Part shown: piece after piece, positions 1 through 64,000 of the stretch
Numbering within the stretch: the stretch's first letter is position 1
Layout of the letters: each line of letters begins with the position of its first letter
From: Amphiscolops sp. MND2022
Taxonomy: Eukaryota
Assembly: GCA_964187785.1 (NCBI GenBank)
Contig: OZ076415.1
Span: 8,928,001 to 8,992,000 of the forward strand
Direction: 5' to 3'
DNA: 64,000 bases
Made by a program: the position numbers and the translations under genes
The notes under the pieces: model-generated
The model's database searches: none
What the model saw: the letters and a program-made list of their open reading frames with translations, nothing else
Told to the model about the DNA's origin: nothing

Positions 1-1094
1 GTGTTCTTGTACATTCTTCTCGTTCTGCGGGTCTGTGTCCGCGTTTTGTCCCTTTAGAGGTTTTCAATGCGCTGGACAGGTCTTTGGTAAAGACACGGTA
101 GCGATCAGCGAGATATTACTGATTCAGTACTGAATCTAGCAGAGATGTAGTCCCCTGAACGAATTTTTCAGACGATTGTTTCCGGCTTGGCAGGTGTTTG
201 ATACAATTATATAGACATCAATTAGTTTATTGGAATACCAGATACCAGAAAGGTATTGTTCATATATGAAATTATTTTGAGTCTCACTAGAGGAGCATAA
301 ACTATCGCTCAATTTTCCAACTCTAGATATCGTCTCAAAAATATTGTTTCGTCCATTGACCAAAGTCTTTCTAATGAACGAATAATCGAAACACAGCTCT
401 GATATTTTGCAAGAAAACAATATTTTTTACAAGAAAACAAGAAAAAAATTCTACACTGTGACTGATATTAGAGGTATTATAAAGTATAAGAACAAAAGCT
501 TCGAATTTGGGCGATTACTTATCCGTACTGATTACATGTTTTGCTGATATATCATTTTGAAGAAACAACCTCATTGGAAACATATGGTAGAACGTAAAGC
601 TGTTAAATGAAACTTCAAGTTTGGCACCAGTAAAAAGAAAAGGTTATTGACAAACGACCTTTAATGGAATGCAGCTTAGCTAAGTCTATTTCTATCATCT
701 AGGTCTAGTTAAATACAGTAGCTTTCTAAGATATCGCAATTACTATTTCAAATCCAAATATCTTGAAAACGGTTATGGATAGAAAAAATTATCAGCTAAG
801 AATGTTTCTTAGAGTTGTTAAGTTAACAATTGTAGCTAACAATTTTTGTTTTTGTGTCAGTGTGCGAGATATTTAGTCTTTATCATTTTGAGTAATGCAG
901 TTGCGATATTTTAGAACGCTATTGTACTGTTAAACATTGCAGCGATCATCTTTCCGCATCTTTCGACCAGCTTAGACTTCAGGCTATAAGAGAACCAGTT
1001 ATCAGCATCTTTGACTACTTATCACGAGAAAGAAAAATGACTTAGATGAGATTCTTTGCGAAAACCATGTGGTGCTGTACGTACCCCTTACATC

Positions 1095-1372
1095 CCGGGT
1101 TGAGAAAAGTTGCAACCATTGCAAAGATCTTGTAAGATCTTTTGCATTCAATACATCCATTGAACGATCTTGCAAGTGAATCAGTTCCTTGCAAGATTCT
1201 TGTGAAATCTTTGCAAAGATCTTGCAAGATCTTTTCCATTTAATACATTCATTGAACGATCTTGCAAGTGAATCAGTTCCTTGCAAGATTCTTGTGAAAT
1301 CTTTGCAAAAATTTTGCAAGATTCTCTCAAGTAAATCAAGGATAATGCATTATCTTGCAAGATTTTGCGAAA
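1095..1372. repeat. CTTGCAAG-rich repeat containing a 92-bp direct duplication (1150-1241 / 1242-~1325)
   Basis: AATACAT(C/T)CATTGAACGATCTTGCAAGTGAATCAGTTCCTTGCAAGATTCTTGTGAAATCTTTGCAAA occurs at 1150 and 1242, among many CTTGCAAG palindromes. Confidence 0.85.
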
Positions 1373-1443
1373 GAATTAAGGCTTCAAAAACAGTTTTTCA
1401 AGCAAAATTGCAAAACATTTTCCAACATCCCCTGTCCTTGATA

Positions 1444-1715
1444 GCATGGAGAACGCTTCCTTTGATCACTTCCAACCCTACGACCATGATCTGCATCTTT
1501 CTGTGCACTTTCTTCATGCAAATGTTCACTTCTGGGTTCTTGGTCGGCGTCTCCCAACTGAAATTCCCGTTCGAACAGTTGAGTGACGTCAGTGTTTACA
1601 AATACGTCATCAAGGCTCTCATCTACAACGAGTACAACGGGGAGAGACAAAACGAATCGGCCGACAGAAACGTCACTGCCTACATGGAGTCTTATCAGTG
1701 TCTAGACGAGGACAG
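1444..1715 (+). CDS. Probable internal exon of a host ABCG (white/scarlet-type) transporter, C-terminal membrane domain
   Basis: Within ORF 1189-1779, the segment ...MQMFTSGFLVGVSQLKFPFEQLSDVSVYKYVIKALIYNEYNG resembles the ABC2-membrane motif (SGF...IP...W..Y.S.F.Y..EAL..NEF.G). Codons are more C/G-ending than the flanks. Candidate acceptor AG at 1442-1443 and donor GT at 1716-1717; these boundaries are inferred. Confidence 0.55.
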
Positions 1716-1959
1716 GTCAGGGTGTCATGTTATGAGTCACAGAAGAAAAGATATTAGAAATTTTGAAAATATTGTTTGAGAAACTAGCTGAAGTTCCTTT
1801 GAAAGTCAAACAGTAATGAAATGATAGAAGCTCATCACTGATAAATCAATAAAAATTTTAATTAATGCCGAGGTCGCACTGTGATATTTTTCCATTTTTT
1901 CGAGTTCAAAATTAATTAAAAAACAAACTCTTAACTACTCAGAAGTCTTTCGCCTATCT

Positions 1960-2180
1960 TTTAAGACTTCTAGAGCAATAGTCAATTCAGAAACTACTGC
2001 AAATTTTACATGTTGCATGGATGCATGCAGGCAAGTTTTGTAAAGAACATAGAAAATGCAGGGATCATGCGGGAAAAGTCCTGTGAAACTTCCTTGCATC
2101 TTGGAAAATCTCAAAAAACTTTTCTGCATCTTTTAAAATCTTGTAAGATTTTCACTGCTGTTGAAAAAAACCGTGCAACC
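1960..2180. repeat. Degenerate interspersed repeat, family A
   Basis: Shares TTTTACATG and GAAAAT(T/G)CAG(G/C)GA(C/T)C(A/C)TGC motifs with 5740-5970 and 8680-8830. Confidence 0.5.
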
Positions 2181-2772
2181 TAATAAATTGTAGGAAACGT
2201 TTTCATTATTACGATGAAAACTTTTAAACGAAGTCACTTCAAGCTATGAAAGTTTTGAAATTGAGTTCTTTTTTACTTTCGATTGTCTTAACGAACATTT
2301 CCCAGAAAGAGGAAGTCTTAAAGAGATTTGTGCTCAAGTAAAACATGCATCTTCTGAAGCAACTAAACCCATTCAATTCAAGCTGGAAGGTAATTCCGAT
2401 TTAAATAGAAATTTTCAACAAAAAAAGAATGGATGATCATGGATGAGCAGGAAGCAAAAAAAATGTCTCAACTTTTTTTTTATGGTAAAAATAATGCTCC
2501 TAAGCACACCTAAAATCAGCAATTGTGGAACAGAGTGCGTGGTTCCACGTCTAAATAGACGATTTGTCAATTCGTACACAACTTCGTTTTATGTAACTAC
2601 AATGTTATAAATCCCATTCAAAAGTTTTTTTTCTCCAAACATAAGTTGAAAGTTTCCCATATTTTATTGTTTGCTGTTGTCACGTGTTTCCGTAAAAAAC
2701 AGCTTTGTAAACAATTTTTTTCCAGTTGTTATTTTGCTGAAATGCATAAATTATCACAGAACTGCTGAAAGC

Positions 2773-2913
2773 ATGATTCGAATGCAATGAAAATCGCCAT
2801 GGATGATTAGCTATGATTCGAATGCAATGAAAATCGCCATGGATGATTAGCCATGATTCGAATGCAATGAAAATCGCTATGGATGATTAGCCATGATTCG
2901 AATGCAATGAAAA
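2773..2913. repeat. 40-bp minisatellite, about 3.5 copies
   Basis: Unit ATGATTCGAATGCAATGAAAATCGCCATGGATGATTAGC(T/C) starts at 2773, 2813, 2853 and 2893. Confidence 0.95.
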
Positions 2914-2950
2914 GAGGCATTTTGAAATCATCTGTCATTAACAGATTGAC

Positions 2951-5465
2951 GTTGTTAAAGATTTCCGATGTGAGCTTGGTTAAGAATGATACCTTGGTTT
3001 TTACTGTTAACTCTGTAAACGTTGTTAAAGATTTCCGATGTGAGCTTGGTTAAGAATGATACCTTGGTTTTTACTGTAAACTCTGTAAACGTTGTTAAAG
3101 TTTTCCGATATGAGCTTGGTTAAGAAAGATACCTTGGTTTTTACTGTAAACTCTGTAAACGTTGTTAAAGATTTTCGATGTGAGCTTGGTTAAGAATGAT
3201 ACCTTGGTTTTTACTGTAAACTCTGTAAACGTTGTTAAAGAATTCCGATGTGAGCTTGGTTAAGAATGATACCTTGGTTTTTACTGTAAACTCTGTAAAC
3301 GTTGTTAAAGATTTCCGATGTGAGCTTGGTTAAGAATGATACCTTGGTTTTTACTGTAAACTCTGTAAACGTTGTTAAAGATTTCCGATGTGAGCTTGGT
3401 TAAGAATGATAACTTGGTTTTTACTGTAAACTCTGTAAACGTTGTTAAAGATTTCCGATGTGAGCTTGGTTAAGAATGATACCTTGGTTTTTACTGTAAA
3501 CTCTGTAAACGTTGTTAAAGATTTCCGATGTGAGCTTGGCTAAGAATGATACCTTGGTTTTTACTGTAAACTCTGTAAACGTTGTTAAAGATTTCCGATG
3601 TGAGCTTGGTTAAAAATGATACCTTGGTTTTTACTGTAAACTCTGTAAACGTTGTTAAAGATTTCCGATGTGAGCTTGGTTAAGAATGATACCTTGGTTT
3701 TTTTTGTAAACTCTGTAAACGTTGTTAAAGATTTCCGATGTGAGCTTGGTTAAGAATGATACCTTGGTTTTTACTGTAAACTCTGTAAACGTTGTTAAAG
3801 ATTTCCGATGTGAGCTTGGTTAAGAATGATACCTTGGTTTTTACTGTAAACACTGTAAACGTTGTTAAAGATTTCCGATGTGAGCTTGGTTAAGAATGAT
3901 ACCTTGGTTTTTACTGTAAACTCTGTAAACGTTGTTAAAGATTTCCGATGTGAGCTTGGTTAAGAATGATACCTCGGTTTTTACTGTAAACTCTGTAAAC
4001 GTTGTTAAAGATTTCCGATGTGAGCTCGGTTAAGAATGGTACCTTGGTTTTTACTGTAAGCTCTGTAAACGTTGTTAAAGATTTCCGATGTGAGCTTGGT
4101 TAAGAATGATACCTTGGTTTTTACTGTAAACTCTGTAAACGTTGTTAAAGATTTCCGATGTGAGCTTGGTTAAGAATGATACCTTGGTTTTTACTGTAAC
4201 CTCTGTAAACGTTGTTAAAGATTTCCGATGTGAGCTTGGTTAAGAATGATACCTTGGTTTTTACTGTAAACTCTGTAAACGTTGTTAAAGATTTCCGATG
4301 TGAGCTTGGTTAAGAATGATACCTTGGTTTTTACTGTAAACTCTGTAAACGTTGTTAAAGATTTCCGATGTGAGCTTGGTTAAGAATGATACCTTGGTTT
4401 TTACTGTAAACTCTGTAAATGTTGTTAAAGATTTCCGATGTGAGCTTGGTTAAGAATGATAACTTGGTTTTTACTGTAAACTCTGTAAACGTTGTTAAAG
4501 TTTTCCGATGTGAGCTTGGTTAAGAATGATACCTTGGTTTTTACTGTAAACTCTGTAAACGTTGTTAAAGATTTCCGATGTGAGCTTGGCTAAGAATGAT
4601 ACCTTGGTTTTTACTGTAAACTCTGTAAACGTTGTTAAAGATTTCCGATGTGAGCTTGGTTAAAAATGATACCTTGGTTTTTACTGTAAACTCTGTAAAC
4701 GTTGTTAAAGATTTCCGATGTGAGCTTGGTTAAGAATGATACCTTGGTTTTTTTTGTAAACTCTGTAAACGTTGTTAAAGATTTCCGATGTGAGCTTGGT
4801 TAAGAATGATACCTTGGTTTTTACTGTAAACTCTGTAAACGTTGTTAAAGATTTCCGATGTGAGCTTGGTTAAGAATGATACCTTGGTTTTTACTGTAAA
4901 CACTGTAAACGTTGTTAAAGATTTCCGATGTGAGCTTGGTTAAGAATGATACCTTGGTTTTTACTGTAAACTCTGTAAACGTTGTTAAAGATTTCCGATG
5001 TGAGCTTGGTTAAGAATGATACCTCGGTTTTTACTGTAAACTCTGTAAACGTTGTTAAAGATTTCCGATGTGAGCTCGGTTAAGAATGGTACCTTGGTTT
5101 TTACTGTAAGCTCTGTAAACGTTGTTAAAGATTTCCGATGTGAGCTTGGTTAAGAATGATACCTTGGTTTTTACTGTAAACTCTGTAAACGTTGTTAAAG
5201 ATTTCCGATGTGAGCTTGGTTAAGAATGATACCTTGGTTTTTACTGTAACCTCTGTAAACGTTGTTAAAGATTTCCGATGTGAGCTTGGTTAAGAATGAT
5301 ACCTTGGTTTTTACTGTAAACTCTGTAAACGTTGTTAAAGATTTCCGATGTGAGCTTGGTTAAGAATGATACCTTGGTTTTTACTGTAAACTCTGTAAAC
5401 GTTGTTAAAGATTTCCGATGTGAGCTTGATTAAGAATGATACCTTGGTTTTTACTGTAAACTCTG
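2951..5465. repeat. 70-bp tandem array, 36 copies (last one partial)
   Basis: Unit GTTGTTAAAGATTTCCGATGTGAGCTTGGTTAAGAATGATACCTTGGTTTTTACTGTAAACTCTGTAAAC keeps an exact 70-bp phase from 2951 to 5401 with only point variants. Confidence 0.98.
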
Positions 5466-5739
5466 GTCAATATACGAATAATGATATACCATTAGGGTGC
5501 CAAAAAGCTGAAGACAGTTGCTATAAAAATTCAAGTCGCAATAAATAAGTACATCACCAACAGGCACAAAAGTCATTGGGGCAAAATCTTCTCAAATTCC
5601 AATAAATTTTTACTCGGTGCGTTCAGAATAAAAGATCCCGACTATTACAGTCACTCGTTTTTTATTTCATTTTTAAAGACAGACTCGAACGCGACGAAAT
5701 TTTTGTTTAGTATGTTCAGCCAGACGAATATCTGGGAAA

Positions 5740-5970
5740 CAAGTTTAAGGTATTGCAAACCCTGGTCGAAGTTGCCGCGAAGTTTTACATGCACCTTCAA
5801 AAAATGCCGGCTAATTTTTTTTATAAAACATGGAAAATTCAGGGACCATGCCTGGAAAAGTTTTGTAAATTTAACAGGTAACTTGTAAAATTTTTGTAAA
5901 ATTACGAGGCAACTTGGAAAATGCTGGCAGCATTTCAAGGTGTTTTTAAAAATGTCCCTGCAACCTATAA
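5740..5970. repeat. Degenerate interspersed repeat, family A
   Basis: CTGGTCGAA, TTTACATGCA and GAAAATTCAGGGACCATGC motifs are shared with 8680-8830 and 1960-2180. Confidence 0.5.
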
Positions 5971-6184
5971 AACAATTTTAAAAAAATCCATGTAGTTTTA
6001 CTAATAAAACTCCACAAAAAACTCTGAGAACGACCTTTCAATTTGAACTCAATTCTCATTCTGACGAAGTCTAATTTCTTCATTTCTAATGTTCTTGTAA
6101 AAAAATCAAACAGAATGAAACTGAGTTATATTCAATCAGTATATACAAAATTGAGTCACAGTATACAAACTTATTGGCTCTTTT

Positions 6185-6295
6185 CAACGTTATTCCACAA
6201 ATATAGTGATTTCAGACGTTATTCCACAAATATAGTGAATTTAGACGTTATTTCACAAAATTAGTTATTATAGACGTTATTTCACTGAAATATGG
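6185..6295. repeat. Degenerate ~30-bp tandem repeat, about 4 copies
   Basis: ACGTTATT(C/T)CAC..AAT recurs four times at about 30-bp spacing. Confidence 0.75.
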
Positions 6296-7149
6296 GTATT
6301 TTAGTAGTTATTCGAGTAAAATACAGCATTTTGGCCATTCTTTAACAAAATAACGTAGTTTCAGACCTTATTTTAAAGGTAATCAGAAGAGAAATGAAAC
6401 ACATTATCCAAAAATGTTGACAAGATTTTTCGGATTATAATTTTTCATTTTCAAAAATTTTGTTGACTTTTTTTGATAAAAACAGACACATTTTTCAATT
6501 CATGTGACAAACTCCAGCAAACATGATTGTAAAAACCCAGAATAAGCCTTTTCAATAGTTTTTAAGGTTTTTTTCATGGTTTCTGGCGCTGAAAAATGTT
6601 TGGAAAAATTTGAATTTCGAACTAATCAAAACAGTCTTATTTTGATATTCCGTTCTAAAGTAGTCCCTGAAAAAACTGTGTAGAACTTCTATATGAAAAT
6701 AAGTTTGTTTTTTTTTTATCCCGAAAAGTGATAAATATTGCCTATTTCAACAGTTTGCATGCAAAAAAGTTTTCCACCGAAAAAAGTTCCAGTAATACGA
6801 ATTTGTTTGCCACACGGGCACTGGTTGACTATTTGTTTACGTCATATTGTAGCGTCTGTGCTTACAAAATTCGAGGCCTTGCCCACAAAAACCTACAAAT
6901 TTTCGCGGGGAATTTGTCTTTAGGAAATCTTGGTAATACACTTGAATTTAATACACTTGATTTAATCAAGAAATCTTGATAAACACTTGAAAAATTAGTG
7001 ACACAGCATGAAAATATTGAGCATGAAAACTTCTCTAAGCAGCTCACAAAAACCTAATAAATTAGCCTTGCAACCTATAAAAGCATGTAAAACTTTCGGG
7101 CACTTTCAACTAGGGAAGCGTCCCTTCTCTCATTTCTTACTTTTTAGAC

Positions 7150-7441
7150 CTAACATACAAAACCGGAGGGGTCTGAAGGGTCCCTTTCAATTTTTTTACC
7201 ACTGTGCGACTTTTTTTTCGAAATGTGTTCATATTTTTCATCAAAGTCCTCCCTCGTATTATCCGGAATAAAGCACTATATCCGAACTTTTGACGTTATA
7301 TCCGAACTATATTGAGTTTCAGTAAGGGAAAGCGGCGGTTCGAAAACAGGAATTTTTCATGCAAACGTCCTACGCATATTTTGAAAACTGCACGTTTTGA
7401 GCCTTAGGTATGGCGCCGACTTTAGACTTTCACGTCTTGTT
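7150..7441 (+). repeat. Interspersed repeat family B (non-autonomous, Helitron/Helentron- or MITE-like)
   Basis: Begins ACAAAACCGGA..AAGGGTCCC and ends GAGCCTTAG.TATGGCGCCGACTT...CTTGTT, as in three other copies in the window. Confidence 0.7.
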
Positions 7442-8054
7442 TCTTTTTTTCTTCCGAACTAACACAAAATATACAAAAACTAGTACCTAACAGAAGCCTT
7501 ACACAGTTAACGCTAATAATGATATGCACATAATTTATTCGATCTGGTATGTCAATAATATATGTGAGTAGTAATGTACAAAGTCTGATTAAAATACGGT
7601 TCTTCAATTTGATGATCAGTTTAACCGAATAGCTTCGGAACGCGGTTATGACACATACATGACAGCTACATACCGAAAATACACGCTCAGCTTTTGTAAA
7701 GTTGATGACATTTCGTTAAATTGAGTTGGGATTTTGGCTTCCATGTGAAATTAGGAGGAAAAAATTGAATTAATTAGTGAAAAGTTTGAAAAATTTCCTC
7801 AACTCGAACGATTCAACTTTTCGTAAGAATTTTTGAAAGTTTTTGCATCTTTTGTGTAGTTTTCAGTTCGAATTTCCAAACCTTACCAGACTAATGTAAA
7901 AGTTTGTGTCAAATATTGCCTTTTCTTACACGATCTTACAAAATTCTTGTGTTTTTAGGACAACCTGAAGTGACTAAAATAGTTCTAACAAAATTTTAGG
8001 AAGACGCCCAATTGTAGTTGTTGGCACAAGGAACTGTAGCAAAAAGGTTTCCCG

Positions 8055-8291
8055 CGTAACGTACAAAACCGGACGAGACTAAAGGGCCCCCTTTCAGTTT
8101 TTTTTCGGTATTGAGAGACTTTTTCCGGAAAAAATCCCCAAAGGGTCCCTTTTCATTTTTTTTCGGCATTGTGAGATTTGTTTCAAAAAAATTTTCGGGT
8201 GCTGTAGAAGAGATTACTTTGACACTTTGAAGTCTTTTTGTTATTTTTGAGCCTTAGATATGGCGCCGACTTGGGCCGGTCCCGGCTTGTT
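8055..8291 (+). repeat. Interspersed repeat family B
   Basis: GTACAAAACCGGACGAGACTAAAGGGCCCCC ... GAGCCTTAGATATGGCGCCGACTTGGGCCGGTCCCGGCTTGTT, with a 3' GC-rich hairpin. Confidence 0.75.
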
Positions 8292-8679
8292 CAACTAGGG
8301 TTGCTAAATTTTCAGCTGATAAAGTACTACTTTTTTAAGTAAAAAAGTCAAATCATGAGACTTATATAATAACATGACACTTTGGCCAGGTACCTGGATT
8401 TATATTTTTTGCTGGGGTTTGCTGGCTTTTTCCAGATGGTTTATTTTTTACTTTTGATTTTTCGCCATGATGGAAAGCAATAGATTTAAACTCCTAGGTT
8501 GACCCTAACAAAATCGCCACGTCTTGAAGGGTTCTTAAAACTATTGATCAATCATATAACCTTCACAGCAAGATTCGTGCAATAAATTGCAATCCTACGC
8601 TTATCCTGCATGAAAATGGAAAAAAATGGTTAACCTGGGAGAAATCAGCTTTGAATCATTAATTGCAGAAGTAGCGTTT

Positions 8680-8830
8680 CTAGAGCAACACTGGTCGAAA
8701 CTTTTCACATGTAGCATTAAAGCACGAAGGCTATTTTTTTTGAAAAAAATTGAAAATTCAGCGACCCTGCATGAAAAATTCTTGTAAAAACTTCCGTGCT
8801 TTGAAAAACGTCCAAGCAGCTCAAAAAATG
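8680..8830. repeat. Degenerate interspersed repeat, family A
   Basis: CTGGTCGAAACTTTTCACATGTA and GAAAATTCAGCGACCCTGCATG motifs match 5740-5970. Confidence 0.5.
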
Positions 8831-9906
8831 GTTGAAAAAAATTCATGCAAGACTGCAAACATTTCTTTCAAAAAGACCGTTTTTTTAACTCGAATTTCCA
8901 CTGATTCAAAATACATGCTCTTTCACTGTAAGCCTTCGAAAAAAAGCTGCTAAGGCTGAACGTCCCTAATGGTTGAAAAAAATAAGCACAACAAAACATT
9001 CAACTGAAAAAGATATGAGATGAAAAATGAAAAAATCATTGCAAAATAGAAAAAAAACGATTTATACATTCAGTCCCGTAACTCTGCTTTATGTCTAAAT
9101 ATTGTTTATGGCATACCTAAATGTTAGAATATAAAACAAAGAAAGCGCTGCGAAGTTCGGGGGATGGGGCTTGTTCGGGTATTTCAAGAGTGTCATCAGC
9201 AATGGCAGTTACACGAGAAAAAATTTAGACCCCTTTTGAATCCCCAGGATGGCAAAATATGAGAAAAATGTCCTCAGCTACTCACTTTTTCCATTGAAAA
9301 CATGCATCTTTTCAATTTTGCTATATTCTCAATATATTTTGTTATTCACAGAAAGGCTACATGATTTTGATAAAACTAATACAGTTGACTCTCATTACTG
9401 CACAATCCTGGTACAATACAAAAGCCGCTACAGCGCTATTGGAAATCAATCCCCATTGTTTTATTTTCCGCCCATATTTCATATGGGAAAGGAAAATATT
9501 TAAATCAAACGGGTTTTTTTTTTACAAAATTTGCCAAGATTTTATTTATATTTAAATTTAAGGGTGTTACCCATAGAATTCAACCCACATAAATTTAGCT
9601 TCGTGCGATATGTATTTGTAGAGATTTTTGAAGTTTTTTTAAAAAATGACGAAAATGACCCCTTAATGACAAAATGACCCCTTAATGACAAAAATTCCCA
9701 AATTTCTCATTTTTAAACGTTTTTATGCAATTTTTGCCATTTTTTTGAGAGACACCGCGAATTAGAAAAATGGACAAGATGAATCGAAGCTTTCTTTTCT
9801 TCGAACTTCTCAGCGTTTTTATAGTGCATTAGTTATTCTTGAGCCTCATTTATGTAGTTGTAGAACAGTTCGGGGCGGAAAATATCCCGCTCCTCAGCGG
9901 GCGTCT

Positions 9907-10119
9907 TGTTGAGAGAACTAAACAAAATTCTCAATCGACATGATATTAACTCAATTCGTTCATGAACTAATCATACTTCAATTGACTTTTACAATGCTAT
10001 TCAATTTCTTTGTTTGTTCACACTTTTGTCAATTCTCACGAAATAAAGTTGAGTTCTACTTATTCCCGCTTTTCTAGCAAACAGAAAACAAATTGATTAA
10101 ACAACTTTATTGAGAAACA
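9907..10119 (+). repeat. 5' LTR of the Bel/Pao element (213 bp)
   Basis: TGTTGAGAGAAC...TTGAGAAACA, identical to 16868-17083 except for a 3-bp indel. Confidence 0.97.
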
Positions 10120-10122
10120 TTT

Positions 10123-10134
10123 TGGTGCCGCGAC
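10123..10134 (+). promoter_or_regulatory. Primer-binding site, tRNA-His-like
   Basis: TGGTGCCGCGAC lies 3 nt after the 5' LTR. It differs at one position from TGGTGCCGTGAC, the complement of a typical tRNA-His 3' end. Confidence 0.7.
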
Positions 10135-10153
10135 AACCCGCGAACAGAACCCA

Positions 10154-13100
10154 ATGGCAGACATACTGCAAAGAACAAGAGCTGGTCACATCAGCGTAGT
10201 TACATGTCAAGAAAACAACACGAAGCAGATCTTCGAGAAAGATCCATCGTCAGTCTCAAGTTTAGAATTATCAAAACTCAAATTCAGTCTCAAAAGATGC
10301 AAGGAACAACAAGAGAAAATCAACACACTCAATCAAGAAATTCTTCAAGGGCTTGAAACAGCTGAAGTAACAGATGATGCAATTCAAAGAGAGCATGACA
10401 GAATCAACACAAATGATTTCAAGGTTGGCAGTTTCATTCAAATGCTCGAAGATTTCATCGAAAAAATTGAGACGCCAGTAGCTGACGCTGATGATGCAGA
10501 CGATCGAAGCTTGACCCACTCAGGGTCCAGGAATGTTTCACTTAAGTTGCCAAAGATTACTCTACCGACTTTTTCTGGCAAATATAGTGAATGGACGCCA
10601 TTTTTCGATCTATTTCAAAACACTGTCGATTCCAATAGATCCCTGAATGACATTCAAAAGCTACAGTATCTGAAGACCTCTCTCAAGGATCAACCAGCGA
10701 GACTCCTTTCACATCTCCCCACAACAAGTGCAAATTATGATGTGGCTTTGAGAATCCTCAAGGAAAGGTATGACAACAAACGTATGATTATTCGCTCTCA
10801 TCTTGACGCCATCGTCAAATTCAGCCCTATGCAGCATGAATCAGCTGATCAACTCCGTAAATTAATTACTGTATTTATGGAGAACTCATTGGCTCTCACA
10901 GCTTTGGGAGAAGACGTTGACGCTGCAGACTACATTTGGGTCTACTTGCTAGCGGAGAAGCTAGATTCTGAAACTAGACGCCAATGGGAGCTACACAGCC
11001 CTAGCGACAAGCGACAAACGGCAGACGATTTGCTGAAATTCCTTGAAGAACGAGCACGAGCCTTGGACTTCTCTATGCCAAAGAACACCGACACCGCAAA
11101 AGCAAAAGACACCGCAAGGTTCAAGGACAAGGGTAACGTGCAAGTCTACCACAGCCAAGCAACAACGAAATGTCCCAAATGCAGCGAGAACCATGGAATA
11201 TTCAACTGTGGCGATTTCAACTCGTTATCTATTGAAGATAGGGTTCAATTCGTCAAAAACAACAAACTGTGCTTCAATTGCTTGCGAACCGGTCACAGTA
11301 GTAAGGATTGCAAGTCAAAATCAGGATGTCGTATATGCAGAAAACGACACAACACGCTCCTCCATCGTCCCCTGGCTCTAAAAAAGGAAGAAGTGACACC
11401 CCAGTCCTGTTTGGGTCATGGGGGATACACTTCATGTTCAGTTACTCTACTACCCACAGCCGTCGTCCAGGTGAAGACTCTCAAGGACAAAGTAGTGTCG
11501 GTGCGTGCCTTATTGGACAGTGGCTCACAGACAACTTGTATTACTGCCAAATGCAGGGATCGTTTGGGATTACAACCAAGGCAAGCTGATATCTGTGTCA
11601 CTGGAATCGGAGGTAATATCTCAGCGAAATCAGCAGCAATTGTGGGACTACAAATTGTTACACCGAGACAAGAGGAAATTGCAACCACAGCAGTGGTACT
11701 CAATGAAGTTACCAAGGCATTACCAAGCTATCAAGTCAATGACAAAAGTCTTGACGCTGTGAAAGATCTCAAGTGGGCAGATCCAGACTTCAAGACGCCA
11801 GGTGAAATTGACGTCATTCTCGGTGGTGATATTTATGAGCAAATTGTTGGAGAAGAAAAACGAGCAATAACCAAGGAATTATTTGCTCGAAACACAGCAT
11901 TTGGTTGGGTGGTGTCCGGCAAGGTCTCACAGGGCAATCCAACAGTAGTACAGACATTCCATGTGACATTGGATGATCAATTGACAAGGTTCTGGGAACT
12001 TGAAGAGATTCCTCAGAAGGCAAACCTCATGACAGATGATGAAAAGGCTTGTGAACGACTTTTCGAAGAGACGATCTTAGTGAAAGACAACCGATTCATT
12101 GTACAGCTTCCATTCAGGACTCCAGTAGTACTCGGTGACAGTCTTGAGCAGGCAAAGAAGAGATTCTCTTATCTCGAAAGAAGACTCGATGCCAAGCCAG
12201 ACTTACGAAAAAGATATCAAGCATTCATTCAAGAGTTTTTTGATAATGATCATATCGAAGAAGTCCCTTCAGACAAGGTTGAGTGTGCTCCAGACCAATG
12301 CTATTACCTACCTCATCATTGTGTCTTCAAGGAAGATTCCACTACCACCAAGTTACGAGTTGTATTTGATGGCTCTGCAAAGACCACTAATGGAATATCG
12401 ATCAATGAAGCGATGATGGTGGGCCCAGTAGTGCAAGATGACCTCTTCTCAATCATTACACGGTTCAGATTCTACAAGGTTGCACTCTCAGCTGATATTG
12501 AGAAGATGTACCGTCAGGTCGGTCTCAAGGAAGATCACAGAGATTTTCATCGACTTCTCTGGAGAAACACATCACAAGACCCACTCAAGCACCTTCGATT
12601 AACTCGTATTATCTATGGAGTATCATGTTCAGCTCATCTTTCAACTCGGTGTTTGACTGAGACTGCAAACAGGACTCAGAAGCCTCATGTTGCCGACGCT
12701 CTTCGACAAGCATTCTATGTTGATGACTTTCTAGGAGGTGCAGACTCTCTGGAAGAAGCACAACAACTCATTCAAGACCTCCGAGATGAGCTTTCGAACT
12801 ATGGATTCCCGTTGCGGAAGTGGTCATCAAGTGATCCTGAACTAATCAAGAGTCTTCCGGCGCATCTTCGAGCAGAGAATGATGACTTAAAGTTATTCGC
12901 TGAAGATTACAAAGTCAAGGCGTTGGGAATTTTTTGGCAACCAAATCTCGATCAATTCGTCTTCAAATGTTCACTCGAGGAGAGAAAAGAGCTCACAAAA
13001 CGAAATTTACTCTCATCCACATCGAAACTTTTTGACCCCTTAGGATGGCTGAGTCCAATCATCATCCAGTTCAAGATTCTCATGCAACAGATTTGGGTGC

Positions 13101-15352
13101 GTGGTCTCGATTGGGACCAACCATTGCCAGACGACATCATGAATACATGGACAGACTTACGAGCTGGTCTTTCTGTGATCCAAGGCATTAAAATCCCTAG
13201 AGCAGTCATCGCTGGGAACTTGGTGAAGTTACAACTTCATGTCTTTTGTGATGCTTCTGAGAAGGCATATGCAGCAGTCATCTATTCACGAGCTAGTGAC
13301 CAATTGGGTTATGTGACGGTGTCAATTTTGTCGTCGAAAACCCGAGTTGCTCCAGTAAAAACAGTTTCATTACCAAGACTTGAGCTCTGTGGAGCTGAAG
13401 TTGCAGCCAAACTAGCTTCTAGCATGACGAGAATTCTTCAAGTCGTCCAACATGAAATTACACTCCATGCTTGGACTGACTCTACAATCGTCTTACAGTG
13501 GATAGCTCAGCTACCAAGAACATGGTCAACCTTTGTGGCCAATCGTGTCGCTAAGATCCAGGAAGTTCTGCCAAGATCAAGATGGAAGCACGTCCCATCA
13601 CTAGAGAATCCTGCCGATTTAGCATCACGTGGTTGCAGTGCCTCGCACCTAGCACAGTCAAATCTCTGGTGGACTGGCCCACACTGGCTTCACGATGATC
13701 AATCTTCATGGCCAGACACAGCCCCACCAGAGGAGGAGCCACTAGAAAGAAGAACAAACATTCATGTTCTGACAGTAGTCAAAGAGCCAGATAACAAACT
13801 CATTTCGGTTGAAAGACTCAACGACATACGGAAAGTGTTTCGCATCGTTGCATATGTGATACATTTCGTGCAAAGACTCCAAAGAAAAACAAAGACAGAT
13901 CCATTGCATCCAGACAAGGTGAATCAAGCCAAATTTCATATTCTACCCATCGATCAACAAGAAAATTTTCCAACAGAGTACAAGCAACTGAAGGAGAAGC
14001 AGAGCCTCCTGAAGAAGAATCAGCTACAGAATTTGGCTCCTTTCTTTGATCCAGACTACAACGTCATCAGAGTCGGAGGTCGGCTCAGTCAATCACTCTA
14101 CAGCGAAAGCAAGAAGTTTCCTCTCCTAGTATCAAAGAATTCAAAGCTTGTCAATCTCATTATTCGACAATTTCATGAAGCCTCGCTTCATGGAGGAGGA
14201 CAGTTAACACTGAATCTCATCAGACAAGAATACTGGATTACTCAAGCAAAACCTCTAGTAAACAACTTCATCAAACATTGCCTCACTTGCTTCAGATTCA
14301 ACTTTTCCCCACCAGTACAACTTATGGGAGATCTTCCCACCGAGCGAATCACACCCTCCAGACCTTTCACGCATACTGGCTTGGACTTCGCTGGACACTT
14401 TTGGGTAAAGATCGCTGCAGCAGACGAAATCAAAGAGGTCAAATACTACATCGCAGTGTTCGTGTGTCTGAGTACCAAGGCTGTTCATCTTGAGTCCGTA
14501 GCGAGTCTCGCCAAAGAAGATTGTATCTTCGCATTGAATCGATTTATCGCTCGTCGTGGAATGCCATCAAAGATTTTAAGCGATAATGGAACCAACTTCC
14601 TAGGCGCGAGAAGTGACCTGATAAAAATAGAAGCACTTCTGAACAAAGATGATAAAAATCATTCGATCATCAACTTCGTCACCGAGAAAAATTGCGAATG
14701 GATCACAATCCCCCCGCGTGCTCCGCATTTCGGTGGGCTATGGGAAGCTGCAGTTAAGAGCATGAAGAGACATCTCAGACGTGTTGTGGGAACACAAATA
14801 TTGCAACTCGACGAATTCCAGACAATCATGGCTCAAATCGAAGCAGTCCTAAATTCAAGACCTTTGTGCGCACTCTCTAATGATCCCAATGATCCAATCG
14901 CCTTGACTCCCGCTCACTTTTTGATCGGCGACAATATGCTCTCGATGCCCTCTGGATCAACCCGTTCAATAACGATGACCAAAAGGTACAAGTTGATGAA
15001 GAAAATTCAAGATGACTTTTGGAAGTTCTGGAAAAGAGACTATTTAACAGAATTACAAGTCCGGAAGAAATGGTTTCAAAACGGTCCTGAAATTAGTGTA
15101 GGTGACCTAGTACTTCTCGCAGAGGACAATCAGCCCCCTCTCCATTGGAAAACTGGCAGAGTGACAGAAGTTTATGAAGGCAATGAAAATGTTGTGAGAG
15201 TCTGTAAAGTTAAGACACCCACAACAACTGTGATAAGACCCGTGGTCAAGTTACGCAAGCTTCCAGTTGAGCCGCTAGTTAATACGGGACAGTCTGGGTC
15301 AACATCAGTGCCTCAAAACGGCATACTTCTGGGAGAATGCATCAAAACGTGA
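10154..15352 (+). CDS. Bel/Pao Gag-Pro-RT-RNaseH-Integrase polyprotein, 1732 aa
   Basis: Gag KLPKITLPTFSGKYSEW; triple Cys/His cluster (CPKCSENH..C, CFNCLRTGH..C, CRICRKRHNTLLH); protease LLDSGS; RT FYVDDF; RH FCDASEKAY; IN zinc finger HEASLHGG..CLTC and catalytic GLDFAG / SDNGTNF / LWEAAVK. Confidence 0.97.
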   Translation: MADILQRTRAGHISVVTCQENNTKQIFEKDPSSVSSLELSKLKFSLKRCKEQQEKINTLNQEILQGLETAEVTDDAIQREHDRINTNDFKVGSFIQMLEDFIEKIETPVADADDADDRSLTHSGSRNVSLKLPKITLPTFSGKYSEWTPFFDLFQNTVDSNRSLNDIQKLQYLKTSLKDQPARLLSHLPTTSANYDVALRILKERYDNKRMIIRSHLDAIVKFSPMQHESADQLRKLITVFMENSLALTALGEDVDAADYIWVYLLAEKLDSETRRQWELHSPSDKRQTADDLLKFLEERARALDFSMPKNTDTAKAKDTARFKDKGNVQVYHSQATTKCPKCSENHGIFNCGDFNSLSIEDRVQFVKNNKLCFNCLRTGHSSKDCKSKSGCRICRKRHNTLLHRPLALKKEEVTPQSCLGHGGYTSCSVTLLPTAVVQVKTLKDKVVSVRALLDSGSQTTCITAKCRDRLGLQPRQADICVTGIGGNISAKSAAIVGLQIVTPRQEEIATTAVVLNEVTKALPSYQVNDKSLDAVKDLKWADPDFKTPGEIDVILGGDIYEQIVGEEKRAITKELFARNTAFGWVVSGKVSQGNPTVVQTFHVTLDDQLTRFWELEEIPQKANLMTDDEKACERLFEETILVKDNRFIVQLPFRTPVVLGDSLEQAKKRFSYLERRLDAKPDLRKRYQAFIQEFFDNDHIEEVPSDKVECAPDQCYYLPHHCVFKEDSTTTKLRVVFDGSAKTTNGISINEAMMVGPVVQDDLFSIITRFRFYKVALSADIEKMYRQVGLKEDHRDFHRLLWRNTSQDPLKHLRLTRIIYGVSCSAHLSTRCLTETANRTQKPHVADALRQAFYVDDFLGGADSLEEAQQLIQDLRDELSNYGFPLRKWSSSDPELIKSLPAHLRAENDDLKLFAEDYKVKALGIFWQPNLDQFVFKCSLEERKELTKRNLLSSTSKLFDPLGWLSPIIIQFKILMQQIWVRGLDWDQPLPDDIMNTWTDLRAGLSVIQGIKIPRAVIAGNLVKLQLHVFCDASEKAYAAVIYSRASDQLGYVTVSILSSKTRVAPVKTVSLPRLELCGAEVAAKLASSMTRILQVVQHEITLHAWTDSTIVLQWIAQLPRTWSTFVANRVAKIQEVLPRSRWKHVPSLENPADLASRGCSASHLAQSNLWWTGPHWLHDDQSSWPDTAPPEEEPLERRTNIHVLTVVKEPDNKLISVERLNDIRKVFRIVAYVIHFVQRLQRKTKTDPLHPDKVNQAKFHILPIDQQENFPTEYKQLKEKQSLLKKNQLQNLAPFFDPDYNVIRVGGRLSQSLYSESKKFPLLVSKNSKLVNLIIRQFHEASLHGGGQLTLNLIRQEYWITQAKPLVNNFIKHCLTCFRFNFSPPVQLMGDLPTERITPSRPFTHTGLDFAGHFWVKIAAADEIKEVKYYIAVFVCLSTKAVHLESVASLAKEDCIFALNRFIARRGMPSKILSDNGTNFLGARSDLIKIEALLNKDDKNHSIINFVTEKNCEWITIPPRAPHFGGLWEAAVKSMKRHLRRVVGTQILQLDEFQTIMAQIEAVLNSRPLCALSNDPNDPIALTPAHFLIGDNMLSMPSGSTRSITMTKRYKLMKKIQDDFWKFWKRDYLTELQVRKKWFQNGPEISVGDLVLLAEDNQPPLHWKTGRVTEVYEGNENVVRVCKVKTPTTTVIRPVVKLRKLPVEPLVNTGQSGSTSVPQNGILLGECIKT

Positions 15353-15379
15353 TTTGGGTCCTCTTTTTGAACGCAAACA

Positions 15380-15402
15380 AAGTGTATCCCCCATGACCCA
15401 AA
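15380..15402 (+). other. 3'-UTR element perfectly complementary (23/23) to 11410-11432 in the same element; second copy at 15557-15577
   Basis: AAGTGTATCCCCCATGACCCAAA is the reverse complement of TTTGGGTCATGGGGGATACACTT. Confidence 0.9.
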
Positions 15403-15845
15403 TCAGATCCCACGCATAAAAATTCAACGGAATGCTTACCTATCATTTTCTCGTGCCTCCAGTGCAAGCTCGACCCCTACGAAAGAGTATTATGCACGTT
15501 GTGATTACTCTTTTTGTCGTCATTTTGAATATTTCACCTCAATATATTCAGGCACAAAGTGTATCCCCAGTGACCCATTTGAAGTTTTCTACAGAAAAAT
15601 CATCCTAATCGACTTCCGTGATGTCCATTGTGAAAACATTACGACTCATTACACCCTTGAATTGAATTATCAATTGACTTATGTTCATTTGCTTACAATA
15701 GTAATGGATTATCAGTTTCGGTAATCTATTACCTCAAGTTTATAGTTGTTTGTTATATTGAACTCCGAAGCATTCAGTATTCACTATCGCATCCTATAGC
15801 ATTATGCTCTCCCACGGATATAGAATTGATTATACTAACTCACGA

Positions 15846-16457
15846 CTACAAAGCATCACTTCTCCTCATTCCAACTCTCCCTCTTCTTGAGGCCTTGAGT
15901 CGCTGCTCTTCGACACGTCTCGGGTCTGTGGACAACTCCAGGTACCACATAGAACACACTTGACTCTCATGGGGTTTCGTCCATGTCAACACTAGATTAC
16001 ACCATCCATAAGGCAGATACAGAGTGTTAGTGCCATCTAGAACACCAAAGAAGATTTGACTCTTCTGTCGTTTGGAAAGACCTCGAAGAAACTGCACTGT
16101 GTCTGTGAATCCTTTCTCCGAATCGTCATCCCCACACAACCCCTGCAGTAGAGCCCCGCAGTTGCCAGCTGGACACAGGAGCCACAGCTTCTCTCCTCCT
16201 GTCAGGCAATTCAGAGCATCGGCTTCATCATCCAAATCATAGTGAAAAGTTTTCACCGAAGTTCTCTCAACTTGAATGATTTTGACTGGATGTTCCACTG
16301 CTCCTGGCCATGAATGTGAGGCAGATCCGCTCCTCAACTGAACTCCTCCCCTGGTGCGGCTAGGAAGCTCCGCACAGTTCCTGCCACTACTACCTTCAGT
16401 GAAGAGTGACTCATATCCACCCACAGACTCAATGTCTTTGAGTGACATCAGTTGATT
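15846..16457 (-). CDS. Antisense cargo gene, coding exon 2: JmjC/cupin-like 2OG-Fe(II) oxygenase domain
   Basis: TFHYD...LN.LTGGEKLWLLCP and TLYLPYGWCNLVL align by eye with the JMJD6/KDM2-type patterns HxD...N...G.K.W.L.P and T.F.P.GWWH.V. Open frame with no stops. Confidence 0.7.
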   Translation of the reverse strand, partial: NQLMSLKDIESVGGYESLFTEGSSGRNCAELPSRTRGGVQLRSGSASHSWPGAVEHPVKIIQVERTSVKTFHYDLDDEADALNCLTGGEKLWLLCPAGNCGALLQGLCGDDDSEKGFTDTVQFLRGLSKRQKSQIFFGVLDGTNTLYLPYGWCNLVLTWTKPHESQVCSMWYLELSTDPRRVEEQRLKASRRGRVGMRRSDAL

Positions 16458-16530
16458 CTAAAAGACACAATCAACATATCAATTAGGTTGATGCAATATT
16501 ATCTTCAGCCAACTCATAGTCAATACCCAC
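16458..16530 (-). other. Predicted 73-nt GT-AG intron of the antisense gene
   Basis: Donor ATG|GTGGGT, branch-like CTAAT (16486-16482) and acceptor TTGTGTCTTTTAG|. Phase-0 splicing removes the stop of ORF 16483-16821 and joins it in frame to ORF 15846-16448. Confidence 0.65.
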
Positions 16531-16821
16531 CATTGCATGCTTGGGAAGTGTCACAAGTTGGCCCTCAAGCAGTGCAGCCATTCCTCGGTCGCTTTGAACC
16601 TGTTGGCAAGTCCTCTTCTCAAGTGCCCTCAATCCCAGTCTCCCACTGATAACCTCTTGCCAGAATTCACCTGGTGACTCAGTTCTTCCTGAAGCACCCC
16701 TCGTTCCTCCTCTGATTTCTCCATAACGAGGGAGCCTCGATGCTCTACCCGTCCTTGACCTGCTTTTCTCCTCCCTCCTTACTGTCACAACCAAATCTTC
16801 AAATTCGTCACTGGAGCTCAT
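16531..16821 (-). CDS. Antisense cargo gene, coding exon 1 (97 aa, Arg/Ser/Gly-rich basic N-terminus)
   Basis: ATG at 16821 is preceded by an acceptor-like CTTTAATTTTCAG| (AG at 16829-16828). The spliced product would be 300 aa. Confidence 0.6.
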
Positions 16822-16854
16822 AACAATCTGAAAATTAAAGTATAAATATACTTC

Positions 16855-16867
16855 AAGGGGCCCAGGA
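16855..16867 (+). promoter_or_regulatory. Polypurine tract-like site of the Bel/Pao element
   Basis: AAGGGGCCCAGGA immediately precedes the 3' LTR. Confidence 0.6.
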
Positions 16868-17083
16868 TGTTGAGAGAACTAAACAAAATTCTCAATCGAC
16901 ATGATATTAACAACTCAATTCGTTCATGAACTAATCATACTTCAATTGACTTTTACAATGCTATTCAATTTCTTTGTTTGTTCACACTTTTGTCAATTCT
17001 CACGAAATAAAGTTGAGTTCTACTTATTCCCGCTTTTCTAGCAAACAGAAAACAAATTGATTAAACAACTTTATTGAGAAACA
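16868..17083 (+). repeat. 3' LTR of the Bel/Pao element (216 bp)
   Basis: Matches 9907-10119 with one 3-bp insertion (ATATTAACAACTC vs ATATTAACTC). Confidence 0.97.
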
Positions 17084-17659
17084 CCCATTAATTTATACAT
17101 GTAATACGCAGTATGTTAATTTTTTTGTTATTGCTCGTTATTGCGCACATAGTCCCCAAATGGTCCCACATAGTCCCCAAAGGCTGCCACAAAGTCCCAT
17201 GAGAGTCAACTGTAGACTCCTTGAGGTGATGGGTTCAAAGTATATTATAGTTTGATGCTAAAGATGAAACTTTATGAGATGATATTCAATTGGTTGAGGT
17301 GATAAAATAGTTTTATTTTTTTCATCTGTTTTTGTCGAATATTAATTTCATAGACTTCCCGAAAGGAAATCTCAGTAGTTACATGGTTAAATGGAACATT
17401 GAAACGAACTGTTTTACATTTGACAAAAAGTAGTCGAATATAATGAAAAGAATTCCAGTTAAACGATTCTTTCCATTTTTTTCGTCGGCGCTTTATGAAA
17501 TGAAACACGACTATTATAGCGACTCTTCTTTTCAATCCACACGAACTGACCAAAATAGTTTTTAAAAGTTCTACCAAATATTATGGTGTCAAATTGCACC
17601 ATTTGGCCTAGCGAACTGGTCCAAAACGGTTTTTCCTGTTTTCCCGCGCAACATACCAT

Positions 17660-18056
17660 ACCTTGCAAGACCAAAGGGTCCCCCTTTCAATTCAAAATTA
17701 AAATTAAACACCCCTTCATTTTTTTGATGCTTTGCGACAGAATGGATGTTGAAAAACGCCAAAAGGTTCCCCCTTTCAGTTTGTCGGCATTGTGAGACTT
17801 TTTTTCAAAACTTTTGTTTTTTCTCCAAAGGGCCCCCCTTCAACTGCGACAAAAATGTTGACAATTTCGAAAGTGTCATCGTTTTAGTGCGCCAGAGGCT
17901 CGCGCTAGCGGGCCCGGCGCGCCACTCGGTCCATTTTTTTGGTTTTTTGAGTTTCGAGTTTTCGAGTACTTTAAAAGAGAATACTTGACACTTGGAAGTC
18001 CTTTTGCTATTTTTGAACCTTGGATATGGGGCCGACTTGTGCCTTCTCGGCTTGTT
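17660..18056 (+). repeat. Interspersed repeat family B
   Basis: Repeated AAAGG(G/T)(T/C)CCCC boxes and terminal GAACCTTGGATATGGGGCCGACTTGTGCCTTCTCGGCTTGTT. Confidence 0.7.
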
Positions 18057-19189
18057 TCTCTTTTTTTTCAACTCGGTCGAAATGACCATACCATGCCGAC
18101 TGCCAAATTTTTACGAAATTCCTACAAAACAGTGCAAACAGTCCATTTCAAGTTTTGACGAAATCATTTCAAATAAACAAAAGATTTGACGGTTATTTTT
18201 TGGTTAATTTTCAATAGTGTGAAACTTCCTTTTCCAAGGAAGTTTCCTAAATTTCCAAAAAGGTTCCTCCAATACATTTTTCGGCACCGTGTGGCATGTT
18301 TAGGAAATTTTCGTTTCAAAAATGGTTCTCACTTTTCTGATGCTCCAGGTGAAAAAAGAAACAGAAAAGTTTTGGATTTCTGATGTTTCTGGTGAGAATA
18401 AAAATAGGCTGGCTCCGGACTTTGCGCCGAAACTTTGCACGTCTCTATCCTTGGATGCCTTTCAGATGTTAGGGTCACTTTGACCCAAATTCGATACCAG
18501 TGGGGAAAAAAGGGCCAAAAACGAAAACTGGAAAAACGGAAAATCTGCGCTCAATTTTTGTTTTGATTTGTTGGTACCATTTCTCGATTTCAGAGACAGC
18601 ATGTCAATATTCCGTGAAAAGTCACGCAACGCTATGTAAACTTGTCTGAAAATCTTTTTCTAGAGTTTTCTTTACCATACAGTCAGCTAGTTCGTTTAGA
18701 AGTTCGTAGAAACTAACTGGTACGAATTCGTACCAATGGTCTAGTTAAGGTTAAAGCTTTGAAATTCTTTCGCTGTTTTTGAGCCTAAAGCTGGGCGTCG
18801 ACTTATGCAATCCACTACGCCAAACTGACCTTTTTTATCAAAGAAGTCTTGTTAACATTACTACGCTACAACCTCCTGAGCAATTTTGACAAAAAAATTA
18901 TCACAACTATCTTTTTTATAGCAGTTTTCAATGATCGGTTCCATAACCGAAACCAGGTTATGCTGATACATTACAAATGCTATACACATGCTATTTATGA
19001 TTGGGCGAGTATAAATAGCAATGAATCATATAAACAATTTAAAAAAAGAACAATGGATAGTTTCAAAACCAGAAGAACAATGTTCGAAAATCAACAGAAA
19101 TCCAAAAAAGTGCTATAGTTCCAAATACAAATATTTAATTGAGAGAAAAGAATATTGTACTCTCGTGTTAGTAGATTTCACAACCCGAA

Positions 19190-19640
19190 GGAGGGTTTCC
19201 TGATCTCGTTTTACTGGGGGAACAATTTGTGACAGTGATTCAAAAATAGGACATACTCTTCCAATCATCTAATCCAGCAAATGCACGTTTCAGAGTGAAC
19301 GCATTTGTTTTTGCTCAACTGCGTTTTTACAGTCGATACACTGTACCGTACACGATAATTTGTGTACATGGTGCCTATGAGCTGAAGGAAAATACACGAA
19401 CAACACGATACATGGATTTCCTTACAACACCAGTCAATTCACTTCAATGGGAAGTCTGGCATCCTTGGGGCTGAAGTTGCAACTTTACCGTTGTAAAAAA
19501 TTATGCAGTTTGACTAGATAAAGCTCAAAATTATTCTGAATGTATTGATACATTAAAATCATACAAGCTCACTTGAATCTGTTCTGCAAAGACAGTATGC
19601 ACGAATAATAGTGCTTCGATGATTTGTGCAAAAATAACTC
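19190..19640. repeat. Diverged duplicate of 20700-21082 (decayed coding-like remnant on the minus strand, possibly gag-like)
   Basis: GACAGTGATTCAAAAATAGGACATACTCTTCCAATCATC and long following stretches occur in both copies. Frames are interrupted by stops. Confidence 0.75.
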
Positions 19641-19864
19641 GTGTGAATTTTACTTCTGCCAATCGAGAGCTGTAGCAGTCGTTGTTAAATTTGCAAGACG
19701 TTTTCTGTTTTTAGTCGGCGCTTTTTTAGTGAAAAGTGCCCGACTTTTACAGTGGCTAGTTTTTTTTCTTTTTTTTTTCGTCAGACAACAGAGCTCATCG
19801 CGTATGTACCACTTTTTACAGAAACTGATAAAACTACTCAGGCCAAGTCCGGTCAATGCAAACT

Positions 19865-20199
19865 TAGTGCAAAGGGTCCCCCTTTCATTTTTAACCTTTT
19901 TTACGTAACCTACAAAACCAGAAGAGACTAAAGGGTCCCCCCTTTCAATTTTTCCGGCACAGTGCGACTTCTTTTCGAAAATTTTTTAATGTCTCAAAAG
20001 AGTCCCCATTTTGAGTTTTTTGATATTTTGCAACGGAATATATGTTAATAAAGCCCAAAGATTCCCCCTTTTACATTTTTTGGCACTATGCGACATTTTC
20101 TAAAAGAAAAAAATCAAAAATTTCAAGTTTTTTTTTTAAAAAGTCTTGCGCTTTTTGAGCCTTAGACATAGCGCCGACTTTAGACGTTCCCGTCTTGTT
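19865..20199 (+). repeat. Interspersed repeat family B
   Basis: AACCTACAAAACCAGAAGAGACTAAAGGGTCCCCC ... GAGCCTTAGACATAGCGCCGACTTTAGACGTTCCCGTCTTGTT. Confidence 0.7.
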
Positions 20200-20699
20200 G
20201 ATGATCAAATTTTCCAATTTGCGGACATTTTCTAGAGCTTTGTGCAATCTGTAGTCCTTTATAGTCTCCCACCAAGGTCTTCTTGCGCAAGTCTGGGGTC
20301 GGGAATCAACTGGAAGCACCTTTTTCCGATGACAACTTTATAGCGTGAACTTCCGCTTCAGATAAGACTTTTTCCAGTTGCTCAATATTTGCTCAATCTG
20401 TGGCTATTGTTTTTTTTTCGAAATCGCACACATTTGTTACTAATGGGAGTTTAATTTTCCGCAGCTGGGGGTTCTATCGGGCTAAGGGTTGTGTTAGTTG
20501 GGCTACAAGGGTTGTCCTCTTTGACCAAAGTGATGTGGTAGCGGGTCGGTCAACTTGTGTTATTCTCTCGTGGGCGAGTATAGCCTCACCGTAAACGAGC
20601 AAACACTTTCTATCAATTTCCGATACAAGTACAAACATTTAATTACGAGAAAAGAATAGTGTACGCTCGTGTTGGTAAGTTCCACCGACTAAAAGAGGT

Positions 20700-21082
20700 T
20701 CCCGGTTTCCAGATCTCGTTTCGACTGGGTGGACAATTTTTGACAGTGATTCAAAAATAGGACATACTCTTCCAATCATCTACTCCAAATGTACGTTTCA
20801 GAGTGAACTCATTTGTTTTTGCTCAACTGCGTTTTTGCAGTCGATACACTGTATCGTACACAAAAAGTTTAGGTATACGATACCGATGCACTGAGGGGAA
20901 ATACACGAACAACACGATACATGGCTTTCCTTACAACACGAGTCAATTCACTTATGGGAAGACTGGCATCCTTGGGGCGGCTGAAGTTGTAGCTTTAACG
21001 TTCTGAAAAAATATGCAAATTGACTAGATGAAGCTCAAAATTAATCTGAACGTATTGATATATATCATATAAACTCACTTGA
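20700..21082. repeat. Diverged duplicate of 19190-19640
   Basis: Direct sequence similarity as described for 19190-19640. Confidence 0.75.
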
Positions 21083-21559
21083 ATATTGGATTCAAGGTCT
21101 ACCGCCGTCCCCGTTTTGCCCATTTGTTCCATCTTGTGTTCACAAAAAGAGGGTAGCACGAGTAGCGTAGAACGTTCAAGGCGCAGAACGTGATGATTAA
21201 CTTACTAATCACTGCGAAGCTTGTTTCTAGCGCCAAACCCTTTTTGTTCACACGAATCGCATAGCCTGTGGCTGGAGAAAACAGAGAGTAAAGTGTAGTA
21301 TATCTTAGTAACCTTCCAAAGTAGTACTTCAAAAAAAGGACAGAAATCTCGAAAAATTTCCTTCAACTATTGTAGACGAAAACTTTTTGTTCTAGTTAGT
21401 AGTGTCGACCACTCATCCATTTGTGGACCTTTTCCACAAGGCCTTTACCTAGTGAGGCAAGAGATGAGATGCTACAACACAATACTGGCGTGCAAGAAAC
21501 TCAGGGGGAAGCTTGAATAGACGAAATGGCCTCCCTGGTAGTTGCCTTTGGCACAACCC

Positions 21560-24500
21560 TTCAAGAGCCAATTCCCTCGTACGGAATGACAGTCACTGGC
21601 TCGGGAGTATCCATCTTGTCACTGAGTGCATATCAAAAGATTGCCTCTTCGCCTGCCCTCAGTCTCCTGCCTTACGATATCCAGCTTTGAGACGCGAATG
21701 GCAAGAGCATCAACACCATAGACGTTGCTTCCCACTGGGAAATCATGCCCTCAGAACCAACTTCATCGTAATCGCCGACCTTCAGGTCGCAGAGGACTTC
21801 TTGTTGGGACGCAACGTTCCTCGAACGTACAACGTTCGGTTCTCGTTGACTTAACCGCCATGAGGGTCACCATCAGAGACCCAAAGTCAACAAGACAGTT
21901 CAAGGCTGTGCATGAGGTCAAAGACCGAGAAGCATCCTTTGTAGTGTCGATGGAGGAAGTAGTGTTAGGTCCATTTGAGCGAAAGTTAGTAAGCGCTCAA
22001 GTAGTCACTCAACGAAGTTAGGAATACATATTCCGCAATGTAATGATACACCGAAAAAGTAACGATCAAACCTAAAACAGGGCGATCAAACCTAGGGCAG
22101 AACTAACCGCTTTTGAGTTAGAGCCCTTTTTAGTTAAAACAAAACTGAAGGCTTGCGCTCCCTTTTGAACTAGTCAATCGAATCAAAGTTGTTGATTTAG
22201 ATGATACTAATTCCGACTTCAGTTCTTCGCTCAAAACATTTTGTCTTCAACGGAAATGTCAGAGATAGGTCTATCGCAAAACGAAATACGCAAGAGAACA
22301 GACCCTCAATTGCTAAAAACAATTCTTGGTCCTGATCTCTCTTCTGTCCTTTCTTTTTGATGGGAAGAGGCGAGGGACCAATTAGCAAGTGTGTTAAGTG
22401 ATAGTGATGACCTTTTTCTGAAAAATAAAGCGTATATCGGGCGATGTAAAATTGCAAAGCATCGCATCGAACTAGAGCCAGAGGCTATACCTCACCGAGA
22501 GGAGGCAAGACGCATGTTTCCGGACAAAGCGGACAAAGCAAACCAAAAGGTGCAAAAGTTGCTTGCCCTAGATTTGATTCAATCTCCTACTCGCCAAGGG
22601 CTAGTGGGTTCCTCATGGTGAAGAAGAAGACATGCGAACTTCGCTTTTGCTGTGACTTCCGACTGCTGAATGATGTGACAGTGAAGGCCGCACTTCCATT
22701 GCCTAGAATAGATGAAGGCTTTCCTCGTCTTAGCATGGGCCTTCTGGGCGTGATCGAAGAAAAACCGGCTTCGTCTGTGCATTGAGTTTGTTTGAATGGC
22801 GACGCAAGCACTTTGCGCATATAAAAGTGTCAACACCCTATAAAAGAATCAACAGCGACACGAAAGTTTCGTCAATTGCATACATTGACGTCATTGTCTT
22901 CGCAATTGGAACTCAGTGAGAATTACCGAAGTGATTGAGTGTCTCAGAGAGGCAGGTTTTAGGTTGCAAGCTGACCTGAGAAATGTGACTTTTTGCGGAC
23001 AGAAACTGAATCACTGGGACGAGTAGTTTCAGCCGAAGTCAAAAAGCCAGATCTGGAAGCAGCGAGCAAGATCCCCAGACTGGATGCCTCCGAGAAACAA
23101 AGGGGAGCAACAAAGCAAACTACTATCGAGACTTCATTCCGTTTCACGCAGCCAAGGTACAACTTATGCCGGAGTTACGCAGGAAAAATCAGCACTTCTA
23201 CTGGAACGAGAAGGTCCAAGACGCATCCGATTCAGTGAAGCAAGCGTTAGCTGCCGCCATAGGCTCGGCAGCGTCGAACGAAGAACGACGATTCGCATTG
23301 GATACGGATACCAGTGCATCTGCAATAGCTGGGATCCTACACCAAGAACATGAACATAATGGAGATACCACACTTCGTCCCATTGTTTACGGCAGCAAAT
23401 GGCTGACGCGGACGCAACTGAATTATGGTGCAACGAAGCTGGAGATGTATGCAGTGTTCTAATTCATTGAAAAAATTCATTCATACCTTGCAGGTTGAGA
23501 CTTCCCGCTTCGTGTGGACAACCAAGCTTTCATGACTGAAGACTACCTCAATGGACCAAGCCATGATTGGACGTTGGATTACACGTCTCAATCAATACCA
23601 CTTCAAGACAGTTCACAGACCCTACACACAACATAGAAACGCTGTTCGCCTTAGCAAAAGGATCAATGACTATGTGCATTCGGATAAAGTCGACGAAACG
23701 TTGCCAGAAGTGAGCAAGGGTTTCAACTTCCCACAGAGGAGACTGACAAACATGGATGGCTCATACGCAACCACACGGAGCTTTCACCAGAAGCTCGAGT
23801 CCAGCTCCCCGTGCTGTACATTTTACAGAAAGAACCTAAACGGGGACCAGTCGTGGACCAAAATGGTGACACTACCCAATGGCGCCCATAAACAAAATTG
23901 GAAACGACTCCAACAGTTGATGAAGATGACAGCCATAACCGTATTCTTAGTGTAACCACCAAGGTGCCATCGGCACGTCTAGACACGACAGTACGCGACC
24001 AGCATTGCGCCGATTGCCCACGACGTTCCAGGAGCAAGCGGATGTCCTCAGATTGGTGGGAACAGAGCTACATTAACATCAGCTGAACCCAGCGTCGTCT
24101 GAAGGAGCTACATCTAGCTCAGAACGTGAGTCGTTCACAGTCTGGCACTGAAAAAATTGATGAACAAGGAACCACTGGAAGATGCCGTTTTCCCAGTGGA
24201 CGTTGAACGTGCAGGAAGTGCGTTAAAATCAACAAAAAAGGACCTGCTGTTCATTGAGCTGGGTGACCTACTATGCGTCAACTACGTCCTGCAACAACGT
24301 GCAATGCTCGTGCAACCATGTATGATTATCATGTTGCAACTATACAAACATGAAATCTTGTATTGGGCGCACGGGTGCGGACACCAGGGCGTAGGTAAAG
24401 TGTTAGCAGGAATCCAGGAGAAACACACCTGACCAGGCATCAAGCGTGATAAGGTCAACCATATTAAGCAATGCCTAACGTGCCAGTAGACAAAAAACCT

Positions 24501-25330
24501 AGCCTGGAAACCTTTGGAAGGCATCAATAGCAGCAACGTTAATGATCTAGTACAGTTTGACCACTTGAAGCTTTGCAAAATTGAGTTAAGAAACTTGAGT
24601 TTATAAACACAGTACTACTAGTCATCATTGATAATTTCACAAGTATTGCTCAAGCATTTCCATGTGCTCACGATGAGTACGACGCCCAGACAACAGCAAA
24701 AACTATCCTACAAATGGTTCGCCAGATTTGACACTCCTGATAGGATGCAATATGACAACGCAACAAACTTTACTGAAGATATAGCACAAGAACCCATGAA
24801 GGCGTCACAAGTCACCAAGGTTTCACTACTCACCCTATACATAGTCTATGCATCTCCCAGGATTATGGTGCTAGATTGGGAGAAGCACATAGATGGTGTT
24901 TTTTGATGCCTACAATTCGACCCGCCATGCAACTTCAGGGTTCTTGCTGTACATGCTCCAACATGAGTCGATATGCCAATCCCATTGTCGTTCATATACC
25001 CTGAGTTCGCAACCCGAGGATTTGAGTCCAAAGAAGAGTTTGTAGAACATCTACCAGCCAGACAACCCGAAACTGAAACTCATGAATTAGTCCGCACGAA
25101 TAGACATCAGGCACGATTGAAGCAAAAGTAAAAGTTTGACAAACATCTTAGGGCAATAGCGCCCGCCGTAGGTGATGCAATTTGGGAGGTTTGTCACATC
25201 ATCTCAAAGAATGGTATCCGCAAACTTATTCGCGCTTGACGCGGGCCTCATAAAGTCACAGACACTGCAATGGACGATTATACGTACTGAACACAGGCCA
25301 GAAGGTTTAGGTCCACTCGAGCGACTGACG
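21560..25330 (+). pseudogene. Gypsy pol pseudogene
   Basis: Protease remnants TGSGVSILS and FLLGRN; RT HRIELEPEAIP..LRFCCDFRLLN..LPRIDE; RH DTDTSASAIAGILHQ..YGATKLEMYAV; IN GHQGVGKV..CLTCQ and MQYDNATNF; many stops and frameshifts. Confidence 0.88.
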
Positions 25331-25899
25331 AAGCTTGTTCCTGCGCCTGGCGACTGGGCAGCACATCAACTCCTTCGGGTTGGACCAGAATGTAGCCGTT
25401 ATCGCTGACCCGTACGTTGAAGAAAGTCACGAGGAAATAGCATCTGATGTTTCGAGAGTTTCTTTTTTTACCGGAACAACTGCATGGTTCGAATTAGAAC
25501 TAACCCAGCCAGCCCCCCCCCCCCCCCCGCACGATTAAACTCGTATACAGACAGCTCTCGAGCAAGGGATACCACGTAGTAGGTTCAGTCAGTTTGGAGA
25601 CCCATCCGACTCGGAGTCTGACCGAACCACCGAAACCTGATTCACCCCTGCATGTAATTTTTCCTGAAGTAGACCACCTAGAACCACTGTAATTGAATCG
25701 AGAAAAAATCAGTCAGAAAAACCAATACGAAAATTGTTGCCTTCGCCTACAGGAATGTCGGAACGTCAAACCCGTCCATCGCAGACACACGTAGCAATTT
25801 CTCACTATTCAGTTCCCAGATTGGGAAATCAATAGGTCCAGAACACACTGTCAGAATGACTCTGAAGAAGAAACCGGCGGGGCAGACCAAGCGCCAGGT

Positions 25900-28487
25900 C
25901 CCAACCCAGTAAAACCTCCGACATCCAACAGAACCGCCAGTAGAAAGAGCTGACATAGAGGCCGACCACCAGGTCGTAGAAAAAGAAGTAGTACTTCATC
26001 AAGCAAGGAGAGCCTGAGAACTAGAACTATTAGAAGAGCTCCGTTGAGAACTTCAGATCGTGCCATGACATTGCCTAACAACCGGGGAGTTGCTCATTAG
26101 ATCAGCAGGATGCCGAACACGCAACTGCCTCGCAGGCTAAGCCTTATCAGTTGAGGGCTAAAAGAAAACCACGATATCGGTGTGGAACCTGCAGTTCTCG
26201 CTGCAGTAGTTGTGTCAACCTAGTCGAGAGTGAAACACCGGTCCAAAAATTGGCCCGGGGAGTAGACATCCCTCGAAGAGCCCACGAACTCTTTTCTGCT
26301 AAAACGTCAGAACATCCTCAGCATAAGATTCTTGCAATTCAACTATTAAAGCAGGAAGTTCCACCATGTGGTGATAAGAGTAGGAACGACGAATTCAAGT
26401 ATCAAACCAGGAGCGGTACAACCACTAGAGGCAACTTTGAAGTCGATGCATAATACCCCACCCTCGGACTGCCCTTTACATGACCAGAGCGATTTTGATT
26501 TCACAATCACCGCTGACATCCCGCCACTCCCATCATCGATAGTGTTTGGGAAGATAGATGCTAATGATGGAAAACAGAAAAATACGCAGCACCACTGCAC
26601 ACCAACTGGGAAAGATACGGCATTGATTCATTTCCAGGAGACGTATATCAACCAACCAATGGTTGGTGGCTACTAGTCACCTCCTTGTACGAATCATCAT
26701 CTGTGTCACCTATTTTCCGCTATTGATTTGTCTGGAAAACTTACGCTTTCCGACATACATATTCCGCGGAAGTTTTCTTAGCCAAGATTGGTTGCAATTG
26801 ATAGCAATCGTCTTCTGCCGACAAGCGAGGATACGCGTTCTAGACAATCAGACTTGTTCATTTGAAAAGCCAATAACGATACTTGAAGCACTTTCCATTG
26901 CCCAAGACGATGGCGAACTTTGGGTTTTTAACACCACCACCAGGCAAAGATCCGAGCAATACGACAAGGAAATGACAAATCACACAGCCATAAGTCAGAC
27001 CAAACCACCTGCTTTGGGTATCCTATGCTTCTACGGATATATTACAAGCGCACGGCACAGTAGTGTTATGTTTTCGTTACGTTATTCGAGAATGTGGACA
27101 AGAGGAAATTTTCAGGCAATGACCAGCACTAGGCAAAGCTTTGCACTTAGATCGACATTTGCATGCACCTTGGAACAATGACATTAGCCTGTTATTCACC
27201 AGAGCTTCCAATAAACTTCCGTTGTTGCTTGATGTTTTGCATCTGTACCTAACTGACCTAGCGAATATGCTTAATTGTAATCCAACCACAGAAGTACACT
27301 GCCCGATTTACGATCGAGAAAGTTTGATAATTATTTTACCATTATGGTACTCCTCACTGGATGATCATTTTTTAAATTCGAACCTTGAAATATTTCTTGA
27401 TGATGGAGTATACGTGTCGATAACATCAGTTAGTATAGCAAATAAAAGTACACGGTAAGTTTGTATCTAGCAGCTTGCGATGCCAGCGGCCTCTTTTTAT
27501 ATTGAATTTTGTTCCTAATGCTGATTAGTGTTTTTTATTTTGAGCTGATTCCATCTCTGCTACAGTTAAATGTTTCTAGTGGTAATCCAGTTATGTTCAG
27601 GTGTACCGGTGAAAACCGTTTTAAGACTCAATTGCAACCTGTTTTCGAGATTTGTCCTGTTTCATTGTCCCTGCGCGGCACACCTCCACTTCACCTATAT
27701 CACTACCAGCGAATTTAGGTGCTATCTTCCAGTACAAAACACGCATAGCACATTCTGATATGGTCCTAACTGTCTCTGGTGGCATTGGATTGTTAGTCCG
27801 CTCCGCGCGATTCCTTGTTGGAATCTGGCACGGATACGATGTAACCCATGGTATTGGTGGTCTTAGACCGCACCGAGCTTTGACGAGCCTCCCATGGATC
27901 AGGAACGCCCTTTCAGGATGCAACCAACAGCCATGCAACCATTAATAGTTCCACAACCCCCACCCGCAACTCAAGGCTTTTTGCCTACACCACTACCTCA
28001 AGACCTACCCAAATTTAACTGCCTGTGATACCCACCATCGATTCGCACCCCACCCATGCAACAGGCATCTCCCGGCATCCGCCTGTTGGTGCAACCAAGT
28101 TCAAACTTTATGCTTCCTTCTGCTTTTCAGGGGGGAGGTGAGAGTATAAACAGACCAAGCAAACGTCCACCAGATACCAACGAACGTCTGCAACTTGCAG
28201 TGGATGACCAAACACCTAGGAATGTAACGTTCCAAGTCTCCTGCAATGTAATGATGCCATCCACATCGAGCGACAAAGGACCCACAGTTGACACAGGTGA
28301 CACAGAACACCTAATAGGTTACCGAAACGATCCACAGCTAAAGGAGCGCCAACGACAGCAGCAACCTGCTGAAAGCCAGGCAGCCAATGCTCCAAAAGAC
28401 CTAAGGGCCAAGATAAACGCCAACGAAAGAGCAAGGGATCAGTTCCAGCAAGGGATTTGTTCTCGCAATCTGAGACTCAGCAATTGA
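25900..28487 (+). pseudogene. Decayed accessory ORF(s) 3' of integrase, function unknown
   Basis: Overlapping broken frames (26151-26453, 26368-26676, 26663-27181, 27141-27458, 28056-28487) are collinear with pol and carry no motif I recognise. Confidence 0.45.
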
Positions 28488-28719
28488 TTAGCCTTCATCA
28501 ATGTATTCAAAATTGTTTCACTTTATCCTCCCGTTTGCTATTGGGAAGAAATGGTGAAAGATATCCCTTAAACCTATAGCCATGGTTATGGTGATGCTTA
28601 AGGCGTTGTTCTTTTCATGTCTGCTACATCTGCCGTTGTTGATTGATAACGAAGCTCGACTGACGTCACTGTGACATGTTATCCCTGTGACAGGCTATTT
28701 AGATGTTGTTAGGGGCTTC

Positions 28720-29440
28720 ACAATGAAGATTTGGTGCTCTTTGAAAATATTATATTTGTTATATTGCAAGACTCGAACAAAACATTTTTGCTCCCGGACT
28801 TGGGGCTGTTCTTCTGTGGGTCCTTTGGGGTGGGAGTGTGTTCTCCCTGTTTGAGTTCGGGGTTACTAGTGTTCAAAATGGCTTTTCTCTCAAAGTATAA
28901 AGATATTGATCGGCTAGAAACAATGTGTTATGTAGCTACGACTTATCTTCGGGTCGTTCTTTAGAGTAGAACTGATTTTTACTGATCTTGTTGAAGTATA
29001 AAACTCTCTAGGTTCATTTCCCAAGGAGTTACCTTCTTGTTCCTTGTTGGATCAGTTTGGTTTGAATTTTAATAATTTTAGAAGTTCCTTTGGGATTCTG
29101 TTACGAGACTTCTTATTTTTGAAGGTATTTCTTCTTTCAAAGAGACTCTGAGTCCTTCCAGTACACTATTCTCTATTAAAGGGGATTTAGCTGAAGAGGG
29201 CAACGCAATTGAGGCGTCTTGGTCGCTAGACTACATTTTCTACCAAAATAGAGGAACTTATGAATTCAAAAACGTTTTCGGAGCTATCTTGTTGATTATT
29301 TTGTCTCTTCTGGCTTCTTGTAGGCACTTCGAAGACAAGATTTTGGGTTTTCAACTTGAATTGATTCTTGATTGTTAAATTTTCACAAAGAAGTTAAGAA
29401 TTCAAAGTTTACAGAAACCACTGATTGCCACTGACATGCC
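28720..29440 (-). pseudogene. 5' gag fragment of the same Gypsy family as 57.6-64 kb
   Basis: 28950-29420 aligns with 63530-64000 (e.g. TTTAGAGTAGAACTGAT..TTACTGATCTTGTTGAAGTATAAAACTCTCTAGGTTC). Confidence 0.8.
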
Positions 29441-31309
29441 AGTAAAAGACTGAGTCCATCGACAAATAAACTGCATTGTATTTATACCCTCCTAGCAGAA
29501 TTTGATCACGACTAAATCCATAATTTCCAATGAACAATTAGTCATTTCATGTGTTTTCGATGAAAAAAAACATTATGATTCCAAATTTGCTTCGACATTT
29601 TGTCAAATTTTAGGAAATGGCATTTCTAATCTAGTATTAGTCATTGACCATGATCATAAAACTTCATTCCGGCGTCCTTTTGTTTCCTCGCAAGCAAGAA
29701 GTAAATATTACTTCAGTCTCTCAAACCGGAAATGCTTCCATGTTTTGCTGCTCTGGTTCGTATGAAAAATGACGCAGATATGACGCTGACATGAACAACT
29801 AAAATCTGATTTTGAATTTTTTCTTGAAGAAATTTATGACTAAAAGCGTTTGCTTGAAAAATTCGGAGATGCTAAGATTATAGAGAAACTTGTTGGCAAA
29901 TAAAAGCACTTAATCTGGAGAGACGGATTATTTTACACAATCTTCAACATCTAAATTAATACCATTATTATGATATGGTTCGACGTGACAACGACGTCAA
30001 ATTAGATGAACGCAACTGGAACATTGAATTGCACTTTTTGCAAGTGAACATAAAAATCCACTTTTGGTGATATGATAAGCAATTAAACCCACCAACGTGT
30101 AATTGGAACATAGGATCAGTACGCTGGCATAGTAACAAAATATAAAAATGATATTAAAAAAGAGAGAGACATCATCAAAGTATTATTTCTAGCAAGTCAC
30201 ACCACCTGGCTTATTAGGCACGTTGTAAATTTGCCTTGACGCCATTAAAACATCTTAAATGACAGAGCATCGTCGACATTGATTTCAATCAGAGGTATTC
30301 ACATAAAACAACCAGGTTTATTAAGTAGCAAACTAACACATGTAAAAACATTGTGACACCCTTGGAAATAGTCATCAAAGAAAAGATGTTAACCATTACA
30401 AACTGATTGAAAACTTTGTTTATGAAAACGTCACTTTGTACAAAATAATTGAAATTTACAATAGACAGTATAGGCAAGAGTTCATATCACGTTTCAATGA
30501 AGAAAACTGTGACTTTCATCCAAACGATACGGAGAAATTTCTTTTAGCTTAAGCCTAAGCGCAATTTGAAATCAGCAAAATTCTTTTCCGTTAGGTCTGC
30601 GTCCTTTTTACTATTCTGATTGGATTGAAACAGCTATATTGATGGATTTTGGACGTAGCTTGGACGTAAACTTGGTATTGGCCTTCGTCCGCCATTTATA
30701 GTGGACACTGCTTGGACGTAAATTCAGATTGAAACGTAGGTAGCTGCCTTGACTGTGACTTGAAAGCGTCGACCAATCTGGAATACTCCTATTTAGCTGA
30801 CTATGTAGTAACACGTTGCTGACGACACGAAGAAAGCAATATTTGCATGTACTGCCTCAATTCTTTACTTAACGTTGAAAACACCATCCAAATTCATTTC
30901 AATTGTAGTTCGGCAACGGTGAAGCAGCTTTCCTCGGAAGACGTAACCCTTTGAGTGTGTATTCTCAATGTAATTTTTGTTTTACATTTGATTATGCTCT
31001 TTCTCAAGGATAATCTTTCATATGGTTTTCATCCAGATTAGTGTATGATCTTTATTTCAAGACGTGTAATATGTTAGATTTCAGGTGGAGAAAGTTTTTC
31101 ACTTCGACGTGGCTCAAACGTCTTGACCGAAACGCGTGAAATCATTTTAGCTCTTTCCGTTATCAGTATTTTTTTCATCTTGTGGTTTGCGCAAACTAGA
31201 CGTGTATCTATTGATATAGTCACTGCTTATTTTTCGAAAGTTTGAGTTTAATAAGCAAAATACCATCTAGGGAATCTTACCTTGAAACCGTGACCTTTGC
31301 CGATTCCTA

Positions 31310-32010
31310 ATCAATTACAGCAACATACCAGACCGGGAGCGGTCTGTGACAGGGCCAGACTCGTTGGGCGAACGCCTCTGCCGGATTGTCGGGGCAGAAA
31401 CGATATTTCTGGCGCGTTTACATTGGTGGTTGTTGTCTCGGCAGTATCCCTTCTTTCTTCCAGATCATTCAAGGGGCTTATTGGCTGGAAAGGTATCTTT
31501 CTCAGTGGACTCGGGGGAATGACAAAGTTTGAACTTAAAACTTCTTGATTGACCTGTTTTAGGTATTCCAGTACTTTGCTGCTGGTTTTAAATTCTTCGG
31601 GAGCCCCATGTTCTTCTACGACAAATATCTCCGAAATCAGACATTCATGAAGGATTTCGGGGCTATCCGGCAGTTTCTCGTCTTCTTGGGTTTCGATGAT
31701 CTCTGAGTCAAGAGAATCTCAGCTCCAGTTCAGCCTCATCCTCTTGCAATTTAACTGGAGAGAGTCCGCTGACACGTCAAAGTATTCTTCCTCGTCATCT
31801 ACGGCCTCCGCGGACGAGCGGAAGATTTCTAGCACCACTATGTAGTTGGGTAAGAAATCCCGAGGAAGGGGCGTCGAAGCCCTTTCAAGAATTCTGTCAT
31901 CATCTTCGCTCGACGAGATATCGATTAACTCGTAGACATTTTCGAGGCTGTTCATCTTTCTGCTGTAGCTGCTGTTGCCAGTTATAGATTGTTGAGCTGC
32001 TGATTAAGAC
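31310..32010 (-). pseudogene. Acidic, low-complexity ORF interrupted by one stop (31721-31719)
   Basis: MNSLENVYELIDISSSEDDD... continues in frame past TGA as DSLDSEIIETQEDEKLPDSPEIL... to about 31310. Confidence 0.5.
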
Positions 32011-32199
32011 AGTTGACTCTTTGGCAATGAGCTTAAAATTATTTAGGGTTATTGAAACTATTGAGATAAACCCTTTTATTCTAAGTGGGTAACAACCTTT
32101 CTGATCCCTTTTAATAACAGCTGTTGACATTACGCCACCTTCGTTTTCTTATAGGCTGCAAATTAAATATTTCGCTTATTCAAATTTTTCAACGTTTTG

Positions 32200-32326
32200 C
32201 TGACGTCAGTTTTTGTTAGCGATTGGCTAATTTCCGTATTTGTCACCGTTTTGATGACTTCAATTTTGTAGGGTATAGGAATTATTTTATCCAAATAACC
32301 TTTTTGTCACTGTTATGCTGACGTCA
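32200..32326. promoter_or_regulatory. Two CRE-type TGACGTCA palindromes and an ATTGG (CCAAT) box between divergent ORFs
   Basis: TGACGTCA at 32201-32208 and 32319-32326; GATTGG at 32221. Confidence 0.3.
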
Positions 32327-32617
32327 ATTTTGAAGTTTGTTTTCTTCTTTTTTTGTTTTCAGATTGCTATTTGGAATAACTTGTTCACGTCGTGTCGACA
32401 CTGGTATGCTGAGCGGCAACGAGACGGAATATGTATTCTCAGAAGGCGATGCGCAGCAGAGTGATGCAGATGCTGTCCGACGGACAGCAGTTGGTAGGTG
32501 TTATTCGCCAATCCTTTAGGCCTTTGTGAACAACATCTTGTACAGATAGGCTTTTTCTGTGATTTTTTATTATCACGGCTTAGATTTTCTGACGCGTCGA
32601 TGTGACAAAATATTTTA

Positions 32618-35547
32618 ATGCTAGGAATTTCCCCTCCTGTCGTCTCAGTTCCTGCTGCCTCAGGTCCGACCGACCCTTCTGCAGAATTTGCCGCGAACGT
32701 TGTTGCTCCGCTTGATGATGCTGCTACCGTTGTTGATGCTTCTCCGTCTCTAGATGAGAGTATTGATTTTCCCCTTGCTGACCTCCCTGTTGGACCTGGT
32801 GGGTCAGAGGATGCTGTTTGCCCTGTTTCAATAGTGGAAAGGGTTTCTCACGGAGGTGAGAGTGTTGGCACCCTGGTGAAGATAGACGAAACTCCAAGGG
32901 CGACCACACCAGTTACTGGCTATGAGATAGGGAATGTTGAAACTCCACGGTTTAGAGCTTTCTAGCCGGACTACAAAGGGTCTTGCAAAAAGTTGGAGAC
33001 ATCACGGGCACGAAAAAAGGGGTTAGTTGTTTGAATACTCAGTAACGTTTTCATCTGAGTGTTGTGAGTGCGTTTTGAATTTGATTTGTGGTAGTCTTTT
33101 TCCGCTGCTGAGGGATCTTGTGCAGGCGTGTCGTCCAAGATGAAACGTCGTGCCGGCAGTTCCGTAGGTGATCTGTGGGACCGAACTTTCACTGTTGACA
33201 GCAATGATTTTCCTTTCGTTATTTACAAGAGGGGAGGTTTGCTAGTATTGCGTGTTGATCAAATCTGTTTATTGTGTAGGTAGTGATGATGGTGTGACGA
33301 CGTGTGATCCTGTTGGCCTGTTCTTCTAAGGTACCGAATTGCTTGGCGATGTGGCCGAGTCAGAGAGTGAGCAGCGAGGCGGCGTTAGGCCTTTCATTAC
33401 TAGTTAGTTTTTCTCTACTTCGTGATGTCGTTTGAAACTGTTTAGTTCATACTCTTCGTGCCTCTTCTTTTGCTTCTCTTTTGTTTGGGTATCCATGGCT
33501 TCTGTGTGATTTTGTCTCGAGGATGATGCTTGTTGTAGAAATGCAGGTGTTGGTTTCTCCCAAAGAGAATGCTGGGACGAGAGGACGTGAACCCAAGAAA
33601 TACAGTAGTCGTCATCGGCTGCGTAAAGACATGAAGGGCGATCATTCTGTGTTTGGTCTCTTCGTCAGTGGTTCGAGCACTGGATCTGCCACTAGTTTCC
33701 ATTGCATGATATGTCGCCGCGACGTTTCTTTGCAGTCCCGAGGAGCCAGGGAGTTCACTCATCTTTTTTCTTCTGATAGGCATTGGCTCCGCGATGTTAC
33801 CTACCGAGTGCAACATGACCTGCCTGTATATATTCAATAAGGGCACCCACTCACCCTGACTGCCGAAGAGAGGGCGGATTATCTGGGTCGTGCCACGATC
33901 GAGAAGAGCGAGGGATTCAGTTTTCCTGAGGATTCGTTGACCTGTGTGATCGTACTGATTCGACGGTGCCACTGATGACCATGGTCAATTGCATTACGGA
34001 GTTGTGTCGTTGCGGTGGGTGTTATTCTCTTTTGAGAGAGTGTGTTAATCTCTGGGACAGTTTCGAGCAACACTGGTGTCGGGAAACCCTCAATATAATC
34101 TCCATTGGGACCGTTCGGAGACTCTGGTTAGTAATATTGTAGATCTTTGTTGATTGTTTTGTTGTTTGCGCATATTTGTCCTATTGTGGTTTTTCCCATC
34201 CTCCTCTTTATGCATTATGAAGTATGGGAATGTATTGTTGTGTTTGCAGTCGCTGATGTGTCGGGCCCTCTTCGCTTGAATTCTTCGCTCAGTAATCTCT
34301 CGAGCAGAAGCTTTCGGTGCTTACAGCGTGTCCTTTGAAGATCTTCTTGATGGTCAGTGTTGCGTGGTGAACACGTGGGAGAGGAACAGTCTTTTGGAGG
34401 TATGCATAAATATAGAGTCCCTCGGTCAAAGTGTTCCAGTCGCTGAATTGTCGTCACTTTTTTGTGTTGTGTGCCGTTTGTCAGAGGCCTCCCTTCCTGT
34501 TTGTCTTCGTTGGGTTAGCCAGTTTCTTTTGCGAGTGCTTATGAACGAACGTACTGATGACCGACAGTTTGTGCTTGCTCGTGGATTCAGTTCTGAAGTC
34601 TCCTTGCATTGCTACGGAGTGGCCCACCAAGAACTGATTGGAATGCTGGAAGTTACCACCATGGTGGACTTTTTGAGGCTGCGGTTACGTGGAGCTTCGC
34701 AGGATCCGTTGAGGGAGTGTACAACCTTTGTCGTTGATATTCGTGCACAGCCTCATGAATCCGAGATCAGTGTGGAGGATGTAGCTGACATTGTGACGTA
34801 CTTGCTGTCCGACTAGGGTATTATGTCTCGTCGGAGTTTCGTTCGTGTATTAAAGTTATGTTGTTTTATCAGTGAATGGCCCCAGAGGAAGTTACTTGCT
34901 GTCAAGATCAATTTGGGTGGATGTACAGTACCCGTTTCTATCATCATCTCGTGTGTTAAAGGCGTGCAAAGTTTTGTTTCGTCAACGAATTATAAACTTA
35001 AGGCATTCTTTATGCAGGGGACCATGAATAATGAACGCACTGCTCTTGCTAGTAGTCGAGATTTCATGCTCTCATCGTCATTTGACCCTTGAGAGGGCAT
35101 TTGTTCTGCGAGTCGGGATGCGTTTACTGTCCAGTATTCCTCTGCGTTTGCTGCGCGATTGGCTAAAAGGAAAAAGGGAGTCGACAAGCACACGTATGAT
35201 TCCGACCGTGAACCTCAGTCAGCTCGTGTTTCTGGTGAGTCAGCTTCGTCTTGCTCAGAGAGTAGAACTTCGACGTCCACATTGGTGTCCTTCGCGAGTG
35301 CCAAGTTCTTCATTTTGTATATCTGTTCTTGGTGGCTCTACGCTTTCAAGACGTGTTAAAAAAGGCTGTCAATACCACTTTGAGTTGTTTGCTGTGTCAG
35401 AAGCGGACTGAGAAGGACGTGGGAGCGGCATCTGGGAAAAATCTGAAAAAAGGTGTAAATAACTCTGGAAGGGAAGGAGAAAGGTCTTCCAAGCAAGTCA
35501 CAGGTAGCTCGTCAAAGAATTGTGCCTGTTTCCAAGGGTTGAAATGA
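32618..35547 (+). pseudogene. Decayed, probably multi-exon ORF with a BED/C2H2-like zinc-finger remnant
   Basis: FHCMICRRDVS...GAREFTHLFSSDRHW (in ORF 33481-33840) fits C-x2-C...H-type fingers. Flanking frames are broken. Confidence 0.45.
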
Positions 35548-35670
35548 GTGAAAACTATTATTATGGATTGGTGATAAACTCGCGTTGTTTATTTATTTGT
35601 TCTTTTGTTGGCTTTGTTTGTCTTTGAATGATTCTGTTTTTTTTTAGTTTTGAAAGTGGTAGACTTCTGT

Positions 35671-36094
35671 TAAAGATAGTTGTAGTAACGTGGAGTCGTA
35701 AAAAATACAACAGAAATCAATGGCCAGAAAAAATTCACAATTCATTGTATATCTGAGTTGTGGAAGTCGTCTGATTGGTTCGGTCTGGACAATTGATATC
35801 TTCATTTCTTATATTGAGTCGAAGTTAGGGCGTCGAGTCGTCTGGAGTCGGGATTAGCATTAGGATTAGGAGTAGGTCGCAGATCGTATTTTGCTGTTCT
35901 ACGTGGGTTGTACCCGACTACTGTAGGCGGTGATTTCGGGGGAATGGGTGGGCTTCCAATGGGTGAGAGGCGACATATAAATGGATTATCTGACTTCCGT
36001 AGTAAGATTCAAGATATCCAGCGACGGCAGTTCAGCGTTATTCAAATCTTCAGTTTGTTTTCCCGCTACTTCTTGTGTCATACCTGCATAATTT
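35671..36094 (-). mobile_element. Gypsy family 2, duplicated copy A, left part (integrase 3' end), interrupted by the 18.7-kb insertion
   Basis: Aligns with 57598-58015 and is continuous with 54850 onward once the insertion is removed. Confidence 0.9.
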
Positions 36095-36429
36095 TAAAGT
36101 ACTTGGTTGTTATCGTTGTTAAATGTTAAGAGAGAACCAGGTCTTTTGTCTGGCTTACGATTAGTACTTTAAGAGACACTAACAGAGCTGCAGTTATTAG
36201 GTTTTTGGGTGAAGACAACTAATCGATGAAGATTCAATTCAAGTTGTGTTGTACAAATCAGAATGCATGGTATTGAATATAAAGTAGTTACATCAGTCAA
36301 TTCATTTTACATCTAGAATATTAATGGAGTACAATCATAAATGAGGTGCACTGTTCTAAAGACTAGACATACAGGGGGCGGGGGATAATTATAGATCATG
36401 AGATATTTGGTATATCATCTGGTCTATCA
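36095..36429 (-). repeat. 3' LTR of the 18.7-kb element
   Basis: About 95% identical to 54515-54849. Confidence 0.95.
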
Positions 36430-38039
36430 TCCGACCGGGTTTTGAAAAGAAAAGAATTTGTTAAATTTGGTGTTGTTTTTAAAATTTATTGGTGGAAATT
36501 TTGGAATTGGAGGTTTCATTCAAATTGTCGGAAGTTGGTTTAATACGTGTGAAGAGAAAGAATAATAAAAGAAAGTTCGGCAGTGTCTGATATAAAATTC
36601 CATGAAAGAAAAAAAAATTTTAAAGGAATTTTTTTTGTCTTTACTAATAGAAAGTTGTCTTCGTTTCTTTCCTTTCGTGAGTTACGGGCAGTATCGGGTC
36701 TTAGCCTGAATGAGATTGTTTTATAAAGTAGTTAATTAGATTCGTTTAATTAGTAGATTACAAGAGGGAATTTTTGGAATTTTTGAGGTAAATTGGCATC
36801 TTCATATTGGTGATGATTTTAGTATTTTAATGTTTTCGAGGTCTATGAAATTGTCATATAGTATCTATTTTAAGTTTCTTCCTGTTTTCGAGGTCTATGA
36901 AATTGTCATATTGTATCTATTTTAAGTTTCTTCCGAGGCGGTAAAAGGTTTGAGTGACAGACAGAAATTCGTAAAAATTGAAAGATTGGCAGGAAAGGGC
37001 AGTCTGATTGACAAAGAAGTTCAGAGTGAAAGACCAAGATTCTTAGTTGTCTGGTAACTAAGCATTGATCTTGTTAGTCTTTTGAACAACTAAAATAGAT
37101 AGCGGAACTTCAAAGCAAGAAGACGACGTGATCAAAACAAATTTAGAAGCCAAAACAAATCAATATGAGTCAACATGTGTTCAAATTTATATCATGTGGC
37201 AGGTTAATTTTTGATTGTGAAAAGGCAAAGAAAATTTTGAGCAAGCAAATTTATTTGCGAAATTAGCAAAGCACGAAGAGTTAGATGCTGAGGTAAGTGA
37301 GTTTTAATATTTGATTCGGTAAGAGTAAGAAGAAAAAGGAAAGGGTGTTAGAACCGAAGTTATAGAGAAGCAAAGTTAAAATTTTTGGGGGGAATGTTAA
37401 AAAAATGGAATTTTGTTTTAAAAAAATGTTTATCAAAGTGGAAGAAAGGTGAAAAGAAAAATGTAGCTCCACAATTTAAGAGAAATTGGGGCGAGAGCAA
37501 CATGCTAAATTGGAGGTTGTAAAATTTTGTCAGTTAGAACCGAAGTTAAAAGGAAATTTTACAAGGAAAATTGTATGGCGTTAGGGGGGGAAAATTTAAA
37601 ACAAAATGTAAAAAGGAAGGGTTTAGCATAAAAGTAGAAGGTTTGGGGGTTAAAAGCAATATAGGGAGGGGGTTAGATTGTTGTACTGAAAACATAAAAG
37701 CATAGACAGTTTTGAACAAATTGTACAAAAATATGTAGGGGAAAACGATCATACGAAATATTTTAGTCGACATCATTTAATGAAGTTACTAAGTTATCTA
37801 AAATATTTAAGGGGGTAGGTGATTGAGAGGATGGTGTTATGGGTTCAATACGAATGCGAATTAACGCAGGGTAAAGAGAGAGGGGAGGTAAAGGAGAATG
37901 GAGTGTGCATTTGACTGGTACATGTGAACAATGGGGGGTATTGCATTGAAAGTAATTATGATAATTAGGGCAATTATGGGAGGGGATTTGGATATTTAAA
38001 GGTGATAAATGTCTAGGTCTCGACTGAGTCGATTTAAAT

Positions 38040-38615
38040 TTACGTAGTTTTGAAGGGGGGTGTATTATTAATATTATCCAATTCAAGAGTAGTTTGTTGA
38101 ATAAGTTCATCAAGATGTGTTTCATAAAGTTTTAATGCATCAATATATTGTGCGATTTTCTCTTTATAGACAGCTGTGTGGACCAGTCGACGGACAGGTG
38201 GACCAATTCCCTCCAAAACTTGGCTATGGACGTCTGGGGTGCCGTGCTTTCTTGCGTTGAAGATCATTGTTCAGTTGACGGACGGCAGAATATTGTTGAA
38301 GATTGGGAAAAGTGGCGACTGCATCTTTGGGGTGAAGAGAAGAAGTGGGGTCTGTTATCGCAACTGGGGATTGAAGAGAAGAAGAAAGCACTGGAAGAGT
38401 AGTTGAAGCAGTTGTTGTCAAGAGATTAGAAATGGGTGGCAGTTGAACAGTAGGGGTCGAAGAAACAAGTGGTGCCACAGAGACAAAGGGGAGGAAGCAT
38501 CAGTGGATGAAAGAGTAAACGTCGAAGAAGTAGAAGAGACGGAGAATGGGAGAAAGGAGTCGAGGAGTTGATTAAGAAGAGAATATGCCAGAGTGGAAGG
38601 AGGATAAGATGACAT
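38040..38615 (-). pseudogene. Decayed accessory ORF of the 18.7-kb element
   Basis: One frame runs from MSSYPPSTL... through a few stops into ...NARKHGTPDVHSQVLEGIGPPVRRLVHTAVYKEKIAQYIDALKLYE. Confidence 0.4.
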
Positions 38616-39724
38616 TAGTGAAACAAAATTATTGTTGAGTTATTTTGTATTAATTTGATATGATTCGGAGCAATTTATAATTCGGAGCAATTTAATGTAG
38701 ATAGAGAATGTTGTGATCAAATTTATTGATTTCAGAAAAGAAAAAATATGAGTTGAAAATTGGAAAAATGATATTCGTTGAAGTAGTGATTTTTAGAGAT
38801 GTTAAAGGAGCAAGTGAAAAAGGAGAACTTAAAGAAGAGAAAATACTTTTAGAGATAATGGAGTTATGAAAAATTAAGAGTAGGTTGTCAAAACTCATGA
38901 AAGAAGAACAAGTGAAATGTCAAATGAATAGATCTAAGAACAAAAGAAACTAGTAGGAAGAAGTGTCAAGAGAAAAGGGAAAATGAATGATATATGTTAA
39001 TTAGGATCGAAAAATATAATTGTGTAAGAAGTCAATGAAAGATAAGATATAGGGAATGGAGACAGTTGTTATCAAAGGGACTGAAAGGATTTCAGGTATG
39101 ATCGATAAAAGATTTGAAAAGAGAAAGACAAGAACTCTGTGAGAGGGGAAAAGATTCAAAAAAGGAAGAATATTTTTCAAAGTATTGGTTATTATATATG
39201 AAGGTGTAAACGGGAGTAATTACCGAAGTAACTGAATGCAGATGAAAGTGGTTAAAAAGTGGATTGAAAAGAAATAGTGGTTGGAAATTTGATTTGAAGA
39301 AAATTTACCAATAGGAGAGAAGAAATTTAAGATGAAGTGAAATGGAGAGGAGTTTCAAGTAAAACAAGTTTTTTGAGAAAGTCGTTAACATGGAGTGTGG
39401 AGAGTGTTAAATTTTGAATATCTGTTGAATGAAGTTGAAGTAAGGATTGGAGATTACGGAATGTGTCAAAAATATAGGTTTAAGATAACAAAAGGATCGG
39501 TATTAGGAGCAATTTCAACGTGAGGACGGAGTAGAGTAAGAATTTCTGACACGAATTTGTCAGTAGGGCAGGAGAAGGAGTTGATACAAACGTTAGGATT
39601 TGCAGTTTGGAGAACATAAGAAGTAGAGGGAGGGGAATTGTTGAAGAAGGAGCCTGAGAAGGTTCAGATACATTATTAGGAGGAGTATGTTTAGGAAGAG
39701 ACTGGAAAATTTCATCTGAGACAT

Positions 39725-40891
39725 TTAAAGAGAAGTATTTATATTGTTTTTCAAAATGAATGAGGAGAGTTTTGCAATAATGAAATTGAGTTGGACGAGA
39801 GAATAATGTTTGTGAATTAGAGCTGTATATAGAGAGCGGGAATGATCATCAAGAGGTGTTTCCACTAATTTGTTCATTTTCGGAAAGAAATTGGGAACAG
39901 CATTAGGAATGTGGGTTCGAAGAAGAAAATCATCATTGACATTGAGAGCTTCTTGAGGAACGAATAACGGACGAGTAGGGTCATGGTATGATGAGAGAAT
40001 AAAATATTGTTTGACAGGGTCATAATTACGAATTGTTCCGATTGTGAAGAGATGGTTTAAGGAATAGTGAGAATGGTATGAAAACGGAGAAGTAAATTTG
40101 TGGTTTTGAAAAATGAAATTTTGGGGGTGTTTTTGTTCAAGAAAGAGTTGATAAGTTTGATGGTGAAGTTTTTTAACAGAAGGAGTTGTGGTTATATCGT
40201 TAGGATTAGTATTTAGGTCGTGGTGAGTTGGTTTAGGAAAATTAAATTGAAATTGAAAGAAACGAATACGATTATTCTGCCAAAAAGCGAGTTGTGGTAA
40301 GTTTTTGGAAGCATACGCAACATAGTGGTCAAAATTACGATCTTGAGGGAAGCGAAATTTATAAGTAGTAGGGGTCATATATAATGAAGGGAGGTTAGCT
40401 TTAAAGTTCGGATGGGTACGGAGGAATTCATCTGTCAGAATATTGGATTGAGAAGGAGTTTTTAATGGATGAAGAATACGAGGTAAGATACCAGAATCAA
40501 TGAAGAGAGGATCTCCAAGAATATTATATTTCTTTTTAGGAGGAATTGGATGATTATCGATAGTAATATGAAGAATATTTGGAGGCGGAGTAGGAGACTG
40601 ACGAGTTTTAATATTAGTAGAGGGTGGTTTAGTGAGAGACTGAGAGGTAGTAGAATTTCCATTTACAGTAGGTTCTGGAGTATTGTTAGTATCAAGAGGA
40701 AGTGAATCATTGACAAGGGGCATATCAAGAGTACCAGATTTAAGATAAAAAGGAGGCGACAAGGAAGCGATGCTTGACAGAAGTTCTTCTTCTGGATTTA
40801 TAGTTACCTTTTTGGAGTTAGAAAGAAGAAAAAGGAAAGGTGGGAAAAAGTTTAGTATAAATAAACAACTAAGAAAATGAAGGTGATACAA
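39725..40891 (-). CDS. 388-aa accessory ORF downstream of env, unknown function
   Basis: Uninterrupted ORF with a hydrophobic N-terminus, a P/S/T-rich linker and a complex globular-looking C-terminal half. Confidence 0.65.
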   Translation of the reverse strand: MYHLHFLSCLFILNFFPPFLFLLSNSKKVTINPEEELLSSIASLSPPFYLKSGTLDMPLVNDSLPLDTNNTPEPTVNGNSTTSQSLTKPPSTNIKTRQSPTPPPNILHITIDNHPIPPKKKYNILGDPLFIDSGILPRILHPLKTPSQSNILTDEFLRTHPNFKANLPSLYMTPTTYKFRFPQDRNFDHYVAYASKNLPQLAFWQNNRIRFFQFQFNFPKPTHHDLNTNPNDITTTPSVKKLHHQTYQLFLEQKHPQNFIFQNHKFTSPFSYHSHYSLNHLFTIGTIRNYDPVKQYFILSSYHDPTRPLFVPQEALNVNDDFLLRTHIPNAVPNFFPKMNKLVETPLDDHSRSLYTALIHKHYSLVQLNFIIAKLSSFILKNNINTSL

Positions 40892-41154
40892 GTGTGCGTG
40901 GTGTGGGGACTAGAAAAGATTATAAATATAAGTAAGATTTTCGTGAAAAATTCAAGTCAAATGATTGTTGAGAAAGGAAGGAGAATGGACCGAAGGAGAA
41001 GCGAGAATGATGACAAATGAAATGGGAAGGAAGTTAAGATAACAGTAATTATTATGTAAAGTAGGTAAAATATGAATATTCAAGATCAATTCGTTGGAAC
41101 TTAAGTTAGGGTATTAAAATTCAGATAGAGAATGATGTAATTAAAATGGATAAA

Positions 41155-43930
41155 TTATTCAGGAGGAAAACGGCAAGAAGTATAAACTTTGACAGGACTG
41201 TCAGGTGGGTCAAAAATATTATTGACAGAAGTTAACGGGATGTCATTAGTTTTGATTGGCGGCGGAGTAGAGGGATAAATTTTAGTAGATTGCCAGAGGT
41301 TATGTATGGGGGAATCAGTGGAGGAATTATCACAATTGGTGTAATCAGGAGGAGGAGAATTATGCAAATAAAGGGGAGAAGATAATGAAGATATTTGAGG
41401 GGGTCGAGGAGAAAGAATATTATGAGGGGGAAGGTGCGAATTATAATTTGGAGGAGGGGGCGAAGAATCTTCGGTGTTAGAGGTTTGTGCATGATCAGTG
41501 GGAGTAGAATGAAGAACAGAAGAAGAAAGGGATTTGAATGAAGAAGAAGTAGCTGAAGATCTTTGCATTGGGGTTTTCTTTTTTAAATTGAGGAGTTTTG
41601 TTTTATTGTTAGTATGATACGTACGAGGACGAGGTTTGGGGCTAGAAGAAATAGTGTGAGTTTTCGCTAATGGGGAATGGGGTGAATCTGAATCGTCAGA
41701 TTCTGAGTGTGAATTAGATGATTTAAGCATAGCGGTCATCATAGTTTGGGTAATAGTTCCAAAGAAACCAAATCCTAAAGCAGTTATAACAGAGATTTGT
41801 TTTTTAAGCAAATTTCGAACAGTGAATGAACGATAAATACTAAAGAGTGTGTTGAAAGCGAATTGTAAGAAAAGGGCGGTAGAGAAATAGATTCCACATT
41901 GGGCTAAAATATAGCATGGATAGCCAAAAAGTTTTATGAATGCATCAGTAAACCAGTCAGGAGAGAAAAATGGGGTTAAGTTTAACATGTAGTCGTGAAG
42001 ACCAATTCGAAGTGATCGGTAAGGATTATCTGGAAAAGAACTAGCAGATTGTTGATTCATAAATTCATAGCTAATAGCTTTTCCAAGGAGTTGAAGAGTA
42101 TTGTCAGAAAGTTTAGTAAATAAAACTCGATTCCAAAAATGTTTTAGTTCCTCTTGAGAATTAATGCAGTGAAGGTATTAGGACTAATAGCAGTTTGGAT
42201 TTGGGTTGGTTCAAAAGGGAGAGGGGGATCTTTTTTAATAGGTTGAGGAGTTAAAACATAATATTGATCGGTATCTGGGTCAGGAGAAATAACATTTTGA
42301 GGATTATTTCCACAAGGAATTTGATTGGCATTTTCGAAAGTTTGACGTGTAAAAGGGTCGACATACAAAACGGTGTCAAAAGATAATTGACAGGAATTTT
42401 GTCATACCATTGATCAGCAATGTATAAATGTGAAAGGTGATGAGGACAATCATATAACCAGGCAGTAGAGCCTTCAACATATAAAAAGATACTACGGTTT
42501 TGGGTTAAGAGGAAACCAGCAAGTTGTGGATTTTTAACAGACATGGCAAGGATTGTTAAAAGTTGGGTTCGTTCGACTTCACATTTAGTATGAAGAGTAT
42601 TAAGTTCAGCAACGGACATGCTTTTAAGGACATGATTTATAGAATAGTCAATTTTAGTGTTAATATGAGCTTCGTAATCAATGGTGGCAAAATTATTTGA
42701 AGAGTTTAGAGCCGGGAAAAGAAAATTGTTTTGGGTATGAATTAATTTTCCAGATATTAACTGGGAAGAAAGTTGATTGTATTGTTCATTTTGTGGAAGT
42801 TGAAGAGGATTAGGTTTACCAGTATGCATGTTAAAAACTTCTTTATATGTTATGAAAAGATCAGGATATTGAGTGAGATGTAAAGGAGTGGGTTTATTAC
42901 AAAACATTTTATTTTCAGGGAAATTTTCAAAACGAGAGAGGCGGGTTTGAGATTTGGTATCGTGATAAAGAGTATCTGTTGGAATAGTAGAGGAGTGATT
43001 ATTGAAAAAGTGTTCAGTTTCAAGCCAATAACGGTTATTGAGCTTAGACAATCTACCAATAAAGGAGGTAATGGAAAAGGTTAAACAAAGTTCTTCAGGA
43101 AACCAAACAATGGTGAATGGTGTTAATATAGTTGGCTTACAAAAACCATCATCGTGGAGACAAGGTAAAGTATATCCATGGTAAATTAGTTTATTGTCTT
43201 TATCATCATAAGTAATTTCAATTTCTTTTACGACAAGAGACCAGTTATCTTTTTCGATAATGTTTTCATAGCCGTCCCAACAAACAGCTTTTTCTTTTAG
43301 AGTTGAGCTTAAAACTAGTTGTGAATTGGTGATCCAAGCAAAAGCACCATAATGAAAGGTATTTAGTTTAGTAATACGAAAAGGGGTTTGTTTTGTTTCT
43401 AAAAGGCGTTGTTTTTGAATATCATCGAAGAATGTAAAGGAATTGGAGTAATTAAAAGCGTCTAGTTGAGGGTTGTTAGTTCCGTTCAAATGGCGGATAG
43501 CATGTTTGCATTCTGTAGGATCGAGAGTACGGTGACGTTCCATAGTTTTTTGGTGATAATCAGTACGATCATGACGACGATATTTGTAATCCGATTGAGC
43601 ACAGACAAATTTTTTACGTTTGACATAAGCTTCGCAGGTCCAAGCTTTAAGACGTTTAGCTTTAGTGCGAACAAAAACATTGACAATAGCACGGGTACTT
43701 TCAAAAGCAGATGGGGCTTGAGCGCATGGTTGGACCCGAGTAAGACTGAACTGTCTTAAATTATGTTGTTTAGAACAACCGTAGTGAGAGACTAGAAGGT
43801 CCGAAATATGAGGATCATTGGGATCTACATGATCAGAGGAGGAAGGAATTTGAGAAAAGACTAAGAAAAGGGAAGAAAGAAAATAGAAGAGCGAGTGAAT
43901 AAAGAGGAAATGCATTTTAAAATTGGGCAT
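41155..43930 (-). pseudogene. env: class III fusion glycoprotein-like (chuvirus G / herpes gB-like), frameshifted near 42360 and broken near 42144
   Basis: Signal peptide MHFLFIHSLFYFLSSLFLVFS. Cys pattern HYGCSK..VQPC..WTC..VC..EC, LPCLHDDGFC..WFPEELC, CEVERTQLL..LAM..PQLAG..G..WLYDC..YDKIPVNY, then YVDPFTRQ..IPC. C-terminal TM segment and S/P-rich tail in ORF 41155-42060. Confidence 0.75.
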
Positions 43931-43959
43931 TATATTTCAAAAAGGTGAGGGTATTAAGA

Positions 43960-45500
43960 ATAGTAATGGAGCCGTGTAAAAGACGAAAGGGAGGATGGTC
44001 GCTGACAAAAAGACTAAGATTTGTGGCAATAAAAGGATGAGGAAGAGATTTAAAATTAACTGTTGTATGTGAAGGAATGGGGTGAGGACTTAAGTTATGA
44101 AATTTTACGGTAATTTCAAATTTAAGTTCTAAGTTCGTGTCTTCAAGGCGAAGAAATTCTTTACGGCGACTTACATTTGAAATATGGGGATTCGAATTAA
44201 GCTTATGGGTGGCAAGGTAAAGAAAGCGAGGATCTTGGCGGGGGCTACTGACAAGAGTGTTGTTTACGATTAAAGGGTAATCAACACGATTAGGTGTAGG
44301 AGGAGTAGAGTATTGATCAGTAGTAAGATCAATGTTGAGTAAATGACTATCAGATGAAAGAATAGTGGAATTTTGAGAGTGGGGACGAGAAAAAAGGTGA
44401 CCAGAGTGATTATAAGAAGAAATAGAAGAACGTTGAGAAAAAGCAGTGTCAATACACGAAGTTGGAGAGTTTTCCGCGTTAGAGAGAGAGTCTGAAGAAA
44501 GAGATTGAGCATGGTGGCGTAAAAGAGAAGAGTTAGTACTTGCGAGAGAAGGAGAAGGACGACGATTTTTGCCAAGATTATATCAATGACGAAGCGGAGG
44601 GTGAAGAGTAGATTCGGAAGTAGTGTCAAGAAGGTTATCCAAAGAAGAAGTTGTATTTTTAGAGGCGGAATTTGAAGGAGGAAGACGTGGATAAAGAAGA
44701 GATCAAGTAGTTGAATCGATTTCACTTAAGTGGGACTTTTTCTGAAGAGAGTCAAGGGATTCAAGTGCAGGGATTTTGAGAGGTTTAGGTGGGGGAAGTG
44801 AAGGTTGAGAGGAGATATGAGAACAAGGTGGAGGGATTGAAAGAGAATTATCTAACAGAGAGCGTCTGCGAAAAGATTTTATGGAGGTAGGTATAAGTTT
44901 TGGTTTAGGAAGAGTTGGATTATTAATATTTCTAAGGAGGATAGGGTTAATATCACTAGGATCAGGGATATGAAAAGAAGAAGGAGGTGGAGAATGGGTA
45001 GGGGTTATATTGAAAGGGGAGTCAGTATCGGAAAGTGAGAGAGTTAAAGAAGTTTGAGTTTGTTGAGGAATAGAAGTTTTAGGAGGAGCGTGAGTTGGGG
45101 TATTAACAGGGGTGGTATCTAAAGAGGGGGTGATTGGTATAGGGTTCAGGGGAGGTTGTTGAGGATTTGGTAAAAAAAAAAACTTTGTGATGAAGATAGA
45201 GTATCACTTGAAACAGAAGAAGAGGGTTGAGAAGAAGAACCAGAAAAAAATACAGTAAGATCCAGGATGGAAACAAAAGGGAAATATATTAAAACTTCTA
45301 TTAGGTATGAAAAGATGAACAGAGATTGATATTGGAAGGGAGCAAAAATGTAGATGGAAAGTAGTGAAGAGAGATTTGAGAAAAATACTAATTCTGTTTT
45401 GATGAAATCAAGCTTTGATGAGAGCAACCGTTCAGTTAGATTTCACTAAGGTAAAGTGAATAAAGGTGCATAAGATACCGCTACTAATTAGATTGTCATG
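43960..45500 (-). pseudogene. Decayed P/S/T-rich reading frame(s) between pol and env
   Basis: About 1.5 kb of broken low-complexity frames with no recognised motif. Confidence 0.3.
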
Positions 45501-45578
45501 TGTCGGACTATGATAGAAGTCTAGACTATTGGGCAATACGTAAAGATAGGAAATCCAAATAAAAAAATGAATATTTAA

Positions 45579-48500
45579 TCAAGGTGGAAAATCGATGTTT
45601 GGTTTGGATGAATTATAATGTCGAGGAGGGAGTGAACGTAAATTATATGGGGAATGAGGAACACGTTTATAAGTGGATTCATTTTGAGGGTTAAGTGATG
45701 GATAGGAGGAAATATCAGGAGGATCAGCAACACGAGGGAAGAACTTAGGAAAGGAATCATTTGAAGAGTTTGAGTAATAAATGGGGTTTGGAAGCATTTC
45801 AAAATCAGAGTCGTGAGAATCAATTGTATTATCGAGGTTATCTTGAGAAAAAGAATGTGAAGGGTTTTGGTAGATAGGAGTAGAGGTGGGGACATTATCT
45901 ATTTTATCTTGTAAGGAAGAATAATGTGAAAAATTTTGATATCTAGGAATAGGAGTGGTAGAATTATTGAATTGTTTAATATTTGAGGATGTAGGGGTTT
46001 GAGAATGATTTGGATTGTGTTGTAAATCTAATGAGGAAAATTGAGAAAAGGTATCTTGGTAAGGTTCAGTATCAGGGTTATCAATAAGAGAAGGGGTAGA
46101 ATGGTAGTGTTTAATATATGGAAAAATTATAGGTTCTTTGGGATAATATGGTAGAATATGATTTCGATGGGTTTGAAATGTAGAACCATCTTGAGACAGG
46201 AGTTCATACGTTACTTCAGAGAGATGGTTAATTATTTTATATGGGCCAATTCGGAGAGGTTTGAGCTTTTTTGAAAAATTAACAGGTTCAAAATTCGTAT
46301 GGATGACAAAAGTATTAAGAGGTAATTGTTTTAAATGAATTGTTTCGAATGTAGAACTTTGAGAATTGAGTTTATGATTTAAATGGCGGTGGACAGTTGA
46401 ATATATTTCTTACATTGCAGTCTCAGCTGCCAAAAGCCATGGGGAGATAGGTTTATCGAAGAGTGAGTGGAAGAAGGGATTAAGGTCTTGAGTGCTATAA
46501 TGTAAATGAGGGGGAAGAGACTCACAATAAGTTGCGATACAATTTTTTGAAGCATCACGAGATAGGTTGAGAGAAAAGGTAAGAGGTATACGAGGATGGG
46601 TATGGAAAACAATCTGATAAGGGAAAAGTTTAAGTTGGGAAAGAGGTGTTGTATTATGGGCATATGCGTACATTTGAGTTTGAAATGACCAGTTAGTAGG
46701 AGGATTTTGTAAAAATATTTGGAGATGAGTTCCAAGATTTCGGTTTTGAACTTCCACTAAACCGTTTGTCCACGAAGAGTAAGGAGTTCGAGGTGAGTGA
46801 TTAATATGGAAAAGAGAACATAGATGAGCCATATCTTGTTTGACATTTTCAGTACCTCGGTCTGTAACTAGCTATTGAGGAGGACCAAACTTTGTGATCC
46901 AGTGATGGAGGAGGGTTTGAATTGCATATTTAGAGGTAATATTAGGAGCAGGGTTAGTAACCACAAAGTGACTAAATGCGTCAATAATTACAAAAATATA
47001 AGAATTGCTTTGAGATGATGGGGAAATAGGGCCTTTTAGTGTCCATAGAGATCCGGTAGTTGAAGTGAGTAGCACTCTCATAAAAAGGAAGGGGAGGAGA
47101 AATGTTTTGGGGTTTAATAGGAAATTGTTTATTAGTTTGACATTCAATGCAGTCATGGATGAAAATAGAGAACCATAAAGGTAAATGAGGGATAAAATAA
47201 AATTGGTTAAATGTCCTAATAGATAGTTTTTCACCTGAATGACCATGAGAATGTGTTTTACTAAATGCAGCATAAAAAAGTTTAAATGGTAAACATGTAC
47301 GTGTTTGAATAATAGAGGGTTGAGTTTTAATAAAGAGTTCTTCAAAAATTCGAGAGTTAGGTGTATAATATTGAATAAGATGAGAGTTTGGATCAATATA
47401 TAAATGTTGGAATTGTCTATAATATGTATATAAAAAGGAGTTTGCTTTAATAACTGGAGTCAAGGAATAAGGTCTTTGTTTTTGTTTTAACCATTTATAT
47501 ACTGCAGAAAGGACAGGATCATCCTTTTGAGCTTGAAATAGAATGGGTACTGTCAAAAAGGTGTCGGAAGAGAAGAAGAAATTATCAAATGCTTTACAGT
47601 GAGCAAAGAAGGAAGGATCAAAAAATGGTAAAAATTGAGTATGTATAGGCTTTGGAGAAGTTGGGGTTATAGCATTACTGTCAATAGTATTATTAACAAT
47701 AGGAGGGGAGTTGGTAAGGTTGGTTAAGATATCTTGCGACTAGTTGAAATCGTTAAAATAATGGTGTTGTATTTCAGTAAAAAGGGTGTGAAGTTCATGA
47801 GGTGGTTGCAAACAATGTTGAGGAAATCGTTTAAGAACGGGATCGTCCGTGTCATATAAATTAGTTTCATCTAAAAGAGGATTTTTTGGAGAAAAAGTTT
47901 TAACTTTGTTTTTTACAGGTTTTTCGTATTTATTTGAGAATGAGGAAACAGATTGAAAAGAAAAGAATCAAGAGGAGTATATTTAACGACATTGCCTTTA
48001 TCTTGGATACGGAGTGTGAATTGATCATCATCTCCATAATCAGCTAAGATTAAATGTGAGTCATTTTTTTGTGTAGGGAGTACATCTTCATTTTTTATTA
48101 GGTAGTGAATGGGTTAAAATATTATCGTTTTTGAGTTGTAGGAAATCAATATGTGGAGGGAGAGTTTTGTGTTGGAGTTGGCATGTTTTAGTATTAATAG
48201 TTGAAAAATCTCTACTAAGCATATCAGCAACAGTAAAGTTTGTACCAGCTGTGTGAATTATTTAAATGTTTGAAAATTTGGATAATAGCATTTGAGCTTC
48301 ATTTTGTCTAGGAGTTAGGTTACCTTTACGAGTGAAAAGGAAAAGAATAGGATTGTGATCTGTAAAAACAGTTATCGGGAATTTGGAGCCAATTATAATA
48401 TATTCGTATTGGGAAAGGGCAAAGGTAATGGCACAAGGTTCTCTATCATAGGTAGAAAGTTTTTGTTCTTGGGTTGTTAAAATACGAGAAATATAGGAAA

Positions 48501-50671
48501 TTATTTGCATTTTGTTTTTGGAGTTAGGTTGAAATAAAACTGCACCTAGACCTATCAAAGGGGCATCGACAGTTATATTAAATGGATGGGTAGTATTTGA
48601 GATAGCGAGATTGGCAAGTTTATCTAAATCAAGAGTCCATTCAAATTGAATATCATCGTGGAGAAGAGTGTAAAAGGGTTTCAAGGAAATGTGTAGTTTG
48701 TTGATTTTGGAGTAAAAGTTCATTAATCCAAAAAAGCGCATTAATTCAGTTTTAGAAGTGGGTGTCTTTAAGTGGTGGATAGCATCAACTTTAGAAGAGA
48801 TGGGTTTGATTGTATTATTACCAATTTCATGTCCAAGAAATTGGACTGTGAGGAGAATATAGAAAAATTTTTCAGGAGCAATTTTAAGATTGTTCGTTTG
48901 ACAAATTTGGTGAAGTTGTTCAATTAAATTTAACATGTGAGGTTTTGTATGTGCAAGAAGGAGAATGTCATCATTATAAACTAATGCAAAACTTTGGTCA
49001 ATAAATTTTTTGGAAAAATGAATCCATTTGTTTGTTAAAAAAATTGGGTAGGCCTTTAAGACCATGAAATCCACGAATGAAATCGTAAAGTTTGGCACCA
49101 GAAGAGAAACTAGTTAAGGTTATAGTTTGTTCATCTACGGGAGCGTGAGCGTAAGCATACATGAGATCAATGGCGGATTTGAATTTTTTGTTAGCACGTG
49201 CAAGTTGAAGAGCTAATGGTTCAATAGGCCAGGATTCGAAAGATTGATCTGTATTTGAGTTAAGGTGTCGTGCGTCTAAAACGACTTTAATGGTATCTCC
49301 TTTGGGTATAATAATAAGGGGGTTTAAAAATGTGGTGCCATAAATAGATTTGTCAGAATGAGTGGAACCAATTTGGCGAATAATATTGTGTTTTTCTAAT
49401 TCATCGAGGAGTGTTTTTAATTTTTCTCTATAATGGATAGGAACTTTTGTAGGTCGTTGGGTTTGAAGTTTAGCATTGGGTTTAAGACGGGTTCTAAAAG
49501 GAGTAGCTATTTGACCAACGTCGTTCTTTGTGTTGCATAGCAGGTTCGATATTTAACAAGAATGGAGCAGAGTTGTAAGTATTCTTTGTCAGTGACATCA
49601 GAGTACTGGAATTTAAAGTTATTGAGAAATTGTTGAGTGTCTGGTGAATATGGTAATGGTGGAAGAGGTCGGGTTAAAATTTGAGATGGTTGCAAATTGT
49701 TTATTTCAATTTGAGGGTTGCGAAGAGAAGAACGTCGACGGGGAGGTTTTTGTTCTGAAAGGATAATAAGAATGAAATACGGTGTGTATTAAGGAGTTTA
49801 CATCATTAACTTTATAGTGAGTTGGTTGAATATTAGTGGCTGGGACTTCAATGTATCCAATATATCCAGGAGCTAGAATGGCAGAATGGTGGGTAACATT
49901 TTGAATAATAACAGAACAACTTGAAGGTTCGGTATGAAAATTTTAGTACACTTGGAGAAAATTAAAGGTTGAGTTGAAGCGTGTATTAAAAAATGGATGA
50001 GGTGTGGAAGGGAATATGACTTCATTATCAGACGTTTTAAACGTTAAAGGAAGTGTTGGTTGAATTGGGAAATGGATAATTTGAGAAGCGTTGAGTTTAA
50101 AATAGAGCTTATTTTTACCATTGGTAGTGTATATGTAAGAAAAATATGGATAATCTTTTTCTTTATGAGCTGTAAAAGGGAGGGTGTTAATGCGAGATTC
50201 ATGTGGAGTATTGAACGTCAGTGACATACTTTCAATATTAAGAGTTTTAACATATTTTTCAAAAAAGGGAGTTCCAAGAATTTTGTATTTAATATTAGCT
50301 ACTGCAACAGGAATAACAAGGGTACGAGAATTTCCATGAAGGGAGGTATGAAGTGTAAGTATTAGATTATGGAGAATAGGTACTTCGGATTTATTGGCAA
50401 CGGTTAAAGTTTTGTATTCGTTTTGATGTGGGGAATGTTTTGAGCATTTTAAAAAGTGATCGGCTAAAATGGTGAAAGTGGGTAAATTTAAAACACAAAT
50501 GGATGCTCCACTATCAAGTAAGAACAAGAGTTCTAATTTAGAAGGGATAGAGGTATCCTCACTAGGTTTGAAAATGTATAAATTAACAAACCGAGTGGAA
50601 GGGGTAATAGCATTGGCATGTTCAGAAGAAGTTGACAAAGGCTGGGATAATGGAGGATTACGGTGATACAT
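45579..50671 (-). pseudogene. pro-pol of the 18.7-kb element
   Basis: Protease FLLDSGAS; RT VVLDARHLN..IDLMYAY..VYNDDILL; RH TVDAPLIGLGAVL..FTDH; IN HSHGHSG..CIEC, ISMD.KGP..IDAFS, NGLVEVQN, RIGPY; several frameshifts. Confidence 0.92.
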
Positions 50672-50679
50672 GTTAATTT

Positions 50680-53458
50680 CAAAATTAGCTTCTGTATTGG
50701 AGTTGCTTTGAAGAGGTGGTGTAGATGGATGTGTAAGATTAATGGATGGTTTGTATTGGGATTGAGAATGATTGTTTGAATTTGAGTGAGATCTACTACG
50801 ATAACGATCATTGCGTGGTTTAGAAGGAGGGCGATAAGGAGAATTGTATCTATTAAAAGAAGAAAAATTTGAGGAACGTTCACGAGAACGAGGGTAATAT
50901 TTAGATGGACTACGAGAGGAATTAGAGTTATAATATGTTCGTGAAGAAGTATATGATTTGTAGGGATTTTGATTGTAATGTTTATCTTATCGAGATCTAT
51001 CACGAGGATGGTAAGACGAATATGTACGGGAGGGGGTTTTAATATTATATCTAAGACGTGAATGTGAACGTGAATAAGAACGAGATTGGTACCGAGTTTC
51101 GCGAGAAGATCTGCGAGAAGGGATACTGTGACTTCGACTACGGTAGCGAGGATAATGAGCTTTATTGGAAGGGCTTTTAAAATGTTGATAAAAGGTAAGA
51201 GTCGGAGATCTAGATTGTGGTTTTGATTCTTTGAGCATATTAAGTCGGCGAAAGCAAGTTGAAACAGAGTGGTTATTTTTATGGCAAAAGGAACAATATT
51301 TCTTGAAATGGGGTTTCGATTTATTGTTAGGATTCATTGCTTGAACTTGTGGAGATTCGGAAGGAGGATCTTGAATGGTTGTACTTCGTTGAAAACTATT
51401 AGACAGAGTGTTAATTTCAAGGGAAAGTTCTTGAGTTTTAATTTTTTGAGAGTAACATCTTCGGAATCGATTATATTGACAAGAGGGTGAAAAGGAATTG
51501 ATGGTTCTAAGGAACTCGAAATTTGTTTAACTTGGCGTTTATTGGCAAAGTCTTTTAATTTTTTGGGAAGACCACGAGTGAAAATTTCATTACATTTGAG
51601 GTTAATAGTAGAAGGGTACTCGTTGTACCAACCTTGTTTAACAAGGGTTTCGACTTTAAGAGCGAAGTGACGGACATTTTCATTATCCTTTTTAACAAGG
51701 GAAAGAGCTTCAATTTGAGCATGATATGCGTGTTTTTGAGAATCGAATTGTTTCTTAAAAGTTTGGAGAAAAGATGACCAATCGTCTTTATAAACTTGTG
51801 GGAGACGATCATACCAATTAGAAGCAGTTCCTGTGAGTGAGCAATAAAGGAGAGACATTCGACGAGAATGCCAAGTTAAATATGATTGAATATCTACAGG
51901 TTGAGGTCCAAGTTGAAATGTTACTCGAGCACTAAGATGTGCTAAGAATTTTTCCGGAGGATAAGTATGGTCGAGGCCATCAAAGAGTTTAATAGGATCT
52001 GATAGAGCAGCAAAGGGGACAGAAGGAGTGGTTGGAAAATGAAGAGATGAATAAAGAGGAGAAGAATTGAAAGGTAATGTTGAAGTAGGCGGAATAGGAT
52101 GAGGGGGTTTGGAGGGGGTTGGAGAGAATTAGTGGGAAAGTTTTGAAAAGTAGGATAGAGAGAAAGATAAGGGTTGTATGAGGTGGATTGGGTAGTGAAA
52201 GAAGTAGTTTGAGAAACAGAAGGAATTGGTGGTAGGGAAGAAGAAAAGGGATTTTGATTAAATAAAGAAGGATCATGGGTGGAAGAAGGTGGGGGATTTT
52301 GAGGAAGGGACTGAGTGGGAAGAGTATCATTTAAAGAAAGAGGAATGGGAGTAATGTGGGGATTTGGAAAGCCGAAGGTTGAACAGTATTGTAAGGAGCG
52401 GCAAGTGGAGTGTTAGAAGGTGTAGTACTGATTCGGGGAGTGAGAAGTAGGAAGGTTTTCATTAATTGTGGTGACTTGAGAAGTAGAAGTGGAAATGTGT
52501 TGATTTATAGGTGGGGTAGGGTTTACTACAGCATTTGAAGATGAGGGAAGAGTGTGAATAGAAACATTGGAAATTGTATCAGTTGAAGGTGGTAAACAGT
52601 GTTGCTGTGTATAAGGACGAACAGGAGGAGGAAGATTAAGACTTTTATCAAGACTATTGGAGTCATAGGCAAGGTATTTAAAATGAGAAGAAGGAAAATT
52701 AAGAAGATTATAATACTGAGGGTGTTGATTTTCAGGAGTATCGAGAAAAGGTAAAAATTCATTTTGAGTAAACTGTTGAGGAAAAATTATACAGGCATCT
52801 TGGAATTTCGAGTGCCAAACGAGTTGGTAATTATGTCTAAAGAATTTTCGAAGGAAGAGAGAGTATATCTGGATTTGTTCTTTTGTATTTGTATTGAGGG
52901 TAAGATTCTGAAAGAATTGGTATTGAAAATGACGAGTTTGAAGAATATCGGGGGTAAGCCAATGGTGGGGACTATTTTCAATAGTGCGAAACTGTTCAAT
53001 ATTAGGAAGATCAAAAAGAGATTCCTTATGGAGAAGGTCTTGTATGGAAGAATGGTTGAAAACATGTTTGGGTAAAAGGTTATTTTTTTCTTGAAGATGA
53101 TTGAGAGAGGTTGTAAAAACATTAGCAATTGGGATATAAATATTGTTAGGATAAATGTTTTTTCGAAAGGTATCAGAGCGAGTTGTGAGAGAAGTAAAGG
53201 GAATAGAAAATGGGGGTTCTTCAGAATTTGCAACAAGAGAATGGGTGTCAATATAGTATAAATAAGAGTCATGATGTTCACGAATAAGAGGGGTTGTATA
53301 AATATCGTCCGGGTAAGTTCAAAAGAAAGAGGAGTGGTGGAGTTGTAAATAAGATTGTTAAGAAATTGAGTGAGAGTTTGTGAAATATCACGGGTAACAC
53401 GTTGGGAGGTAATGAAAACAAAGGGAAGGGGGATAAGGGGTTGTATGGGATCAGTCAT
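50680..53458 (-). pseudogene. Large gag (about 900 codons) with capsid-like domain, one CCHC knuckle and Arg/Ser-rich C-terminus
   Basis: LTGTASNWYDRLPQ..WSSFLQTFKKQF (retrotrans-gag), CSFCHKNNHSVSTC, then RSRSHS..RSYSRSHSR; frameshifted N-terminal half. Confidence 0.8.
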
Positions 53459-54228
53459 TAGGAGTGTCTATCAGGATTGTAATATAGCCGAATCCAATCC
53501 ATAATAACTTCAGGATGGACCGATGGTTCAGTAGGGAGAAGAAAAATAGAGATGAATTTGTTGGCGAATGTAGGTATAAAATGAGAAGAGAGACGGGTGA
53601 AAGTATATAGGTATAGTGATAAGAAGAAGGGAAAGGAAAAATAGTTGAAGAAGGGCAAGGCAAGGATTGGGGTGAAGGAAGAGGAGGTTCATACAAAAAG
53701 GAAGGGGAAAAGAAAAGAGAGTGGTAAAAGTATAGATGAAAATAATAAGTTAAGTATGAATAGAAAAGGAATAGGGGAGAAGGAAATGGGGAAATGGAAG
53801 AAGAAAGGGAGTTAGTGGAAGAGAGATTTGACAATTTTTTCAATGAGGAGCATTTAGAAAACTAGCATTGCAAAAATGTATGAAACGAAAAGAATAATGG
53901 TGGCAAGGTTTTCGGTAAGAAACATAAATGAAAGAAGCAGGGATTATGCGCTATATTGTTCAATGACATGAGGAAGGAAAGGGAGAATAAATTTATCAAC
54001 AAGAAGAAGGACAATGGCACAAAGACCAAAAAAGTAGAGGAGGATTAGACAAATACAAACGGAGTCATTAAGGGAAGGCATGGAAAATTTGGGAGGAGGT
54101 AGAAATGAGAAGGAATATTAAAGAGAAAATTTTATGATAGAAAAATGGAAGGTATTAAAGAAAATGAAAAAAGGGTGTAGCAGGGAAAGGTAAAATCACG
54201 TTAAGGAGATTAGGACGGAAGAAGAAAG

Positions 54229-54434
54229 TGTACCAGCGCGTAGCTGAATCACAAAAGGTGATTAGTACCGAAGAGAATGTTGTACCAGCAAAGAGCTGAA
54301 TCACTTGGAAATGATTAGTACTGAAAAGATATGGTGTACCGGCTACTAGGTCGAACCACTTTATGTGATTAGTACAGAAGAAGGTTTGAGCTGTGTACCG
54401 ACAAGGAGTCGAATCACTGTGTGTGATTAGTACA
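54229..54434. repeat. Four ~52-59-bp structured repeats in the 5' leader (three-way junction fold)
   Basis: Units start at 54229, 54281, 54335 and 54394: GTAC-[4-bp hairpin]-[AATCAC/GTGATT hairpin]-A-GTAC, with variable loops. Confidence 0.85.
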
Positions 54435-54502
54435 GAAAGTTTGTTTGGTATGGAAAGGGAAAATGAGTACAAAAATGTTTAGAAAAAGGAAAGAAAAGAG
54501 GT

Positions 54503-54512
54503 GGTCGCACCA
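54503..54512 (-). promoter_or_regulatory. Primer-binding site TGGTGCGACC (tRNA not assigned)
   Basis: Lies 2 nt inside the 5' LTR end on the minus strand. Confidence 0.7.
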
Positions 54513-54514
54513 GT

Positions 54515-54849
54515 TAAAGTACTTGGTTGTTATCGTTATTAAATGTTAAGAGAGAACCAGGTCTTTTGTCTGGATTACGATGAGTACTTTAAGAGACACT
54601 AACAGAGCTACAGTTATTAGGTCTTTGGATGAACACAACTAATCGATGAAGATTCAATTCAAGTTGTGTTGTACAAATCAGAATGCATGGTATTGAATAT
54701 AAAGTAGTTACATCAGTCAATTCATTTTAGCTCTAGAATATTAAAGGATTACATTCATAAATGAGGTGCACTGTTCTAAAGTCTAGACATATAGGGGGCG
54801 GGGGATAATTATAGATCATGCGATATTTGGTATATCATCTGGTATATCA
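54515..54849 (-). repeat. 5' LTR of the 18.7-kb element
   Basis: Minus-strand ends TGATATACC...GTACTTTA; contains a GC box (CCCCCGCCCCC). Confidence 0.95.
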
Positions 54850-57597
54850 ATTTGTATGCGATGTTTCGCGTGTTGTCAGTTGTTCGGCATTGTTAGTAAC
54901 TTCGGTCGTTGTACGTTCATCAATTCGTTTAGCAAAATGCATTTCCAGGAAACTACACACCATTCATTTTGAGGCACTTTGACGTCCGGGTCCTGGAGGT
55001 ATTCGTTTGCTCGTATTGTGACGTCAGGTATGCGATGTTCTGGTTTGTAAGGAGGCATTCGTATCTGTTACGGGTTTGTGTATATCGTGTGCCGTTTTTC
55101 CGATCGTGCAGTTGTTGTTTGGAAGTACATTTTTATACGGTCCCGTCCAGTTGCAATCTTGAACTGCAAATTTTGTTGACTGAATTTCGACTTTCGGAAT
55201 AAGAAAATAACAGTAGTCATTTATTCTAAGCGGGGCTGCAGACGCTTTACGGTCGTCGTATTTTTGTATTGGAGATAAGACAGGATAATATTGTCCTTTA
55301 CTGTTGCTCGCACTTCATCAAAATGTTTTTGTAGTTGTTCTGCTATATCTGAATTAGGCGTAGTTTTCCATTTTGACTTGATGCCCAAGTTTAAATCAAG
55401 GACATTGTAGGGTATTCGTCCATCAAATACTGTGCAAGGTTTGCAGCCCAGTGTTTCGTGGTAAGTTGTTCTGTAGTTCGTTACTGCGATTTGGAGATAT
55501 TTATGCCACATCGAACGTCGATCTTTTCAATGCCGTTTTGATAATTTGCCGTTCTGTTCTTTCTAGTAAGCCAATTGTTTCTTCATTTTTAGTGGATACA
55601 TGACTGATTTGTATTTCCAGTACCTCGTTCATTTCTGCAACGACTTCTGACCAATATTGTGATCATTTGTCTGACAATATGAGAGTTGACATTAATGCAT
55701 GGCTGGTCATGACGTCGAAAATGCACCGTCCAGTTGTTTTTGCTGTCACATTATGTGTTGGGTAGGCGAATAGGTAGAACGAGAACACATCTACCATAGA
55801 AACTATGTTTTGTTAGCCTGCAGAGTTTGGAAGGTTCGGTAGTATGTCGAACTCTAGGATGTCTTCTGGTCTTAGAACATGTTCTGTATTGTTAGTCATT
55901 TTTGGTCTGATTTGGTAGTTATTTGTTCTTTTGTATTCAATGCAGTTTTTGCATTTCAGTACCCATTGTCTGATTCTATTTGCTAGTCCTGGACAGTATT
56001 ATTTTGATCTTCTTGTATCATTTTTAATGACCCGGGTGTTTTCCCATTTGTCCGTGGATTGCCTTTTGGAGTACAGTTATCACTTATTCTAGTTTTAGTA
56101 TTTGGTGATGTGTGACCTGTCCGCACTCTCCGTAGTATTTCCGCATAGTATGCCGTCTTTGACTATCATACTGTCATTGTGGACTAGTAGACGTTTTGCT
56201 TTTGGATCTGTTTGGAGCAGGTGTTTGTCGTATTCCTCACATATTAATTTTCGTTTGATTGCTTTGAGTACTAGGTCCGTGTCTTGTTCAACTCTGATAC
56301 GTGTCTCTTCTTTTTTGCCCCAAAAATTATGACGCCTTGTTTATCGGGATCGGGGCTGTTTCTTCGGTTGTCATTTTAATTTTGGTGGTATCTTCGGCGC
56401 GTGCATGTTGTCTCGACCTATTCGTTTCTATGGTTTCCAACAGGAGCAGGAAAAGTTGTTCTTCGCCTCCAAAGTCTGTTGACCTAAGGTTGACTTGTAT
56501 TGGTCTGATTGTATCTTTTCTGATTTCGAGTTCAACTCGTTCTTTAGGGTTTAGGTCGATTCTCGACAAAAAGTTGGCTGCAGTGTTTTGCGTCCCGGCT
56601 ACGTGCATTATGTGAAAGTTGAAATGTAGCACGTAATCGCAAGCATTACGTAGTGTGGGGGAATTGCGTTTGTCTGGAAAAAAAGTGTCACCGACCTATT
56701 GTCGTTCATTACGAGCGTCGGTAGTGTTGTTTCCAAAATATATGACTGTACCCCAAGAAAGCGTGATAGAATGATCCGAAAGCGACTGGTGCCAAAATTT
56801 TCTTTTCGAATTCAGCTTCTTCTCATTGTCTTCTTCGATCATTAGCGTATTGCCTGAGGCTCGAAAACTGGCGTCCGTCATTAGGACGTATTGACGTCCT
56901 GCTATTGTCTGTTTGAGAGCCAATCCGCATAACCCCGCTAGTGCTGCGTTAATCGCTTTGTAATTGTCTAACAATTCTTTAGTCACTTGGATCTGTTTCT
57001 CTGCTTCCAATAGCTCATGAAATCCGAGTAGGCGATGGATGTATGCGATTTTTCTGATAGGCGAGAGATGTAGTTGCGGTAGAATTTGACGAAACCGATA
57101 CATTTTTGTACTTGTTTTTTCGACTTTGGAAATCATACATTTGCAAGAAATTATCGAATTTTGTGAACCTGGGGGCGATTCCTTGTGGTGTGATGGTTCT
57201 TCCACAAAATTCGACTTTAATAACTCCAAAATGGCATTTTGCAATGGTTAGTTTGAGTCCTGCTTTTCTGATGCATTCAAAAACTGCGCGGATGTTGCGT
57301 ATTAGTTACGTCACAAAGTTTCGCGGCTTATCCAATATCATCCACATATTCCGCGCACTGCTCGGCTTTGATCACTGTGTCTAGATATTCTCTCATGAAG
57401 CTTGAAAGTGCTGATAGCGCTCTACTCAGTCCTTGCGCTAGTCGTTTGAATGCAAACGTCTTTCTTGCACAGTGGAAAGCTGACATTTCTATCGATCTTT
57501 GATCTGCCATTTGCAGGCAATGGTATGTCTGTGAGCAATCTATTTTGCAGAAGAGTTTTTTTACCAGCTAGGTGTTGAGCTGCATCTGACAATGTAC
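54850..57597 (-). mobile_element. Gypsy family 2, duplicated copy A, right part (RT 3' end, RH, IN; decayed)
   Basis: Aligns along its length with about 58012-60750 (LMTDASFRASG, HVAGTQNTAANFLSR, YHETLGCKP). Confidence 0.9.
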
Positions 57598-60500
57598 TAA
57601 AGGTATTTGTAGTAACGTGGAGTCGTAAAAGAAATCACTGGCCAGAAAAAATTCACAATTCATAGCATATCTGAGTTGTGGAAGTTGTCTGATTGGTTCG
57701 GTCTGGACAATTGATATCTTCATCTCTTTTATTGAGTCGAAGTTAGGGCGTCGAGTCGTCTGGAGTCAGGATTAGCATTAGGATTAGGAGTAGGTCGCAG
57801 ATCGTATTTTGCTGTTCTACGTGGGTTGTACCCGACTACTGTAGGCGGTGATTTCGGTGGAATGGGTGGGCTTCCAATGGCTGAGAGGCGACATATAAAT
57901 GGATTATCTCTGACTTCCGTAGTAAGATTCAAGATATCCAGCGACAGCGGTTCAGCGTTATTCAAATCTTCAGTTTGTTTTCCCGCTACTTCTTGTGTCA
58001 TACCTGCATAATTTATATGCGATGTTTCGCGTGTTGTCAGTTGTTCGGCATTGTTAGTAACTTCGGTCGTTGTACGTAAATCAATTCGTTTACCTAAATG
58101 CATTTCCCAGGAAACTACACACCATTCATTGTGAGGCACTTTGACGTCCAGGTCCTGTAGGTATCCGTTTGCTCGTATCGTGACGTCAGGTATGCGATGT
58201 TCTGGTTTGTAAGGAGGTATTCGTATCTGTTACGGGTTTGTGTATATTGTGTGCCGTTTTTCCGATCGTGCAGTTGTTGTTTGGAAGTACATTTATATAC
58301 GGTCCCGTCCAGTTGCAATCTTGAACTCCAAGTTTTGTTGACTGAATTTCGACTTTCGGATTAAGAAAATAACAGTAGTCATTTTTTCTAAGCAGGGCTG
58401 CAGACGCTTTACGGTCATCGTATTTTTGTATTGGAGATAAGACAGCATAATATTGTCTTTTACTGTCGCTCGCACTTCATCAAATTGTTTTTGTAGTTGT
58501 TCTGCTATATCTGAATTAGGCGTAGTTTTCCATTTTGACTTGATGCCCAAGTTTAAATCAAGGACATTGTAGGGTATTCGTCCATGAAATACTGTGCAAG
58601 GTTTGCAGCCCAGTGTTTCGTGGTAAGTTGTTCTGTAGTTCGTTACTGCGATTTGGAGATATTTCTGCCACATCGAACGTCTTTCGCCCGTCGATCTTTT
58701 CAATGCCGTTTTGATAGAGGCATGCGTTCTGTTCTTTCTAGTAAGCCAATTGTTTGTTCATTTTTAGTGGATACATGACTGATTTGTATTTCCAGTACCT
58801 CGTTCATTTCTGCAACGACCAAAATTGTGATCATTTGTCTGACAATATGAGAGTTGGCATATATGAATGGCTGGTCATGACGTCAAAAATGCACCGTCCA
58901 GTTGTTTTTGCTGTCACATTATGTGTTGGGTAGGCGAATAGGTAGAGCGAGAACACATCTACCATAGAAACTATGTTTTGTTAGCCTGCAGAGTTTGGAA
59001 GGTTCGGTAGTATGTCGAACTCTAGGATGTCTTCTGGTCTTAGAACATGATCTGTATTGTTAGTCATTTTTGGTCTGATTTGGTAGTTATTTGTTCTTTT
59101 GTATTCAATGCAGTTTTTGCAATTCAGTACCCATTGTCTGATTCTATTTGCTAGTCCTGGACAGTATTATTTTGATCTTCTTGTATCATTTTTAATGACC
59201 CGGGTGTTTTCCCATTTGTCCGTGGATTGCCTTTTGGAGTACAGTTATCACTTATTCTAGTTTTAGTATTTGGTTATGTGTGACCTGTCCGCACTCTCCG
59301 TAGTATTTCCGCATAGTATGCCGTCTTTGACTATTATACTGTCATTGTGGACTAGTAGACGTTTTGCTTTTGGATCTGTTTGGAGCAGGTGTTTGTCGTA
59401 TTCCTCACATATTAATTTTCGTTTGATTGCTTTGAGTACTAGGTCCGTGTCTTGTTCAACTCTGATACGTGTCTCTTCTTTTTTGCCCCAAAAATTTAGG
59501 ACGCCTTGTTTATCGGGATCGGGGCTGTTTCTTCGGTTGTCATTTTAATTTTGGTGGTATCTTCGGCGCGTGCATGTTGTCTCGACCTATTCGTTTCTAT
59601 GGTTTTCAACAGGAGCAGGAAAAGTTGTTCTTCGCCTCCAAAGTCTGTTGACCTAAGGTTTACTTGTATTGGTCTGATTGTATCTTTTCTGATTTCGAGT
59701 TCAACTCGTTCTTTAGGGTTTAGGTCGATTCTCGACAAAAAAGTGGCTGCAGTGTTTTGCGTCCCGGCTACGTGCATTATGTGAAAGTTGAAATGTAGCA
59801 CGTAATCGCAAGCATTCCGTAGTGTGGGGGAATTGCGTTTGTCTGGAAAAAAGTGTCACCGACCTATTGTCGTTCATTACGAGCGTCGGTAGTGTTGTTT
59901 CCCAAAATATATGACTGTACCCCAAGAAAGCGTGATAGAATGATCCGAAAGCGACTGGTGCCAAATTTTCTTTTTCGAATTCAGCTTCTTCTCATTGTCT
60001 TCTTCGATCATTAGCGCATAGCCTGAGGCTCGAAAACTGGCGTACGTCATTAAGACGTATTGACGTCCTGCTATTGGCTGTTTGAGAGCCAATCCGCATA
60101 ACCCCGCTAGTGCTGCGTTAATCGCTTTGTAATTGTCTAACAATTCTTCGGTCACTTTGATCTGTTTCTCTGCTTCCAATAGATCATGAAATCCGAGTAG
60201 GCGAGGGTTGTAGGCGATTTTTCTGATAGGCGGGGGATGTGGTTGCGGTAGAATTTGACGAAACCGATAGATTTTTGTACTTGTTTTTTCGACTTTGGAA
60301 ATCGTACATTAGCGAGAAATTATCGGATTTTGTGGTCCTGGGGGCGATTCCTTGTGGTGTGATGGTTCTTCCACAAAATTCGACTTCAATAACTCCAAAA
60401 TGGCATTTTTCGATAGTTAATTTGATTCCTGCTTTTCTGATGCAATCAAAAACTGCGCGGATGTTGCGTAATAGTTACATCGCAGAGTTTCGCGGCTATT

Positions 60501-63500
60501 CCAATATCATCCACATTTTGCGCGCACTGCTCGGTTTTGATCACTTTGTCTAGATATTCTCTCATGAAGTTTGAAAGTGTCGATAGCGCTCTACTCAGTC
60601 CTTGCATTAGTCGTTTGAATGCAAAGTGGAAAGCTGGCATTTCTTTCGATCTTTGATCTGCCATTTGCAGGCAATGGTATGCCTGTGAGCAATCTACTTT
60701 GCTGAAGAGTTTTTTACGAGCTAGGTGTTGAGCTGCATCTGACAGGGTGCTAACTCGATGATTAATATTGATGTAGTCATCTGAAATAATCGCCTTGATT
60801 TTTCGCAGGTCGACGAGTAGACGCAACTTGCCATTTAGTTTGCGTTTTGCAAAAATTGGTCTTGCATATTTTGAAAATGGTGGTTGTTATCATGCCATAT
60901 CGATGCATCAACGTCAATTCTACCGTTAGGTCTTCTCTCAAGGTAATTGATACCGGGATTATACCGATGTCGAGTCGGTGACGCGCAAAGGTGTCATTAT
61001 AATAGACTATTGCTTGTTCCAATTGTTTCTTATCATCTCCTTCAATCCGTGATCTTCCTATTGGAACATATCAAGGAATTCTTTTTTTGACTCCGCGTCT
61101 TTTGTGAGATCTAACTGCTCTTTCTTGATAAGCTCACGGATTTCTTTTAGTATTCGTCATTGTATGGGCGGGTTTTCTTCTTCGTTCCCTGGGTTTTCTG
61201 GTGCGAGGAACCAGAGATTTTTGTCGTTTCGTTCGCTTTCATTGGATTTCATTGACGTACATCTGAGTAACGTTGGGGTCTTGCAGTAGTTTTAAAGCAA
61301 TGGCTTCAATGGGTAGGCGTTGTTTTGTGTCTTCTGGTTTGAGGATTTGGAGTTCTGCTACTTTTGTGAAATTTTTGATGGTGTGTGGGAAGTCGGTTAG
61401 GTTGGCTATTTTGATGTTGATTCGTTTGTTACGTGAGCTTGCCAACGCTGGAGCGACGAAAATAGTGGCTGTTTCATCCAAATGTGGTCGTGGCTGTATC
61501 GCTCCATTTTGACTCCTCTCAGTTAGTGCTTGGAGTGGTTTTGGATTGCAGTTCTTCATGTCATCTGTCATTGCCAACGCCATTTCGAGGTGGGGAAAAT
61601 GATGGTCCCGTTTGCCGTGTCTATGGGGAACGACGTTTTTGAGACTATGACGAAAGTCATATCCGTAAAAGTGTAAGTTCTGATATTGAATTGGATGTCA
61701 GCTGTGGCAATGGGTTGTTCCAGTTGGGCATTTGCGCATTCAATTGTGAAAGGTGGTTGAGGGTCTTCTTTGGTGACGCAACTGTCGCTGTTCATCTTGA
61801 TTTTGTTGTAGTCTGACAAGGACATTGCGCTGACGAACGCTCCTGAGTTGACGAGTCCGTCCATGGTTATTTCGCCAAATTCAAGTGGTAAGTAAAGTAT
61901 TTTCCGCCGTTTTTTGGGTGGAATTGTGGATTGTAGGGTTATGTATGTATCTCCATCCTTTTCAGCTATGCACTCTTTTATTGAGTTAAGTGAGACTGGG
62001 AAATCATCTGGGAAGGTTTTCTATTTGAGTCGTTTATATCATCCTTGGGTGGTTCGGACGTGGGTGGTTCGTTGTGAGCGTCTTCATTCTGATCTGCGAT
62101 GGCAGCAATGAGTTGCTTTTTGAAGGGAGGACTGGTCATTTAGATCTGGTCTATCTAAGGGATCACATCTGTTGTCTTTGTCAAGGGACTCTGTCAAGAC
62201 TCTTTCTTGGTTTGATTCTGGGAGTGGTCTTTTGGTTGTCATGTATTGGTCGTCTGATTCTTTGATCCATTCTGGGAATGCTTTTTGGTGTTTGTTTTTG
62301 GCTTTATGACTTTTTATTGTCGCGATTGCTTGTCGTTTTATCCAGTCCTTTGTTGGGATTCCAATGCAGTTCGTTGTTAGATGATTGCTGATTTCAGAGG
62401 GGGATCTTCTATTGAATACGTGTCTACTGTTTCGTCGAAGCGCAGGTGCGGCGTAATTAGTTTTTTGGTCCTCGACAGTTGTGGTTGTCGCTGGTTGGGC
62501 GGTGTAGTCTGTCTTTCGTTCTTATTGAAAACAACGTTTGGGTCCTGGATCGTTGGCAGCATTGGCTCCATTCGAACAATCTTCCGTTTTGTGGGGTTTG
62601 CCGCAAGTGTCGCATTTGAGCGTGTTGCCTGCACTGGAGTTAGTTTAGCCTTTGTGGTTTTGAGTTTGTTGCATTTGTCGCGTTTCATTTTTCGGCATTC
62701 GGCTTTGAAGTGGCCAAACTCATTAAAAAAGAAGCAGTACCCTTGTTTGGTGTTTTGGGTTCTATTTTCTGTCAGTTTTTTTTTCCGGCTCGGGGCTTGA
62801 TCGCTCCAATTTTGTTTAAGGGGACGAGTGTTACCTCTTCAGGTGCTCCAAGGCAGTTGAGACTCAATTCTCGCTCCAATTGGAGTACTAAAACGTTTAA
62901 AGGCTTGTCCTCGAGGTACGCCCTATTGAGTATTTTCTTGAAGTGATAGGGCATCTTAGCGTATATTGTCATATCAATGAATAGTTGGGCTACTGTTCCA
63001 AAAGCTTCTTTTGTTGGTGTTTTGAGTATACCTAGGAAATCATGGAGTTTCTTCTGTGATGAGGGATCGAATTTGAGCGCAATCCATTCGCATCTCGCCT
63101 TTGCAACTGCCAGATAATTGCCAAAACAACGTTTGAAAACCGTCATTAATTCGTCTAGTGGATTTGTTTGCGAGTCTGCTATGTTTCAAAACGCTTGGAA
63201 GGCGTCCCCAAGTAGTAGCGAGTGGAAGTGATTGATTTCTTGAAGTTCAGTGAGATGTGGGTACATCTTGATTTTATTGCAGGATAAAATTTCAAACAGT
63301 TCGTTTTTCTCGGATTTTACATCAAAAGTTGGGAGTGCTGCTGTTAGAGCGCTTGGCATAGGCAGCGTAGTGCTGTCGGTCGTTTTTGTCTGAGGCAAAA
63401 AGTGTCCTAGTCAAATTTGGGAGTTTTTTGGACGCTGGTTGGCACTGAGACCTAATTTTTGGTATTTTGGTCTGGTTATTGTAGTCGTTTAAAACTCCTG

Positions 63501-64000
63501 TTAATATGTTACGACTTATATTCGCGTCGTTGTTTAGAGTAGAACTGATCCTTACTGATCTTGTTGAAGTATAAAACTCTCTAGGTTCCTTTTCCAAGGA
63601 ATTATCTTCTTGTTCCCCGATGAATTCGTTTGGTTTGGATTTTAATAATTTTAGGATTTCCTAGAAGTTTCAGGATTCTGCTAAGAGACTTCTTATTTTT
63701 GAAGTGATTTCTTCTTTTAAAGAGACTCTGAGTCCTTCCAGTACACTATTTTCTATTCTAGGGGTTTTAGCAGAAAAGGGCCCCGCAATTGAGGCGTCTT
63801 GGTCGCTAGACTCTCCATTTTCTACCAAAATAGGGGAACTTATGATTTCACTAACGATTTCGGAGCTACCTTGCTGATTATTTCTTCTCTTCTGGCTTCT
63901 TGTAGACTTTTCGAAGACAAGATTTTGGGCTTTCAAGGTGAATTGTTTCTTGATTGTTAAATGTTTACAAAGAAATAAAGAATTCAGAGTTTACAGAAAC
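57598..64000 (-). mobile_element. Gypsy family 2, copy B: decayed gag-pro-RT-RH-IN running off the window end
   Basis: Gag LPTFDVKSEKNELFE with degenerate knuckles (CFFFNEFGHFKAEC); protease LVNSGAFVS; RT LLVDLRKI..KVDCSQAYH..NVDDIG; RH and IN fragments; many frameshifts. Confidence 0.9.

What the first reader, a model, noticed from the sequence alone, without database searches (positions are those of the whole stretch)
15846..16821. Bel/Pao retrotransposon carrying an antisense JmjC-like oxygenase gene
Seen: between pol and the 3' LTR of an intact young element, the minus strand has two open frames that splice into a 300-aa protein. It contains TFHYD (H at 16244-16242, D at 16238-16236), LN..GGEKLWLLCP and TLYLPYGWCNLV. 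Known: JmjC enzymes (JMJD6, KDM2/PHF8 types) use HxD...H for Fe(II), with Thr/Asn/Lys for 2-oxoglutarate, and demethylate or hydroxylate histones and other substrates. Inference: the element encodes its own chromatin or RNA modifier, possibly an anti-silencing factor that removes or masks repressive marks, with a basic Arg-rich N-terminus for nuclear or nucleic-acid targeting. I am not aware of JmjC cargo in Bel/Pao elements. This is the top candidate for an undescribed system here.
Basis: partly seen in the sequence, partly recalled or inferred. Interest (0 to 1): 0.9.

Follow-up and report, generated by a model that had tools for sequence, protein, structure and literature searches.

The report
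Retrotransposon with its own JmjC gene
A young Bel/Pao jumping gene in this animal carries, on its opposite strand, a conserved two-exon gene for a small iron-dependent enzyme that looks most like enzymes removing methyl tags from histones. I found no report of this cargo, its activity is untested, and this particular copy has lost one of the three iron-holding residues.

Summary
A Bel/Pao element spans 9907-17083, with an intact 1732-aa gag-pol. Between pol and the 3' LTR it has a minus-strand gene: exon 1 16821-16531, a 73-nt GT..AG intron, exon 2 16457-15849, 300 aa.

A profile built only from transposon copies matches PHF8 and KDM7A in PDB (E 4e-9 and 3e-8). A high-confidence model of an intronless paralog (pLDDT 88.7) has the JmjC fold (Z 14 to PHF2, KDM7, PHF8).

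The gene is not a one-off. The genome has at least 150 matches at 27-100% identity. In 34 of 38 loci examined it lies convergent to a Bel/Pao pol, and it has co-diverged with pol (Spearman 0.82). It is under purifying selection, and the intron position is kept. The same layout occurs in another assembly.

New here:
- The window copy has Asn where all other copies examined with a complete triad have the distal iron-binding His. This copy's enzyme is probably inactive.
- A sibling element has 96% and 93% identical DNA flanking the cassette but a cassette only 50% identical in protein. The cassette is exchanged as a module.

Anti-silencing demethylation is plausible but untested, and no RNA data were available. 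The scan found this cargo before on other DNA of this genome. I found no published report.

The parts
9907..10119 (+). 5' LTR (213 nt, TG...CA)
   Evidence: Direct repeats D1 and D2 and the alignment with the 3' LTR: identical except for one 3-bp indel.
10154..15352 (+). Intact gag-pol ORF, 1732 aa, Bel/Pao type
   Evidence: Pfam hits: DUF1759 (gag), zf-CCHC, Asp_protease_2 (aspartyl protease), RVT_1, Peptidase_A17 (Pao), Integrase_H2C2, DUF5641.
15377..15577 (+). Spacer between the convergent genes, holding two copies of a 24-nt motif (15377-15400, 15554-15577). The motif is the reverse complement of 11410-11432 in gag/protease.
   Evidence: the repeat finder families D3, I1 and I2. The first copy ends exactly where similarity to the sibling element L013 stops, at 15400.
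15846..16457 (-). Exon 2 of the antisense JmjC-like gene (203 codons plus stop). His 16244-16242, Asp 16238-16236, 2OG-binding Lys 16190-16188, Asn at the distal-His position 15998-15996.
   Evidence: Invariant H72, D74, G88, K90, W92 in alignment A1. H154 is present in every aligned lineage except the window copy.
16458..16530 (-). 73-nt intron, GTGGGT...TTTTAG, phase 0
   Evidence: Sequence reading and script. A GT..AG intron at the same position occurs in lineages sharing 32-56% protein identity with the window's exon 2. The L032 lineage reads straight through.
16531..16821 (-). Exon 1 (97 codons): Arg-rich N-terminal stretch, then the start of the folded domain
   Evidence: Homologous to the N-terminal part of the intronless proteins L032, P0011 and P0012. 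That part of the paralog model is well folded from about residue 40.
16822..16867 (.). 46-nt segment between the antisense ATG and the 3' LTR. On the + strand it holds the purine-rich tract before the LTR. On the - strand it holds a TATATTTATA motif and a TTTCAG just upstream of the ATG.
   Evidence: This segment and the LTR are shared with sibling L013 at 92.7% identity, while the cassette is not. The antisense promoter is therefore inferred to lie here or in the LTR.
16868..17083 (+). 3' LTR (216 nt)
   Evidence: Contig loose ends at 16868 and 17083, and 5-10x higher depth in DNA runs, mark the same borders.

Best explanation
The feature is an accessory gene of a diversified clade of Bel/Pao LTR retrotransposons. 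It is a separate transcription unit on the strand opposite gag-pol, between pol and the 3' LTR. It starts 47 nt inside the LTR edge, so it is presumably driven from the LTR or the segment just inside it. Because the gene is antisense to the element's genomic RNA, its intron survives each round of retrotransposition. The 300-aa product is a minimal JmjC-domain Fe(II)/2-oxoglutarate oxygenase with no reader domains. Its closest solved relatives are the KDM7/PHF8/PHF2 histone lysine demethylases.

Inferred mechanism: the protein enters the nucleus and acts in trans, most likely removing repressive lysine methylation from chromatin over element copies, or otherwise modifying a host protein, so that the elements stay transcribable. 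The cassette is inherited with the element but is occasionally exchanged whole between lineages.

The copy in this window has Asn in place of the distal iron-binding His. It most likely encodes an inactive enzyme and would depend on sibling copies.

Shown: anatomy, fold, family-wide catalytic residues, long association with pol, purifying selection, and the cassette swap. Inferred: transcription, splicing, nuclear action, substrate, and benefit to the element.
For: Anatomy and splice model.

JmjC homology:
- The transposon-only profile A4 matches PHF8 (3.8e-9), KDM7A (3e-8), ceKDM7A (1.7e-5) and PHF2 (3e-5), with H-x-D, G-x-K and the distal His aligned.
- An exhaustive profile search of 1.84 billion proteins ends in proteins that pass Pfam JmjC/Cupin_8 cut-offs.
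- Protein language-model features score 0.95 to JmjC clusters.
- Three lineages just pass the Cupin_8 cut-off.

Fold: AlphaFold2 model of the intronless paralog has pLDDT 88.7 and pTM 0.83. All top Foldseek hits are JmjC enzymes at probability 1.0. VIA-align gives Z 14.2 to PHF2, 13.9 to ceKDM7A and 13.7 to PHF8.

Conservation:
- At least 150 matches in the genome.
- The gene is convergent to a Bel/Pao pol in 34 of 38 loci, with pol identity from 41% to 100%.
- Pol and cassette identities correlate, Spearman 0.82 over 105 pairs.
- dN/dS is 0.19-0.21 for informative pairs, and pN is 0.21-0.41 against pS 0.60-0.93, saturated in all but one deep pair.
- H, D, G, K and W are invariant across lineages.
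- 21 of the 30 best copies keep the full triad in an open frame.
- GT..AG is kept at the same intron position in seven lineages.

Other organisms: contigs of GCA_013332895.1 show the same pol-cassette layout. Their proteins are at most 66% (P0011) and 52% (P0003, against the window's exon 2) identical to this genome's copies compared. One homologue is identical in seven contigs, six of them shown, from at least two Tara Oceans runs and other ENA metagenome assemblies, and is at most 51% identical to anything here.

Cassette swap: L013 matches the window at 96.3% up to 15400 and at 92.7% from 16824. It shows no DNA similarity in between, and its exon 2 protein is 50% identical.
Against: - There is no expression or splicing evidence. 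The only runs holding the sequence are DNA contigs without joints.
- No AATAAA or ATTAAA signal lies in the 496 nt after the stop codon.
- The window's own exons get no Pfam hit, and an exon-2-only model was poor, pLDDT 59.6.
- The fold claim therefore rests on a paralog only 27% identical.
- The window copy lacks the distal His.
- Structural scores for KDM7/PHF, KDM2, FIH, JMJD5 and JMJD6 are tied within about 1.5 Z. The substrate class (lysine demethylation or protein hydroxylation) is open.
- The protein has no chromatin reader domain.
- A benefit to the element has not been demonstrated.
Confidence: 0.6

Rival explanations
1. It is the same conserved accessory gene, but the enzyme is a protein or RNA hydroxylase of the FIH, JMJD5 or JMJD6 kind. 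It would act on a host factor or on the element's own Gag/Pol rather than on histone methyl-lysine. It would promote retrotransposition, or blunt a host restriction factor, without touching chromatin marks.
For: FIH, JMJD5 and JMJD6 score within about 1.5 Z of the KDM7/PHF hits and appear among the top Foldseek hits. Some lineages pass Cupin_8, the Pfam model of the hydroxylase-type JmjC proteins, and not the JmjC model. The protein has no PHD, Tudor or chromodomain reader. Most small JmjC-only proteins with known activity are hydroxylases (general knowledge).
Against: The sequence profile clearly prefers KDM7/PHF8/PHF2 (1e-9 to 1e-5) over JMJD7 (0.018) and JMJD6 (0.065); FIH and JMJD5 are not among the hits at E <= 0.1.
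Confidence: 0.22
2. The protein works without catalysis, as a JmjC pseudo-enzyme. It would bind methylated histone tails or a silencing factor and block them, as proposed for some non-canonical JmjC proteins. The Asn copy in this window and the copies lacking both His would then still be functional.
For: The window copy (Asn) sits in a very young element with an intact gag-pol. A tandem array on C8 keeps open frames with both His replaced. PHF2, one of the closest relatives, naturally has a non-His distal ligand (my recollection, not checked here).
Against: H, D and the 2OG-binding Lys are invariant in A1, and the distal His is kept in every aligned lineage, at down to 25% identity; only the window copy lacks it. 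That pattern is expected only if catalysis matters. Copies lacking these residues are single young copies or one local duplication, which selection has had little time to remove. The Asn variant was not seen in contigs of four DNA runs (place 15998).
Confidence: 0.1
3. It is a passenger: a fragment of a host JmjC gene captured once and carried along with no role for the element, or simply chance open frames.
For: No expression data. No Pfam hit on the window exons.
Against: The gene is kept in element lineages whose pol has diverged to 41-49% identity, and in another organism. Purifying selection and invariant catalytic residues are seen. The splice sites are conserved. No close cellular donor exists: the nearest cellular proteins reach only E 1e-4 to 1e-6 in an exhaustive search.
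Confidence: 0.03

Closest known systems
KDM7/PHF8/PHF2 (JHDM1D-type) JmjC histone lysine demethylases
   Same: Best sequence-profile match and top structural matches. H-x-D, the G-x-K 2OG lysine and the P-x-G-W-x-H-x-V-x-T distal-His strand align residue for residue.
   Different: The transposon protein is about 300 aa with only a minimal JmjC core: no PHD finger and no Jumonji helical domain. Identity is 9-13% in the structural alignments. It is encoded by a retrotransposon. Its activity is untested. It falls below or at the edge of the Pfam JmjC/Cupin_8 cut-offs.
Orchid Ty3/Gypsy elements with an AlkB-type m6A RNA demethylase ORF (PMC9289625)
   Same: An LTR retrotransposon lineage that fixed an extra ORF for an Fe(II)/2OG oxygenase thought to counter host surveillance.
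   Different: Different oxygenase family (AlkB, not JmjC), different superfamily (Gypsy, plant), and a recent acquisition in one genus. Here the cassette is antisense, spliced, old, and spread over many Bel/Pao lineages.
Retrotransposons that captured DNA methyltransferases (PMC5890265) or a methyl-CpG-binding domain (PMC6673714)
   Same: Retroelements carrying parts of the host epigenetic machinery, conserved under purifying selection (Ka/Ks below 0.2 in PMC5890265, similar to the values here).
   Different: As I read those papers, the domains sit within the element's own coding regions. Here a separate antisense gene encodes an eraser-type enzyme. Neither paper mentions JmjC (occurrence counts).
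Antisense additional ORFs of plant LTR retrotransposons (PMC7264820, PMC11963269)
   Same: An extra ORF between pol and the 3' LTR on the opposite strand.
   Different: Those papers came up in my searches; I did not read them, so I do not know what those ORFs encode. They are in plant Gypsy lineages, not animal Bel/Pao.

Membership tests
JmjC-domain Fe(II)/2-oxoglutarate oxygenases (Pfam JmjC PF02373 / Cupin_8 PF13621) | Double-stranded beta-helix (JmjC) fold | tested here: met
   Tested on the paralog L032 (27% identical to the window protein, colinear). pLDDT 88.7. All top PDB hits are JmjC enzymes, Foldseek probability 1.0, VIA Z 12.6-14.2 over 190-250 residues. The window's own exon-2-only model was too poor to use.
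JmjC-domain Fe(II)/2-oxoglutarate oxygenases (Pfam JmjC PF02373 / Cupin_8 PF13621) | H-x-D/E ... H iron-binding triad | tested here: not met
   In the window copy H-Y-D is present (16244-16236), but the distal position is Asn (15998-15996). The family as a whole meets the feature: His is there in siblings L002, L003 and P0001 and in every other lineage.
JmjC-domain Fe(II)/2-oxoglutarate oxygenases (Pfam JmjC PF02373 / Cupin_8 PF13621) | Basic residue (Lys) binding the 2-oxoglutarate C5 carboxylate on the strand after H-x-D | tested here: met
   G88, K90 and W92 are invariant in A1. They align to the G-E-K of PHF8.
JmjC-domain Fe(II)/2-oxoglutarate oxygenases (Pfam JmjC PF02373 / Cupin_8 PF13621) | Score above the curated Pfam gathering cut-off | tested here: not met
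   The window exons and sibling L002 get no hit. Lineages L031, L012 and L020 just pass Cupin_8 (27.7-30.5 bits against 27.4). L032, P0011 and P0012 get no hit. The family sits at the edge of the models.
JmjC-domain Fe(II)/2-oxoglutarate oxygenases (Pfam JmjC PF02373 / Cupin_8 PF13621) | Fe(II)/2OG-dependent oxidation of a substrate | not testable with these tools
   Needs a biochemical assay.
KDM7/PHF8/PHF2 subfamily of histone demethylases | JmjC core closest to this subfamily in sequence | tested here: met
   Transposon-only profile: PHF8 3.8e-9, KDM7A 3.3e-8, ceKDM7A 1.7e-5, PHF2 3.3e-5, against KDM2A 0.02 and JMJD6 0.065.
KDM7/PHF8/PHF2 subfamily of histone demethylases | N-terminal PHD finger reading H3K4me3, and a Jumonji helical domain after the core | tested here: not met
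   No PHD or JHD hit in any family member. The protein ends about 50 residues after the distal His strand, with one helix.
Bel/Pao LTR retrotransposons | LTRs flanking a gag-pol with Pao-type peptidase A17, RT, RNase H, integrase and DUF5641 | tested here: met
   RNase H had no separate Pfam hit and was not examined further.

The most novel reading that the evidence does not exclude
A whole clade of animal Bel/Pao retrotransposons encodes its own histone demethylase. The enzyme erases the repressive lysine methylation that the host lays on transposon chromatin, making it a self-encoded anti-silencing factor in animals. Its cassette is swapped between element backbones as a module, as expected for a gene caught in an arms race with host silencing.
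Probability: 0.3. Interest if true: 0.85.

Novelty: new variant of a known kind. Interest (0 to 1): 0.62.

Why it matters
Transposons are usually seen as passive targets of chromatin silencing. Only a few cases are known of retroelements carrying epigenetic or epitranscriptomic enzymes (DNMT, MBD, AlkB). A conserved JmjC eraser gene carried by many lineages of an animal retrotransposon would add histone or protein demethylation or hydroxylation to that list.

It also gives a directly testable system:
- natural alleles with and without the iron ligand;
- natural backbones carrying alternative cassettes;
- an antisense intron that reports on expression.

For annotation, these roughly 300-aa ORFs fall below Pfam thresholds and would be masked as repeats, so the family is nearly invisible in protein databases. 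Only 95 of 1.84 billion representatives match at E <= 0.001, and some of those are ordinary cellular JmjC proteins.

Tried and rejected
- Pfam on the window's two exons gave no hit.
- Single-sequence phmmer against PDB gave only a chance 15-residue match to NF-kB p105.
- AlphaFold2 on window exon 2 alone with 12 sequences gave pLDDT 59.6, too poor to search with.
- Profile A3, which included six cellular JmjC proteins, gave JMJD6 at 8e-24. I rejected this as biased by those rows and repeated it with the transposon-only A4.
- The RNA evidence search found four runs, all DNA unitigs that cover the intron and LTR junctions with no joints. Expression is therefore untested, not absent.
- For host origin, the only JHD-domain match in the genome (C4:53020497-53020652) has no JmjC-core exon within 1.5 kb that matches the transposon profile. 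I did not build a phylogeny against host JmjC genes.
- A scan of the window for a second cassette found none. The env-bearing Gypsy-like element at about 39.7-54 kb has no match to the profile.
- Seven full-text literature searches were submitted; one was rejected for syntax. The other six, combining JmjC or jumonji or histone demethylase with retrotransposon terms, found no report of this cargo.
- No poly(A) signal was found within 496 nt after the stop codon.

Full report
**1. What is there**

The window holds a Bel/Pao LTR retrotransposon at 9907-17083. The LTRs (9907-10119 and 16868-17083, TG..CA) are identical except for one 3-bp indel. A single 1732-aa gag-pol ORF (10154-15352, + strand) carries DUF1759, zf-CCHC, an aspartyl protease, RVT_1, Peptidase_A17, Integrase_H2C2 and DUF5641. 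I found no target-site duplication.

Reading the sequence and a script give this gene model:
- exon 1: 16821-16531
- intron: 16530-16458, 73 nt, GTGGGT...TTTTAG, phase 0 on both sides
- exon 2: 16457-15849
- stop: 15848-15846

The product is exactly 300 aa. It aligns colinearly, across the junction, with intronless homologues.

**2. What the protein is**

The window exons alone get no Pfam hit. A single-sequence PDB search gave only a chance match. Language-model features point to JmjC/Cupin_8 clusters at 0.95.

I built a profile from transposon-borne copies only (A4, 47 sequences). It matches:
- PHF8 at 3.8e-9
- KDM7A at 3.3e-8
- C. elegans KDM7A at 1.7e-5
- PHF2 at 3.3e-5
- KDM2A at 0.02
- JMJD6 at 0.065

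The H-x-D, G-x-K and distal-His strands align. A smaller profile (A1) gave the same ranking at weaker E-values. A profile that also contained cellular JmjC proteins gave JMJD6 at 8e-24. I discount that result as biased by those rows.

An exhaustive HMMER search of 1.84 billion representatives found only 95 proteins at E <= 0.001. The weak end of that list consists of proteins that pass the Pfam JmjC and Cupin_8 cut-offs.

AlphaFold2 on the intronless paralog L032 with 57 aligned sequences gave pLDDT 88.7 and pTM 0.83. Foldseek returns only JmjC enzymes at the top (PHF2, KDM7A, ceKDM7A, JMJD5, FIH) at probability 1.0. VIA-align gives Z 14.2 to PHF2, 13.9 to ceKDM7A, 13.7 to PHF8, 13.6 to KDM2A and 13.3 to FIH and JMJD5.

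The fold is therefore JmjC. The nearest subfamily by sequence is KDM7/PHF. Structure alone does not separate demethylase-type from hydroxylase-type relatives. An exon-2-only model of the window copy was too poor to use, so the fold evidence is by homology.

**3. It is a stable part of the element, not an accident**

- The genome (1.07 Gb) has at least 150 six-frame matches at 27-100% identity, most with open frames.
- In 34 of the 38 loci whose flanks I read, the gene lies convergent to the 3' end of a Bel/Pao pol. Pol identity to the window's ranges from 41% to 100%.
- Pairwise pol and cassette identities correlate (Spearman 0.82, 105 pairs), so the cassette has diverged together with its element.
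- dN/dS is 0.19-0.21 for pairs with usable dS. For deep pairs pN is 0.21-0.41 against pS 0.60-0.93, saturated in all but one of them.
- Across 12 lineages H, D, G, K and W of the active-site strands are invariant.
- 21 of the 30 best copies keep the full triad in an open frame.
- A GT..AG intron sits at the same place in seven lineages. One lineage (L032) is intronless and reads through the homologous residues.

An intron can persist in a retroelement only if it is antisense to the genomic RNA. Its conserved splice signals are therefore indirect evidence that the gene is expressed from the minus strand.

**4. Beyond this genome**

- Contigs of assembly GCA_013332895.1 show the same cassette-convergent-to-pol layout (L039, L040). 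Of their two proteins, P0011 is at most 66% identical to anything in this genome and P0003 is 52% identical to the window's exon 2.
- Another homologue (P0012) occurs with identical sequence in seven contigs, six of them shown, from at least two Tara Oceans metagenome runs and other ENA metagenome assemblies. It is at most 51% identical to anything here.
- One homologue (P0025) lies beside a 1228-aa zinc-finger/endonuclease-VII ORF and a Ulp1-like protease, with no pol nearby. The family may also ride in other mobile elements.

**5. Two things specific to this window**

First, the window copy has Asn (AAT, 15998-15996) where the family has the distal iron-binding His.
- Its 97%-identical siblings L002 and L003, the database protein P0001 (98% identical) and every other aligned lineage have His.
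- In contigs of four public DNA runs of this organism, all depth at 15998 reads the His codon. The Asn is therefore private to this copy or to this individual's assembly.
- The copy is otherwise intact and very young.
- Its enzyme is probably inactive and could at best be complemented by siblings.

Second, element L013 (C10:2110404-2114006) is a clean cassette swap.
- It is 96.3% identical in DNA to the window up to 15400, which is 48 nt past the pol stop codon.
- It is 92.7% identical from 16824 onward, which is 3 nt upstream of the antisense ATG, and through the LTR.
- It has no DNA similarity in between.
- Its cassette is 50% identical in protein to the window's and 66% identical to that of the L031 lineage.
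- The exchanged block is the whole antisense coding unit with its 3' region. The upstream segment plus the LTR stays with the backbone, which fits a promoter located there.
- The left breakpoint coincides with the first of two copies of a 24-nt motif (15377-15400, 15554-15577). That motif is the reverse complement of 11410-11432 in gag/protease.

**6. How it most likely works**

My best reading has confidence 0.6 for the whole statement. It is near certainty for 'conserved JmjC accessory gene' and about 0.35-0.4 for histone demethylation specifically.

The antisense transcript starts in or beside the 3' LTR and is spliced. It yields a small nuclear JmjC oxygenase that acts in trans. The substrates of its closest relatives (as I recall, H3K9me2/1, H3K27me2 and H4K20me1 for PHF8/KDM7; general knowledge, not checked here) make erasure of repressive marks over element copies the most economical function.

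Rivals:
- a protein or RNA hydroxylase acting on host or element proteins (0.22);
- a non-catalytic binder (0.1), disfavoured by the invariant catalytic residues;
- a neutral passenger (0.03).

**7. What is missing**

There is no RNA evidence. The only runs holding the sequence are DNA unitigs without joints. No canonical poly(A) signal lies within 496 nt of the stop codon. No biochemical data exist. I did not build a phylogeny against host JmjC genes.

**8. Novelty**

Seven full-text searches were submitted, of which one was rejected for syntax. The six that ran combined JmjC, jumonji or histone demethylase with Bel-Pao, LTR retrotransposon, antisense ORF and related terms, and found no report of this cargo.

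Known parallels are retrotransposon-borne DNMTs (PMC5890265), an MBD (PMC6673714) and an AlkB-type m6A demethylase ORF in orchid Gypsy elements (PMC9289625). I therefore class this as a new variant of a known kind.

The scan had already noted the same cargo on other pieces of this genome (s1-151472, s1-151494, s1-151499). This report agrees with them. It adds the KDM7/PHF assignment from a transposon-only profile, the co-divergence statistic, the intron argument, the private loss of the iron ligand in this copy, and the modular cassette swap.

Noticed in passing
window 11410-11432, 15377-15402, 15554-15577: A 23-nt sequence at the gag/protease junction is perfectly complementary to a motif just after the pol stop codon. 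The motif occurs a second time 177 nt further on at 90-92% identity. The first copy ends exactly at the left breakpoint of the cassette swap with element L013, and L013 keeps one copy there. It could be a recombination or template-switch site, or a long-range RNA pairing element.
   Followed up: partly
G000:C8:31636696-31648460 (L009, L010, L011): Three cassette copies lie in tandem about 4.1 kb apart. Pol remains were detected next to only one of them. All three have open frames, but both iron-binding His are replaced (F-L-Y-D and G-W-A-N).
   Followed up: no
L048 (ENA ERZ26859043 contig), 8001-16479: A family member (P0025, 294 aa) lies with no Bel/Pao pol within 8 kb. It sits next to a 1228-aa ORF with C2H2/BED zinc fingers and an endonuclease VII domain, and next to a Ulp1/adenovirus-protease-like ORF. 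This suggests the same JmjC family also rides in a DNA-transposon-like element in another organism.
   Followed up: partly
L039 (GCA_013332895.1 contig), 3-2562: The cassette is followed, after a short LTR-sized gap, directly by the gag start of another element on the pol strand. This looks like two elements in tandem sharing an LTR.
   Followed up: no
window 9900-9906 and 17084-17090: The element has near-identical LTRs but no target-site duplication (GGCGTCT upstream, CCCATTA downstream). This may point to recombination between copies after insertion.
   Followed up: no
window about 39700-54400, minus strand: A second retroelement lies here. Its RT/RNase H ORF (48262-49098) is of the kind found in Gypsy-type elements. 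It also has a 559-aa ORF (42251-43930) matching the Monjiviricetes fusion glycoprotein family (E 5e-12), and two unassigned ORFs of 388 and 301 aa (39725-40891, 41155-42060). No JmjC cassette was detected in it.
   Followed up: partly
L013 (G000:C10:2110404-2114006), intron donor: In this swapped-cassette copy the position of the intron donor reads ATG|ATAACA rather than GT. This copy may not splice.
   Followed up: no
window 16850-17097: In four DNA runs the LTR has 5-10x the depth of the element's interior. Many contigs branch off at 16868 and 17083. This indicates many more LTRs (solo LTRs or related elements) than full copies.
   Followed up: no
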